Of a stretch of DNA of 39,597 bases, positions 1-39,597 are shown one piece after another. The DNA is from Desulfobacteraceae bacterium (lineage in GTDB: Bacteria; Desulfobacterota; Desulfobacteria; Desulfobacterales; ETH-SRB1). The notes under the pieces are model-generated. The model did not search any database. It was not told the DNA's origin and saw only the letters and a list, made by a program, of their open reading frames with translations. Both the position numbers and the translations under genes were made by a program. The stretch lies in assembly GCA_013792055.1 (NCBI GenBank), contig VMSQ01000078.1:1-39597 (forward strand). The letters run 5' to 3'. How positions within the stretch are numbered: position 1 is the first letter of the stretch; each line of letters starts with the position of its first letter.

Positions 1-558
1 ATCAGCAGAATCACCGGAAAGGCCCATAACATCAACCATCTGGCCAGGTTCAAGTCCATATGTATCTTTAATAAAATCACTATCAATTGTCTTTTCCTTC
101 ATGGGATCCCAGATAATAGAGTTTTTTGTTACAAGCTGCATGAAATCTTTATCGCCGGTAACCATAATTACAGAAAATCCCGCATCCTCCGCCTTTCGTG
201 CCAGTGTACCAATGAGATCGTCAGCTTCATAACCCGACATTTCAACAACCGGTATGTTGAAACCTTTTGTTATATCCCTTATATATGGAATCTGAATTGA
301 TAAATCTTCAGGCATGGGAGGACGGTTGGCTTTGTAGGCGTCAAACATTTCATGTCTAAAAGTTGGGCCTTTTACGTCAAAAAACATTCCTACGTATTCA
401 GGATTACGATCTTCTATTAGTTTTAAAAGTATTTTTGTAAAACCAAAAGCTGCATTTGTGGGAAGGCCCTTTGAATTGGAAAGCTCCCTGATTGCATGAT
501 AAGCACGATAAATATACGCGCTGCCGTCTATTAGGTATATTGTTTTATTTTTATACAT
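1..558 (-). CDS. polA: DNA polymerase I, N-terminal 5'-3' exonuclease domain (partial, runs off window start)
   Basis: Minus-strand ATG at 558-556 opens a frame that stays open to position 1: MYKNKTIYLIDGSAYIYRAYHAI...GYEADDLIGTLA...VTGDKDFMQLV...GLSGDSAD. This is the conserved FEN-like N-terminus of Pol I. It is absent from the ORF track because no stop lies inside the window. Confidence 0.85.
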   Translation of the reverse strand, partial: MYKNKTIYLIDGSAYIYRAYHAIRELSNSKGLPTNAAFGFTKILLKLIEDRNPEYVGMFFDVKGPTFRHEMFDAYKANRPPMPEDLSIQIPYIRDITKGFNIPVVEMSGYEADDLIGTLARKAEDAGFSVIMVTGDKDFMQLVTKNSIIWDPMKEKTIDSDFIKDTYGLEPGQMVDVMGLSGDSAD

Positions 559-756
559 AAGAATTCAGGTTGCAGCTTACAGGTTTTATTGATATTTGTT
601 TCTTTAGTGGTTCACGGTTGTCGGTTTACAGTTAACAGTTTTATATTTTATCAACCGTTAACTGCAAACGGTTGCCTATCTTTTTGCTTAACAGAAGATT
701 TTATCTGCTTTTATCACTAATAGACTAAAACAACAAGACCGCTTAAGGGAACATAT

Positions 757-1179
757 ATGAAAAAAGGCAAAATAATCACTGAAGACAGTGAAATAAAACA
801 TATTCTGGCAGATTCAAAAACCATAGCGGTTTTAGGTTTGAGCCCTAAACTGGACAGAGACTCCCATATTGTTGCCAAATATCTTAAAGAACAAGGTTAT
901 AAAATTATTCCAGTACGACCCAAGCAGAAGGAGATTCTTGGAGAAAAAGCATATTCATCACTGGAAGAGATTAAGGAGTCTGTAGATATTGTTAATGTAT
1001 TTAGAAACCCCTCTCAGATAATGCCGCATGCACATGAAGCCATCCGAATCAAGCCAAAAGTTTTCTGGATGCAGCTTAATATAGAAAATCATGAAGCTGC
1101 AGAATTACTGACAAAAGCAGGTATAGATGTCGTGATGAATCTTTGCATCAGAGTGGAACATGACAGGCTCTTCAACTAA
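757..1179 (+). CDS. CoA-binding domain protein (YccU/YneT-like)
   Basis: 140 aa with the pattern KTIAVLGLSPK..RDSH.V..YL...GYKIIPV.P....I.G...Y.SL.EI....DIVNVFR, typical of small CoA-binding Rossmann proteins. Confidence 0.8.
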   Translation: MKKGKIITEDSEIKHILADSKTIAVLGLSPKLDRDSHIVAKYLKEQGYKIIPVRPKQKEILGEKAYSSLEEIKESVDIVNVFRNPSQIMPHAHEAIRIKPKVFWMQLNIENHEAAELLTKAGIDVVMNLCIRVEHDRLFN

Positions 1180-1384
1180 ATTGAAATACCGGGAAAGACG
1201 GCTCCGATCAAAGCCAACAAACTGCCATTGCTGCGGTAATAAAGCTCCCTTTTTCTGGAGCTGCAGGTGCGGCTTTGCAATTTGTCAGGACTGCATGTAT
1301 GTAAATTTCTGGGGAATGTCTTGCAATGGAATAACTTGGCAGTGTCCTGACTGCGGAGGGCAGAATAATTTCGGTAATCAATAG
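1160..1384 (+). CDS. Hypothetical Cys-rich (zinc-ribbon-like) small protein
   Basis: 74-aa ORF with 10 Cys, including CHCC, CQDC and CPDC. It overlaps the upstream gene by 20 nt and convergent panB by 7 nt. No clear Shine-Dalgarno sequence. Confidence 0.3.
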
Positions 1385-2166
1385 CAATGTTCTTTGCCTG
1401 GGAATTTACCTGCCTGTACTTCTTCCGCGTATTGTTTTATCCCCTTTTTAGCTTCATCAACAAGCCTGGCGTATTGCTTAACAAATTTCGGGACAGGCCT
1501 TTCATTTAATCCAAGGAGATCGTGAAGAACAAGGATCTGCCCGTCACAATGCGGGCCTGCACCAATCCCAATAGTTGGAATTGTCAGGGCTTTTGTTATT
1601 TTTTCAGAGATTTCAGAAGGAATCCCTTCTAAAACAACAGAGAATGCTCCTGCTGATTGTATCTCGAGAGCATCTGACATCAGCCTTTCTTCATCACGCT
1701 GGACTCTGTAGCCTCCCATTTGATGAACAGACTGAGGAGTAAGACCTATATGAGCCATCACTGGAATCCCTACTTCTGATATTGCTTTAATTATTTCGCT
1801 GACCGCTGTTCCACCTTCTAGTTTAACTGCTGCTGCTCCACCTTCTTTAAGGAACCTTCCTGCATTGGCAATTGCATGGCTCTTGCCTGGCTGGTAAGAC
1901 ATAAAAGGCATATCGCCCACAACCATGGCGTTCTGCACGCCTTTGGATACAATACGGGTATGATAAATCATCTCATCCATTGTAACAGGCAGTGTGCTTG
2001 ATTCTCCCTGAACCACCATTCCCAATGAATCTCCTACAAGTATCAGGTGCACTCCAGACTCATCAACCATCCTTGCAAATGGAAAGTCATAGGCTGTAAG
2101 GGCAACAATTTTTTCGCCCTTTTCCTTCATTCTATACAGGGTTTTGATTGTAACTTGCGACTGCAT
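1378..2166 (-). CDS. panB: 3-methyl-2-oxobutanoate hydroxymethyltransferase (ketopantoate hydroxymethyltransferase)
   Basis: 262 aa. Motifs: [52 protein letters not shown]. Confidence 0.95.
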
Positions 2167-2346
2167 GGCATTATCCTCTTAACTCATTATTTTTACACAT
2201 TTTTTATAAATTGTAATGCTGTATGTCAAGGGAAACATTAATATTGACTTAATAGAGTGCACTAAGATACAAAAATGAATTTGTGTATTACAATACCACA
2301 CTTTTACTTTTTTATATATGTAACTTTTAAGGAAAACCTGTAGATA

Positions 2347-3603
2347 ATGATTCAATTAATTAGAGGATTTAAAGATATTCTTCCAGGAGAAGTTGAACTC
2401 TGGCAATACATAGAAAAAACTGTCCGCTCACTTTTTGAGGATTTTGGATTTAAAGAAATCCGGCTGCCGATTCTGGAACGCACCGAGCTTTTTGCAAGGA
2501 GCATTGGAGAGGATACCGATATTGTAGAAAAAGAAATGTATACCTTTCCGGACAGAAATGGAGATCTTATTACACTGCGGCCGGAAGCTACAGCATCTGT
2601 TGTTCGTTCATATATTCAGCATAAAATGTATGCAAAGGATCCTGTACAGAAATTTTACAGCATTGGGCCGATGTTTCGCAGAGAAAGACCCCAAAAAGGG
2701 AGGTATAGGCAATTCTATCAGATTAATGCCGAAGTGTTTGGTATAGATTCGCCATTTATTGATGCGCAGCTTATTTTTCTGGCTATGAAACTTTTTTCCA
2801 TGCTTGAAGTAACGGATGCCAAACCCCACATTAATTCATTGGGTTGCCCCAAATGCCGTTTAAATTTTAAGGAATCTCTTTCCGCTTTTCTTTCATCTGT
2901 AACAGAAAAAATATGTCAGGATTGCCTTAGAAGAAGCAAAAAGAATCCTTTAAGGGCACTTGACTGCAAAAATTCTTCATGCCGCGAGGCTATGGTTGAT
3001 GCTCCTGCTATAACGGATTATTTATGTTCCGAATGCAGCCAACACTTCGAGACAGTTAAACATGTGCTTGAAAAATTTAAAATTCCATTTGTGATCGACA
3101 AACACCTGGTAAGAGGTCTGGACTATTATACCCGCACTACTTTCGAAATTCAGACAGGTTCATTGGGCGCACAGAATGCTGTGGCCGGTGGCGGACGTTA
3201 TGATGGTCTGGTAAAAGCTCTAGGAGGGCCTGATCAGCCGGCAATCGGTTTTGCAATAGGTCTTGACAGGCTGGCAGAAATAACAGGCATCAGGAATAAA
3301 GACCTTTTACAAAAGCCTGATATTTATATAGCGGCGCTTGGTGAAAAAAGCATGCCCTTAGCTTTTGAATGGAGCTGCAATTTCGGCCTTGAAGGAATTC
3401 GGTCTGAAATGGATTTGAGCAACAAAAGCTTAAAAAGCCAGATGAAACGTGCAGACAGGCTTAAAGCCTCGTATGTGCTTATTGCAGGAGACAATGAACT
3501 TGAAGAAGGATCAGTTGTTCTCAGGAACATGACAACTAAAAAACAGATTCCAATTCCAATAGAAAGTTTAGTGGAAAAAGTTAAAGCAGAAATTAAATTA
3601 TAG
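2347..3603 (+). CDS. hisS: Histidine--tRNA ligase
   Basis: 418 aa. Motifs: GFKDILPGE at the N-terminus, class II motifs FRRERPQKGRYRQFYQ and GGGRYDGL, and a C-terminal anticodon-binding domain. Confidence 0.95.
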   Translation: MIQLIRGFKDILPGEVELWQYIEKTVRSLFEDFGFKEIRLPILERTELFARSIGEDTDIVEKEMYTFPDRNGDLITLRPEATASVVRSYIQHKMYAKDPVQKFYSIGPMFRRERPQKGRYRQFYQINAEVFGIDSPFIDAQLIFLAMKLFSMLEVTDAKPHINSLGCPKCRLNFKESLSAFLSSVTEKICQDCLRRSKKNPLRALDCKNSSCREAMVDAPAITDYLCSECSQHFETVKHVLEKFKIPFVIDKHLVRGLDYYTRTTFEIQTGSLGAQNAVAGGGRYDGLVKALGGPDQPAIGFAIGLDRLAEITGIRNKDLLQKPDIYIAALGEKSMPLAFEWSCNFGLEGIRSEMDLSNKSLKSQMKRADRLKASYVLIAGDNELEEGSVVLRNMTTKKQIPIPIESLVEKVKAEIKL

Positions 3604-3609
3604 AATATT

Positions 3610-3702
3610 GGTCGAGTTGTCGAGTAGGGAATTAGTCAAGTGGGAAAATGGTCGAGTTGTCTAGTGGTTGACTACTCGACTACTTAACTACTTGACTAAT
3701 TA
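3610..3702. repeat. Intergenic repeat element, copy 1 (related copy at 36390-36450)
   Basis: Starts right after the hisS stop. Internal direct repeat ggtcgagttgt (x2). Inverted pairs gtcgagtag/ctactcgac and aattagtcaagt/acttgactaatt. The core agtcaagtgggaaaatggtcgagttg (3634-3659) matches 36395-36420 at 21/26 positions. Confidence 0.55.
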
Positions 3703-3752
3703 CAGGAGTTTTGAAAGGAGTAAATGTATTGTCGGATGATATGCTTGGAGAA

Positions 3753-5525
3753 ATGAGGAGAACCCACAACTGCTGTGAACTTGATGCAGCCTCAATCGGC
3801 AACGAAGTTGTGCTTATGGGATGGGTCCAGCACCGAAGAGACCACGGAGGGGTAATATTCGTTGACCTGCGAGACAGGGAAGGCATAACCCAGGTTGTCT
3901 TTAATCCCAAGATAGATATAAAAATTCACGAAAAGGCCCATGCAATCAGGAGTGAATATGTAATTGGTGTGCGTGGAATTGTTGATCCAAGGCCTGAAGG
4001 AATGGCCAATCCGAACATGAAAACCGGAGAGATAGAAATTACGGTCGTTGAACTTAAAATTTTAAATGCAGCTAAAACACCTGCTTTTTTAATCGAAGAT
4101 AAAATTGATGTGTCGGAAACAGTACGGCTCAAATATCGCTATATTGATCTCAGACGTCCACAAATGCAAAAAAATATAATTATGCGTCACAAGGCTGCTG
4201 CATCAGTTAGGAACTATCTTGACAAACTCGGATTTTTTGAAATTGAAACCCCTGTATTAACGCGCAGTACTCCTGAAGGTGCAAGAGACTATCTTGTCCC
4301 CAGCAGAGTTAATCCTGGCCGGTTTTATGCTCTGCCTCAATCACCCCAGCTTTTCAAACAACTTTTGATGATCTCCGGGCTTGACCGCTATTACCAGATA
4401 GTTCGCTGCTTCAGGGACGAAGACCTGAGGGCGGACCGCCAGCCGGAATTTACACAAATAGATATGGAGATGTCCTTTGTCGGCGAAAACGATATCATGG
4501 ATATAAGTGAAGGCATGATGAAAGAAATTTTTAATAATGTTCTTGGGATAGAGATCAAACTCCCCTTTTTACGTCTTTCATACAAAGATTCGGTCAGCCG
4601 CTTTGGACTTGACAGACCGGATATTCGCTTCGGCCTTGAACTTAAAGATGTATCGGATATTGTTGAAAAATGCGGGTTCAAGGTTTTCTCCAGCGTTGTT
4701 AAAAAAGAAGGAGTAGTCAAAGCACTGAATGCAAAAGGCTGCTCATATTTTTCACGGAAAGAAATCGATGATCTTACAGAATTTGTTTCAGTGTACAGAG
4801 CAAAAGGACTTGTCTGGATAAAAGTCAAGGAAGATACATGGCAATCGCCCATAGCAAAATTTTTTACAGACGAAGAAAAAGAAGCTCTATCCGATCGCAT
4901 GGAAATGGAACCCGGCGACCTTGTTTTTTTTGTTGCTGATCAACCAAAGGTTACAAATGAAGCTCTGGGGTATCTTAGAAACCATCTTGGGGGAAAGCTG
5001 GGCATTATAGACGAAAATGAATTCAGCTTTGTGTGGGTGACCGATTTCCCTTTGCTTGAATACGATGAAACAGAACAAAGGCTTCAGGCATTACATCATC
5101 CTTTTACGGCTCCCCTTGAAGAAGATTTCGATCTTTTGAAGGATGAACCACTTGCCGTAAGATCCAGGGCTTATGATCTTGTTTTAAACGGTTCGGAAAT
5201 TGGTGGCGGAAGCATCCGTATCCATAAAAGGGCACATCAGGAAAAAGTGTTTGAGGCATTGGGTATGAAGCGGGAAACTTATGAAGAAAAGTTCGGATTT
5301 CTGATTTCAGCACTTGATTCAGGGGCTCCCCCACACGGAGGCATTGCATTCGGCTTTGACAGGCTGGTCATGATTCTCTGCGGACAGTCTTCCATACGTG
5401 ATGTTATTGCATTTCCAAAAACCCAGAAGGCCGCATGCCTTCTCACAAATGCACCTGCAGAAACGAGCAAGGCTCAACTCGATGAGCTTTCTCTAAAACT
5501 AAAAGGAGATTTTGCAATTTCCTAA
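3753..5525 (+). CDS. aspS: Aspartate--tRNA ligase
   Basis: The ORF track opens at a TTG (3711). By analogy with AspRS N-termini (MR..H.CGEL) the ATG at 3753 (MRRTHNCCEL) is the likelier start. Motifs: GWVQHRRDHGGVIFVDLRDREG, FRDEDLRADRQPEFTQID, GGGSIRIH, PPHGGIAFGFDRL. Confidence 0.93.
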   Translation: MRRTHNCCELDAASIGNEVVLMGWVQHRRDHGGVIFVDLRDREGITQVVFNPKIDIKIHEKAHAIRSEYVIGVRGIVDPRPEGMANPNMKTGEIEITVVELKILNAAKTPAFLIEDKIDVSETVRLKYRYIDLRRPQMQKNIIMRHKAAASVRNYLDKLGFFEIETPVLTRSTPEGARDYLVPSRVNPGRFYALPQSPQLFKQLLMISGLDRYYQIVRCFRDEDLRADRQPEFTQIDMEMSFVGENDIMDISEGMMKEIFNNVLGIEIKLPFLRLSYKDSVSRFGLDRPDIRFGLELKDVSDIVEKCGFKVFSSVVKKEGVVKALNAKGCSYFSRKEIDDLTEFVSVYRAKGLVWIKVKEDTWQSPIAKFFTDEEKEALSDRMEMEPGDLVFFVADQPKVTNEALGYLRNHLGGKLGIIDENEFSFVWVTDFPLLEYDETEQRLQALHHPFTAPLEEDFDLLKDEPLAVRSRAYDLVLNGSEIGGGSIRIHKRAHQEKVFEALGMKRETYEEKFGFLISALDSGAPPHGGIAFGFDRLVMILCGQSSIRDVIAFPKTQKAACLLTNAPAETSKAQLDELSLKLKGDFAIS

Positions 5526-5592
5526 AAAAGACAAATATTTTACTTGACTTCAATCAAATATTTAGTAAATAAATACGTTTTATATTAAATGA

Positions 5593-5668
5593 TCCCCAGT
5601 AGCTCAGTTGGCAGAGCGAGTGGCTGTTAACCACTAAGTCCGCGGTTCGAGTCCGTGCTGGGGAGCCA
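5593..5668 (+). tRNA. tRNA-Asn (anticodon GTT)
   Basis: Cloverleaf folded by hand: acceptor tccccag/ctgggga, D-stem gctc/gagc, anticodon stem agtgg/ccact with loop ctGTTaa, T-arm cgcgg-ttcgagt-ccgtg, discriminator g, encoded CCA. Confidence 0.9.
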
Positions 5669-7207
5669 AAAATCAAAAAGGCCTTTTTTCATCGGAAAAA
5701 GGGCTTTTTCTTTTTGGAAAGCAATGTTGGTTTCTGATAGCATATCAAATGGTTGTCTGTAGTTCGGCTGGAGTATCCCATCCTTCCAGGTGGAGTTCGA
5801 ACACACGAAATTTATGATTCGGCGCTTTTCCTGCTTAGTCTGTTTTTCGTAAAGGACTACAGCATGTTGCGCGAGTTCGAGTAACTTCACACCCTCATCC
5901 AGATATGACCTGTTGGCTGTCTGATGTCGCTCGATTTTGAAAAAAATGTCATTCTGCTCCTTTTTCCACCCCAAACTTTTCCGGTCATAAAAGTCCTGGT
6001 TTATTCTGCCATCGAGCTTGTCCTCATACATGGCATCCAGACGGTGCTGCAATTTCTCATAATGGGCTTGAAGTGCTGCCATATACTCGGCGTGATATTT
6101 TTTCTCATCCGCATGACTTTCCTTGAGAGCGGCAACGACCCAGCCGAGGACATCATCATCCATTTTTATGGCGCTGATTGCCTGGCCGAACTGGCGTGCA
6201 ATTTCCTCTTCCCGCACCCATTTTTCCGGGCACTTTCCTTTGTTGCCGGTACAGTGATAATAGACGTAACGCTTTTTCTTTATCTCGGCTACCAGGGCGC
6301 AGCCGCAATGTCCGCATGACAGCAATCCTTGAAAGGCCCAGTTGTGTTTCTGCTGGCCTGTTTTCCGGCGGCCTTTTTCGGCCATGACTTCCTGCACCCG
6401 GTCAAAGAGTTCCCTGGAAACGAGAGGATCATGAATACCTATGTATATCTTGCCGGCCCAGCGGAACTCACCATAGTAAAGAGGGTTTTTCAGTATCTTG
6501 TGTACGACACTTTTAGGGACCTTCTGGCCATTTTTTCTGAATGCAAAACCTTCTCTGTGAGATTTTCTGGTCAGCTCAAGCAGCGAATAGTTGCCGGTGG
6601 CATACCATTCAAACATCTTTCGCACCTGCGGTCCGACTACTTGATCAGGCTGAATAAAGCGTTTTCCGTTGCATTCGACATTGATATAGCCCAGTGGGGC
6701 AAAAGAAGGGTAGATGCCTTGCTCTGCTTTTTCAATCATCCCCTTCTTTGTTTCCTCGGATAGGTTGTCAATATAGTTCTTGGCCATCAGGACCTTGATG
6801 CCATGCATGAATTTTTCCGATGACCTGGATTCCTGGGAGAGGATGACGTTTTCCTTCACGAAATGGATACCCAGATCAAGCTCGTCAAGCGTTACCCAGT
6901 CTTTGAGATTGCGGTACAGGCGGTCGGTTTTTTCCACCAGCAGCGTCCGGCAGAAAGAGGGCTGCTTTGACTTTGCCTCTTTCCGCAAAAACTTGATCAT
7001 TTCAGTGAACCCTGTTCGACCTGACTTCTTTGCGGTCTCTACATCCACATATTCCTGAATGACCTGGAACTTGTTATCAGTGGCATATTTATTCAGGAGT
7101 TTGAGCTGGGCCGGGATGGAGAAGCCTTCCTTCTCCTGTTCTTTGGATGACACCCTGGCATAGAGCACAGCTTTTTGAAAGGATGGTGTTTGAGTATTGT
7201 TATTCAT
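5627..7207 (-). CDS. Large serine recombinase (integrase)
   Basis: 526 aa. Has the resolvase catalytic N-terminus (VLYARVSSKEQ...FSIPAQ), a recombinase domain, the Cys-rich zinc ribbon CGHCGC...YYHCTGNKGKCP, and a coiled-coil tail. The last ~25 codons run through the tRNA terminator into the tRNA gene. Confidence 0.9.
   Translation of the reverse strand: MNNNTQTPSFQKAVLYARVSSKEQEKEGFSIPAQLKLLNKYATDNKFQVIQEYVDVETAKKSGRTGFTEMIKFLRKEAKSKQPSFCRTLLVEKTDRLYRNLKDWVTLDELDLGIHFVKENVILSQESRSSEKFMHGIKVLMAKNYIDNLSEETKKGMIEKAEQGIYPSFAPLGYINVECNGKRFIQPDQVVGPQVRKMFEWYATGNYSLLELTRKSHREGFAFRKNGQKVPKSVVHKILKNPLYYGEFRWAGKIYIGIHDPLVSRELFDRVQEVMAEKGRRKTGQQKHNWAFQGLLSCGHCGCALVAEIKKKRYVYYHCTGNKGKCPEKWVREEEIARQFGQAISAIKMDDDVLGWVVAALKESHADEKKYHAEYMAALQAHYEKLQHRLDAMYEDKLDGRINQDFYDRKSLGWKKEQNDIFFKIERHQTANRSYLDEGVKLLELAQHAVVLYEKQTKQEKRRIINFVCSNSTWKDGILQPNYRQPFDMLSETNIAFQKEKALFPMKKGLFDFWLPSTDSNRGLSG
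5680..5715 (+). terminator. Putative rho-independent terminator of tRNA-Asn
   Basis: Imperfect hairpin ggcctttttt / gaaaaagggc with loop catcg, followed by tttttcttttt. It lies inside the 3' end of the recombinase ORF on the other strand. Confidence 0.45.
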
Positions 7208-7239
7208 GGCGGTCGGGCCTCCTTGCCATCGTAATTGTT

Positions 7240-7563
7240 TTATGATTCTTCGCCGGATGGTCCCGTCTTGACTGGTATTATTTTTTCAAGGATCTCCTGC
7301 TCTTTCTTTCTTACCCTGTAGAGATCCCAGCGAACCTGCAGGTTCATCCAGAAATCTTCCGACACTCCGAAGAATCTGGCCAGTCTCAACGATGTGCTTG
7401 GCGTTACGCCTCGTTTACCATTTACAAGTTCGTTGATGCGCTGAAATGGCACATGGATGCCATCTGCAAGCTGTTGCTGGGTTATTTTCATGGGTATGAG
7501 AAACTCTTCGCGGAGTATCTCTCCGGGATGGGCAGGCTCTCTATCGGTTGGCACTCGAAGCAT
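7240..7563 (-). CDS. HigA-family XRE-type HTH protein (antitoxin-like / possible element regulator)
   Basis: 107 aa. HPGEILREEFL...ITQQQLADGIHVPFQRINELVNGKRGVTPSTSLRLARFFG.S..FWMNLQ is the typical HigA/VapI signature. Confidence 0.8.
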   Translation of the reverse strand: MLRVPTDREPAHPGEILREEFLIPMKITQQQLADGIHVPFQRINELVNGKRGVTPSTSLRLARFFGVSEDFWMNLQVRWDLYRVRKKEQEILEKIIPVKTGPSGEES

Positions 7564-7636
7564 TTTCTGACCTCATTTAGATATTTTATATGTCATCTAA
7601 CGCCCTCACAATATCACGGACTTCATGCTATAGCAA

Positions 7637-7960
7637 CTAATTTTTTTCGCTTACCCGTCCGGCGCAAAAAGCTGCACGCAGGCATTCCTCAGCAGTCTTT
7701 TCGGCCTTAGGTCGGGGTAATTTACCATCAAATTCCATGATTCCAGCCCGTTCTTCATAAGCTTCACGCCACTCCTCAGACTGTTTGTCCAACGTGGACG
7801 GTAGATCGAATTGAGCTTTTTCGGATATATCAGAGGCTTTGTGCAAAAATTGTTTATCAAGTCCTGTTTGTTCTATGTCTCCGTGCACAATGGAGGGTCT
7901 AACAGGGTTTTCAAGATATTGTTCTACAAGTTCAAGAAGCTTCATTTTATTAATCTCCAA
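7637..7960 (-). CDS. Hypothetical MGE protein
   Basis: 107-aa ORF. The C-terminal EERAGIMEFDGKLPRPKAE resembles a motif I recall from phage/plasmid replication-associated proteins. There is no RelE/HigB-like pattern. Confidence 0.5.
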   Translation of the reverse strand: MEINKMKLLELVEQYLENPVRPSIVHGDIEQTGLDKQFLHKASDISEKAQFDLPSTLDKQSEEWREAYEERAGIMEFDGKLPRPKAEKTAEECLRAAFCAGRVSEKN

Positions 7961-7966
7961 AAAACA

Positions 7967-8234
7967 ATTTCACTTTAAACACTCTTTTCATGGAAGATTT
8001 CACTACTGAAGATTACTATTTTATCAGCAGGTTATATAAAACAAGTGATATGGATGAAATAGGAACAGGCTATCTCTTTCATTAAATTAATTAAATACAT
8101 AAGCTAATATTTTTTTTGTTTTTCCTAAAAGGTCAATTGTTATTCACCCTTATCACCCATTGAGTCCAACTTTTTGATTTCACAGTCAAAACACAGGTGA
8201 AATCATAGGTTAAAAAGCGTGAAATAAGTGAAAT
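7967..8234. repeat. Six copies of heptamer ATTTCAC/GTGAAAT (iteron- or operator-like)
   Basis: ATTTCAC at 7967, 7997 and 8177. GTGAAAT at 8197, 8219 and 8228. All lie in the AT-rich gap between the primase-helicase stop (8242) and the next gene's start (7960). Confidence 0.5.
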
Positions 8235-8241
8235 GAAGAAA

Positions 8242-10875
8242 TCATGCCCCATTGTTTGGCCTCCCCTGGCTATTCTTGGGCCAAAAGGAAAGAAATCGTT
8301 TTCTGCCGCCACCATTACGCTCGCTCGTTTCAAAATATGTTTGTAATGAGCTTTTCAGGTTTCTCAAACGTTGAGCAAAAGCACGGGTCTTATCTTTATA
8401 CCAAAACTCAATTTCATTAACTTCAGCAATACCTGCAAGCTCCCTGCAAAGATCAGCGCTTGTCAATTCTCTACCGACATTTTTTCCATTATCCTTGGCA
8501 AGCCAAATGTCAATAAGGTCAAAAATCGGTTCTCCTTCAATAGTAAAAGAGGTTTGTTCATCAACAAGTTTTCTTAAGATGGAATTCATATGTTCTCCCC
8601 ATCCCTGGCAATAAGCTATTTTTAATGCAAAGTTGGCAAAATCAGCCATGCGGAACCCGGAAGAATATGTATCATTTTCCTGGTCACCAAGGCACTTAAC
8701 TATTTCCTGCAAATGTCCAATTATCTCGGTCATAATGCGATCCCGATTATCCAATAAATCTGCCGATAGTTGAGATTCAGGGACAAATGTTTCAAAACGT
8801 TGCACATAAAACAGCAACAACCGGTCTGCAACATCCTCACGTCGGAAATGCGGTGTGCGGGATGTTATTCCAAGAAAGGCTTTTACAGGGAATTCAACCA
8901 GGCGGTTTGTGGTATAGAGTTCACGCCGTTTGATGTTTCCGCCGGTTGCTACTACAGCCAACCGGTCATCAAGCCAGGAAATCTTTGTATCAGAATTATC
9001 AATAGCCACAAACGGTGTATTGGTTACAGCCGCATCAAAATCCTTTGGATCGTTTGATAGTTGCATAACATTGAAAGAGGGGCCAAAGAGAAGCTGCCCA
9101 ACTTTGCGAAGCGCAAATGTCTTTCCGCTACCTCGTTCCCCAATTACTGCCAGAATGGGTTTTGTGGGAAACAGTTCAGGAAAAAAAAGAGAATAAAACC
9201 ATATAAGAAAAAGCAGACGACGTTCTTTGATAGTGAGGCCGTCTTCACGAAAGGCCATTTGTGAAAGAATAATATCATCAAAAGCCGATCTGGCAGAGTC
9301 AGGTTCACCTGTTTTAAAGGGTGTCCACGTGGGATTATGCTGAAAAAGCACCCCGTCAGTTCCGTTATCCACCTGTTCTATCCGGTCAGCAGTAATGCGG
9401 TAAACTTGCTGGCCAAAATTAAAAACATAAAGCTTGTTGCTGCTCCGGTCATAGTATGTGAAAAAATGAACTTCTGTCCGCTGTCCATTCTCCATGGCCT
9501 CATGCCGCAAGGCATCAATCATATAGCGAAACAATGTTTCACTGGGCGCGACACCATATTTTATGAGAACCAATTCAAGATCCTGATTATCACTATCTAT
9601 CACCATCAGGTTTTTATTTGTCTCAAAGAAAAAATAAGAGGTCCTGCCGTCATAATAGAAACGGCCTCTTTTTTTGAGATCGGAGAGAATAATTTCTGCC
9701 GATTTTCGGTGCACCTCAAAGCTCTTCAATCCATCTTTACCACCACCCTCCCGTTGTCGTATCTGGTCTATTTCCCTTTTAAGAGCATCATATGGTCTAT
9801 CAAACAGTTTTCGTCCGGAAATAAGATTTTTAACCGCTTCATATGCCTTATCAATATCTGATTCAAACCCCCTGATAAAATCGTCTATATCTGAATCGGG
9901 GGCAGGCGTTGTAAAGGCCGTAACACTGACTTTTTCAAGCATAGATTCGACCAGTGCAAAGCCTGCTTCACTTACATCATTATCATAGCAAACCACGGGT
10001 GTTCGTGCCAGACGTTGGATCGTTTTCACATCGGCATTATTAACACCACCTACTGCACAAGCAAAAACGTAACCTCTTTCTGATGGGATACCATCCTTTT
10101 CAGCTTTTCGTACACATAGGGATTGCAACTGGAGCTGATTAAACTCCCCTTCGGTGACTATCAGCAGATCATTGAGATCTTTCATACTATCTGATACATA
10201 TGGCGTAAAAAGGCTGTGATTAAAGACCCCTCCAATCTTGGTGGGTTTAAAATAAGCAATGCGTTTACTAAACGGCTCTCTAAATCGAATTGAAACTATC
10301 CTGTGCTTTGCATCTGTATAAAAAAAGGCCAGCCAGCCAGCATGGTGCTGAATACACTTAGATAGTTTTGTCCTGGCCTCTACGAGGAAATCAAGTTGAT
10401 CTTGGGGAGTATAACCTTTGCTTTGACGGGGGCGGCCTTTTCCCTTCTTTTTTTCTGTTTCTGCCTTAACATCTGCCTCTGCTTTCTCAATATAAGGGGC
10501 AAATCGGGACGACAGGTCATAGGAGGAAGGAATTGCTCCCAGCATGGAATCGGCAATTACACGGGGATGAATGTGTCTTTCCTTGACGCAATACCCATAG
10601 GCGTTAGGATATTCAGCTTTGTCAAGGTCAAGCAGGGCCTTATGCATGTCTTTAAAAATTTCATCCAAAATTTCGTAGAGGATATTGCCTCGTTCAAATT
10701 CGGATTGATAAGGGGCAATGTAACGCCCGCATAAAGGATGAAAACATTTCCCAAGAGTGTCATCTTTTTTGATAGAAAAAGTTTGATGTTGGCAAAACGG
10801 ACATTCGACTTTTGCACCAGCATGCGCTGTAATACCATGTTTCTCGGAAAGAATAGCTGAAACAGTAAGATTCAT
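8242..10875 (-). CDS. Primase-helicase (zinc finger + Toprim + P-loop NTPase; P4-alpha/D5-like architecture)
   Basis: 877 aa. N-terminal CPFCQH...CFHPLCG. Toprim motifs VTEGEFN and CYDNDVSEAG. Walker A VIGERGSGKT in the C-terminal half. The start overlaps the upstream stop (ATGA). Confidence 0.8.
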   Translation of the reverse strand: MNLTVSAILSEKHGITAHAGAKVECPFCQHQTFSIKKDDTLGKCFHPLCGRYIAPYQSEFERGNILYEILDEIFKDMHKALLDLDKAEYPNAYGYCVKERHIHPRVIADSMLGAIPSSYDLSSRFAPYIEKAEADVKAETEKKKGKGRPRQSKGYTPQDQLDFLVEARTKLSKCIQHHAGWLAFFYTDAKHRIVSIRFREPFSKRIAYFKPTKIGGVFNHSLFTPYVSDSMKDLNDLLIVTEGEFNQLQLQSLCVRKAEKDGIPSERGYVFACAVGGVNNADVKTIQRLARTPVVCYDNDVSEAGFALVESMLEKVSVTAFTTPAPDSDIDDFIRGFESDIDKAYEAVKNLISGRKLFDRPYDALKREIDQIRQREGGGKDGLKSFEVHRKSAEIILSDLKKRGRFYYDGRTSYFFFETNKNLMVIDSDNQDLELVLIKYGVAPSETLFRYMIDALRHEAMENGQRTEVHFFTYYDRSSNKLYVFNFGQQVYRITADRIEQVDNGTDGVLFQHNPTWTPFKTGEPDSARSAFDDIILSQMAFREDGLTIKERRLLFLIWFYSLFFPELFPTKPILAVIGERGSGKTFALRKVGQLLFGPSFNVMQLSNDPKDFDAAVTNTPFVAIDNSDTKISWLDDRLAVVATGGNIKRRELYTTNRLVEFPVKAFLGITSRTPHFRREDVADRLLLFYVQRFETFVPESQLSADLLDNRDRIMTEIIGHLQEIVKCLGDQENDTYSSGFRMADFANFALKIAYCQGWGEHMNSILRKLVDEQTSFTIEGEPIFDLIDIWLAKDNGKNVGRELTSADLCRELAGIAEVNEIEFWYKDKTRAFAQRLRNLKSSLQTYFETSERNGGGRKRFLSFWPKNSQGRPNNGA

Positions 10876-11270
10876 GATCCAACCTCTTCAACTGCTTCGT
10901 CAGATTCATCACAGACCTGTCCATCATTCCGCCTCTCAATGTTTTGTGCAGCATCATTGGTTTTCGCCTCGGCCCACTCCTGCAGCACCCGGAAAAACCC
11001 GCTGATATTCTCCACCGCCTGCCGGGCTTCCTCTTGTGAAATCACCCTGCCGGTTCGGCTTTTGAATACCAAAATGGTCTGTTCAATAAGTTCCGGGCTG
11101 TATTGCGCCATTAGTCCACACCAAACAAAAAGACCCCGCAGAGGCTGGCCCGATAGAGCCCCTGCAGGGTCTGGATTCGCCTTTCGGCGAAAATAAAAAC
11201 GCCAGTTATCGGGCCAGCGTATTTGTACTTTCAAATACTTGGCCCCACAACCAGCGTGGAATTTCCACAA
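10872..11270 (-). CDS. Hypothetical protein (start uncertain)
   Basis: The track start is a TTG. The first in-frame ATG (MAQYSPELIEQ...) is at 11111. The stop overlaps the primase-helicase ATG (ATGA), suggesting translational coupling. Confidence 0.4.
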   Translation of the reverse strand: MWKFHAGCGAKYLKVQIRWPDNWRFYFRRKANPDPAGALSGQPLRGLFVWCGLMAQYSPELIEQTILVFKSRTGRVISQEEARQAVENISGFFRVLQEWAEAKTNDAAQNIERRNDGQVCDESDEAVEEVGS

Positions 11271-11293
11271 ACCGCATGGAATCGAAAAAATTA

Positions 11294-12535
11294 TTAGATG
11301 GTGATCCAGGAAATATCTGTTTCTGGAGCGTAAGAGAGATACTCTCCACGATTGATGGCATTAAGAAGGTGCTGCCATAAGGAGTGGTGATTTTTGTCTA
11401 TTGTTTTCAGGCTGCGGGTAATTGCTTCGGATACCGCATTGGCTTGCCTTTTGGTTTCATCGGGATTTTTCTTCAGCTTGCCGCCCATGCCTACTGCCTG
11501 CAGGAGCTGCTTTTCCAGCCCCTGTTTTTCCTTTAGTAGTTCTTTTTTCAGCAGAAGGTCTTCTGTCTCGTCGGCTTCCGCTAATTCGTTGTGGATATCT
11601 GTGAGCCGTTTACGATAATTGGCGACTGTTTCTTTGGTGGAAACTTCGCCGGAAGAAAATGACAGAACTTCTTTCCCTGGGGTTTCGGCAACCTTTACAA
11701 GTTCAGCAACATGGTACTCCTGAAAAGGGCTTCCAAGCAGGTAGGAGATATAGAGCAAACCTTTTGAATGCTTAAGGTACTTCGTCACGCCACCATAACA
11801 TAATGTCCACATTTGTCCTTCTTTCCTAAAAATATTTTCATCTGAAATATTCTTGCCGGTAGCTTTGGCTGCAGCATTTCGTGCATCATCTTTAGATATT
11901 AAATGCTCTAACATCTCACAATCGAAAGAGAGTGAATCATTATCAGGAAATATAAGCAACTGGCGTAATGAGAGAATTGCCCCTTGCTTTATTTCTTGAA
12001 AGCTATGTAGATCGGCAGCAACAAGAAAAAATGGGTGGGAATATTGTTCAAACAGGCCATCCTCAAGCGCAGAGTTCAACGCTTCATTGTTTGCAACAAA
12101 AATAGCGGATCGTCTTTTCCGGTTGATGGTAAGTGTGCCAAGATAATAGGCTTGATTCAAAACAATTTCATCGGGGACATAATCAGCGCCAAGAGCCGAT
12201 GCCAGTAAAGACACAAACCGGCCAACATCTATTTGCCACTGTTCAAGATCCGAAGGTTCGATCAGGATGCGGCCGGTATCCTCCCGCTTGTCGCAGGCAA
12301 TAAATATGCGGGCCGCTCTGCCGTCCTGGGTAGGATACACATTGACCGGCATCAGACAGGCTTCCTCGCAGCCGGTGCACTCGATAATCTTTGCTGGTGC
12401 GGCCTTTTTCAGAAGGTTGAGTCGCTTTAACTCTGCAACTTCACCCTGCGGCCAGGCTGCCAACACTTCGCTCGACAGTATCTCAGTCCCCTCACGGCCG
12501 ATGGCCGCGAACCGGTTTAAGATCAGTTCAAACAT
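11294..12535 (-). CDS. Hypothetical protein, 413 aa
   Basis: Long ORF with balanced composition. Cys cluster CTGCEEAC...ACD near the N-terminus. The C-terminal part has FRKEGQMWTLCYGG...KGLLYISYLLGSPFQEYHVAEL followed by a coiled-coil-like E/K-rich tail. It starts 5 nt after the upstream stop. Confidence 0.7.
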   Translation of the reverse strand: MFELILNRFAAIGREGTEILSSEVLAAWPQGEVAELKRLNLLKKAAPAKIIECTGCEEACLMPVNVYPTQDGRAARIFIACDKREDTGRILIEPSDLEQWQIDVGRFVSLLASALGADYVPDEIVLNQAYYLGTLTINRKRRSAIFVANNEALNSALEDGLFEQYSHPFFLVAADLHSFQEIKQGAILSLRQLLIFPDNDSLSFDCEMLEHLISKDDARNAAAKATGKNISDENIFRKEGQMWTLCYGGVTKYLKHSKGLLYISYLLGSPFQEYHVAELVKVAETPGKEVLSFSSGEVSTKETVANYRKRLTDIHNELAEADETEDLLLKKELLKEKQGLEKQLLQAVGMGGKLKKNPDETKRQANAVSEAITRSLKTIDKNHHSLWQHLLNAINRGEYLSYAPETDISWITI

Positions 12536-12540
12536 TCAGC

Positions 12541-13716
12541 TTATGTCTCTTCCTTGGGCTCAAGGCCGGAGGCAGCCAGCATCTTTCTTATGATCAGATC
12601 CCGGCCGTCCTGTTTCAGGTTGCAGGAGTTCGGGTACGTTATATCAAAACAGCGGGTCTTTTCCTTCAATGAACCGGTTGCCGGGCTGAAGAAAACCTTC
12701 AGGCCCAACTGGGTGATATTGTAGTTCGACAGCCTCATTGACGGATTCTGCAGTTTGTTCAGCAGGTCAAAAACAGCCTCGGGATTATACGTAGGGTCCG
12801 CTTCCAGGGTAATACGTTCCTTTCTGCCGACCATGCTGGCCAGACGCAGCTTGCACACCCGGACATCCTCAATGCCGATTGCCGGATCATAGACAAACTG
12901 AAAGTCCCTTTGTTTCAGAGGGTTGAGGTGGTAGACCTTCTCATCCTTTTTGTCCGGCCCCAAGGCAGTCTTCAGAATAATTTCAGCAAAAATCTTCTGC
13001 AGGTCCGGAACCGGTTTCTTGTTACTGCGCAGAAAAACCTCCAAAGTGCCGTCGGTCTGCGAGTATACAAAAATGACTTCAAAGGCGGGAGTGCGGGGAG
13101 GACGTTCAAACTTATTCTCAATCCATTCGATGTTTGCCTGGGCGTAGTCTTCAGGATAGGCAAAGAAGTAATCAAGATCGTCCCGCCGGTAACATTCGAC
13201 TATGCAGTTCTTGCCCCGGCCTTGTTTATGATAGAAATATTGACTGATCGCCTGCTCCAGCCGTTCAATGACTTCCGATTCAACCAGTGCAGGCTTTTTG
13301 GGAATATTTTTCCGCTTTCGCCAATACGATGCCGGGATGGTGTCAGCATAATGGAACTGGAGGGCTCCCTTCCAGTAAGTCTGCCGATTCAGAAAGGTCC
13401 AGAAGGCCCGATCATGAAAACTTTTCAGTTCAGAAAAAATCGGCCCCAGCTCTTCCTTATGCCAGTTTGCCTCGTCAATGATCGCCTTGGTACCACCTTC
13501 TGTGGCCAGACAATCAATTTCCCGGAGGTCCTTCTCAATATCGCTACGCTGCTTTTCAGGCAGCGCCAGCCATGCCTTATAAATCGTTTCGATCTTTGTT
13601 TCCGTGAGTTCCTTGAACTTTATTTCCGCCAACACCTCTTTTTCTTTGAAATACTGCTCAAGCAGTTTGTTTGGAGCCTGTCGGAAAAACCGTTTAGGAT
13701 TGTACTGTCGGGCCAT
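12541..13716 (-). CDS. Hypothetical protein, 391 aa
   Basis: Strong SD (AAGGAG, 6-nt spacer) before the ATG at 13716. Balanced composition. No motif I recognise. The 290-aa antisense ORF is L/F/R-rich shadow. Confidence 0.7.
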   Translation of the reverse strand: MARQYNPKRFFRQAPNKLLEQYFKEKEVLAEIKFKELTETKIETIYKAWLALPEKQRSDIEKDLREIDCLATEGGTKAIIDEANWHKEELGPIFSELKSFHDRAFWTFLNRQTYWKGALQFHYADTIPASYWRKRKNIPKKPALVESEVIERLEQAISQYFYHKQGRGKNCIVECYRRDDLDYFFAYPEDYAQANIEWIENKFERPPRTPAFEVIFVYSQTDGTLEVFLRSNKKPVPDLQKIFAEIILKTALGPDKKDEKVYHLNPLKQRDFQFVYDPAIGIEDVRVCKLRLASMVGRKERITLEADPTYNPEAVFDLLNKLQNPSMRLSNYNITQLGLKVFFSPATGSLKEKTRCFDITYPNSCNLKQDGRDLIIRKMLAASGLEPKEET

Positions 13717-13893
13717 AGGTCACTCCTTTTTTCTTCCTTCTGCAACCGCACCTCTACCCTGGTTTCGCTGTTCTCTGCCTGATAGAGGAGGATTTCTCCG
13801 CCGGTGGGCTCATTTTTCCGTGAACTGGAAAGCTTGTTTTTCTGTTTTTCTCACATTTTATCACAAAATGAAGGCTCGGAACATATGGCTTCG

Positions 13894-15516
13894 TTATGTC
13901 CCAAATAGTGGGACATGATTTTTTATACCGGCTGGGATAAATCGATAGCGAGGCTTTGATGGGCCACCACGTTCATAAAGAACAAAGTGGCCAGGCAGTC
14001 GAGCCATTACAAAATGATTAAGATCTCTTTGGGCGCCGGGCTTGATGTCGGATCTGATAAGAACTTCTCCAATCTTTCGACGATTTGCTGAAAAAAGTTC
14101 TGGAACAGAAAGTTCAATTAACCAATATAGCCGATCTTTAAGATAGTTTTTTAATACATTAATTATAACTTGTCTGATTCGGTTATTGTCCCAGTCACGA
14201 ACTTTTTGGAGGTAGTTAATATAGTCTCTACCGTTCGCAATTATCGGTCGCAAAACAAGCATATCAGTCTTTGAGTAGGACTCTAACCTTTTAGTCCATG
14301 AACTTTCATTGACTGGAGCTTGAGGTAATATGGTAAAAAGATAATCAACGCCGATAACTTCAGCACGTATCGGACTTACTTTGACTTCTTTAGGAACCGT
14401 TCCTATTACATAGGCAACACCTCCTGTTTCCATTGGACAAGTTTCTGGCATCTTATTTTTTAGTTGGTCACAAATTCGCTTTGTATTAAGATAGCCACGG
14501 GGTATGCAAAAATTTGAACCAAAATTATCATCATGACCAATAAACATGCTCAACCAGGATTCGCTGGGTATATATCGAGTACCGGCGCCGACCCGAAAAT
14601 AAGAAGACTCAGCACTGGGCACCCATGTGTCTTCATTAAATGTATGCCCGAATACAGGAATTGCATGAAAGTTATCCGCACTGAGTGTGGTTCCGAAAAT
14701 AATAATTGCAGGGAAGCCTGATTCAATGCTTCCATAAAGATATTTCTGAAAGGGAGCGGGGGCATTTTTTACTGTTACATAATCTGCCACAAAACATCGA
14801 GCTCCCGCTGCTTCAAGAATTTTAACCATTTCGGCTGAGCTGAGGCCCTCACCATCGTTACCCCCTGTTTTTTTATCGATATGATTTATCCCAACTATAT
14901 CATTCATCTCCCGGTACGACATATCGCCGTTTTTATGATATCGGGCAGCAACTGAGCGGATAGCTACATGAGCACATACGTTAGTAATGTTATTCTGTTG
15001 AGCATAAAGATAACCATCAACTGTAAACTCATTTCTCATAATTCGACAGGTCCAACTTTGAGCCCCGCGAACGAAGTTATTTGGATGACGGCTGGAGCCT
15101 ATGACCGATTCAAAAATTCTCGAGACTCTTGCCCGAGACGAAAATTCATCGGTTTTTACAATGGCATAGCCAATAAATTGGTTATTCTCGGCGGAAGCCA
15201 GGCCACGTTTTGAAGAAAAGGATTTCTTAAAAAAACTTAAACGAAATGATTTGCTCCGAACAAGGTCTGGATGACGTTTTCTGATATCATCATTTTCTTC
15301 ATCCAAGTCGTTAGCTGTGTCAATTTCTTCTATCACCATGGTCTCCCCGCCATGTTGCCTTACTTGTGACAGAAGACGCCTTAGCGAAGGTAAGTGATAA
15401 AAACGGGTATCAACAAAATCGAAAAAGGAAAAGGGTGAAGTTATGGGGAGTATCTCAAAACCTTTAATTGTCGTTGTAGTTCGTGCAAATGATCTCATTA
15501 TACAAAAAAAGCGCAT
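13894..15516 (-). CDS. Hypothetical protein, 540 aa (possible papain-fold Cys peptidase, weak)
   Basis: Long ORF in a visibly more AT-rich segment. YAQQNNITNVCAHVAIRS followed ~90 aa later by NFHAIPVFGHTFNED is reminiscent of a Q...C / H catalytic arrangement. This is pattern recognition only. Confidence 0.65.
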   Translation of the reverse strand: MRFFCIMRSFARTTTTIKGFEILPITSPFSFFDFVDTRFYHLPSLRRLLSQVRQHGGETMVIEEIDTANDLDEENDDIRKRHPDLVRSKSFRLSFFKKSFSSKRGLASAENNQFIGYAIVKTDEFSSRARVSRIFESVIGSSRHPNNFVRGAQSWTCRIMRNEFTVDGYLYAQQNNITNVCAHVAIRSVAARYHKNGDMSYREMNDIVGINHIDKKTGGNDGEGLSSAEMVKILEAAGARCFVADYVTVKNAPAPFQKYLYGSIESGFPAIIIFGTTLSADNFHAIPVFGHTFNEDTWVPSAESSYFRVGAGTRYIPSESWLSMFIGHDDNFGSNFCIPRGYLNTKRICDQLKNKMPETCPMETGGVAYVIGTVPKEVKVSPIRAEVIGVDYLFTILPQAPVNESSWTKRLESYSKTDMLVLRPIIANGRDYINYLQKVRDWDNNRIRQVIINVLKNYLKDRLYWLIELSVPELFSANRRKIGEVLIRSDIKPGAQRDLNHFVMARLPGHFVLYERGGPSKPRYRFIPAGIKNHVPLFGT

Positions 15517-15565
15517 AACATGATGCGCTTTCCCTTGTTTTCAGAGTAAAAGTAAATTGTTTTTT

Positions 15566-15757
15566 CTATTTGACAATAACAGAAGTTTTTCGTGATTTTG
15601 ACTCAAAATCATCTAAATTGCGCAAAAACTGTGGGACATCTTCATTACAAAAACGAATCTCTTTGTTCTGAACTTTTCCTTTAGCCTTTGAAGTCATTTG
15701 ATCCAATATTACTTTTCGGCTTTCTTTAAATGACATCGTTGCCTTAGGTTTAGACAT
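15566..15757 (-). CDS. Hypothetical small protein, 63 aa
   Basis: The ATG is preceded by GGGGAG with a 6-nt spacer. It ends 49 nt upstream of the 540-aa ORF on the same strand. Confidence 0.5.
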   Translation of the reverse strand: MSKPKATMSFKESRKVILDQMTSKAKGKVQNKEIRFCNEDVPQFLRNLDDFESKSRKTSVIVK

Positions 15758-15824
15758 GCTCGTCTCCCCTCAGTGTTTATTGTTCCGTTTTTTTTCATTA
15801 TTTCGATAACTAATGTTCTCGATG

Positions 15825-15851
15825 TCTATAAAAATTAGTTTAAATTGTCAA
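15825..15851 (-). promoter_or_regulatory. Candidate sigma70-type promoter for the 63-aa/540-aa pair
   Basis: The minus strand reads TTGACA (15851-15846), a 15-nt spacer, then TATAGA (15830-15825), about 70 nt upstream of the ATG at 15757. The spacing is suboptimal. Confidence 0.3.
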
Positions 15852-15993
15852 GGAAAATGTACTGATGGACGTTATGGACTTCATTTTCCCAGAGCAGATT
15901 CATACCTCCTTCGGTACGTTCCGCGTCTCCAACAGGTTGGCCGAAAGCTCGTAGCATATCCCATGACTTACTGCTGGTTGGCGGCAAGAAACT

Positions 15994-16039
15994 CATCCTT
16001 CACTTGATTTTTTGGCACAAGAATTGTATCCATCATTTC
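15994..16039. repeat. Repeat A (46 bp; partner A' at 35196-35241)
   Basis: 42/46 identical, same orientation. On the minus strand each copy begins a 22-23 codon ORF (MMDTILVPKNQVKDEFLAANQQ* and MIDTILVANNQVKDGFLQTVGIS*). Confidence 0.8.
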
Positions 16040-16123
16040 ATTATGGTAGATATTAACAATAAATAGAATTTCTTAAAAGAACGAATTTAATAACGATATC
16101 CCCATATATTGTATAACCAACAC

Positions 16124-16360
16124 CTAACTAACAAAATTTCGTATAGCTGCTATGCGTGTAACAAAATTGAAACGTTTTAATATTTGTGATATACAGACCC
16201 TATCTTTATAGAAATTGGCTGATTCTTGAGTGTCGGCTTTGGCAAGCTGTACGAGATAAATCCTGATTTTTCTTTTAATATAAGTTTTATCCGAAAATGC
16301 GCTATTGTAAACCTTGTGAACTAAAGATAACGTGTCTTCATTGTTGGAAAATTTGCGCAT
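16124..16360 (-). CDS. Hypothetical small protein, 78 aa
   Basis: MRKFSNNEDT...RVCISQILKRFNFVTRIAAIRNFVS. A related C-terminal fragment (ADRICISQILKRFNLLRC*) is found at 32952-33050, same strand. The start choice is uncertain. Confidence 0.4.
   Translation of the reverse strand: MRKFSNNEDTLSLVHKVYNSAFSDKTYIKRKIRIYLVQLAKADTQESANFYKDRVCISQILKRFNFVTRIAAIRNFVS
16159..16246. repeat. Repeat B (88 bp; partner B' at 32961-33047)
   Basis: Same orientation. The first ~37 nt are nearly identical (taacaaa(a)ttgaaacg(t/c)tttaatatttgtgatataca). By hand alignment the remainder matches at roughly 60-65 percent. Confidence 0.75.
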
Positions 16361-16441
16361 AATGTGAAGAATGAAGACACAGCCCCAATAGTTACGCAAT
16401 CTTTAAACTAAAATCAGGTTTTTTATTTAGGAGAAAAGTTC

Positions 16442-19400
16442 ATGGCCCGTCTCGAAGATCTTAAGGAAGGGGCAACGGTAAAAGGTGTTCGGCCAGATGG
16501 CCCCATTACCATCATCAACGTCAAATGGCACGGCGACGCTGTTGTAGAACTGACGTATAAGGACTCATCTGGACGGCCTGGAAATGAGCTGATCTTCAGA
16601 GATAGAGAGCCTACCTTTGAAGTGATCCAGCCTGGCCAATCCTGGAGCTTTGATGCCGATGCTGGGATGTTACGATTAGTATCGGAAGCCTATCGTATCA
16701 GAATGGCCTATATTTTTGACCCCCTTCTTGCCGTTCACACATCCATGATTGATCCTCTTCCCCATCAGATTACTGCAGTATACGAAGAAATGCTGCCACG
16801 CCAGCCTCTCCGATTTCTCCTCGCCGATGACCCAGGCGCTGGTAAAACAATAATGGCTGGCTTGCTTATAAAAGAATTGATGATCCGCGGCGATTTGGAT
16901 CGCTGTTTAATTGTATGCCCAGGAAATCTAGTGGACCAATGGCAGGATGAACTATATCGCCGGCTTCACCTCCCATTCGAGATATTGACAAATGATCGCC
17001 TGGAGGCTGCCCGCACAGGAAATGCCTTCCTGGAAATCCCCCTTCTCATTGCCCGCCTGGACAAACTGAGCCGTAATGAAGACATACAGGCAAAGCTTAA
17101 ACAAACGGACTGGGATCTCATTATATGCGATGAGGCTCATAAGATGTCTGCTTCGTTTTTTGGTGGCGAAATCAAAGAGACCAAACGTCGGAAACTCGGA
17201 AGATCTCTCTCCGAGCTCACTCGCCATTTTCTCCTGATGACAGCTACACCCCATAACGGTAAAGAAGAGGACTTCCAGCTATTTATGGCTTTGTTGGATG
17301 GAGATCGTTTTGAAGGCCGTTTTCGCGATGGCGTCCATGTAGCCGATGCCTCAGACCTTATGCGCCGGATGGTGAAAGAAAAATTGCTCAAGTTCGATGG
17401 CACGCCACTTTTTCCCGAACGCCTGGCGTATTCTGTCACATATCGCTTATCTGACCAAGAAGCCATTTTATATGAACAGGTAACCAGCTATGTACGGGAG
17501 GAATTTAACAGGGCAGACGCGCTTACAAATGAAGGCCGGAAAGGAACGGTTGGTTTTGCGCTAACCATCCTGCAACGCAGGCTTGCCTCTTCTCCAGAGG
17601 CCATTTACCAGTCCCTCCGGCGACGCAAGGAACGGTTGGAAAATCGCTTGCGGGAGGAAGAATTACTCAAACGTGGAGCAGAAGCCCGTTTTAGGTCAGA
17701 TAAGTGGCCGTCTCCTATGACGGAGGAGGATTTAGAAGATCTGGAAGATGCGACGGATGCCGAAGTAGAGGAAGCCGAAGAAAAAATTGTAGATCTTGCA
17801 ACGGCAGCCCAGACTATTGCTGAACTGCAAGCAGAGATCAACACACTGAAAAATCTGGAGGCACTTGCACTACAGGTTCGCCGTAGTGGGCAGGACAAGA
17901 AATGGGAAGAGTTATCCAAACTTCTTCAGGACAAGCCCGAAATGTTCGACAACCAGGGGTCAAGGCGCAAGCTGGTTGTTTTTACAGAATATCGGGATAC
18001 GCTCAGTTACCTGACCGATCGCATCAAAACCCTTCTAGGGCGTCCTGATGCAGTAATAAATATTCATGGGAGCATGGGAAGGGAGGATCGAAAAAAGTCC
18101 GAAGAAGCCTTCAAACAGGACAAGACCGTGCAGATACTTGTAGCTACAGATGCAGCCGGAGAAGGTATCAATCTCCAGCGGGCTCATCTAATGGTCAACT
18201 ACGATCTACCCTGGAATCCCAACCGCATCGAGCAGCGTTTTGGCCGTATTCACCGTATAGGCCAGACTGAAGTGTGCCACCTCTGGAACCTGATAGCTGA
18301 AGAAACCAGAGAAGGCGACGTGTATTTAACACTTCTCAGGAAGCTGGAGGCTGAAAGAGAAGCTCTTGGAGGTGCAGTATTCGATGTTTTGGGCAAGGCG
18401 CTTGGTGGTGTAGAATTGCGGAAATTACTCATTGAGGCCATAAGGTATGGCGAGAGATCTGATGTCCGCGCCCGGCTCACACAGCAGGTGGAAGAGGCCC
18501 TGGATACTGAACGATTGAAGGAATTGCTGGAAGAAAAAGCGCTCGCTCATGACTCCATGGACTCAAGCCGTGTTCGCCAGATTCGGGAGGATATGGAGCG
18601 CGCTGAAGCAAGGCGCCTGCAACCCCACTTTATCGAATCATTTTTTCTGGAGGCCTTTAAGCTATTGGGTGGAAACACACGAGAACGAGAACCAAGACGC
18701 TATGAGATCAAGCATGTGCCGGCAGTCATCAGGAATCGTGATCGGATAATAGGCATGGGCGAACCAGTTCTTATCCGTTATGAAAGAATTTGTTTTGAAA
18801 AGGATCTGATCAGTATTCCTGGGAAACCTCTGGCCACCTTTGTGTGTCCCGGCCATCCGCTGCTTGATTCAACTACAGACATTATCATGGAGCGCTATCG
18901 AGACCTCCTGAAGCAGGGCGCCGTTTTTATAAACGAATCAGATCCAGATGAAGAGATACATGCTCTCTTTTATCTTGAGCATTCCGTGGCAGATGCCCGA
19001 ACTGATAAGCATGGGAACCGCCGTGTGGTATCTCGTCAGATTCAATTTGTTGAGATCGATGAAAAGGGAAACACCATAAATGCCGGCTACGCACCATATC
19101 TGGATTACAGGCCTTTGACCGAGGACGAGCAGTCGCTGATAGCCCCTGAATTGGAATGCGCATGGTTACATGGCGATCTTGAATCACAGGCTAACAGTTA
19201 CGCTATTACCTACCTGGTTCCCCGGCATTTCAAGGAAATTAGAGATCGTAAGGAAGAATTAGCGGCCAAAACCATTGCTGCCGTTAAAGATCGTTTGACC
19301 AAGGAGATTGCCTATTGGGATCACCGGGCAGAGGAACTAAAGGCTCAGGAATTAGCGGGAAAAATCAACGCCAGAATTAATTCATCTAAGGCCAGAGCGC

Positions 19401-20017
19401 GTGCAGACAAGCTTCAAGCCCGCCTGCAAAATCGTCTGGATGAATTGGAAAAGGAACGCAAACTTTCCCCCCTTCCTCCGGTGGTAATGGGTGGCGCCTT
19501 AGTTGTGCCGGGAGGACTCCTCTCCCGCCTTAAAGGGAAACGAAAGGAAGTACCGGATCTTTTTGCCAGGGAGACCAAACGGATTGAACAGATGGCAATG
19601 CAGGCAGTAATGGATGTAGAGAAGTCTCTGAACTTTGTCCCGCGAGATGTGAGCCGGGACAATTGTGGATATGATATTGAATCTTCAATTCCTGATACGG
19701 GAAAGTTACGCTTTATCGAGGTTAAGGGCCGACTTCAGGGTGCAAAAACGGTTACGATAACCAAGAATGAGATTCTCACAGCCTTAAATAAACCCGATGA
19801 TTATATACTGTCAATCGTCCTGGTACCGCCATCAGAAACGCAACTTGAAACTGATCTATGGCAAATAAAAGAGCCCATGGCCGGCTATGGTAAAATATGG
19901 AATGATTGCCAAGTTTACTATATTCGCAGGCCATTTATCAGAGAACCCGATTTTGGCGTGACAAGCGTTAACTATAATCTTCAGGAATTGTTAGCCAATG
20001 CGGAGGTTCCCGGTTGA
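16442..20017 (+). CDS. SNF2-family helicase with C-terminal DUF3883-like (PD-(D/E)xK-type) domain
   Basis: 1191 aa. AGGAG SD. Motifs: LLADDPGAGKT, ICDEAHKMS, MTATPHNGKEEDF, ATDAAGEGINLQ, QRFGRIHRIGQ. Long coiled-coil region. The C-terminus has GYDIESS...LRFIEVKGR...ITKNE...YILSIV. Confidence 0.9.
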   Translation: MARLEDLKEGATVKGVRPDGPITIINVKWHGDAVVELTYKDSSGRPGNELIFRDREPTFEVIQPGQSWSFDADAGMLRLVSEAYRIRMAYIFDPLLAVHTSMIDPLPHQITAVYEEMLPRQPLRFLLADDPGAGKTIMAGLLIKELMIRGDLDRCLIVCPGNLVDQWQDELYRRLHLPFEILTNDRLEAARTGNAFLEIPLLIARLDKLSRNEDIQAKLKQTDWDLIICDEAHKMSASFFGGEIKETKRRKLGRSLSELTRHFLLMTATPHNGKEEDFQLFMALLDGDRFEGRFRDGVHVADASDLMRRMVKEKLLKFDGTPLFPERLAYSVTYRLSDQEAILYEQVTSYVREEFNRADALTNEGRKGTVGFALTILQRRLASSPEAIYQSLRRRKERLENRLREEELLKRGAEARFRSDKWPSPMTEEDLEDLEDATDAEVEEAEEKIVDLATAAQTIAELQAEINTLKNLEALALQVRRSGQDKKWEELSKLLQDKPEMFDNQGSRRKLVVFTEYRDTLSYLTDRIKTLLGRPDAVINIHGSMGREDRKKSEEAFKQDKTVQILVATDAAGEGINLQRAHLMVNYDLPWNPNRIEQRFGRIHRIGQTEVCHLWNLIAEETREGDVYLTLLRKLEAEREALGGAVFDVLGKALGGVELRKLLIEAIRYGERSDVRARLTQQVEEALDTERLKELLEEKALAHDSMDSSRVRQIREDMERAEARRLQPHFIESFFLEAFKLLGGNTREREPRRYEIKHVPAVIRNRDRIIGMGEPVLIRYERICFEKDLISIPGKPLATFVCPGHPLLDSTTDIIMERYRDLLKQGAVFINESDPDEEIHALFYLEHSVADARTDKHGNRRVVSRQIQFVEIDEKGNTINAGYAPYLDYRPLTEDEQSLIAPELECAWLHGDLESQANSYAITYLVPRHFKEIRDRKEELAAKTIAAVKDRLTKEIAYWDHRAEELKAQELAGKINARINSSKARARADKLQARLQNRLDELEKERKLSPLPPVVMGGALVVPGGLLSRLKGKRKEVPDLFARETKRIEQMAMQAVMDVEKSLNFVPRDVSRDNCGYDIESSIPDTGKLRFIEVKGRLQGAKTVTITKNEILTALNKPDDYILSIVLVPPSETQLETDLWQIKEPMAGYGKIWNDCQVYYIRRPFIREPDFGVTSVNYNLQELLANAEVPG

Positions 20018-23000
20018 GATTATCTCGCCCTGCATATTTCACTCGTGTGCAAGATGATGCCAGAAGGCGGTGGGATCAACTCGAAGCTGATCCTGTTCTG
20101 GCAGGGCCGTGGCATCAGTTGTTTCGGCAGGTTCAAAGCCCCCGGCATGTGCTTTCTGAACTGTTGCAAAACGCTGACGATGCCAAAGCCACATGGGTTC
20201 AGGCAACAATTAGCGATGGTCTTTTCGAGTTTGTTCATAATGGCGAGGATTTTGATGAGGAATCACTTCAATCAATATGCCAATTTGGACTTTCAAATAA
20301 ACGACACCTTCACACCATTGGATTTCGCGGTGTCGGATTCAAATCGGCCTTTGCCCTTGGACCACAAGTAGAGATAATTACGCCGTCATTAACTTACGGA
20401 TTTCATCATAAGCGATTCACTGAACCTATCTGGCTTGCACAACAAACAAGTTCTGGAGAGACAATCATCAGAGTGGCTATTGATCAAGCGTCCAAGATTA
20501 CGACCCTCCGTGCTGAATTTGATCGCTGGGTTAGAAGCCCTATACCCTTGCTTTTTTTTCATCATATAAAGCGGCTGGAAATTCAGAATCATGCTATACG
20601 CAGGGAAGTTCTGGGACCGGGACCGATGCCTAAAGCCGAATATATTCGACTTTCCAACGGCAAGACGATAGACGTACTGGTTGTCCATTCCGACCCTGAA
20701 GCCTTTCCCCAAGAGGTCATGGAAGAGATAAGAGATGAACGAGGATCAATGGAATTGGATCTTCCACCATGTGCCGTGCAAATTGTTTTAAGTGAAGCTG
20801 CTGAACATTTCCTTTACACCGTGTTGCCGACTGAGGTTAAACCCCTACTACCTTTTTCTTTCAATGGTCCATTTATGCAGGATCCGGCGCGTAGAGAAAT
20901 CAAACATCCCGTAAACTCGCCTACAAACAGATGGCTCCTTCAAAGAATCGGCCAATTGGCGTCAAATGCCATGAGGGGATGGTTGGATAACCAAGATATT
21001 GATGTCAAGGAGAGAGCACGTGCCTATGAACTGCTTCCGCGACATTCTGAAAAAGAAGATACCCTCGATGATGTCTGCACAAACTTAGTCATAGAAGAAT
21101 TCAAGAAATCGTTTTCTTCACACGAAAAAATCCTACTTGGACACGATGGGTCTCTTTTATCAAAAGACAATGTGGTAGCATTGCCAAAGGCTATTACCCA
21201 AACGTGGCCACCTGAGCAGGCGCTGAATATTTTCGCTCCGCACAGAAAAAAAGTCCTTTCTCAAGACATCCGAAAGCGATCATTTGATTCTTTGAAGAGT
21301 TGGAATGTCCTTGACGAGCTGGACATAAAAGACATCGTAGGGAAACTTCTTTCAATGACCGAGGCAGGGCCTTTTTGTCCCAAGCCATTAGAAAGGCTTT
21401 TCCATCTGTGGGCATATTTACAACCCCTTTCTTCACCCGATTCCCGGGAGCTAAAAAAGATAATTCGTAAACTGCCGATTGTGCCCGTATCGGGGAAAAA
21501 AGAACTTTTACCTGCGGAAGATGTCCTGGTTCTCGGGGGCAGGGAATGGGAGGTTTCCGATGAGAATAAGGATTTTTTGATGTCTCGGGTGGATGTAGCT
21601 GATCCGGCCTGGGTTAAGCTGATGACAAACGTTGATGAAGAAAAGATTGAAAAACACCATGCTCTTGCCTGTGATTTTTTTAATAAGCTTAACCTTTATC
21701 AAAGGGTGGGCGTGGAACAGGTTGTTGCAGCAGCGGCAAAAAAGATTTTCAACTCATCCAACGATCTGGATGAAGAAGGAATAAGACTCGCACGGATTGC
21801 TGCTTTTTCTGATGTTAGAATTCAGGATGATTTTAAGTTTCTCTGTCAGGATGGGCAATGGCGTACAACAACTTCAGAACTTCTTGTCCAGGGTAGCGAA
21901 GACCTTGAGGCTCTTCTGCCATGGGATATTTTCAGTATAAAAGTGATATCGGATGATTATGAAAAAGGACTTCCTTCTAAAGATATTGAACGCTGGCGAA
22001 CGTGGGCCGGAGATTTTCTAAAAAGTAAACTGTTATGCTTTCCTGTGCCGTTACTGAGCAAGGAAACAGTACAGAAAAATCATTCAGACATTTCTAAGTT
22101 ATGTATCAGTAGAGGTGGGAACGCTCCATCCTCTTACCCACTCAAAAGCCATTATTTCCAAATACATGATTATAACTGGGATGAAAACATCTGGTTTGAG
22201 TGGCAGGATATGGAGGAAGATAGGCCAGGTTTTTTAAGTGAGGTACTTCGGGCAATTCTGCAGAACTGGTCTGAAATCTGGGAAAAAAGAGTAGGCGCAA
22301 AAGTGTTTCAGGAAGGTCATACCTACATACGTACTTTAGACCATGGTAATCTCAGGGCTGCATGGCTCCAAAAGCTTCGTAATCTTAGCTGTCTTCCGGA
22401 TACTTTTGACAATTGTTACCTGCCGGCAGAGTTATATCGGAGAACACTGGATACGGAAGCTCTTTTAAACATAGAGAAATTTGTCCATCACGATTTTGAT
22501 AAACCGCAATATTCAAAAATTCTTGATCTGCTTGGCGTACAAAGTCAACCGACAGGTGTAGACCCATTGTTAACTCGTTTGAAAGACTTGTCAAAGACCA
22601 AAACGCCTCCAATTACGCATCTCGTAGATCTTTATCGTGCCATAGACCGTGTACTTCTCAGAATGGATACAAGAGAAACCGCTAAACTGAAAAGATCCTT
22701 CAACGAAAATGCCCTGATCTACACAGATGGTCATGATTGGGAAAAGTTAAACACCGTTTTTAGAGACAATCCGGAAGATATTCCAGGAGTTCGTCTAATA
22801 CATCCGGAGGCGGCTAATCTGGCTATGTGGGACCGCTTTGAGGTTCCCCGCCGGCCAACGCTCGGAATGGCCATTGCATGGCTTAAAAGCAAGCCATTAG
22901 ATCAATCTCTGAATAAACCTGACAGGGAACGAGCCATTGAAATTCTCCGTCGGGCACCTGCACAAACATGGCAGGAATGTCAGGCATGGCTCGATGTAAC

Positions 23001-24186
23001 AGGCCGCTGGGTCTCTAAATCTGACCTTAAATGGTACACAAATAACATCCAGACCATATCCGGGCTATTCAGCCCCTTTAAACGGCGGACAGCAGATCTA
23101 TCAATACTGGATGGCACTGCAAACATCGATTTTATTCGCGATGCAGGTTTGAATGCTTTGGATAATCTGATCGAACATCGACTCGAAAGCCGGGTCTTTG
23201 CAAATCACGTTTCAAAACCAAGCTGGTTATTAAGACTGGCCGACATTCTACTGAGGCTTCGAAGACCTGACGATAATGAAACATCTGAAAATCTGAAAGT
23301 TGTATATGAATCGGAACGCAGTCTTGCTTCACGTTTGAAAAAAGTCAAATGGCAGCCAGTCCATAATCTCAAAGTTATTCCTTACATCAATAGTGAACAA
23401 GCAGGATCACCCAGTGAGCGTAAAGTAATTTGGCAGGATGATTCTATTTATGTCCAGGGAAGTCCACCCGCCCACCATCCTGAACTCATAAATGAATTAT
23501 CGCGACACTTTCAGACACACGATGTAAAAAAGATTATTGCCGATTGCGTTGATCGTGATCCGGAGTGGATTGACGTTTATGCGGATGAACATCTTGATCT
23601 CGAGGATTTACCTTCAGAGGAAACATCTGTTAGTAAGCCTCCAGAAGAAGATAAAAAAATAGCGACAGAACCACCTGTTACTGTGGAAACCCCTCCAGAA
23701 AAAATCTTGGATAATGGGAAAGAACATGAGCAACATAAAGACAATGAGGACGAAGATGACAAAGGTGAAGACAAACTCCGCACAAAGTCCCCCATAACGA
23801 GTCCTGATTCCGTCAAGAAAGGTTTTAAATCTTTCCTTGATAAACTTGGCTTCACCTGGGTTCCACAGCATGAATACTTCGCGGATAATAACGGAACAAT
23901 CATCCGCAAAACTGAACCACCATTTAAGTGGGCGGAATATAATGTTTCTGGGGAACGTATTGGAAGCTACTGGGTAGGCCGAGGTTCTCTGGAAAATGGG
24001 GTTGAAATCCCCGCCGATATCTGGAATCAAATACTTACCGATAACCAACAAATTTTCATCATACTGATTGATAGTCCATCCGTTTCAAGATATAAATTGT
24101 CTGACCTCAAAGATATGGTAAATCTGGGTAAAATCGAGATATATCCAACCCGAATGATCATCCGCACAAGGGATCAGATTGAATGA
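20014..24186 (+). CDS. Giant GHKL (sacsin/MORC-like Bergerat-fold) ATPase protein
   Basis: 1390 aa. The N-terminus has SELLQNADDAKA, HNGEDF and IGFRGVGFKSAF. There is an acidic low-complexity linker near residues ~1190-1250 and a small C-terminal domain of unknown type. The TTG start overlaps the upstream TGA (TTGA). The first in-frame ATG is ~200 codons in. Confidence 0.8.
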   Translation: MRLSRPAYFTRVQDDARRRWDQLEADPVLAGPWHQLFRQVQSPRHVLSELLQNADDAKATWVQATISDGLFEFVHNGEDFDEESLQSICQFGLSNKRHLHTIGFRGVGFKSAFALGPQVEIITPSLTYGFHHKRFTEPIWLAQQTSSGETIIRVAIDQASKITTLRAEFDRWVRSPIPLLFFHHIKRLEIQNHAIRREVLGPGPMPKAEYIRLSNGKTIDVLVVHSDPEAFPQEVMEEIRDERGSMELDLPPCAVQIVLSEAAEHFLYTVLPTEVKPLLPFSFNGPFMQDPARREIKHPVNSPTNRWLLQRIGQLASNAMRGWLDNQDIDVKERARAYELLPRHSEKEDTLDDVCTNLVIEEFKKSFSSHEKILLGHDGSLLSKDNVVALPKAITQTWPPEQALNIFAPHRKKVLSQDIRKRSFDSLKSWNVLDELDIKDIVGKLLSMTEAGPFCPKPLERLFHLWAYLQPLSSPDSRELKKIIRKLPIVPVSGKKELLPAEDVLVLGGREWEVSDENKDFLMSRVDVADPAWVKLMTNVDEEKIEKHHALACDFFNKLNLYQRVGVEQVVAAAAKKIFNSSNDLDEEGIRLARIAAFSDVRIQDDFKFLCQDGQWRTTTSELLVQGSEDLEALLPWDIFSIKVISDDYEKGLPSKDIERWRTWAGDFLKSKLLCFPVPLLSKETVQKNHSDISKLCISRGGNAPSSYPLKSHYFQIHDYNWDENIWFEWQDMEEDRPGFLSEVLRAILQNWSEIWEKRVGAKVFQEGHTYIRTLDHGNLRAAWLQKLRNLSCLPDTFDNCYLPAELYRRTLDTEALLNIEKFVHHDFDKPQYSKILDLLGVQSQPTGVDPLLTRLKDLSKTKTPPITHLVDLYRAIDRVLLRMDTRETAKLKRSFNENALIYTDGHDWEKLNTVFRDNPEDIPGVRLIHPEAANLAMWDRFEVPRRPTLGMAIAWLKSKPLDQSLNKPDRERAIEILRRAPAQTWQECQAWLDVTGRWVSKSDLKWYTNNIQTISGLFSPFKRRTADLSILDGTANIDFIRDAGLNALDNLIEHRLESRVFANHVSKPSWLLRLADILLRLRRPDDNETSENLKVVYESERSLASRLKKVKWQPVHNLKVIPYINSEQAGSPSERKVIWQDDSIYVQGSPPAHHPELINELSRHFQTHDVKKIIADCVDRDPEWIDVYADEHLDLEDLPSEETSVSKPPEEDKKIATEPPVTVETPPEKILDNGKEHEQHKDNEDEDDKGEDKLRTKSPITSPDSVKKGFKSFLDKLGFTWVPQHEYFADNNGTIIRKTEPPFKWAEYNVSGERIGSYWVGRGSLENGVEIPADIWNQILTDNQQIFIILIDSPSVSRYKLSDLKDMVNLGKIEIYPTRMIIRTRDQIE

Positions 24187-24210
24187 ATGGTAAGTAAGGA
24201 TTGTTAACTT

Positions 24211-25464
24211 ATGGAGACAAGAAAGAAAAAACTGATTGAGGTCGCCCTTCCTCTGGATGCGATTAATCGAGAATCGGCAAGGGAAAAATCCATCCGGCAC
24301 GGTCATCCCAGCACCCTGCATTTATGGTGGGCGAGACGACCTTTGGCGGCTTGCCGAGCCGTCCTTTTTGCTCAATTGGTAGATGATCCATCAAGCCATC
24401 CAGACAAGTTCCCTACTGAGGAAGCCCAGAAAAAAGAAAGAGAGAGGCTTTTTAATATCATTGAAGAAATGGTGAAATGGGAGAACATCAATAATGAACG
24501 GGTTCTGGAAAAGGCACGAAAGGAAATCCTGAAATCTACAGATGGCAATCCACCTCCTGTGTTAGATCCATTTTGCGGGGGCGGTTCAATTCCATTGGAA
24601 GCTCAGAGGTTGGGGCTCAAGGCATATGCCAGCGATCTTAACCCAGTAGCAGTTCTCATTACCAAGGCCCTTATTGAGATTCCTCCCAAGTTCGCCGGCA
24701 GGTCACCGGTTCACCCCGGGGCTCAAACTTCTTCCCAATCGCACGGGGCAAAGGGACTGGCCGAGGATGTGCGCTATTATGGGAAATGGATGCGGGATGA
24801 GGCTGAAAAACGTATAGGTAACCTTTATCCCAAGGTCAAGCTGCCGGAGGAATATGGTGGGGGTGAGGCCACGGTGATTGCCTGGTTGTGGGCAAGAACC
24901 GTCAAATGTCCTAATCCTACTTGTGGAGCTCAGATGCCGCTTGTGAGATCGTTTGCCCTTTCGACCAAGAAAGGCAAGCAGGCATGGGTGAAGCCGATGG
25001 TGGAGGGGAATCAGTACCGTTTCGAGGTGAGAACAGGTGAAGGCAAGCCCCGAGAGGGAACAATGAATAGACGAGGAGCAACTTGTCTTTGCTGCAGAAC
25101 ACCTGTGCCGTTTGATCATATTCGTGCAGAAGGAAAGGCTGGCAGAATGCGCCAGAGGCTTATGGCGATTGTGACCGAGGGGCCAAGAAAAAGGATATAT
25201 TTAGAAGCAGATACCGAGCATGTAAGGGTTGCTAAAAAGGCGGAACCTAAATGGAAGCCAGGCGGGGAGTTACAGGGAAAATGCAGGGTTAGTGTGCCTC
25301 TCTATGGAATGAACACATTTGCTGACCTCTTCACCCCCCGCCAGCTCGTCGCCCTGACCACCTTCAGCGATCTGGTGATGGAGGCGCGGGAGCGGGTTCA
25401 TGAAGATGCCATCAAGACCGGGATGACGGATGATGGCAAGGGGCTGGACGATGAAGGAACTTGA
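24211..25464 (+). CDS. DUF1156-type DNA methyltransferase, N-terminal part (SAM-binding motif, Zn ribbon)
   Basis: 417 aa. Motifs: [56 protein letters not shown]...CLCCRTPVP. It ends at TGA 25462-25464, in frame with the next ORF. Confidence 0.85.
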
Positions 25465-25467
25465 GCA

Positions 25468-26997
25468 ATGGGGTATGCTGATGCAGTGGCGACGTATTTG
25501 GCGTTCGCTGTGGATAAAGGTTCGAACTATTGGTCTTCCCTGTGCGCTTGGCATTCTGGTCGTGACATTATCATGAGCACCTTTGCCAGACAGGCATTGC
25601 CTATGGTATGGGACTTTACAGAGGCCAATCCGTTTAGTAGTTCAAGTGGAAATATCCTCTTGGGAATAAGTCAAGCATCTCAGATGTTGGATAAAGTCCC
25701 AGCAAGCCTCCAAGCATTGACCAGACAGCTCAATGCAACTGAAACCATAAACAATGTCAATCATCCTTTGATTTGTACAGATCCCCCTTACTATGACAAT
25801 ATCGGATACGCAGATCTATCCGACTTCTTTTATGTCTGGCTCAGACGTTCCATTGGAAAAATATATCCAGATCTTTTCAGCACCATGCTGGTGCCCAAGG
25901 CGGAAGAACTGGTTGCCACGCCATATAGATTTGGTGGAAATAAAAAAGATGCCCGCAGGTTTTTTGAGGAAGGTTTGCGAAGGACTTTTATCAGGATGAA
26001 AAAGACCGCTCACCCGGAGTATCCCCTGGCTGTGTACTATGCATTCAAACAGTCTGAAAGCGATTCAAATATCAAAGACGGCAATGGAAACAGCGCTGTT
26101 GCCTCCACCGGCTGGGAGACAATGCTTGAAGGACTTTTGGCCTCGGGTTTCCAGATCACAGGCACCTGGCCTATGAGAACAGAACTCATCACAAGCCTAA
26201 AGAAAAGTGTGAGTGCGTTGGCTTCTTCCATAATTCTTGCCTGCCGTCCCCTGCCTGAAGACGCCCCCATGACCACGCGCCGCGATTTTATCAACACAAT
26301 GAAGCGCGAACTCCCCCCGGCTCTCAAGACCCTCCAGCAGGAAAACATCGCACCAGTTGACCTGGCACAATCCGCCATTGGCCCCGGCATGGCGGTCTTT
26401 TCCAAATACAGCAAAGTCCTGGAAGCAGATGGAACCCCTATGCGTGTTCGTGCGGCGCTGGCTCTTATCAACCAGGTGCTGGACGAGTATCTGGCAGAAC
26501 AGGAAGGGGAATATGATGCTGATACCCGCTGGGCATTGGCCTGGTTTGAACAGTTTGGTATGATGGAAGGTCCTTACGGAGTTGCAGAGATCCTGTCGAC
26601 AGCCAAGAACACGGCTGTGGGCGGCCTTGTGGCGGCAGGTATAATTATATCCAGAGCGGGCAAGGTTAGAATTCTCCGGCGTGATGAATTGCCCGAGGAT
26701 TGGAACCCTGCAACTGATAAGCGTCTTACAGTCTGGGAGGTAACACAACATCTGATTCGCGTCCTTGTGGACAAGGGCAGCGAGGAGGTGGCAGCAGATC
26801 TTCTCAGAAAGGCCGGCGCCCTGGGCGATGTTGCAAGGGATTTGGCATACCGACTTTATACCATATGTGATCGAAAGAAATGGGCACAGGAGGCCTTGGC
26901 GTACAATAGCCTGGTGGTTGCCTGGCCAGAGTTGGTCAAGCTGGCGGGTCAAAAAGAAGTGAAAGGACCTTCACAGCAACAGTTGTTCGAGGGATAA
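25468..26997 (+). CDS. DUF1156-type DNA methyltransferase, C-terminal part (catalytic DPPY motif)
   Basis: 509 aa. Has TDPPYYDNIGYADLSDFFYVWLR. Same frame as 24211-25464, separated only by TGA-GCA. GAAGGA lies 9 nt upstream of its ATG. Confidence 0.85.
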   Translation: MGYADAVATYLAFAVDKGSNYWSSLCAWHSGRDIIMSTFARQALPMVWDFTEANPFSSSSGNILLGISQASQMLDKVPASLQALTRQLNATETINNVNHPLICTDPPYYDNIGYADLSDFFYVWLRRSIGKIYPDLFSTMLVPKAEELVATPYRFGGNKKDARRFFEEGLRRTFIRMKKTAHPEYPLAVYYAFKQSESDSNIKDGNGNSAVASTGWETMLEGLLASGFQITGTWPMRTELITSLKKSVSALASSIILACRPLPEDAPMTTRRDFINTMKRELPPALKTLQQENIAPVDLAQSAIGPGMAVFSKYSKVLEADGTPMRVRAALALINQVLDEYLAEQEGEYDADTRWALAWFEQFGMMEGPYGVAEILSTAKNTAVGGLVAAGIIISRAGKVRILRRDELPEDWNPATDKRLTVWEVTQHLIRVLVDKGSEEVAADLLRKAGALGDVARDLAYRLYTICDRKKWAQEALAYNSLVVAWPELVKLAGQKEVKGPSQQQLFEG

Positions 26998-27007
26998 TGG
27001 AAAGATT

Positions 27008-27044
27008 ATCACGAAAGCACGGAAGAAATTCGTGTTTTCGTGAT
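27008..27044 (+). promoter_or_regulatory. Intra-operon 14-bp stem-loop
   Basis: atcacgaaagcacg / cgtgttttcgtgat (13 Watson-Crick pairs plus 1 G-U) with loop gaagaaatt, between the methylase stop and the RBS of the DUF499 gene. No downstream T-tract. Confidence 0.55.
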
Positions 27045-27064
27045 TAATAAAGAGAGGTCTTCAC

Positions 27065-30000
27065 ATGGCAATAAGTAATAGTGAAAGAATCGGAAAGGGC
27101 TTGGAGTTTCTCCGAAATGGTCTGGTTCCCTTTGTAGAGAGGGAATTGGAAGCGGTATATGGGGACGAATGGCAGGAAAAAGCCAGACAGAGCATATCCA
27201 AAGAGAGGGACTGGAAAGTTGAAAAAGGAAAGATTCAATGGGATGTCTATCTGATCCTGATGATCCTCTGGAATCACTGGAACGACGTTTTCAGGCGCAC
27301 ACTTGGTCAAGCGGAACGATCCTACGTGAGTGAACTCAGGGAAGCCCGGAATCGCTGGGCACACCAGAACGCGTTCACCTATGATGACACCTATCGTGTT
27401 CTTGATACCATGATCCGGTTGCTCAGATCTGTGTCGGCAAAAGAAGCAGATGCGGTTGATAAAATCGCCCAAGAGACGATGCGTGTCCGTTTTGCCGAAC
27501 AGTCCCGTCTCGAAACGCGCAGGAAAACTGTAGCACCTATTGACGGCAGCCCATCTCCGGGTCTGAAGCCCTGGCGCCAAGTTGTCACGCCACACCCGGA
27601 TGTTGCCAGTGGTCGCTATCAGCAGGCAGAATTTGCCGCAGACTTGGAGCAAGTTCGTTCCGGCCATGCGAGTGGAGAATATGGAGAACCGCGGGAATTT
27701 TACCGACGGACATTCCTCACTGTTGGATTAAAGGATCTCTTGAAAGAGGCCATTCTTCGATTGACAAAACAGGGTGGCAGCCCAGTGGTAGAGCTACAGA
27801 CAAACTTTGGAGGGGGGAAAACCCACTCTATGCTGGCGCTATATCATTTCTTCTCGGACATCCCTGCCAATGAGCTGACAGGAGTAGAAGAAATTCTTGA
27901 GTCAACGGGCATTACGTCAACGCCAAAAGTTAAACCTGCCGTTTTAGTTGGAACCGCCCTCAACCCTGGCCAGTCTCACATCAAGGATGACGGCACAGAG
28001 ATTAGAACCTTGTGGGGGGAATTGGCATGGCAACTGGGAAAAGCTGAAGGTTATGGATTAGTGGCAGGGAATGACGCCAATGGAACCAGCCCCGGCTCCC
28101 AGGTTCTCTGTGATCTGTTCAAACGATACAATCCCTGCCTGATCCTTATAGACGAATGGGTGGCCTATGTCCGGCAGACCTATGGGAAGACAGGCTTGTC
28201 TGGAGGAAGCTTTGACGCCAATATGACATTTGCCCAGGCCCTTACGGAGGCCGCACGAGGAACGCCCGGCACCATGCTTGTGGCGAGTATTCCATCTTCC
28301 GATATTGAGATCGGAGGTGATGGAGGAAAAGAGGCCTTGACCAGACTGAAAAACACCTTCGGTCGAATGGAATCCCCGTGGCGCCCGGCCAGTGCTGAGG
28401 AGAGTTTCGAGATTGTGAGGCGCAGATTATTTGAGCCCATTGCAGACCCCAGGGATTTTGCCGCAAGGGATGCCGTAATTAAGGCATTCGGCCAGCTCTA
28501 TCGAGGAAACAAAGCAGAATTCCCTCAGGGATGTGGGGAAGGTGATTACGAGCGTCGACTGGAAAAGGCATATCCTATTCATCCTGAGCTTTTCGACAGG
28601 TTGTACGAAGACTGGGGCAGTCTCGAACGGTTTCAAAGAACCCGAGGTGTGCTGAGACTGATGGCTGCTGTGATATCAGAGCTCTGGGATCGCCAGGATG
28701 CCGGCCTCTTGATCATGCCAGCTTCCGTGCCGATGGATGCGTCTGCGGTCCAGTCTGAGCTGACTCGTTACTTGGAAGATGCTTGGCGCCCTGTGATGGA
28801 AAAGGATGTGGACGGCACGGAGGCCTTGCCATTAAAGATAGACCGCGAGGTGCCCACATTGGGCAGATATTCTGCTTCAAGACGTGTGGGTCGAACAATT
28901 TACATGGGTTCAGCACCTCTTTCAAAAACCAAGAACCCAGGAATAGACGACCGACGTATTCGATTGGGATGTGTCCAGCCTGGTGAAAACGTAGCGACAT
29001 TTGGCGATGCTTTAAGGCGGCTCACAGATCAGGCGACCCATCTCTATGTTGATGGCAAGCGTTACTGGTATTCCACGCAGCCCAGCGTTACACGTCTGTC
29101 TCAGGACCGGGCTGCACAACAGGATATTGATGCCGTATGGGATGATCTCAATCGTCGTCTCAGGGGTGATCGCCAGCGTGGAGAATTTGCTGCTGTCCAC
29201 ACCGTTCCCGGATCAAACGCCGATGTGCCGGATGATATGGAAGCACGGCTTGTAATCTTAGGACCGGATAAACCACACTCCGGCAAAACACCAGATAGTA
29301 AAGCCCGACTTGAGGCTGAACAAATACTCAATAACAGGGGAAACAGTCCTCGAATCTACAAAAATATGCTGGTTTTTCTTGCGCCGGATAAAGCCCGCTT
29401 GAATGACCTGGAACAGGCCATTCGTAATTATCTGGCCTGGAATTCCATATGGAAAGAAAGAGAGGCCCTGAACCTGGATGCATTTCAGTCCAACCAAGCA
29501 TCCACTAAACAAGAACAGGCGGAAGAAACGATTGAAAGCCGTATCAAAGAGGCCTATGCCTGGCTCCTCGTTCCGTTACAGCCAGATCCTCGGGGAGCAA
29601 TAGAATGGCAAGAATCTCGCCTTCAAGGTCAAGATGCCCTTGCTATAAGGGCCAGCAAAAAGCTCAAAAATAACGAGAATCTTATCACTCAGTTCTCCCC
29701 CACCCGTCTACGTTTGGAGCTGGACCGTTATCTCTGGAAAGAAACTGATCATCTTAACCTGAAAAAGCTCTGGGAATATTTCGCTACGTACCTTTATTTG
29801 CCGCGTCTTAAGGACAGTCAAGTGTTGATCCAGGCTGTGCAGGACGGTGTCCAACAAATTACTTGGGCAGACTACTTCGCTTATGCAGAAGGATGGGATG
29901 AGAAAAAGAAAAGATATCTTGGTCTCAAGGCAGGACAATTGACATCCATTCTTTTGGATAGCCAAAGTCTTATTGTTAAGCCAGAGGTTGCAAAAAGGAA

Positions 30001-30343
30001 GATAGATGCGAAAAAGGAAGAAGAGGAAGTAATTATTGACGTGGTGACAGGTGGGGAAAGGCCCGGAGAAGAGGAAATTGGTCCTGAGGAGCCAGCCAGC
30101 CCAGCCCAGCCCAGGCGCTTTTATGGTTCAGTCAAGCTGGATGCTACGAGACTCGGAAGGGATGCAGGAAGAATAGCTGAAGAAGTCGTACAGCATCTTT
30201 CAGCCATTGTTGGTGTAAACGTGGAAATCAGCCTCGAAATCAGCGCCCAAATCCCTGATGGAGCTTCTGATAACGTTGTCCGAACCGTTACCGAAAATTG
30301 TAACACACTACATTTCACATCCTATGGATTTGAAGAAAAATGA
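27065..30343 (+). CDS. HEPN (Swt1-like) + DUF499 P-loop ATPase (BrxC/PglY-related)
   Basis: 1092 aa. GAGAGG SD. N-terminal RNRWAH (Rx4H) at nt 27347-27364. Walker A NFGGGKTHSM, Walker B LILIDEW. YPIHPELFDRLYEDW...FQRTRGVLRLMA is the signature shared by DUF499/BrxC-type ATPases. Confidence 0.88.
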   Translation: MAISNSERIGKGLEFLRNGLVPFVERELEAVYGDEWQEKARQSISKERDWKVEKGKIQWDVYLILMILWNHWNDVFRRTLGQAERSYVSELREARNRWAHQNAFTYDDTYRVLDTMIRLLRSVSAKEADAVDKIAQETMRVRFAEQSRLETRRKTVAPIDGSPSPGLKPWRQVVTPHPDVASGRYQQAEFAADLEQVRSGHASGEYGEPREFYRRTFLTVGLKDLLKEAILRLTKQGGSPVVELQTNFGGGKTHSMLALYHFFSDIPANELTGVEEILESTGITSTPKVKPAVLVGTALNPGQSHIKDDGTEIRTLWGELAWQLGKAEGYGLVAGNDANGTSPGSQVLCDLFKRYNPCLILIDEWVAYVRQTYGKTGLSGGSFDANMTFAQALTEAARGTPGTMLVASIPSSDIEIGGDGGKEALTRLKNTFGRMESPWRPASAEESFEIVRRRLFEPIADPRDFAARDAVIKAFGQLYRGNKAEFPQGCGEGDYERRLEKAYPIHPELFDRLYEDWGSLERFQRTRGVLRLMAAVISELWDRQDAGLLIMPASVPMDASAVQSELTRYLEDAWRPVMEKDVDGTEALPLKIDREVPTLGRYSASRRVGRTIYMGSAPLSKTKNPGIDDRRIRLGCVQPGENVATFGDALRRLTDQATHLYVDGKRYWYSTQPSVTRLSQDRAAQQDIDAVWDDLNRRLRGDRQRGEFAAVHTVPGSNADVPDDMEARLVILGPDKPHSGKTPDSKARLEAEQILNNRGNSPRIYKNMLVFLAPDKARLNDLEQAIRNYLAWNSIWKEREALNLDAFQSNQASTKQEQAEETIESRIKEAYAWLLVPLQPDPRGAIEWQESRLQGQDALAIRASKKLKNNENLITQFSPTRLRLELDRYLWKETDHLNLKKLWEYFATYLYLPRLKDSQVLIQAVQDGVQQITWADYFAYAEGWDEKKKRYLGLKAGQLTSILLDSQSLIVKPEVAKRKIDAKKEEEEVIIDVVTGGERPGEEEIGPEEPASPAQPRRFYGSVKLDATRLGRDAGRIAEEVVQHLSAIVGVNVEISLEISAQIPDGASDNVVRTVTENCNTLHFTSYGFEEK

Positions 30344-30898
30344 AATGAAAACAGGTGGTCTGCTCTTGACTCATGTTAGTGTGAAATCCGAATTGATATT
30401 GAGTTCAAAGCCTTGCCCGAATTTCAGAGCAGGTTACGTTTGAAAAAGGGACTATGGTTCGATGTTTGGGGACGATATGCATTATAGTTTCTACTTATGA
30501 AAACAGTTGAGTAGTACTTTTGTCTATCCATCTGCTGCTGTTCTCAAAGTTCCGGTTGTTGCTATCTGCTAACAATCTTGATTGTTTTGCAACGCAAAAA
30601 GGGTTTTGATATCTGTTATCTCGACATTATTCAGCTATACCAAGATGTATAAAAATAATTATCGAGTATTTCCAGCACTTGAAGTGTTGATAAATTCTAC
30701 ATGTTTTTTTAAGCAGGCCGCCCTATGTGTCACCATATAGGATGTCTCGGGCTTCTGGTTTGTCATTGTAGTTTTCATTTGCCTGCATTTTGGAGATTTA
30801 GTAATATTATATTTAAGGGCTATGAAAAAAGAAAGGAAAGGTGGGAGGAGATAGCTGACCTAATGCTAACTCCTCACTATTTTATAAACAATAAATCA

Positions 30899-30983
30899 CC
30901 CCACCCACCCAAAATGGGTTCAGATTCCTCTCCGCATTCTGCTTCGTAGGAAACTGAACCCATCTCCCCTAAAAGGAAAAAAG
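30899..30983. repeat. Structured repeat unit, copy 1
   Basis: ccccacccaccc, then hairpin 30915-30962 (tgggttcag..ttcct..loop..aggaa..ctgaaccca), then cccc-taaaaggaaaaaag. About 80 percent identical to 31563-31650 by hand alignment, with non-triplet indels. Confidence 0.7.
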
Positions 30984-31562
30984 AAGCCGGCAGAAAAGAT
31001 GCCCGCTTCTAAATGACCACGATTTAGAACAATACTGAATTCAAAGGGTTCAATTAACCGCTCGGCTATCCAGGCTTTTCGCAATTTATTTACCCGTCTC
31101 GAACCAAAGGTAGGGGCATAAAATATTGCGTTTTTTCTCCCCCCTGACAACCCCCCTCTTTTTCATAGCTGCTCGCTTTTCCATCTTCACGTCGGCCTGT
31201 CATGGTTTGTGCATTCTGTAAAAAAGCCTTTCACTTTATCGGTGTACATTTTTTTACGTTTCAGGCGATTTTTTTCCAGGCACAAACCACGCCATGCCTT
31301 TGGTTCATCTGCGCTCACATCTGATAAGGCAGCTCATTCACTACGTTCACCGTACAGCCGAGCTGAACTTTCGCACTTAATTTTTAAGTCAGGGGGGTGA
31401 CAAAACACCATCATATTTTATGCCCATTAAATCACCCCTGGCCCCTCAAAGGGGTGTGATCGCCCCGCCCGCCCAAGGCTGAGAGTCCATCTTCACCACA
31501 AGGGAGTAAAAGACGGACACTCGGTCATTCCCGTCCGCCCCCCAAGGGCTCCCTATCTCTTA

Positions 31563-31650
31563 CCCCACCCACCCAATCAGGCTGGTTCAGATTCTCCCTC
31601 CGCATCTTGCTCCATGAGAAACTGATCCAGCCTCCCCCTTAAGGGAGAAA
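31563..31650. repeat. Structured repeat unit, copy 2
   Basis: ccccacccaccc, then hairpin 31580-31632 (ggctggttcag..ttctc..loop..gagaa..ctgatccagcc), then ccccc-ttaagggagaaag. The inner stem differs from copy 1 by two compensatory pair changes. Confidence 0.7.
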
Positions 31651-32063
31651 GCTAATGAATTCGGAACCGGTTGAAAAATACCAATTCCTCTATCACTATT
31701 TAAAGAAAAAGATACGAAGCCTGATAAAATATTCTAAAGAAAGTTCTTTAAATTTATGTTGTTTTGCGGGGGGGTGTGCGTGGTCTTGGTGGTACATATT
31801 TATGTGCAGGTTCCAAGGCAGAGAAAGCCACCAAATCCCCCGCCCACCCTTTGCCTTCGCTCCCTCGCTTCGCATCGGTCGCTTGCCCCCCGCTAAAAAA
31901 GGAAGAAAACCCAATCAGACGGGAGTACGTATTCAACTATTAAAGCTGCTTGCGCCGGTGCATTAATTCTGGCTTGTTTTTACCTATAAAGGGCGGTATT
32001 AAGGACTGTACTTTTATAATATCATGAAAACATCACAATCTTTTGATACCAAAATATATTTGG

Positions 32064-32897
32064 ATGCTGATATCAAAAGTTTTGAAAGTCCGAAAAGTGA
32101 TTGAAGAGAATGCATTAAACATTTACACAGATGGATCCTCATATTCTAAACCACGTCGTGGAGGATATGGTATTAGGATAATCTATGTAGATGATCAAGG
32201 AAAAGAAAGAATACAAGATATTCCAATTTTTAAAAGCTTTGCCGGTGCAACAAACAATCAAATGGAACTTCTTGCTTGTGTTACAGCAATTGAAGAATCT
32301 AAAAAATCAAAATATTATTCCAAAGTGAGAAAAATAAATATTTTTACCGATTCGATGTATGTCTCACAGAATTACAATACTGCTATATTTCGTTGGTCGG
32401 TCAATAAGTGGCTGACAAGAGATAATAACCCCGTAGCAAATGCAGAAATTTGGAAAAAACTAGTAAGAGTAATAAAAAAATCCAACAAGAGAATAGATAT
32501 AAAATGGGTCAAAGGTCATTCAAGGGATGAACATAATCGGAGAGTTGATCAACTTGCAAAACAATCTGCTAAAAGTTCACTAAAAGCTACACCACTAAGT
32601 GTTGTTAATGTTAGAAGAAAAAAAACAAATAAGGCTGTAAATATAGGTTGCGTTGTAACGAAGGGTCAACGGATTTCAATCAGAATTATTACTGATGAAT
32701 ATTTAAGAACACAAAAAATCAATAAATATCGATATGAAGTAATTTCCAAAGGAAGTAAATATTATGGACTTGTAGATTTCATATTTTCAAAAATAAATCT
32801 AAAAGCAGGTCATGAATATGTCGTAACATTCAACACATGTACGAAATCACCAAGAATTTTAAAGTTAATACATGAAATTGACAAAAAAACTATTTAA
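32064..32897 (+). CDS. RNase HI-domain protein with ~100-aa C-terminal extension
   Basis: The track ORF opens at TTG 32043; the first ATG is at 32064. All RNase HI catalytic positions are present: IYTDGS, TNNQMEL, IFTDS, WVKGH, RVDQLA. The extension (VNVRRKK...RYEVISKGSKYYGLVDF...) is unrecognised. Very AT-rich. No obvious SD. Confidence 0.75.
   Translation: MLISKVLKVRKVIEENALNIYTDGSSYSKPRRGGYGIRIIYVDDQGKERIQDIPIFKSFAGATNNQMELLACVTAIEESKKSKYYSKVRKINIFTDSMYVSQNYNTAIFRWSVNKWLTRDNNPVANAEIWKKLVRVIKKSNKRIDIKWVKGHSRDEHNRRVDQLAKQSAKSSLKATPLSVVNVRRKKTNKAVNIGCVVTKGQRISIRIITDEYLRTQKINKYRYEVISKGSKYYGLVDFIFSKINLKAGHEYVVTFNTCTKSPRILKLIHEIDKKTI
32069..32094. repeat. Perfect 26-bp direct repeat, copy 1
   Basis: gatatcaaaagttttgaaagtccgaa, identical to 33047-33072. 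It lies within RNase H codons 2-11. Confidence 0.9.
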
Positions 32898-32951
32898 TCG
32901 GGTAAGGGGGTGATTTTCTCTCCCACTCTCCACAACACTACGGCATGCGGG

Positions 32952-33050
32952 TCAGCACCGTAACAAATTGAAACGCTTTAATATTTGTGATATACAAATT
33001 CTATCTGCATGAAAATTATTGAATTCTTGATTTGCTCTGCTGGCAAGATA
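32952..33050 (-). pseudogene. C-terminal fragment of a homologue of the 16124-16360 small ORF
   Basis: Open for 32 codons only (YLASRANQEFNNFHADRICISQILKRFNLLRC*), with TGA immediately upstream. 17/29 residues are identical to the 16.2 kb copy. The truncation point coincides with 26-bp repeat copy 2. Confidence 0.5.
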
Positions 33051-33072
33051 TCAAAAGTTTTGAAAGTCCGAA
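33047..33072. repeat. Perfect 26-bp direct repeat, copy 2
   Basis: Identical to 32069-32094. It sits inside a 41-codon ORF (33009-33134, MKIIEFLICSAGKISKVLKVRILFDIF...). Confidence 0.9.
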
Positions 33073-33223
33073 TTTTGTTTGATATTTTTAATGTATTTGT
33101 ACTGCGACGAGAAGTTGCGTATTTTGACGGATAACATTACAAAAGTAATGATATCCAGATCCGTATAATTACTTGTTATATTTTAGGGTTTAAGATTATT
33201 TTTGAAAAAAAAGGACAAGCGAA

Positions 33224-34342
33224 ATGAATGACAAGAAAGCCGCATATGATGCTGAAAACGATATTGTCGACATGCTGGATGAAGCTGATGAGAGTATTCC
33301 TTATGTATACTCCATAACATCATACGGCGCAGATTACCCCGTTGACTCACTTGTAAAAAGAATTCAGAAAGAAGATATAGTTGTTCCAACCTTCCGATGG
33401 AATTCAGAAGAAGAGACTACGGTTGTGGGGTTTCAACGTGAATATGTCTGGAACCAGGCAAAAGCCGATAAATTTATTGAGTCTTTGTTGTTAGGTCTGC
33501 CAGTTCCGGGAATATTTCTCGTGAAAGAGCCTTCGGGTCGACTTCTTGTTTTAGATGGACATCAGCGATTGCACACACTTGCTTCATTCTACAGAGGGAT
33601 TCTTGAGGGCAAGGAGTACAGTTTACGAAATGTTCAGGAGCAATTTAAGGGAAAAACCTATGATAACCTTGACATTGAAGATCGGCGTCGACTTGACGAT
33701 AGCATCATGCACGCAACGATCATTCGGCAAGATGAACCGACTGAGGACCAAAGCAGCATCTATGTGATATTCGAGAGACTGAATACCGGAGGTGTTAACT
33801 TGCAGCCGCAGGAAATTAGAGTCGCTCTTTACCATGGCGAATTCGTCCGAGTATTAAATGAGTTAAACAATAACACTAACTGGAGATTATTAGTTGGAAA
33901 ACCTTCGCGTAGGCTAAAAGACATGGAGCTAATACTTCGGTTTCTGGCATTTCTCTTCTATTCAGATCAATACAAACGACCTATGAAGGATTTTCTAAAT
34001 AAATACATGGCTACAAATCGATATTTAAAACGTCAATCTGAACATCAACTAAAGGATATATTTGATAGAACCGTTCAGGCTATTATTGATTCGGCTGGAA
34101 CAAAAGCATTCCGGCCCAGGAGATCAGTTAATGCAGCTACCGTTGACTCAATGATGACGGGTATTGCCAAAAGAATTATAGACAAGGGAGTGATCAAGAA
34201 TACCGGGGTACTCACCGAAAGGATTGAAAGATTACTTCAAAATCAAGCTTATTTAGTCGCAATTGAAACAGGAACATCGGAAGAAGGAAAAGTGAAGGAC
34301 AGAATGGAGGCTGCAACTTTGGCATTTGCCGACATCACATGA
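33224..34342 (+). CDS. DUF262 (ParB-like/GmrSD N-terminal type) domain protein
   Basis: 372 aa. AAGGA SD. Motifs: FQREYVWNQAKADKFIESLLLGLPVPGIFLV...LVLDGHQRLHTL (DGQQR-type) and FERLNTGG. There is no DUF1524/HNH-like C-terminus. Confidence 0.8.
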   Translation: MNDKKAAYDAENDIVDMLDEADESIPYVYSITSYGADYPVDSLVKRIQKEDIVVPTFRWNSEEETTVVGFQREYVWNQAKADKFIESLLLGLPVPGIFLVKEPSGRLLVLDGHQRLHTLASFYRGILEGKEYSLRNVQEQFKGKTYDNLDIEDRRRLDDSIMHATIIRQDEPTEDQSSIYVIFERLNTGGVNLQPQEIRVALYHGEFVRVLNELNNNTNWRLLVGKPSRRLKDMELILRFLAFLFYSDQYKRPMKDFLNKYMATNRYLKRQSEHQLKDIFDRTVQAIIDSAGTKAFRPRRSVNAATVDSMMTGIAKRIIDKGVIKNTGVLTERIERLLQNQAYLVAIETGTSEEGKVKDRMEAATLAFADIT

Positions 34343-34806
34343 ATGGCCGTGTAGAAATACTCCGTTCTCGGAATCGACTTGAGGCGACATTTAAAAGAAT
34401 TTCCGAGATAGAATCACCGGAATTGCAGGCTGATTTTGCAAAATACCTATGCATTCTGGTTTCTGGTTATCTCGAAAAGTCAATCTCTCAGTGTACCCTT
34501 ATATACGCAAATCGGTCAGGTACTCCACAGTTGGAACGATTTATTGAAAAAAGCACCCGTCGTTTTACAAACGCTAACTCTGAAAAAATTCTTAGTTTGT
34601 TAGGGAGTTTTGACCCACAATGGCGTTCGCAATTAGAAGTCTTTCTTGTCGATGAAAAGAAAGACGCAGTTGATAGTGTGGTGGATTTGCGAAACAACAT
34701 TGCGCATGGAAAATCTCCGGGCATCACATTCCATCGAATCCAAAATTACTTTGAAGATGTAATCAAAGTTGTGGATAGAATCGGAGAAATATGTGGAATT
34801 GTTTGA
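34339..34806 (+). CDS. HEPN-domain protein (Rx4H)
   Basis: 155 aa. ATGA overlap with the DUF262 gene. The C-terminal DLRNNIAHG motif and all-helical-looking sequence resemble the HEPN families reported next to DUF262 genes. Confidence 0.65.
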   Translation: MNGRVEILRSRNRLEATFKRISEIESPELQADFAKYLCILVSGYLEKSISQCTLIYANRSGTPQLERFIEKSTRRFTNANSEKILSLLGSFDPQWRSQLEVFLVDEKKDAVDSVVDLRNNIAHGKSPGITFHRIQNYFEDVIKVVDRIGEICGIV

Positions 34807-35195
34807 AAGCAGATTGGGTCCATAGTGGGGTCATTGTGGTAGTGGGATCGGGCTTGACTTATTGGCATTCTAAAAGAGTCAAACTTTTACCAACAAAAAA
34901 ATGCACCAGATGAACTGGTGATTTTCACGGTTAAAGATATCTGCTATAGAGAAAACATTCAGCATAATTCACAGATAGTTGCGATATTGATATGAAATCA
35001 ATACCTCAAGCAGCTTGAAATAACTAAAAGAAAATGCCATTTCCAGGATAGGCTTCCTACCTGCCTTGACAGGATGGCGACACGCAACCCTTCCTTGGGG
35101 TTAACACACCATACTTGCTCACAGTTCGAGCTGTGAGCTATTCGCCACAGATTGAGGTTTCAAAGATTAACTTATCCCTACAGTCTGAAGAAATC

Positions 35196-35241
35196 CATCC
35201 TTCACTTGATTATTTGCTACAAGAATTGTATCAATCATTTC
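35196..35241. repeat. Repeat A' (partner of 15994-16039)
   Basis: 42/46 identical, same orientation. Confidence 0.8.
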
Positions 35242-35300
35242 TTTTGATGGCCCGGCAAATTGGTTTCGAAGTGCGTCCACCATGGGGAGCCAAGAATTTA

Positions 35301-35337
35301 AGCCCGGCCATATTAGTGGTCGGGCTTTTTTATTTTT
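35301..35337 (+). terminator. Orphan rho-independent-type terminator
   Basis: agcccggcc / ggtcgggct stem (8 Watson-Crick pairs plus 1 G-U), 8-nt loop, then tttttatttttat. No convincing plus-strand gene ends just upstream. Confidence 0.45.
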
Positions 35338-35383
35338 ATGAAACAACTCGCAATTTTATCCTGTTAATACCTAACTCGTTATA

Positions 35384-35411
35384 TTGACATTATAGAAAAT
35401 ATTGATATTAT
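35384..35411 (+). promoter_or_regulatory. Candidate sigma70 promoter of the HD-GYP gene
   Basis: TTGACA (35384-35389), a 16-nt spacer, then TATTAT (35406-35411). It is embedded in a tandem 18-bp repeat (35381-35398 / 35399-35416, 17/18 identical), ~55 nt upstream of the ATG. Confidence 0.5.
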
Positions 35412-35465
35412 AGAAAGAAAATCAGGTCTTAATAAAAACATGAATAATAATTTGCAGGGGTCTTT

Positions 35466-36380
35466 ATGACTACTTTAAAATTAAATTACGATGTTTTTAC
35501 GTTGGATAACAGGCAGCTTTTCCAGGCCGGGGCTATAGTATCAAGCAGCATTGTAGAAGAACTGATTTCTACACATAAAAGTCATTCCGATAAAACCTCC
35601 TCTCTTTTAAAACATGGTTCAATAAAAGATAATATACTATTATTTTTCTCCCAGCCGCCATATGACACCATTTTTTCTGACGAAAAACGGACAGCAGGCC
35701 TCCTGGATCTTATGGAGCAGGTCAATGTGCCATATCCCATATTAGAAACAATGGACTATTTCAAAATTAATGATTTTTACACATACCGCCATTTTTTAAT
35801 GGTTTATGCCCTTTCAACTCTTTTAGCCCAAGATCTTATGGGGAATCATAATGATATGCTGAAAGAAGTTTTGGCAGGCCCGACCCATGACTTAGGAAAA
35901 ATTTGCGTGCCTTTACACATTCTAAAAAAGACCGATCCGCTGACAAGGTCGGAGCGCCTGTTCCTTGAGCACCATACCATAGCGGGCTATATTCTCCAAA
36001 GCTACTACCTCGGTGACAGCAAAAATTTTTCAGCTATGGCAGCCAGAGACCATCATGAAAGAAGAGACGGTTCAGGTTATCCCTACGGTATTCATCTGGA
36101 TGACCGTTTGGTTGAAATAGTTGTTGCAAGTGACGTTTATGATGCCTTGATTTCGCCAAGACCTTACAGGCGGATTTCATATGATAACCGGACAGCTCTG
36201 GAAGAAATTTCAGTGATGGCGGAAAAAGGTAAAATAAGCTGGGAAATAGTCCAGGCGCTTGTCGCTGTCAATCGCAAAGGCCAACCCCATTACAGCAAAT
36301 GCATAGTATCATTGGATAAAAGGGGCATACCCCCGCCTGATAATGTTTACGGCATTACGGTGGATGAAGAAACTCAATAA
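35466..36380 (+). CDS. HD-GYP domain protein (putative cyclic-di-GMP phosphodiesterase)
   Basis: 304 aa. Motifs: HDLGKICVP, EHHTIAGY, HHERRDGSGYPYG, DVYDAL. Confidence 0.85.
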   Translation: MTTLKLNYDVFTLDNRQLFQAGAIVSSSIVEELISTHKSHSDKTSSLLKHGSIKDNILLFFSQPPYDTIFSDEKRTAGLLDLMEQVNVPYPILETMDYFKINDFYTYRHFLMVYALSTLLAQDLMGNHNDMLKEVLAGPTHDLGKICVPLHILKKTDPLTRSERLFLEHHTIAGYILQSYYLGDSKNFSAMAARDHHERRDGSGYPYGIHLDDRLVEIVVASDVYDALISPRPYRRISYDNRTALEEISVMAEKGKISWEIVQALVAVNRKGQPHYSKCIVSLDKRGIPPPDNVYGITVDEETQ

Positions 36381-36389
36381 CGATATCGT

Positions 36390-36450
36390 CAAATAGTTGA
36401 GTGGGAAAATGGTTGAGCAGGGAAAGATTTAACTACTTAACGAGGTCTAA
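36390..36450. repeat. Intergenic repeat element, copy 2 (see 3610-3702)
   Basis: Begins just after the HD-GYP stop. Shares agt..agtgggaaaatggt.gag and ttaactactt with the hisS-aspS spacer. Confidence 0.5.
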
Positions 36451-36460
36451 CTAAAGCAAT

Positions 36461-36862
36461 TTATTTGATTTTCAAACAATTTTTTATTTCTTTAATATGC
36501 TTTTCTGCATGATCATAATTGCGGGTATTAGATAATATCATCAGGTGGTTAGATGCATCAATCGGAGATTCACCCCTGCTGTCTAAAAGCATCTTATACC
36601 AAGTTGGCAAATTTTCGTTATAGCTTGCAGAAAGCTCAACCGAATTCTGTCGGTTCGCTTTAACCCATTCTTTTGTCTGTAATTTTATTTTTTTGCCAGT
36701 AGCTTCATTGTCTTTGGATTTATAATAATATTTAATAGTTAAAGCCACTTTATTTTTTATCTTCCGGTAGCCTAAAATCGGACGTACCCAGAAATACATT
36801 ATTATATACCCCAAAATCCCTGAAACGAAACTGATTATTGCCACAACATATATAGGTCCCAT
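36461..36862 (-). CDS. Hypothetical membrane-anchored protein
   Basis: 133 aa. The N-terminal hydrophobic helix is IYVVAIISFVSGILGYIIMYFWV. No recognised domain. Confidence 0.55.
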   Translation of the reverse strand: MGPIYVVAIISFVSGILGYIIMYFWVRPILGYRKIKNKVALTIKYYYKSKDNEATGKKIKLQTKEWVKANRQNSVELSASYNENLPTWYKMLLDSRGESPIDASNHLMILSNTRNYDHAEKHIKEIKNCLKIK

Positions 36863-37051
36863 GTATATTCCTCAGTTATGATTATAAAATCTTGCATCTG
36901 GTTTCAGAATAAAGTAATAGAATTTATGTGTCAATCAAGAAGGAAGGAAATTCTGTATATTAAATTTAATCCGCAGATTGCACAGATTACACAGATTTTC
37001 GTGAATTGTTGGGTTTAATTCCCAGAAGCTTGCTGCGGGGTAGTTCATCTT

Positions 37052-37600
37052 ATGAAAAATTATATCGCAGTAATAATAACTATCATCTTTCTCATATGTC
37101 CATCTGTCTGCTTTTCCTCTTATCTTATTGAGTTAAAAAACGGCTCGAAATTTATAACTAATCAATATTGGGAAGAGGGTAGTCAGATAAAATTTTACTA
37201 TTCCGGCGGAGTTGTGGGGATTGAAAAAGACCTGGTACGGAAAATCGGGGAGTCTGATCTGCCATATATAGTGGAAGAACCACGACCTGCAATAAAAGAA
37301 GATGCCAAGGCAGAAGCTGAATACAAACCAGAACCAGAGCAGGAAAAAGAGATCCCATTGCAACCTTATCCTGAAAAAGAAGCCTTTCTTAAAGAAAAAA
37401 TGCGTATCGCAACGGAAATCGAGTCTGTTTCCGCTGCCTTCAGGGAGGCAAAATCAAAAAACGATCGTAAGCAAATGCAAGTGGAAAGAAAAAGGCTTCT
37501 CTCCTTACAGACAGAGCTTTCAAAACTTTGCGAGAAGGTAAGGGCTGATCATGGAGGGCAAACGCCTGCCTGGTGGGATGCGCCACTCCCTGCCCCTTAG
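37052..37600 (+). CDS. Hypothetical secreted protein (paralogue of 39121-39597)
   Basis: 182 aa. Signal-peptide-like N-terminus, then SYLIELKNGSKFITNQYWEEGSQIKFYYSGGVVGIEKD, matching SYIIKLKSGSEIIVYSYWREGNKILFHYYGGTVGFPND in the paralogue. K/E-rich tail. Confidence 0.65.
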   Translation: MKNYIAVIITIIFLICPSVCFSSYLIELKNGSKFITNQYWEEGSQIKFYYSGGVVGIEKDLVRKIGESDLPYIVEEPRPAIKEDAKAEAEYKPEPEQEKEIPLQPYPEKEAFLKEKMRIATEIESVSAAFREAKSKNDRKQMQVERKRLLSLQTELSKLCEKVRADHGGQTPAWWDAPLPAP

Positions 37601-38802
37601 TTTAGGACCTCTCTCCATGATACGATGTCGACCGTATCGGAAAGCCATTTATCTTTCAAGGCCGTGTCAAAGTAAACCTCGCCCGAGTTCTTTATATCTA
37701 CTTCACTGGCCCAGATCATGCCGTAGACATCTGCACTGTGTTTAAGGACGACGTTAGCATAAGGAGCGTACACTGTTCCCTTGAAGGTGCTGCCGTGCTT
37801 GAAGTCGATCAGGTCCGTTGAATTGGAGAAAATGGTGAAATCCGGGGGGTTCCCTGTAAGGTTAATGCTGGATCCATTCTTGGCGTCTAAGCCCCCAGTT
37901 AAATAAATATTAACTTCTCCACTGCTTGCATCGATGTTCAGTGTTGATCCATTTTTCAATTCAATGGAGGCCAGGTAATAATTGCCTGCTGTCAATGTCA
38001 TGCTATCTCCATTCCCCAGGGAGATAGTATTTCCAGTGATTCCGGCACTGGTATTATCGTTGGTAACGCTGTATGTCACAAAATCGGCAGCCAAATCTCC
38101 ACCTATGGCCCCCAGCGGGTCGGGATCCACCCGGGGCACATCTGCCACCTGACCGGTAACTGTAGGAGTACCTGTTGCCGTATAGACTGCCTCAGTACCT
38201 GTGTCATCTTCGCCCAGTCCCACATCTCCATCTATATAAGTTCCGTTATGCACTCTAACTTCCCCGTTGGAACCGACGTCCCCTTCACTGGTAGAATCGG
38301 CGGGAACCGGACTCGGAGTTACTGAAGAATCGTAGCTGTAAACAGCGCCATTACTTTTCATGTCGAGCTTTTTGTCCCCAAACGCACCGTATTGGAAAAG
38401 AGAGTCTCTGGCAAAGACCAGTTCTATGGTGCTGCTGGCATTGCCTGAGTGGCCGGTAGCCTGAAAGCTGTAGTTGCTGGTGGTTCCCACCTGTGTAAGG
38501 GTTGTAATAGTATCAAATGAAAAGCCGGCCGGTGCGGTGTAGTTCACGGTTACGCTACTACCGCTGAGAGACAGCGTATCGTTAGCGAGGCCGTCTTCAA
38601 TCATGGCAATTGCGTATTGACCGCCGGCCTCGGCATCATAAAATGCCTGCTCGCTGAGCTTGTAATTGGTTCCTATTTTAAGATCAGTTGTTGTAATTAT
38701 AACAGCCGTGGTTCCCAACAACGCCAAAATAGCCAAAAACATAAGGCCGACAGGAAGAACAAATCCTTTTTCATTATTGTATGTCATTCTTATGACCTGC
38801 AC
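37597..38802 (-). CDS. PilX-N-terminal-domain pilus assembly protein (minor-pilin-like)
   Basis: 401 aa. The GTG start has GAAGG 5 nt upstream. The N-terminus GFVLPVGLMFLAILALLGTTAVIITTTDLKIGTNY...AFYDAEAGGQYA is typical of PilX-like proteins. The C-terminus is G/T/S/D-rich and beta-helix-like. Confidence 0.7.
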   Translation of the reverse strand: MQVIRMTYNNEKGFVLPVGLMFLAILALLGTTAVIITTTDLKIGTNYKLSEQAFYDAEAGGQYAIAMIEDGLANDTLSLSGSSVTVNYTAPAGFSFDTITTLTQVGTTSNYSFQATGHSGNASSTIELVFARDSLFQYGAFGDKKLDMKSNGAVYSYDSSVTPSPVPADSTSEGDVGSNGEVRVHNGTYIDGDVGLGEDDTGTEAVYTATGTPTVTGQVADVPRVDPDPLGAIGGDLAADFVTYSVTNDNTSAGITGNTISLGNGDSMTLTAGNYYLASIELKNGSTLNIDASSGEVNIYLTGGLDAKNGSSINLTGNPPDFTIFSNSTDLIDFKHGSTFKGTVYAPYANVVLKHSADVYGMIWASEVDIKNSGEVYFDTALKDKWLSDTVDIVSWREVLN

Positions 38803-39120
38803 GTTGGCCTTCTTCCTTTAATGCTCAGGCGATATTATGTTACAAAGCAACATTCATAGGCGTTATCACAGAAGTCAGAGTGTAATCCCTGTAACCGCCA
38901 TTTCGGATAGGCTCGGTAGTCCTATCGCTTATTGTAATCCTTATCTGTCGAATAAGGGTAGCGTCGACATTTCGGAACGAAACGCTAAATTTGTCAATAT
39001 TTTCGGCAAATAGTTATTTATAGTTTTGATTTTTAAGGTTTGCGCTTAATTTCAAAATAAAGTAACAAGCCTTATGTGTCAATCAAGAATAAGAACGCCC
39101 ATATAATTTTTGGGGGTGTT

Positions 39121-39597
39121 ATGAAAAAACTGCTACTATTAATAATTTTATTGCTAATTCCTTCAACATGTATTGCCTCTTATATCATAAAGCTAAAGTC
39201 CGGCAGTGAAATCATAGTTTATAGTTATTGGCGGGAAGGTAACAAAATATTGTTCCATTATTATGGTGGAACAGTTGGTTTTCCCAATGACAGTATAGAA
39301 TCAATTGATGAGTTATCAGAACATTCTGATTTCCCAAACGATATTATACCGGAAAAGAAAATTAAATATGAGAAAACAGCAGAAATAGATGAATCCCGGC
39401 CAACATCAAAAGATTTAGAGACAAAAAATAAAAAAATCAGCCTTGTTAACAGGTTGAAAAATCAGCAAAAAAAATTGGAACAAGACATATCAAGAGACAA
39501 AGAAAAAATGTGGATTGAACGTAGAAAGAGAAAAATAAAAGATATAATCACTGAGATAGATAGCCTGGCAAAGGAACTCATGGAGAAAAATAACGGA
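39121..39597 (+). CDS. Hypothetical secreted protein (partial, runs off window end; paralogue of 37052-37600)
   Basis: ATG at 39121 after GGGGGTG. The frame stays open to the window end (159 codons). Signal peptide MKKLLLLIILLLIPSTCIA. Confidence 0.65.
   Translation, partial: MKKLLLLIILLLIPSTCIASYIIKLKSGSEIIVYSYWREGNKILFHYYGGTVGFPNDSIESIDELSEHSDFPNDIIPEKKIKYEKTAEIDESRPTSKDLETKNKKISLVNRLKNQQKKLEQDISRDKEKMWIERRKRKIKDIITEIDSLAKELMEKNNG

Follow-up and report, generated by a model that had tools for sequence, protein, structure and literature searches.

The association of a helicase, a methylase and an ATPase, with HEPN-DUF499 and SNF2-DUF3883 fusions, was described in 2013 (PMC3710099) and was given the name Hma in 2021 (PMC8565338). 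A re-classification of 2026 made it a Type-1 BREX-related system, in which the HEPN fusion is the majority form of HmaC (1370 of 2446 taxa) and the DUF499- and DUF1156-type proteins are related to BrxC and PglX of BREX (PMC12839542). Anti-phage activity in Hma has been demonstrated for the Halomonas HmaA against phage T4 only. In that 2024 study HmaA blocked T4 via its helicase domain and NOV_C nickase, mutants showed that defence needs both the helicase and the nuclease domains, the protein by itself was protective and non-toxic, and defence in E. coli was obtained without HmaB (PMC11232893). Extra genes are nested in 62.7% of 1,485 Hma systems (bioRxiv 10.1101/2024.01.29.577857).

The other system of relevance here is Tiamat, whose protein, TmtA, is represented in PADLOC by the models PDLC03964-03972. 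Tiamat is reportedly a single-gene anti-phage system, from the work of Millman et al. in 2022. It has been listed among the PD-(D/E)xK-containing systems (bioRxiv 10.1101/2024.10.26.620412).

The locus described here lies in a window of 39,597 nucleotides, the whole stretch of DNA analysed, from a Desulfobacteraceae bacterium (contig VMSQ01000078.1). Its core is an Hma system, alias Type-1 DUF499-centred BREX-related (BR) system. The operon has the following features:

16442..20017, + strand: hmaA, SNF2 helicase with C-terminal NOV_C/DUF3883 PD-(D/E)xK nuclease, 1191 aa (PADLOC, Pfam, motifs)
19583..19840, + strand: NOV_C domain of HmaA, aa 1048-1133 (Pfam; D1078, E1093 and K1095 present)
20014..24186, + strand: ORF2, Hma-associated sacsin/Hsp90-type GHKL ATPase, 1390 aa (PADLOC TmtA, AF2, Foldseek)
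24211..26997, + strand: hmaB, DUF1156 N6-adenine methyltransferase, 928 codons including an in-frame stop (PADLOC, reading frame)
25462..25464, + strand: TGA nonsense codon in hmaB (GGA in sister assemblies; conserved Gly in 30 homologues)
27065..30343, + strand: hmaC, Swt1-type HEPN fused to DUF499 AAA+ ATPase (Pfam, PADLOC, motifs)
27095..27436, + strand: N-terminal HEPN of HmaC, aa 11-124 (Pfam HEPN_Swt1; R95-x4-H100)

The initial annotation divided the operon into five ORFs (16442-20017, 20014-24186, 24211-25464, 25468-26997 and 27065-30343, window numbering) with intergenic gaps of 24, 3 and 67 nt. These coordinates, the spacing and the overlap are exact, the motifs it quoted are all present in the translated ORFs, and profile searches recovered every domain it claimed (SNF2, Helicase_C, NOV_C/DUF3883, SACS/HATPase_c, DUF1156, HEPN_Swt1 and DUF499). 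The ORFs represent four genes rather than five. ORFs 3 and 4 are one hmaB gene, since they share a reading frame and have just one TGA (25462-25464) between them; their assignment to a DUF1156 methyltransferase was correct, the interruption of one gene by a stop codon having been missed. ORF2 starts with TTG within a gGTTGAg overlap of the hmaA stop and its own start, with a GGAGG 9 nt upstream.

The label Hma, offered earlier, is borne out by full-length PADLOC matches to HmaA, to HmaB (in two fragments) and to HmaC. ORF1 matches HmaA with 1712 bits over its full length (aa 1-1189; profile of 1176 positions), and also BrxHI/BrxHII with 305-328 bits. It contains the Pfam domains SNF2-rel_dom, Helicase_C and NOV_C (4.6e-21) and the motifs DDPGAGKT, DEAHK, TATPHNG, QRFGRIHRIGQ and GYDIES...RFIEVKGR, and the D/E/K residues of its NOV_C domain are invariant across 13 homologues. 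The HmaB matches, of 570 bits (profile 8-468) and 632 bits (profile 472-965), cross the junction between the fragments; Pfam DUF1156 is found at 4.8e-34, motif I (DPFCGGGS) is in the N-fragment, motif IV (DPPY) is in the C-fragment, and a CxxC motif and DPPYYDN are also present. ORF5 matches HmaC with 1105 bits over aa 167-1091, contains HEPN_Swt1 (3.6e-38) and DUF499 (1.4e-30), and has the motifs RNRWAH in the HEPN domain (R95/H100) and FQRTRG.

The locus has the same co-directional A-B-C gene order as other Hma systems, in which embedded genes are tolerated, and shares with them the SNF2-NOV_C fusion, the DUF1156 methylase and the HEPN-fused DUF499 ATPase. Like some 63-66% of Hma loci, it has a gene between hmaA and hmaB. 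It differs in that this gene encodes a GHKL protein, ORF2, which is not mentioned in the Hma/BR literature as far as that was accessible, and in the nonsense codon carried by the hmaB of the window.

There are similarities to BREX, especially type 3 with its BrxC, PglXI and BrxHII: the DUF499 ATPase of HmaC is BrxC-like (FQRTRG), the methylase is PglXI-like (the PADLOC PglXI match is weak, 0.0074), the SNF2 helicase is BrxHII-like, and a methylation-based logic is predicted. However, the locus has a three-gene core and a nuclease-bearing helicase, and lacks PglZ, BrxA, BrxB and BrxL. The absence of PglZ, already remarked upon in the initial annotation, holds for Pfam in the window's 25 larger ORFs and for PADLOC in the 15 of these 25 that were scanned; nor was there a PADLOC match to BrxC at E <= 0.01 for the proteins of the locus.

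That the operon is cargo of a mobile island, as had been proposed, is demonstrated by comparison with empty sites and by an 11-bp direct repeat. The island features are:

5593..5668, + strand: tRNA-Asn (GTT), the integration target (ARAGORN; Rfam tRNA, 65.8 bits)
5659..5669, no strand: attL core TGGGGAGCCAA, the left-hand member of the 11-bp direct repeat (alignment with empty-site contig L163)
35283..35293, no strand: attR core TGGGGAGCCAA, the right-hand member of the 11-bp direct repeat (the same 11-mer recurs)
5627..7207, - strand: large serine recombinase, the island integrase, 526 aa (Pfam Resolvase, Recombinase and Zn_ribbon_recom)
5670..35293, no strand: integrative island, ~29.6 kb, with the operon as cargo (empty-site comparison)

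In three contigs with an identical HisS (L163, L164 and L169), aspS/tRNA-Asn is directly joined to an HD-domain gene and the serine recombinase gene is absent; in the window, 29.6 kb are inserted between the tRNA-Asn and the HD-domain gene. The flanks of the empty site in L163 are 98% identical to the window.

The new part of the locus is ORF2. The best PADLOC match, to TmtA PDLC03968 (1.3e-54), is confined to aa 41-465 and spans profile positions 73-501 of 1486 (about 30%); eight further TmtA models match, and none matched residues 500-1390. The SACS/HATPase_c matches in Pfam fall below the cut-off, and the NCBIfam sacsin model NF047352 scores 72.8 bits. The motifs ELLQNADDA, HNGEDF and TIGFRGVGF are present. 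A GHKL N-domain followed by an Hsp90-like middle domain (aa ~40-700) precedes a family-specific alpha/beta region extending to aa ~1200, a disordered acidic/Pro linker (aa ~1200-1263) and a C-terminal domain of ~125 aa without conserved catalytic residues. For the AF2 model of aa 1-720 (pLDDT 87.7), the best Foldseek matches are Hsp90/TRAP1/GRP94 (E 7e-8), and all 50 of the matches listed are of the Hsp90 family (Hsp90, TRAP1, GRP94 and HtpG). A MORC/paraMORC type (GHKL with an S5 fold) is ruled out by these Hsp90-family matches and the Pfam match to SACS.

The E49, N53, D56, G77 and G103-R105-G106-G108 motifs of ORF2 are invariant or nearly so among 25-40 homologues, and from its sequence the ATPase appears to be active. 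ORF2 has no nuclease of its own: there is no Pfam match to NOV_C, hhalign against NOV_C gives a probability of 0.3%, and homologue conservation reveals no D/E/K set in the C-terminal domain. The model of aa 701-1390 (pLDDT 84.9) has no significant Foldseek match in the PDB, the top matches being weak (E 0.4-3) and all to PD-(D/E)xK-fold proteins. GHKL modules act as ATPase switches, not effectors. The GHKL module of ORF2, put forward earlier as a candidate effector, is an ATPase or regulator instead.

ORF2 and TmtA are both over 1000 aa and share the N-terminal sacsin-type GHKL ATPase and the domain that follows it. They differ in that aa 500-1390 of ORF2 are family-specific, and in that TmtA-type relatives (L057, L060, P0099 and P0224) have a C-terminal NOV_C/PD-(D/E)xK domain that ORF2 lacks. 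Tiamat is a stand-alone gene, whereas members of the ORF2 family occur, with few exceptions, inside Hma operons. As in the paraMORC restriction-modification modules and in Shedu VcSduA, with its N-terminal GHKL, a GHKL ATPase and a PD-(D/E)xK nuclease occur together in defence; an ATP-dependent dimeric GHKL clamp has been proposed to control the nuclease (PMC12137116). Here, however, the GHKL is of Hsp90/sacsin rather than MORC/MutL type, and the candidate nuclease, NOV_C rather than DUF4263, belongs to another protein, HmaA. The same three domain families are found in the eukaryotic proteins NO VEIN (GHKL and NOV_C) and sacsin (Hsp90-like repeats and HEPN); in the operon they are on separate polypeptides in a prokaryotic defence setting, the likeness being one of domain families.

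In an unbiased search by sequence pattern, covering 185,579 species genomes, the top 49 loci (L001-L049) were relatives of ORF2 whose similarity extends far past its N-terminal module. Where flanking sequence is available, an Hma gene nearly always adjoins the relative, usually hmaA directly upstream. The hosts include Smithella, Anaerolineales, Desulfobulbus, Planctomycetota, Paracoccaceae, Bacillota, Mesorhizobium, Thauera, Acidobacteriaceae, Actinomycetota and a Methanobacteriota archaeon; the GHKL gene recurs across bacteria and archaea and is not peculiar to this locus. No Hma gene is present within the available sequence of L034 and L049, and the copy in L038 is truncated and rearranged. 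Further look-ups, in Rubrivirga sp. IMCC43871 and a MAG, agree with the association. The family delimited by the C-terminal half of ORF2 comprises 536 clusters at 50% identity and has a single fixed architecture. Of 46 ORF2 relatives, 45 start between -10 and +26 nt from the hmaA stop codon, and the extra cassettes found at 18 loci (0.8-4.8 kb) are always 3' of ORF2, none being between hmaA and ORF2. Almost every full-length relative in the sample is part of an Hma locus.

The GHKL gene is, as the initial annotation had it, the unusual addition to the core. When sampled from the side of HmaA, ORF2 is present in 10 of 75 metagenomic Hma loci (~13%) and is missing from the other ~87%, including that of the closest HmaA relative (L081, 86% identity). 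Pairwise distances correlate well among HmaA, HmaB and HmaC (r = 0.81-0.93) and poorly between ORF2 and each of these (r = 0.26-0.37). ORF2 does not co-diverge with the Hma core and therefore behaves as an exchangeable cassette. In Hma loci that lack the GHKL gene, hmaA ends in the same way and overlaps whichever gene comes next by the same ATGA/GTGA, so the tight hmaA junction is not specific to ORF2.

The reading to which we lean, by a little, is that of an Hma operon on a tRNA-Asn island in which ORF2 would be an Hma-dependent accessory, using the NOV_C of HmaA, rather than an unrelated fifth system. From its published homologues, HmaA would be an SNF2 motor whose C-terminal NOV_C nicks DNA. 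By homology, HmaB would mark host DNA by N6-adenine methylation, HmaC, as a BrxC-like DUF499 AAA+ ATPase, would sense or scan DNA and license HmaA, and the HEPN domain of HmaC may be a back-up RNase. ORF2 would be an ATP-driven, dimerising clamp of Hsp90/sacsin-like form, with an N-terminal module common to TmtA. Translationally coupled to hmaA, it is proposed to work in trans with the C-terminal NOV_C of HmaA, gating or targeting this nuclease and so providing a second, methylation-independent trigger of the operon.

It is possible, if rather doubtful, that ORF2 is instead an autonomous, Tiamat-like single-gene defence nested in Hma by 'guilt-by-embedding', sharing its transcription and translational coupling but functionally independent of it, and with an unrecognised effector domain of its own. 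Its N-terminal 465 aa match the TmtA models, the weak C-terminal Foldseek matches all have the PD-(D/E)xK fold, its distribution is patchy with poor co-divergence, the 3' junction of hmaA offers any following gene a generic socket for coupling, and unrelated embedded defence genes are hosted by the 62.7% of Hma systems cited above. However, in contrast to embedded systems such as Septu and GmrSD, the family is almost never found away from Hma, and its conserved catalytic residues are confined to the ATPase. Furthermore, the members that bear a nuclease are those outside Hma. There are two of these, P0099 (with a NOV_C 36% identical to that of HmaA) and P0224, and the complementarity between having a NOV_C and being outside Hma is based on these two proteins only.

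In all 30 of the other loci examined, hmaB is one continuous ORF with a conserved Gly at the TGA position. Two sister assemblies of the same island (L170 and L171) read GGA (Gly) at this codon and encode an uninterrupted HmaB of 928 aa, and the TGA is therefore a natural nonsense polymorphism. A third (L172) has the TGA allele, which is thus not a one-off assembly error. Across the four sequences, GGA versus TGA is the sole non-synonymous difference over 12.7-12.8 kb, L172 having one more difference, synonymous and in hmaB; the mutation is therefore either very recent or conditionally tolerated.

This in-frame TGA in place of a conserved Gly codon, shared with L172, could be the first pseudogenisation step of a decaying, non-functional remnant. 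Such decay is improbable: hmaA, ORF2 and hmaC retain both their full length and their catalytic motifs, intact-hmaB alleles co-exist at 99.96% identity without other non-synonymous difference, and in E. coli HmaA needs no HmaB for defence (PMC11232893). In addition, an ATG at 25468, two codons past the TGA and with AAGGA ~10 nt upstream, could permit re-initiation and give a split methylase. With the window allele, the system runs either without a full-length methylase or with a split one. Tolerance of a methylase-null allele agrees with the published non-toxicity of HmaA alone.

An uncharacterised five-component methylation-linked system with GHKL as a third effector, as first suggested by the co-directional, tightly packed genes and their confirmed domains, is scarcely credible and is contradicted by PADLOC and the literature, since there are four genes, three of them canonical Hma/Type-1 BR with published descriptions and experiments (the core described in 2013 and named in 2021, HmaA tested against T4 in 2024), the GHKL is an ATPase switch, and ORF2 is in only ~13% of Hma loci.

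Among sacsin-type GHKL proteins of greater distance, some have NOV_C fused to them and the others are encoded immediately downstream of an SNF2 helicase, which in one case has an N-terminal HEPN_Swt1. It is suggested, tentatively, that throughout prokaryotic immunity sacsin-type GHKL ATPases might partner NOV_C nucleases and SNF2 motors, in one permuted machine where an Hsp90-like clamp would gate a NOV_C nickase brought by an SNF2 translocase. The arrangements would be Tiamat, with GHKL-NOV_C in cis; two-gene modules of an SNF2 helicase and a TmtA-like protein (L054, L055, L059, L061, L062, L064, L074, L076 and L078); and Hma-ORF2, with SNF2-NOV_C followed by GHKL in trans and HEPN_Swt1 on HmaC. 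If this is true, Hma with ORF2 would be a subtype of four components that is triggered independently of methylation, because of which the hmaB-null allele would be tolerated, and a plausible prokaryotic source of the NO VEIN (GHKL and NOV_C) and sacsin (GHKL and HEPN) architectures.

Hma/Type-1 BR is among the most widespread defence systems of unexplained mechanism, reported from 26 phyla and ~2,400 taxa, and the role of its HmaB methylase is disputed. What is less ordinary here is the near-restriction of ORF2 to Hma operons, in the loci sampled, and the natural stop-codon variant of hmaB. Were ORF2 merely a nested autonomous gene, it would just lengthen the list of Hma-embedded genes already published. 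The paired GGA/TGA alleles of hmaB are a natural experiment on whether the methylase is needed for self-protection. An accessory ATPase all but restricted to Hma that has apparently swapped a nuclease in cis for that of HmaA in trans could reveal how the HmaA nickase is controlled, and would also offer a testable model for Tiamat, for which we know of no mechanism.

The five co-directional ORFs of the operon are packed as the initial annotation had described. The ORF listing reproduces exactly the 4-nt TTGA overlap and the gaps of 24, 3, and 67 nt that follow it, and every one of the sequence motifs quoted for the ORFs was located in the window. The genes, with their Pfam and PADLOC matches, are:

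16442-20017: hmaA (ORF1); Pfam SNF2-rel_dom, Helicase_C, and NOV_C (the DUF3883 nuclease domain); PADLOC HmaA, 1712 bits, full-length
20014-24186: ORF2, the GHKL gene, 1390 aa; Pfam SACS/HATPase_c, below threshold
24211-26997: hmaB (ORF3 and ORF4), with an in-frame TGA; Pfam DUF1156 in ORF3; PADLOC HmaB, 570 bits for ORF3 (profile 8-468) and 632 bits for ORF4 (profile 472-965)
27065-30343: hmaC (ORF5); Pfam HEPN_Swt1 and DUF499; PADLOC HmaC, 1105 bits, full-length

The claimed domains are therefore recovered by profile searches, that of ORF2 being sub-threshold in Pfam. Since the PADLOC matches to HmaA, HmaB, and HmaC are full-length, the label Hma (helicase-methylase-ATPase) is correct. The stated absence of PglZ also holds, as Pfam found no such domain in the window's 25 larger ORFs. 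ORF2 starts at a TTG within the hmaA stop (gGTTGAg) and has GGAGG 9 nt upstream, which suggests that the two genes are translationally coupled. A promoter and terminator scan across the operon gave counts that did not differ from those of shuffled sequence, and tRNA was the sole match in an Rfam search. A plasmid origin of the operon is not supported: a megablast search of PLSDB gave no match to it.

The system had been put forward as uncharacterised, which it is not. The neighbourhood was described in 2013 as a HEPN-DUF499 AAA+ ATPase fusion, an SNF2 helicase-DUF3883 fusion, and a methylase (PMC3710099), and was named Hma in 2021 on the basis of 1,638 loci from 26 phyla (PMC8565338). In 2024, HmaA from Halomonas was found to be non-toxic alone in E. 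coli and to block T4 in an Abi-like manner; mutants established that this defence needs both the helicase and the NOV_C domain, the latter showing Mn2+-dependent nicking of supercoiled DNA, and over-expression of HmaB left T4 susceptibility unchanged (PMC11232893). A 2026 re-classification places Hma as a Type-1 'BREX-related' system in 2,446 taxa, of which 1,370 have the HEPN fusion and 79% the fusion of helicase and nuclease (PMC12839542). Interposed genes are the rule, being reported between hma genes in 62.7% of 1,485 systems (bioRxiv 10.1101/2024.01.29.577857) and in 66.5% of systems (PMC11232893). Published work thus already covers the core, its HEPN fusion, and the embedding of extra genes, which leaves ORF2 as the sole new part of the initial description.

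One further correction concerns the methylase. ORF3 and ORF4, presented as separate genes, are a single gene in one frame, separated solely by a TGA at 25462-25464. HmaB is uninterrupted at this position in 30/30 other loci, with which the TGA aligns at the second Gly of a conserved segment, GG.G(A/S)xAYADAVA. Contigs of the same population were chosen from other assemblies by their identical HmaC protein. Two of these, L170 (GCA_018900475.1) and L171 (ERZ27247124), have GGA and a 928-aa HmaB, and a third, L172 (ERZ27247111), has the TGA of the window. The TGA/GGA change is the sole non-synonymous difference between the window and its sister contigs across 12.7-16.9 kb at 99.96-99.98% identity; a second hmaB difference in L172 is synonymous. 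Because both alleles are found in near-identical assemblies, the TGA is a segregating nonsense polymorphism, present in at least two assemblies, and its occurrence in L172 rules out a lone assembly error. The alignment of the TGA with a conserved Gly raised the possibility of recoding, UGA being read as selenocysteine or, under genetic code 25, as Gly. It is rejected, because TGA ends hmaA, ORF2, hmaC, and other genes of the window and the sister assemblies have GGA; its use as the ordinary stop of the three operon genes itself excludes a UGA=Gly code. An ATG lies two codons 3' of the TGA with AAGGA ahead of it, which leaves open a split methylase whose two fragments would carry motif I and DPPY, respectively. 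That HmaA alone is non-toxic, as published, agrees with the persistence of a methylase-null allele beside intact hmaA, ORF2, and hmaC.

Only residues 41-465 of ORF2 match known models, namely nine PADLOC profiles for TmtA, the protein of the single-gene Tiamat system (best 1.3e-54, over 429/1486 profile positions), and the NCBIfam sacsin ATP-binding domain. Across 25-40 homologues its GHKL motifs vary little or not at all: E49 and N53 in ELLQNADDA, HNGxDF, and TIGFRGxGF. Residues 1-720 were modelled with AF2 (pLDDT 87.7; the lid, 99-106, is of low confidence), and the significant Foldseek matches of this model in the PDB are full-length Hsp90, TRAP1, and GRP94, across the N and middle domains (E 7e-8). 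The model of residues 701-1390 is also confident (pLDDT 84.9), except where an acidic linker (about 1200-1263) is disordered, and has no significant Foldseek match in the PDB, the weak best matches (E 0.4-3) being PD-(D/E)xK-fold proteins. Conservation in the last ~125 residues is confined to Gly, Trp, Phe, and a GVEIPAExW segment; a D/E/K catalytic set was sought there and none was seen. Alignment of the C-terminal domain to NOV_C by hhalign gave a probability of 0.3%, that is, no profile similarity, and this together with the non-significant Foldseek matches rejects a degenerate NOV_C in ORF2. Residues 701-1390, used as query in an exhaustive HMMER search, retrieved 536 clusters (50% identity), of which 328 had E <= 1e-30. 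In the 150 best hits listed, the match is to the C-terminal half of ~1,390-aa proteins or to shorter fragments.

How often the GHKL gene accompanies Hma, a question raised by the initial annotation, was surveyed from both sides. One genome per GTDB species was scanned for two GHKL motifs, and the 80 best hits were kept regardless of context. In the top 49 of these 80 (L001-L049), similarity to ORF2 extends well beyond the N-terminal module. By tblastn with the Hma proteins of the window, an Hma gene adjoins the ORF2 relative in almost all of those with flanking sequence, usually an HmaA homologue directly upstream, across a very broad range of phyla that includes one archaeon. Of the exceptions, most remain within or beside Hma genes (L004, after hmaC; L029; L038); the others, L034 and L049, are truncated contigs. 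In 45/46 loci the start of the ORF2 homologue falls between -10 and +26 nt relative to the hmaA stop. The spacing to hmaB is bimodal, with hmaB following directly in 13 loci and after 0.8-4.8 kb of further cassettes in 18; other insertions therefore always lie after ORF2. From the side of HmaA, a metagenome scan with a C-terminal alignment (A4) gave 75 informative Hma loci, of which about 13% carry ORF2 (adjacent in 8, elsewhere in the locus in 2). Two further look-ups with Pfam-annotated neighbours concur, one of them the cultured Rubrivirga sp. IMCC43871 (CP177355.1; HmaA-ORF2 locus L174). Desulfobulbus elongatus DSM 2908 is another cultured carrier.

The junction upstream of ORF2 is itself conserved. 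An HmaA C-terminus ...LL(A/S)RAE(E/A)P(R/A/G), with internal GGAGG and an (A/G/T)TGA overlap, is found at window 19990-20020 and in ~110 loci (among L001-L160). The 3' end is alike in GHKL-less loci (...AE(E/A)P(R/A), internal GGAGG, (A/G/T)TGA stop-start), and the overlap is kept whether hmaB, ORF2, or another cassette comes next. No HmaA C-terminal signature separating loci with ORF2 from those without was seen. As judged from sequence, the hmaA 3' end is a generic coupling socket, apparently a conserved one for translational coupling at a known insertion hot spot. At L087 12333-12530, HmaB (DUF1156) begins with ~66 residues that share 95% identity with those of the window, against ~56% for the remainder. 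The conserved hmaB 5' end and hmaA 3' end could be recombination anchors for cassette exchange.

Two stand-alone relatives are the sole members of the ORF2 family found with a NOV_C of their own, and both lie outside Hma loci:

L161 1237-5478: P0099, stand-alone ORF2 relative, long middle region shared, NOV_C at its end
L176 10001-15049: P0224, stand-alone ORF2 relative, long middle region shared, NOV_C at its end

The NOV_C of P0099 shares 36% identity with the one in HmaA; together with the position of the domain, this suggests that NOV_C has moved between helicase and GHKL protein. A near-perfect split, with NOV_C-less members inside Hma and NOV_C-bearing members outside, is what would be expected if ORF2 used a nuclease in trans; the counts are 2 NOV_C-bearing and ~59 NOV_C-less members (about 46 + 10 + 2 loci and the window; Fisher p ~0.002, by hand arithmetic).

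It is somewhat probable, on our reading, that ORF2 is an Hma-dependent accessory. The main alternative, an autonomous Tiamat-like gene nested in Hma, is possible but rather doubtful. It would account for the patchy presence of ORF2 among close relatives of HmaA (ORF2 is missing from L081, with HmaA 86% identical, and present in L082, 80%), and for pairwise distances in 22 complete loci, where HmaA, HmaB, and HmaC correlate with one another at r = 0.81-0.93 and ORF2 with each at r = 0.26-0.37. The hmaA coupling socket, moreover, is not specific to ORF2. However, in the sampled loci the ORF2 family is essentially never found without Hma, ORF2 has no recognisable effector, and both NOV_C-bearing members are outside Hma. 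In the literature covered, no description of this GHKL family or of its restriction to Hma was found. There is no mention of GHKL, MORC, sacsin, HATPase, Hsp90, or Tiamat in PMC12839542, and in the part of the Payne 2024 supplementary tables covered, 'HATPase' occurs just for an AlbA_2/HATPase_c_4/HTH family; the ORF2 family could be among the 434 Hma-embedded families of the full tables.

The operon had been proposed to sit on a mobile island, and comparison with empty sites confirms this. Among contigs with an identical HisS protein, the island is present in L162, L165, and L166 and absent from L163, L164, and L169, where the HD-domain gene (window 35466) comes directly after aspS and tRNA-Asn. 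Alignment to the empty site puts the insertion between window 5673 and 35283, with an 11-bp direct repeat, TGGGGAGCCAA, at 5659-5669 (the tRNA-Asn 3' end) and 35283-35293. A search for an exact repeat of at least 12 nt from the tRNA 3' end found none; the att core is just 11 bp and was detected solely through the empty-site alignment. From the source names of the HisS cluster members, the host is judged to be an uncultured Desulfobacterales/'Deltaproteobacteria' lineage. The 29.6-kb island carries:

large serine recombinase and HTH protein
8242-15516 (-): five co-directional genes (877, 132, 413, 391, and 540 aa), a primase-like protein (phrog_47) and four unknown genes; no Pfam, PADLOC, or NCBIfam match
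16442-30343: Hma operon
32043-32897: RNase H-like gene
33224-34806: DUF262 and RiboL-PSP-HEPN gene pair

In the five-gene set, phrog_47, a family of phage DNA primases, is matched by the 877-aa protein (1e-12), and phrog_37634, of unknown function, by the 391-aa one; the set is probably a replication or mobility module of the island. The pair at 33224-34806 is a second candidate defence module, in which a DUF262/GmrSD_N gene (PADLOC NsnA 5e-67, PD-T4-2_A 5e-52) overlaps by 4 nt a 155-aa RiboL-PSP-type HEPN gene with no PADLOC match. The RNase H-like protein between the two defence modules (284 aa) has an RNase HI domain at aa 23-176 and a ~100-aa extension. Between it and hmaC is a 1.7-kb non-coding stretch, 30344-32042, where ATCACCCCACCCACCCAA-like C-rich motifs are repeated at 30878-30919, 31414-31455, and 31560-31585, each with a hairpin after it (one of these is 30914-30929 / 30948-30963, 94% complementary). 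This stretch has no Rfam match; it may represent some structured RNA or repeat. It includes a hypervariable spot, 31739-31790, in assemblies that are elsewhere 99.96-99.98% identical: all their non-coding differences are at 31739, 31746, 31773, 31775-31777, and 31790, and L170 has a +GGG length change in a poly-G tract (gcGGGGGGGtg) that precedes the RNase H-like gene by ~270 nt. Either phase variation or homopolymer noise in the assemblies could account for the variability.

More distant sacsin-type GHKL proteins place ORF2 in a wider pattern. Two are fused to NOV_C (L057, L060), and the C-termini of the TmtA profiles PDLC03967 and PDLC03969 span the NOV_C region. Others directly follow a DrmD-like SNF2 helicase (L054, L055, L059, L061, L062, L064, L074, L076, and L078), the helicase of L061 having an N-terminal HEPN_Swt1 domain. 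SNF2, sacsin-type GHKL, NOV_C, and HEPN_Swt1 are thus a set of four modules found again and again in shuffled arrangements. The SNF2-GHKL loci, hosted by Sphingomonas, Rhizobium, Neorhizobium, Hoeflea, and others, have a tightly overlapping module (L054 6187-13039; also L055, L059, L064, and L078, and L061, L062, L074, and L076) of a ~176-aa ORF (in five loci), a ~1070-aa DrmD-like SNF2 helicase, and a ~1025-aa TmtA-like sacsin GHKL protein. No published description of this helicase and Tiamat-like pairing was found.

In the mechanism proposed, HmaB would methylate host DNA, and HmaC, as an ORC/Cdc6-like AAA+ ATPase, would survey DNA and license HmaA, which would translocate and nick through NOV_C; the HEPN domain of HmaC would be a fail-safe RNase. 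ORF2, made in step with HmaA, would form an ATP-driven, Hsp90-like dimer and act as a clamp or switch on the NOV_C nuclease of HmaA, adding a methylation-independent trigger. The GHKL-NOV_C pairing is in cis in Tiamat, whereas ORF2 and the HmaA NOV_C would be its counterpart in trans. Experimental backing exists for the activities of HmaA alone, and in a homologue only; we infer the remaining steps. The finding would gain weight if this trans-nuclease model, and with it the link to Tiamat and to the SNF2 and GHKL modules, is true.

Follow-up and report, generated by a model that had tools for sequence, protein, structure and literature searches.

The DNA analysed here (a stretch of 39,597 nucleotides, referred to below as 'the window') comes from an uncultured Desulfobacterales bacterium and carries, on a tRNA-Asn-linked island, an operon of the Hma (Type-1 BREX-related) class. 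The Hma defence system consists of a helicase, a methylase and an ATPase, termed HmaA, HmaB and HmaC (Payne et al. 2021, PMC8565338), and is also named the Type-1 DUF499-centred BREX-related (BR) system (PMC12839542). Loci of this class are recognised by co-oriented genes with at most three embedded genes among the hma genes, and such embedded genes are common in Hma systems (bioRxiv 10.1101/2024.01.29.577857). In the window, all of the genes lie on the forward strand with one embedded gene (20014-24186), and both HmaA and HmaC are full-length proteins with very strong matches to their PADLOC models (Table 1). The gene for HmaB, a DUF1156 N6-adenine methylase, does not encode one intact protein in this allele, and instead is interrupted by a TGA at codon 418. 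Broken genes were also seen in other Hma loci that were fetched (hmaA in L009-L011; hmaB in L075, L078 and L039). No near-identical DNA was found in a search of E. coli genomes and plasmids.

Table 1. Features of the Hma operon and of the interruption in hmaB, in window coordinates
Feature	Position	Strand	Basis or remark
hmaA: SNF2 helicase with C-terminal NOV_C (nuclease) domain, intact	16442..20017	+	PADLOC HmaA 1712 bits, model 1-1171 of 1176; Pfam SNF2-rel_dom, Helicase_C, NOV_C
Embedded 1390-aa GHKL/HATPase_c-sacsin-like gene (PADLOC TmtA-like) in the hmaA/hmaB interval	20014..24186	+	Pfam and PADLOC
hmaB N-terminal part, 417 aa: DUF1156 helical domain, SAM-binding motif I DPFCGGGS, Zn-ribbon/TRD insert	24211..25464	+	Pfam DUF1156 E 4.8e-34; PADLOC E 1.5e-171
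SD-like GAAGGA (codons Glu415-Gly416), 9 nt 5' of ATG 25468	25453..25458	+	Same bases in intact P0123
In-frame opal stop TGA replacing Gly418 of HmaB	25462..25464	+	Polymorphic base 25462: T here, G in the intact allele
ATG (Met420 of the intact protein), candidate reinitiation codon 3 nt past the stop	25468..25470	+	Sequence
hmaB C-terminal part, 509 aa if reinitiated at ATG 25468: motif IV DPPY, C-terminal helical domains	25468..26997	+	PADLOC E 4.2e-190
Polymorphic base in hmaB C-terminal part: G in the window, A in two other TGA-bearing assemblies; synonymous (GCG/GCA)	26394..26394	+	Assembly comparison
hmaC: DUF499 AAA+ ATPase with N-terminal Swt1-type HEPN domain, intact	27065..30343	+	PADLOC HmaC 1105 bits, model 3-941 of 941; Pfam HEPN_Swt1, DUF499
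Polymorphic base in hmaC: C in the window, A in the JGI TGA-bearing contig; codon position 2, Ala125Glu	27438..27438	+	Codon position derived from coordinates

The interrupted reading frame

The sequence around the break reads, 5' to 3', ...GAT GAA GGA ACT TGA GCA ATG GGG.... A preliminary description of this DNA had proposed that a single methyltransferase gene is cut here, with only one stop and one alanine codon separating its two parts, and both the coordinates and the translations agree: the open reading frames at 24211-25464 (417 aa) and 25468-26997 (509 aa) share a frame (25468 - 24211 = 1257 = 3 x 419), and the TGA is the sole interruption across the 928-929 codons of hmaB. When compared with the PADLOC HmaB model PDLC00660 (967 positions), the two parts match positions 8-468 and 472-965, respectively; because together they cover a single model nearly end to end, they are best regarded as one gene that has been cut once. 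The catalytic elements are divided between the two parts as had been described, with DPFCGGGS (residues 118-125) and a Cys-rich Zn ribbon (CPNPTC...CLCC) visible in the N-terminal translation, and DPPY (as TDPPYY) in the C-terminal one.

An interruption of this kind might be bypassed during translation, through insertion of selenocysteine, programmed readthrough, or a variant code in which UGA specifies glycine. The stop does fall in a glycine column of the HmaB alignment, and UGA is translated as Gly in genetic code 25; in addition, UGA is the leakiest of the stop codons, such that a trace of full-length protein (probably carrying Trp) is possible. However, TGA is the terminator of 9 of the 23 ORFs listed in the window (the N-terminal part of hmaB counted, and panB, hmaA and hmaC among them), and many of these are genuine genes that end where the homologous models end; a variant genetic code was rejected on the basis of this usage. 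No other in-frame TGA was found in the neighbouring genes of 1191, 1390 and 1092 aa. The possibility of a SECIS element or a readthrough structure was rejected as well, because the fold predicted downstream of the TGA is no better than that of shuffled sequence (z = -0.10) and an Rfam search returned no family match. Finally, no homologue among 120 proteins has a stop in the column of codon 418, and a sibling allele has GGA at that position. The hallmarks of recoding (a downstream signal, a UGA that is kept in homologues, and a UGA that is unused as a stop) are therefore missing at this locus, and the three versions of this explanation are largely refuted, with a probability that is close to negligible.

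Conservation of codon 418 and the two alleles of hmaB

The interrupted gene was compared with its 120 best protein homologues, and with 82 homologous copies in 80 genome loci. The stop column is occupied by Gly in 100 of the 120 aligned homologues, and two relatives examined at the DNA level (L007 and L009) have a GGA codon there. All 120 proteins are single chains of approximately 930 aa, and a split at the site of codon 418 was found in none of them, nor in any of the 82 genome copies. The alignment with single-chain DUF1156 methylases that the preliminary description had recommended thus places the TGA opposite a glycine, and the conserved natural split that would have rendered the interruption unremarkable does not recur in either set. 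The split is not kept in orthologues, as it is in naturally divided methylases, and the nearest relative is itself intact.

That relative (P0123, 928 aa) was found in the 90% cluster of the C-terminal part, and corresponds residue-for-residue to the fused product of the window, with Gly at position 418. It is encoded in NCBI GCA_018900475.1, ENA ERZ27247124, Logan SRR9644742 and three further samples. A comparison of the window with one intact contig (L094) over 14,227 bp (16166-30392) identified position 25462 as the sole difference, with G in place of T; two more contigs (L092 and L093) likewise have G at that position. Across the assemblies of both alleles, hmaB has just one substitution besides 25462. 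The suggestion that the TGA arose by recent nonsense mutation, for which GGA had been named as one possible ancestral codon, is confirmed by these sibling assemblies, which have GGA in an otherwise identical operon, and by the glycine of the homologues.

The TGA allele is also present in ENA ERZ27247111, JGI 3300015049 and Logan SRR6516019, and one of the TGA-bearing loci (L001) translates exactly to the 509-aa product. With the window included, the TGA allele is represented by four assemblies and by three haplotypes that differ slightly, and some of these assemblies may share reads. These observations bear upon a simpler explanation, that the T at 25462 was introduced in error during sequencing or assembly and that hmaB is really intact. 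The presence of the intact allele in near-identical contigs is what such an error would predict, and the TGA-bearing assemblies may in part have been built from a common set of reads. Nevertheless, an error is very unlikely, because the TGA recurs on haplotypes that differ at 26394 and 27438; furthermore, it appears in the window and in assemblies produced by three pipelines (ENA/MEGAHIT, JGI and Logan), there is no homopolymer or repeat at 25462, and systematic errors do not typically take the form of a G-to-T substitution. Since both alleles are found in public assemblies of essentially one strain, the difference represents a segregating polymorphism rather than an evolved gene architecture. 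Of 413 columns with conservation of at least 90%, the window deviates from consensus in 12 (2.9%, against a median of 3.1% for intact homologues), and this level of departure, which indicates no general decay, fits a very young mutation.

The coexistence of both states in closely related populations, together with the fact that one T-to-G change restores hmaB, might also be taken to indicate that codon 418 is a reversible on/off switch (a contingency locus) for the methylase, and the preliminary description had indeed raised a 'stop-codon switch'. No mechanism for such a switch is apparent, because the site has neither a repeat nor a homopolymer. Phase-variable loci are recognised by a simple-sequence repeat or an invertible element; there are no tandem repeats in 25200-25700 (and switching based upon repeats was rejected for this reason), and no homopolymer, repeat, hairpin or invertible element at the site itself. 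The change is a plain base substitution without an elevated switching rate, for which the phylogeny supports only the direction from GGA to TGA, and a switch appears highly improbable.

The sequence context for reinitiation

The preliminary description had further proposed that the break is accompanied by a 'restart signal', in the form of GAAGGA located 9 nt before an ATG. The sequence elements are present (GAAGGA at 25453-25458), and the predicted energy of the duplex between GAAGGA and the anti-SD sequence is -5.7 kcal/mol, as compared with a median of -5.9 for the gene starts of the window and -5.9 kcal/mol for the start of hmaB itself. The idea that they evolved as a restart signal does not hold: GAAGGA and the ATG, along with E415, M420 and G421, are ordinary coding sequence that is already found in the intact allele P0123, and so they pre-existed the stop and are not an adaptation to it. 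Among the conserved columns that adjoin the stop, 2 of 4 deviate from consensus, versus 10 of 409 elsewhere, and Met is found in the column of ATG 25468 in just 3 of the 120 homologues. The cluster formed by E415, M420 and G421 was considered as a product of relaxation after the split, or of selection for a start codon, and was rejected on both counts because intact P0123 has the same residues. By chance, 12.5% of internal in-frame ATGs match the SD energy of the restart site. Of the 328 nonsense mutations that single-base changes could produce in hmaB, only 2 fall where an ATG lies within two codons and the SD is equally good, and a comparable restart context is found at 0.6% to 5.8% of the possible sites, depending upon the definition used, a statistic that is post hoc.

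The location of the break within the fold was judged from an AlphaFold model of a homologue with 78% identity. Because that model is of moderate quality overall (pLDDT 71, pTM 0.47), it was used solely to place residue 418, which falls in a well-predicted loop (pLDDT ~86) between helices 376-401 and 419-440; the model suggests that this loop is a position where a cut in the backbone could be tolerated. A Foldseek search of the model against the PDB returned only weak, generic matches to class-I methyltransferases (best E 0.088), and the sole match in a PDB sequence search was a 33-residue motif-I stretch of a tRNA methylase (E 0.12).

Together, these features raise the question of whether the nonsense allele still works. 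Translational coupling would then produce both halves in similar amounts, and fragment complementation would yield an active two-subunit methylase; the polymorphism would be nearly neutral, and would persist because the stop happened to hit one of the few harmless sites. The SD energy at the restart site is at the level of real starts, and few of the possible nonsense sites in hmaB are so friendly to a restart, but that statistic was formulated after the fact. The break lies in a confidently modelled loop between two long helices, where a restart would cost only Gly418-Ala419; yet the cut also falls within DGGxGAxAYADA, a Gly-rich motif of high conservation, and leaves the catalytic strand of the Rossmann fold on a different chain from strands 1-2. 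There are natural methylases made of two polypeptides (M.AquI and M.EcoHK31I), and fragments of M.SssI can complement each other (PMC3404938), but the known examples are C5-methylases that are cut in their variable region, and homologues of HmaB that are split at this site are absent from both the protein and the genome sets. An immediate restart would spare hmaC from polarity, and the TGA allele has persisted for long enough to be found on three haplotypes; however, the 14-kb operon otherwise matches that of the intact contig L094 exactly, which leaves no evolutionary time for selection to have acted. On balance, an allele that still functions in two pieces is conceivable but doubtful, and the specific scenario of an 'instant split', in which reinitiation is coupled, the halves reassemble into active HmaB, and the stop was placed by chance, is judged unlikely. 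If it were true, the locus would capture a gene fission at its first step, with the intact allele continuing to segregate in the same population, and evidence that a DUF1156/BREX-type N6-methylase can withstand being divided between motifs I and IV would be available for the first time.

Consequences of the nonsense allele and comparison with known systems

The explanation favoured here, which is considered likely, is that the G-to-T change at 25462 is a recent, segregating nonsense allele of hmaB, and that it has most likely disabled the modification arm of the system or greatly reduced its activity. The fact that near-identical sequences elsewhere keep the intact gene points to a very recent and ordinary nonsense variant, rather than to a designed two-part enzyme. 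A very recent transversion has converted the conserved Gly418 codon (GGA) to an opal stop. Ribosomes would be expected to terminate after Thr417, freeing a 417-aa fragment that contains the SAM-binding half, and some of them may restart at the fortuitous SD and ATG 3 nt further on to generate the 509-aa catalytic half. Because the single-chain methylase would be lost, the modification arm would most likely be inactive or strongly weakened; judged from sequence, the allele is probably one of loss of function. The outcome may represent an early step in the decay of a defence gene, or a knock-out that is tolerated or selected.

It had been suggested that the helicase and nuclease partners would thereby be left without their modification arm. 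This is plausible, but its consequences appear less dramatic than was implied, and may be tolerable, because HmaA alone is reported to be non-toxic in E. coli and hmaB is absent from 14.7% of hmaA loci (PMC11232893).

For annotators, the appropriate call at this locus is one interrupted hmaB, rather than two genes. Public metagenomes contain this 14-kb Hma operon in both its interrupted and its intact form, a natural isogenic pair of modest value which, given reads or long-read methylomes from the samples, could be used to ask which DNA motif HmaB modifies and whether a methylase of the DUF1156 class works in two pieces. The pair also bears upon the survival of cells that have intact HmaA and HEPN-HmaC but no methylase, and hence upon whether Hma/BR systems are restriction-like (where loss of the methylase is harmful) or BREX-like (where its loss is harmless).

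As it stands, the locus carries a young nonsense allele of an ordinary kind, within a defence operon that is already known. It resembles other Hma/Type-1 BR systems in having three core genes on one strand, an N-terminal HEPN domain in HmaC (as described for most Type-1 BR systems), and one gene embedded in the hmaA/hmaB interval (a feature of 63-67% of Hma loci); it differs in that hmaB is broken by one opal codon, whereas the 120 closest HmaB proteins are all single-chain. Curated Hma sets leave out pseudogenes. Like ordinary nonsense pseudogenes and loss-of-function alleles in defence islands, it has one point mutation and no other lesions, and the ancestral allele is present intact in the same population; nothing substantial sets it apart except the chance position of the stop, 3 nt upstream of an ATG that has a good SD. 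With M.AquI (alpha/beta), M.EcoHK31I and the engineered split forms of M.SssI and M.HhaI, it shares the distribution of catalytic motifs over two polypeptides and the presence of adjacent, potentially coupled ORFs. Those enzymes, however, are C5-cytosine methylases that are split in or near the variable region, and for which the split is a fixed functional state, whereas hmaB encodes an N6-adenine methylase in which a days-to-years-old SNP falls in a conserved motif, with an intact sibling and no split homologues.

Alleles of the interrupted methylase gene

The gene hmaB, which encodes the DUF1156 adenine methylase of the Hma operon, is interrupted at codon 418 by a TGA that is best described as a nonsense polymorphism of recent origin in a known defence system, a G-to-T change converting Gly418 to opal. 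Translated in one frame, 24211-26997 comprises 929 codons with one internal and one terminal stop, and the former is set in the reading ...GAT GAA GGA ACT TGA GCA ATG GGG TAT.... Motif I (DPFCGGGS) and a Cys-rich Zn ribbon lie 5' of the TGA, and TDPPYY lies 3' of it; DUF1156 is present in the N-part (Pfam), and a single PADLOC HmaB model covers both parts (positions 8-468 and 472-965 of 967; E 1.5e-171 and 4.2e-190). Sequence and ORF translation agree with every detail of the cut methylase in the preliminary description (stop, frame, motif placement, GAAGGA and ATG).

Features of hmaB, its operon and the surrounding island
Feature	Position	Strand	Remarks
tRNA-Asn	5593-5668		start of operon-bearing island; abuts recombinase gene
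Large serine recombinase	5627-7207	minus	adjoins tRNA-Asn
Five consecutive ORFs	8242-15516	minus	877, 132, 413, 391 and 540 aa; after serine recombinase
Embedded 1390-aa gene	20014-24186	+	between hmaA and hmaB; N-terminal GHKL/HATPase_c-sacsin-like region
hmaB N-part ORF, 417 aa	24211-25464	+	same frame as C-part
GAAGGA	25453-25458	+	9 nt ahead of ATG 25468
In-frame TGA	25462-25464	+	sequence
ATG after stop	25468-25470	+	sequence
hmaB C-part ORF, 509 aa	25468-26997	+	same frame as N-part
Polymorphic base	26394		G or A; synonymous
Polymorphic base, hmaC codon 125	27438		C or A (A in JGI TGA-bearing contig); Ala125Glu, end of HmaC HEPN domain
284-aa RNase H-domain protein	32043-32897		just upstream of DUF262/HEPN pair
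ATGA-coupled gene pair	33224-34806	+	DUF262/GmrSD_N protein, then 155-aa RiboL-PSP-type HEPN protein

A cluster look-up with both halves placed in the 90% cluster of the C-part a 928-aa protein, P0123, which equals the window's fused translation exactly, residue 418 being Gly, and carries E415, M420 and G421. It is encoded at L092 (NCBI GCA_018900475.1, contig JAHIGD010000192.1), L093 (ENA ERZ27247124) and L094 (Logan SRR9644742 and three further samples). Across 14,227 bp (16166-30392, essentially the whole operon) the sole difference between L094 and the window is 25462, G rather than T; the base is also G in L092 and L093, whose only other differences are intergenic and cluster near 31.7 kb. 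The TGA allele occurs in ENA ERZ27247111, JGI 3300015049 and Logan SRR6516019 (L001-L003), in sequences that differ from the window and from one another. From the GGA-bearing siblings and these non-identical TGA-bearing sequences we infer that the stop is a real, derived and very young allele on at least three haplotypes (the read sets of the assemblies possibly not being independent), which segregates beside the intact ancestral allele; this confirms an origin by recent mutation of GGA, one of the first proposals.

The change at 27438 is the operon's second non-synonymous variant and is confined to the nonsense haplotype. The sibling assemblies diverge most between genes at 31700-31800, a stretch that includes a G7 tract (31767-31773), with several SNPs and, in L092, a 3-nt insertion of G; contigs of two other assemblies stop within it (at 31749 and 31766). 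Either this spot varies between strains or in homopolymer length, or it is difficult to assemble.

The split is not a family feature. All 120 best HmaB homologues (64-82% identity) are single-chain proteins of 916-1185 aa, mostly about 930 aa; P0123 was absent from that search, its cluster being represented by the window's own 509-aa product. The stop column aligns with Gly in 100 of the 120, within a conserved motif (DGG-x-G-A-x-A-Y-A-D-A), and two relatives' loci (L007 and L009) have GGA at the equivalent codon. None of 82 full-length hmaB copies from 80 loci in species-representative genomes is broken at this position, which disposes of a split shared by many homologues; three of them (L039, L075 and L078) are damaged elsewhere. 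The window deviates at 12 of 413 columns conserved at 90% or more (2.9%), matching the intact homologues' median of 3.1%, so hmaB is not otherwise decaying. Two loci, L040 (1501-7139; a Roseiflexaceae MAG) and L052 (927-6590; an Anaerolineales MAG), each carry two tandem, diverged full-length hmaB copies with 51-61% identity to the query.

The Hma operon and its island

The operon encodes the Hma system described by Payne et al. 2021 (PMC8565338); a recent re-description classes it among the BREX-related systems, as Type-1 and DUF499-centred, and proposes that the methylase marks self DNA (PMC12839542). Upstream of hmaB, hmaA encodes an SNF2 helicase with NOV_C (PADLOC HmaA, 1712 bits); downstream, hmaC encodes a DUF499 ATPase (PADLOC HmaC, 1105 bits) whose N-terminus carries a Swt1-type HEPN domain. 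The 1390-aa protein, itself uncharacterised, has partial matches to PADLOC TmtA (Tiamat-like; E 1.3e-54), and its gene fits the pattern of Hma-embedded defence genes, embedded genes being found in about 63% of Hma systems (bioRxiv 10.1101/2024.01.29.577857). The gene begins with a TTG that overlaps the stop of hmaA (TTGA); in other pipelines the protein has 1379 aa and begins at a start codon further downstream, at 20047.

The tRNA-Asn and serine recombinase genes mark the edge of an integrated island carrying the operon, near panB, hisS and aspS (AspRS shares 92% identity with the enzyme of a Desulfobacterales MAG). The five minus-strand ORFs match nothing in Pfam or PADLOC; they may form an unrecognised operon, perhaps one with a defence role. 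The DUF262/GmrSD_N protein matches PADLOC NsnA (E 5e-67) and PD-T4-2_A (E 5e-52). Diverged direct repeats (75-88% identity, 30-83 nt) link 15986-16246, upstream of hmaA, with 32965-33047, 35188-35244 and 36366-36395, which flank the DUF262/HEPN pair upstream and downstream; they may be shared regulatory sequence or cassette-insertion scars.

Tolerance of methylase loss

Published work says that loss of HmaB is tolerable: HmaA on its own is reported not to be toxic in E. coli, and 14.7% of hmaA loci are without hmaB (PMC11232893). Breaks in Hma genes occur in relatives as well. In L009-L011 (HmaB 75% identical) hmaA consists of two overlapping ORFs (about 6029-9603 in L009/L010), one of 768 aa with the SNF2 domain and one of 451 or 362 aa with NOV_C, which suggests a frameshift. 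That HmaA and HEPN-HmaC are intact while the methylase is broken is in itself no argument for retained methylase function. The L009-L011 locus also has a nucleotidyltransferase gene between hmaB and hmaC, and L007 (HmaB 78% identical) carries different hmaA-hmaB cargo (4749-7152), a 270-aa ORF and, side by side, two BrxC_BrxD-domain ORFs of 398 and 389 aa, possibly the two pieces of a single broken ATPase gene.

The polymorphism is another case of something already known and adds little that is new. Its only broader use lies in the isogenic Hma operon pair, one base apart, that public data hold; from this pair one could learn the HmaB motif and whether losing the methylase is harmless.

Recoding, restart and the two halves

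A genetic code with UGA as Gly is excluded by stop usage in the window, which places the organism on the standard code: TGA ends panB, hmaA, hmaC and others (9 of 23 listed ORFs, the hmaB N-part included), and no in-frame TGA occurs in the neighbouring ORFs of 1191, 1390 and 1092 aa. Folding of the 100 nt that surround and follow the stop is no more stable than that of shuffled sequence (z = -0.10), and no Rfam match was found around it. Tandem repeats and homopolymers are absent from the site, which leaves no mechanism for rapid switching and the suggested ‘stop-codon switch’ unsupported.

E415, M420 and G421 are rare in the homologues (0, 3 and 5 of 120). Their explanation by relaxation after the split and selection for a start codon was rejected, since intact P0123 has them all; GAAGGA and the ATG are therefore older than the stop, and what had been called a restart signal reads as fortuitous, already-existing coding sequence.

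That the two halves are made by restart and still function as a two-subunit methylase is unlikely, if not negligibly so. Pairing of SD and anti-SD at the restart site (-5.7 kcal/mol) is as strong as at the window's real starts (median -5.9) and at hmaB's own start (-5.9), though 12.5% of internal in-frame ATGs also reach this strength. Only 2 of 328 (0.6%) possible single-base nonsense mutations of intact hmaB would have an ATG at most two codons away with so good an SD, a statistic that is post hoc, and 5.8% would when any start codon within five codons is counted. An AlphaFold2 model (mean pLDDT 71) of P0004, a 78% identical homologue with the same numbering, places residue 418 in the loop that joins helices 376-401 and 419-440 (local pLDDT about 86). 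Survivorship, in that only harmless stops persist, lends the two-piece idea some weight. However, no homologue is split at this site, and selection has had no time to act. Methylases of two polypeptides, or of complementing fragments, are known (PMC3404938), but these are C5-methylases in which the cut falls in a variable region; the nonsense polymorphism in hmaB, unlike them, cuts a conserved motif and parts the SAM-binding strands from the catalytic strand.
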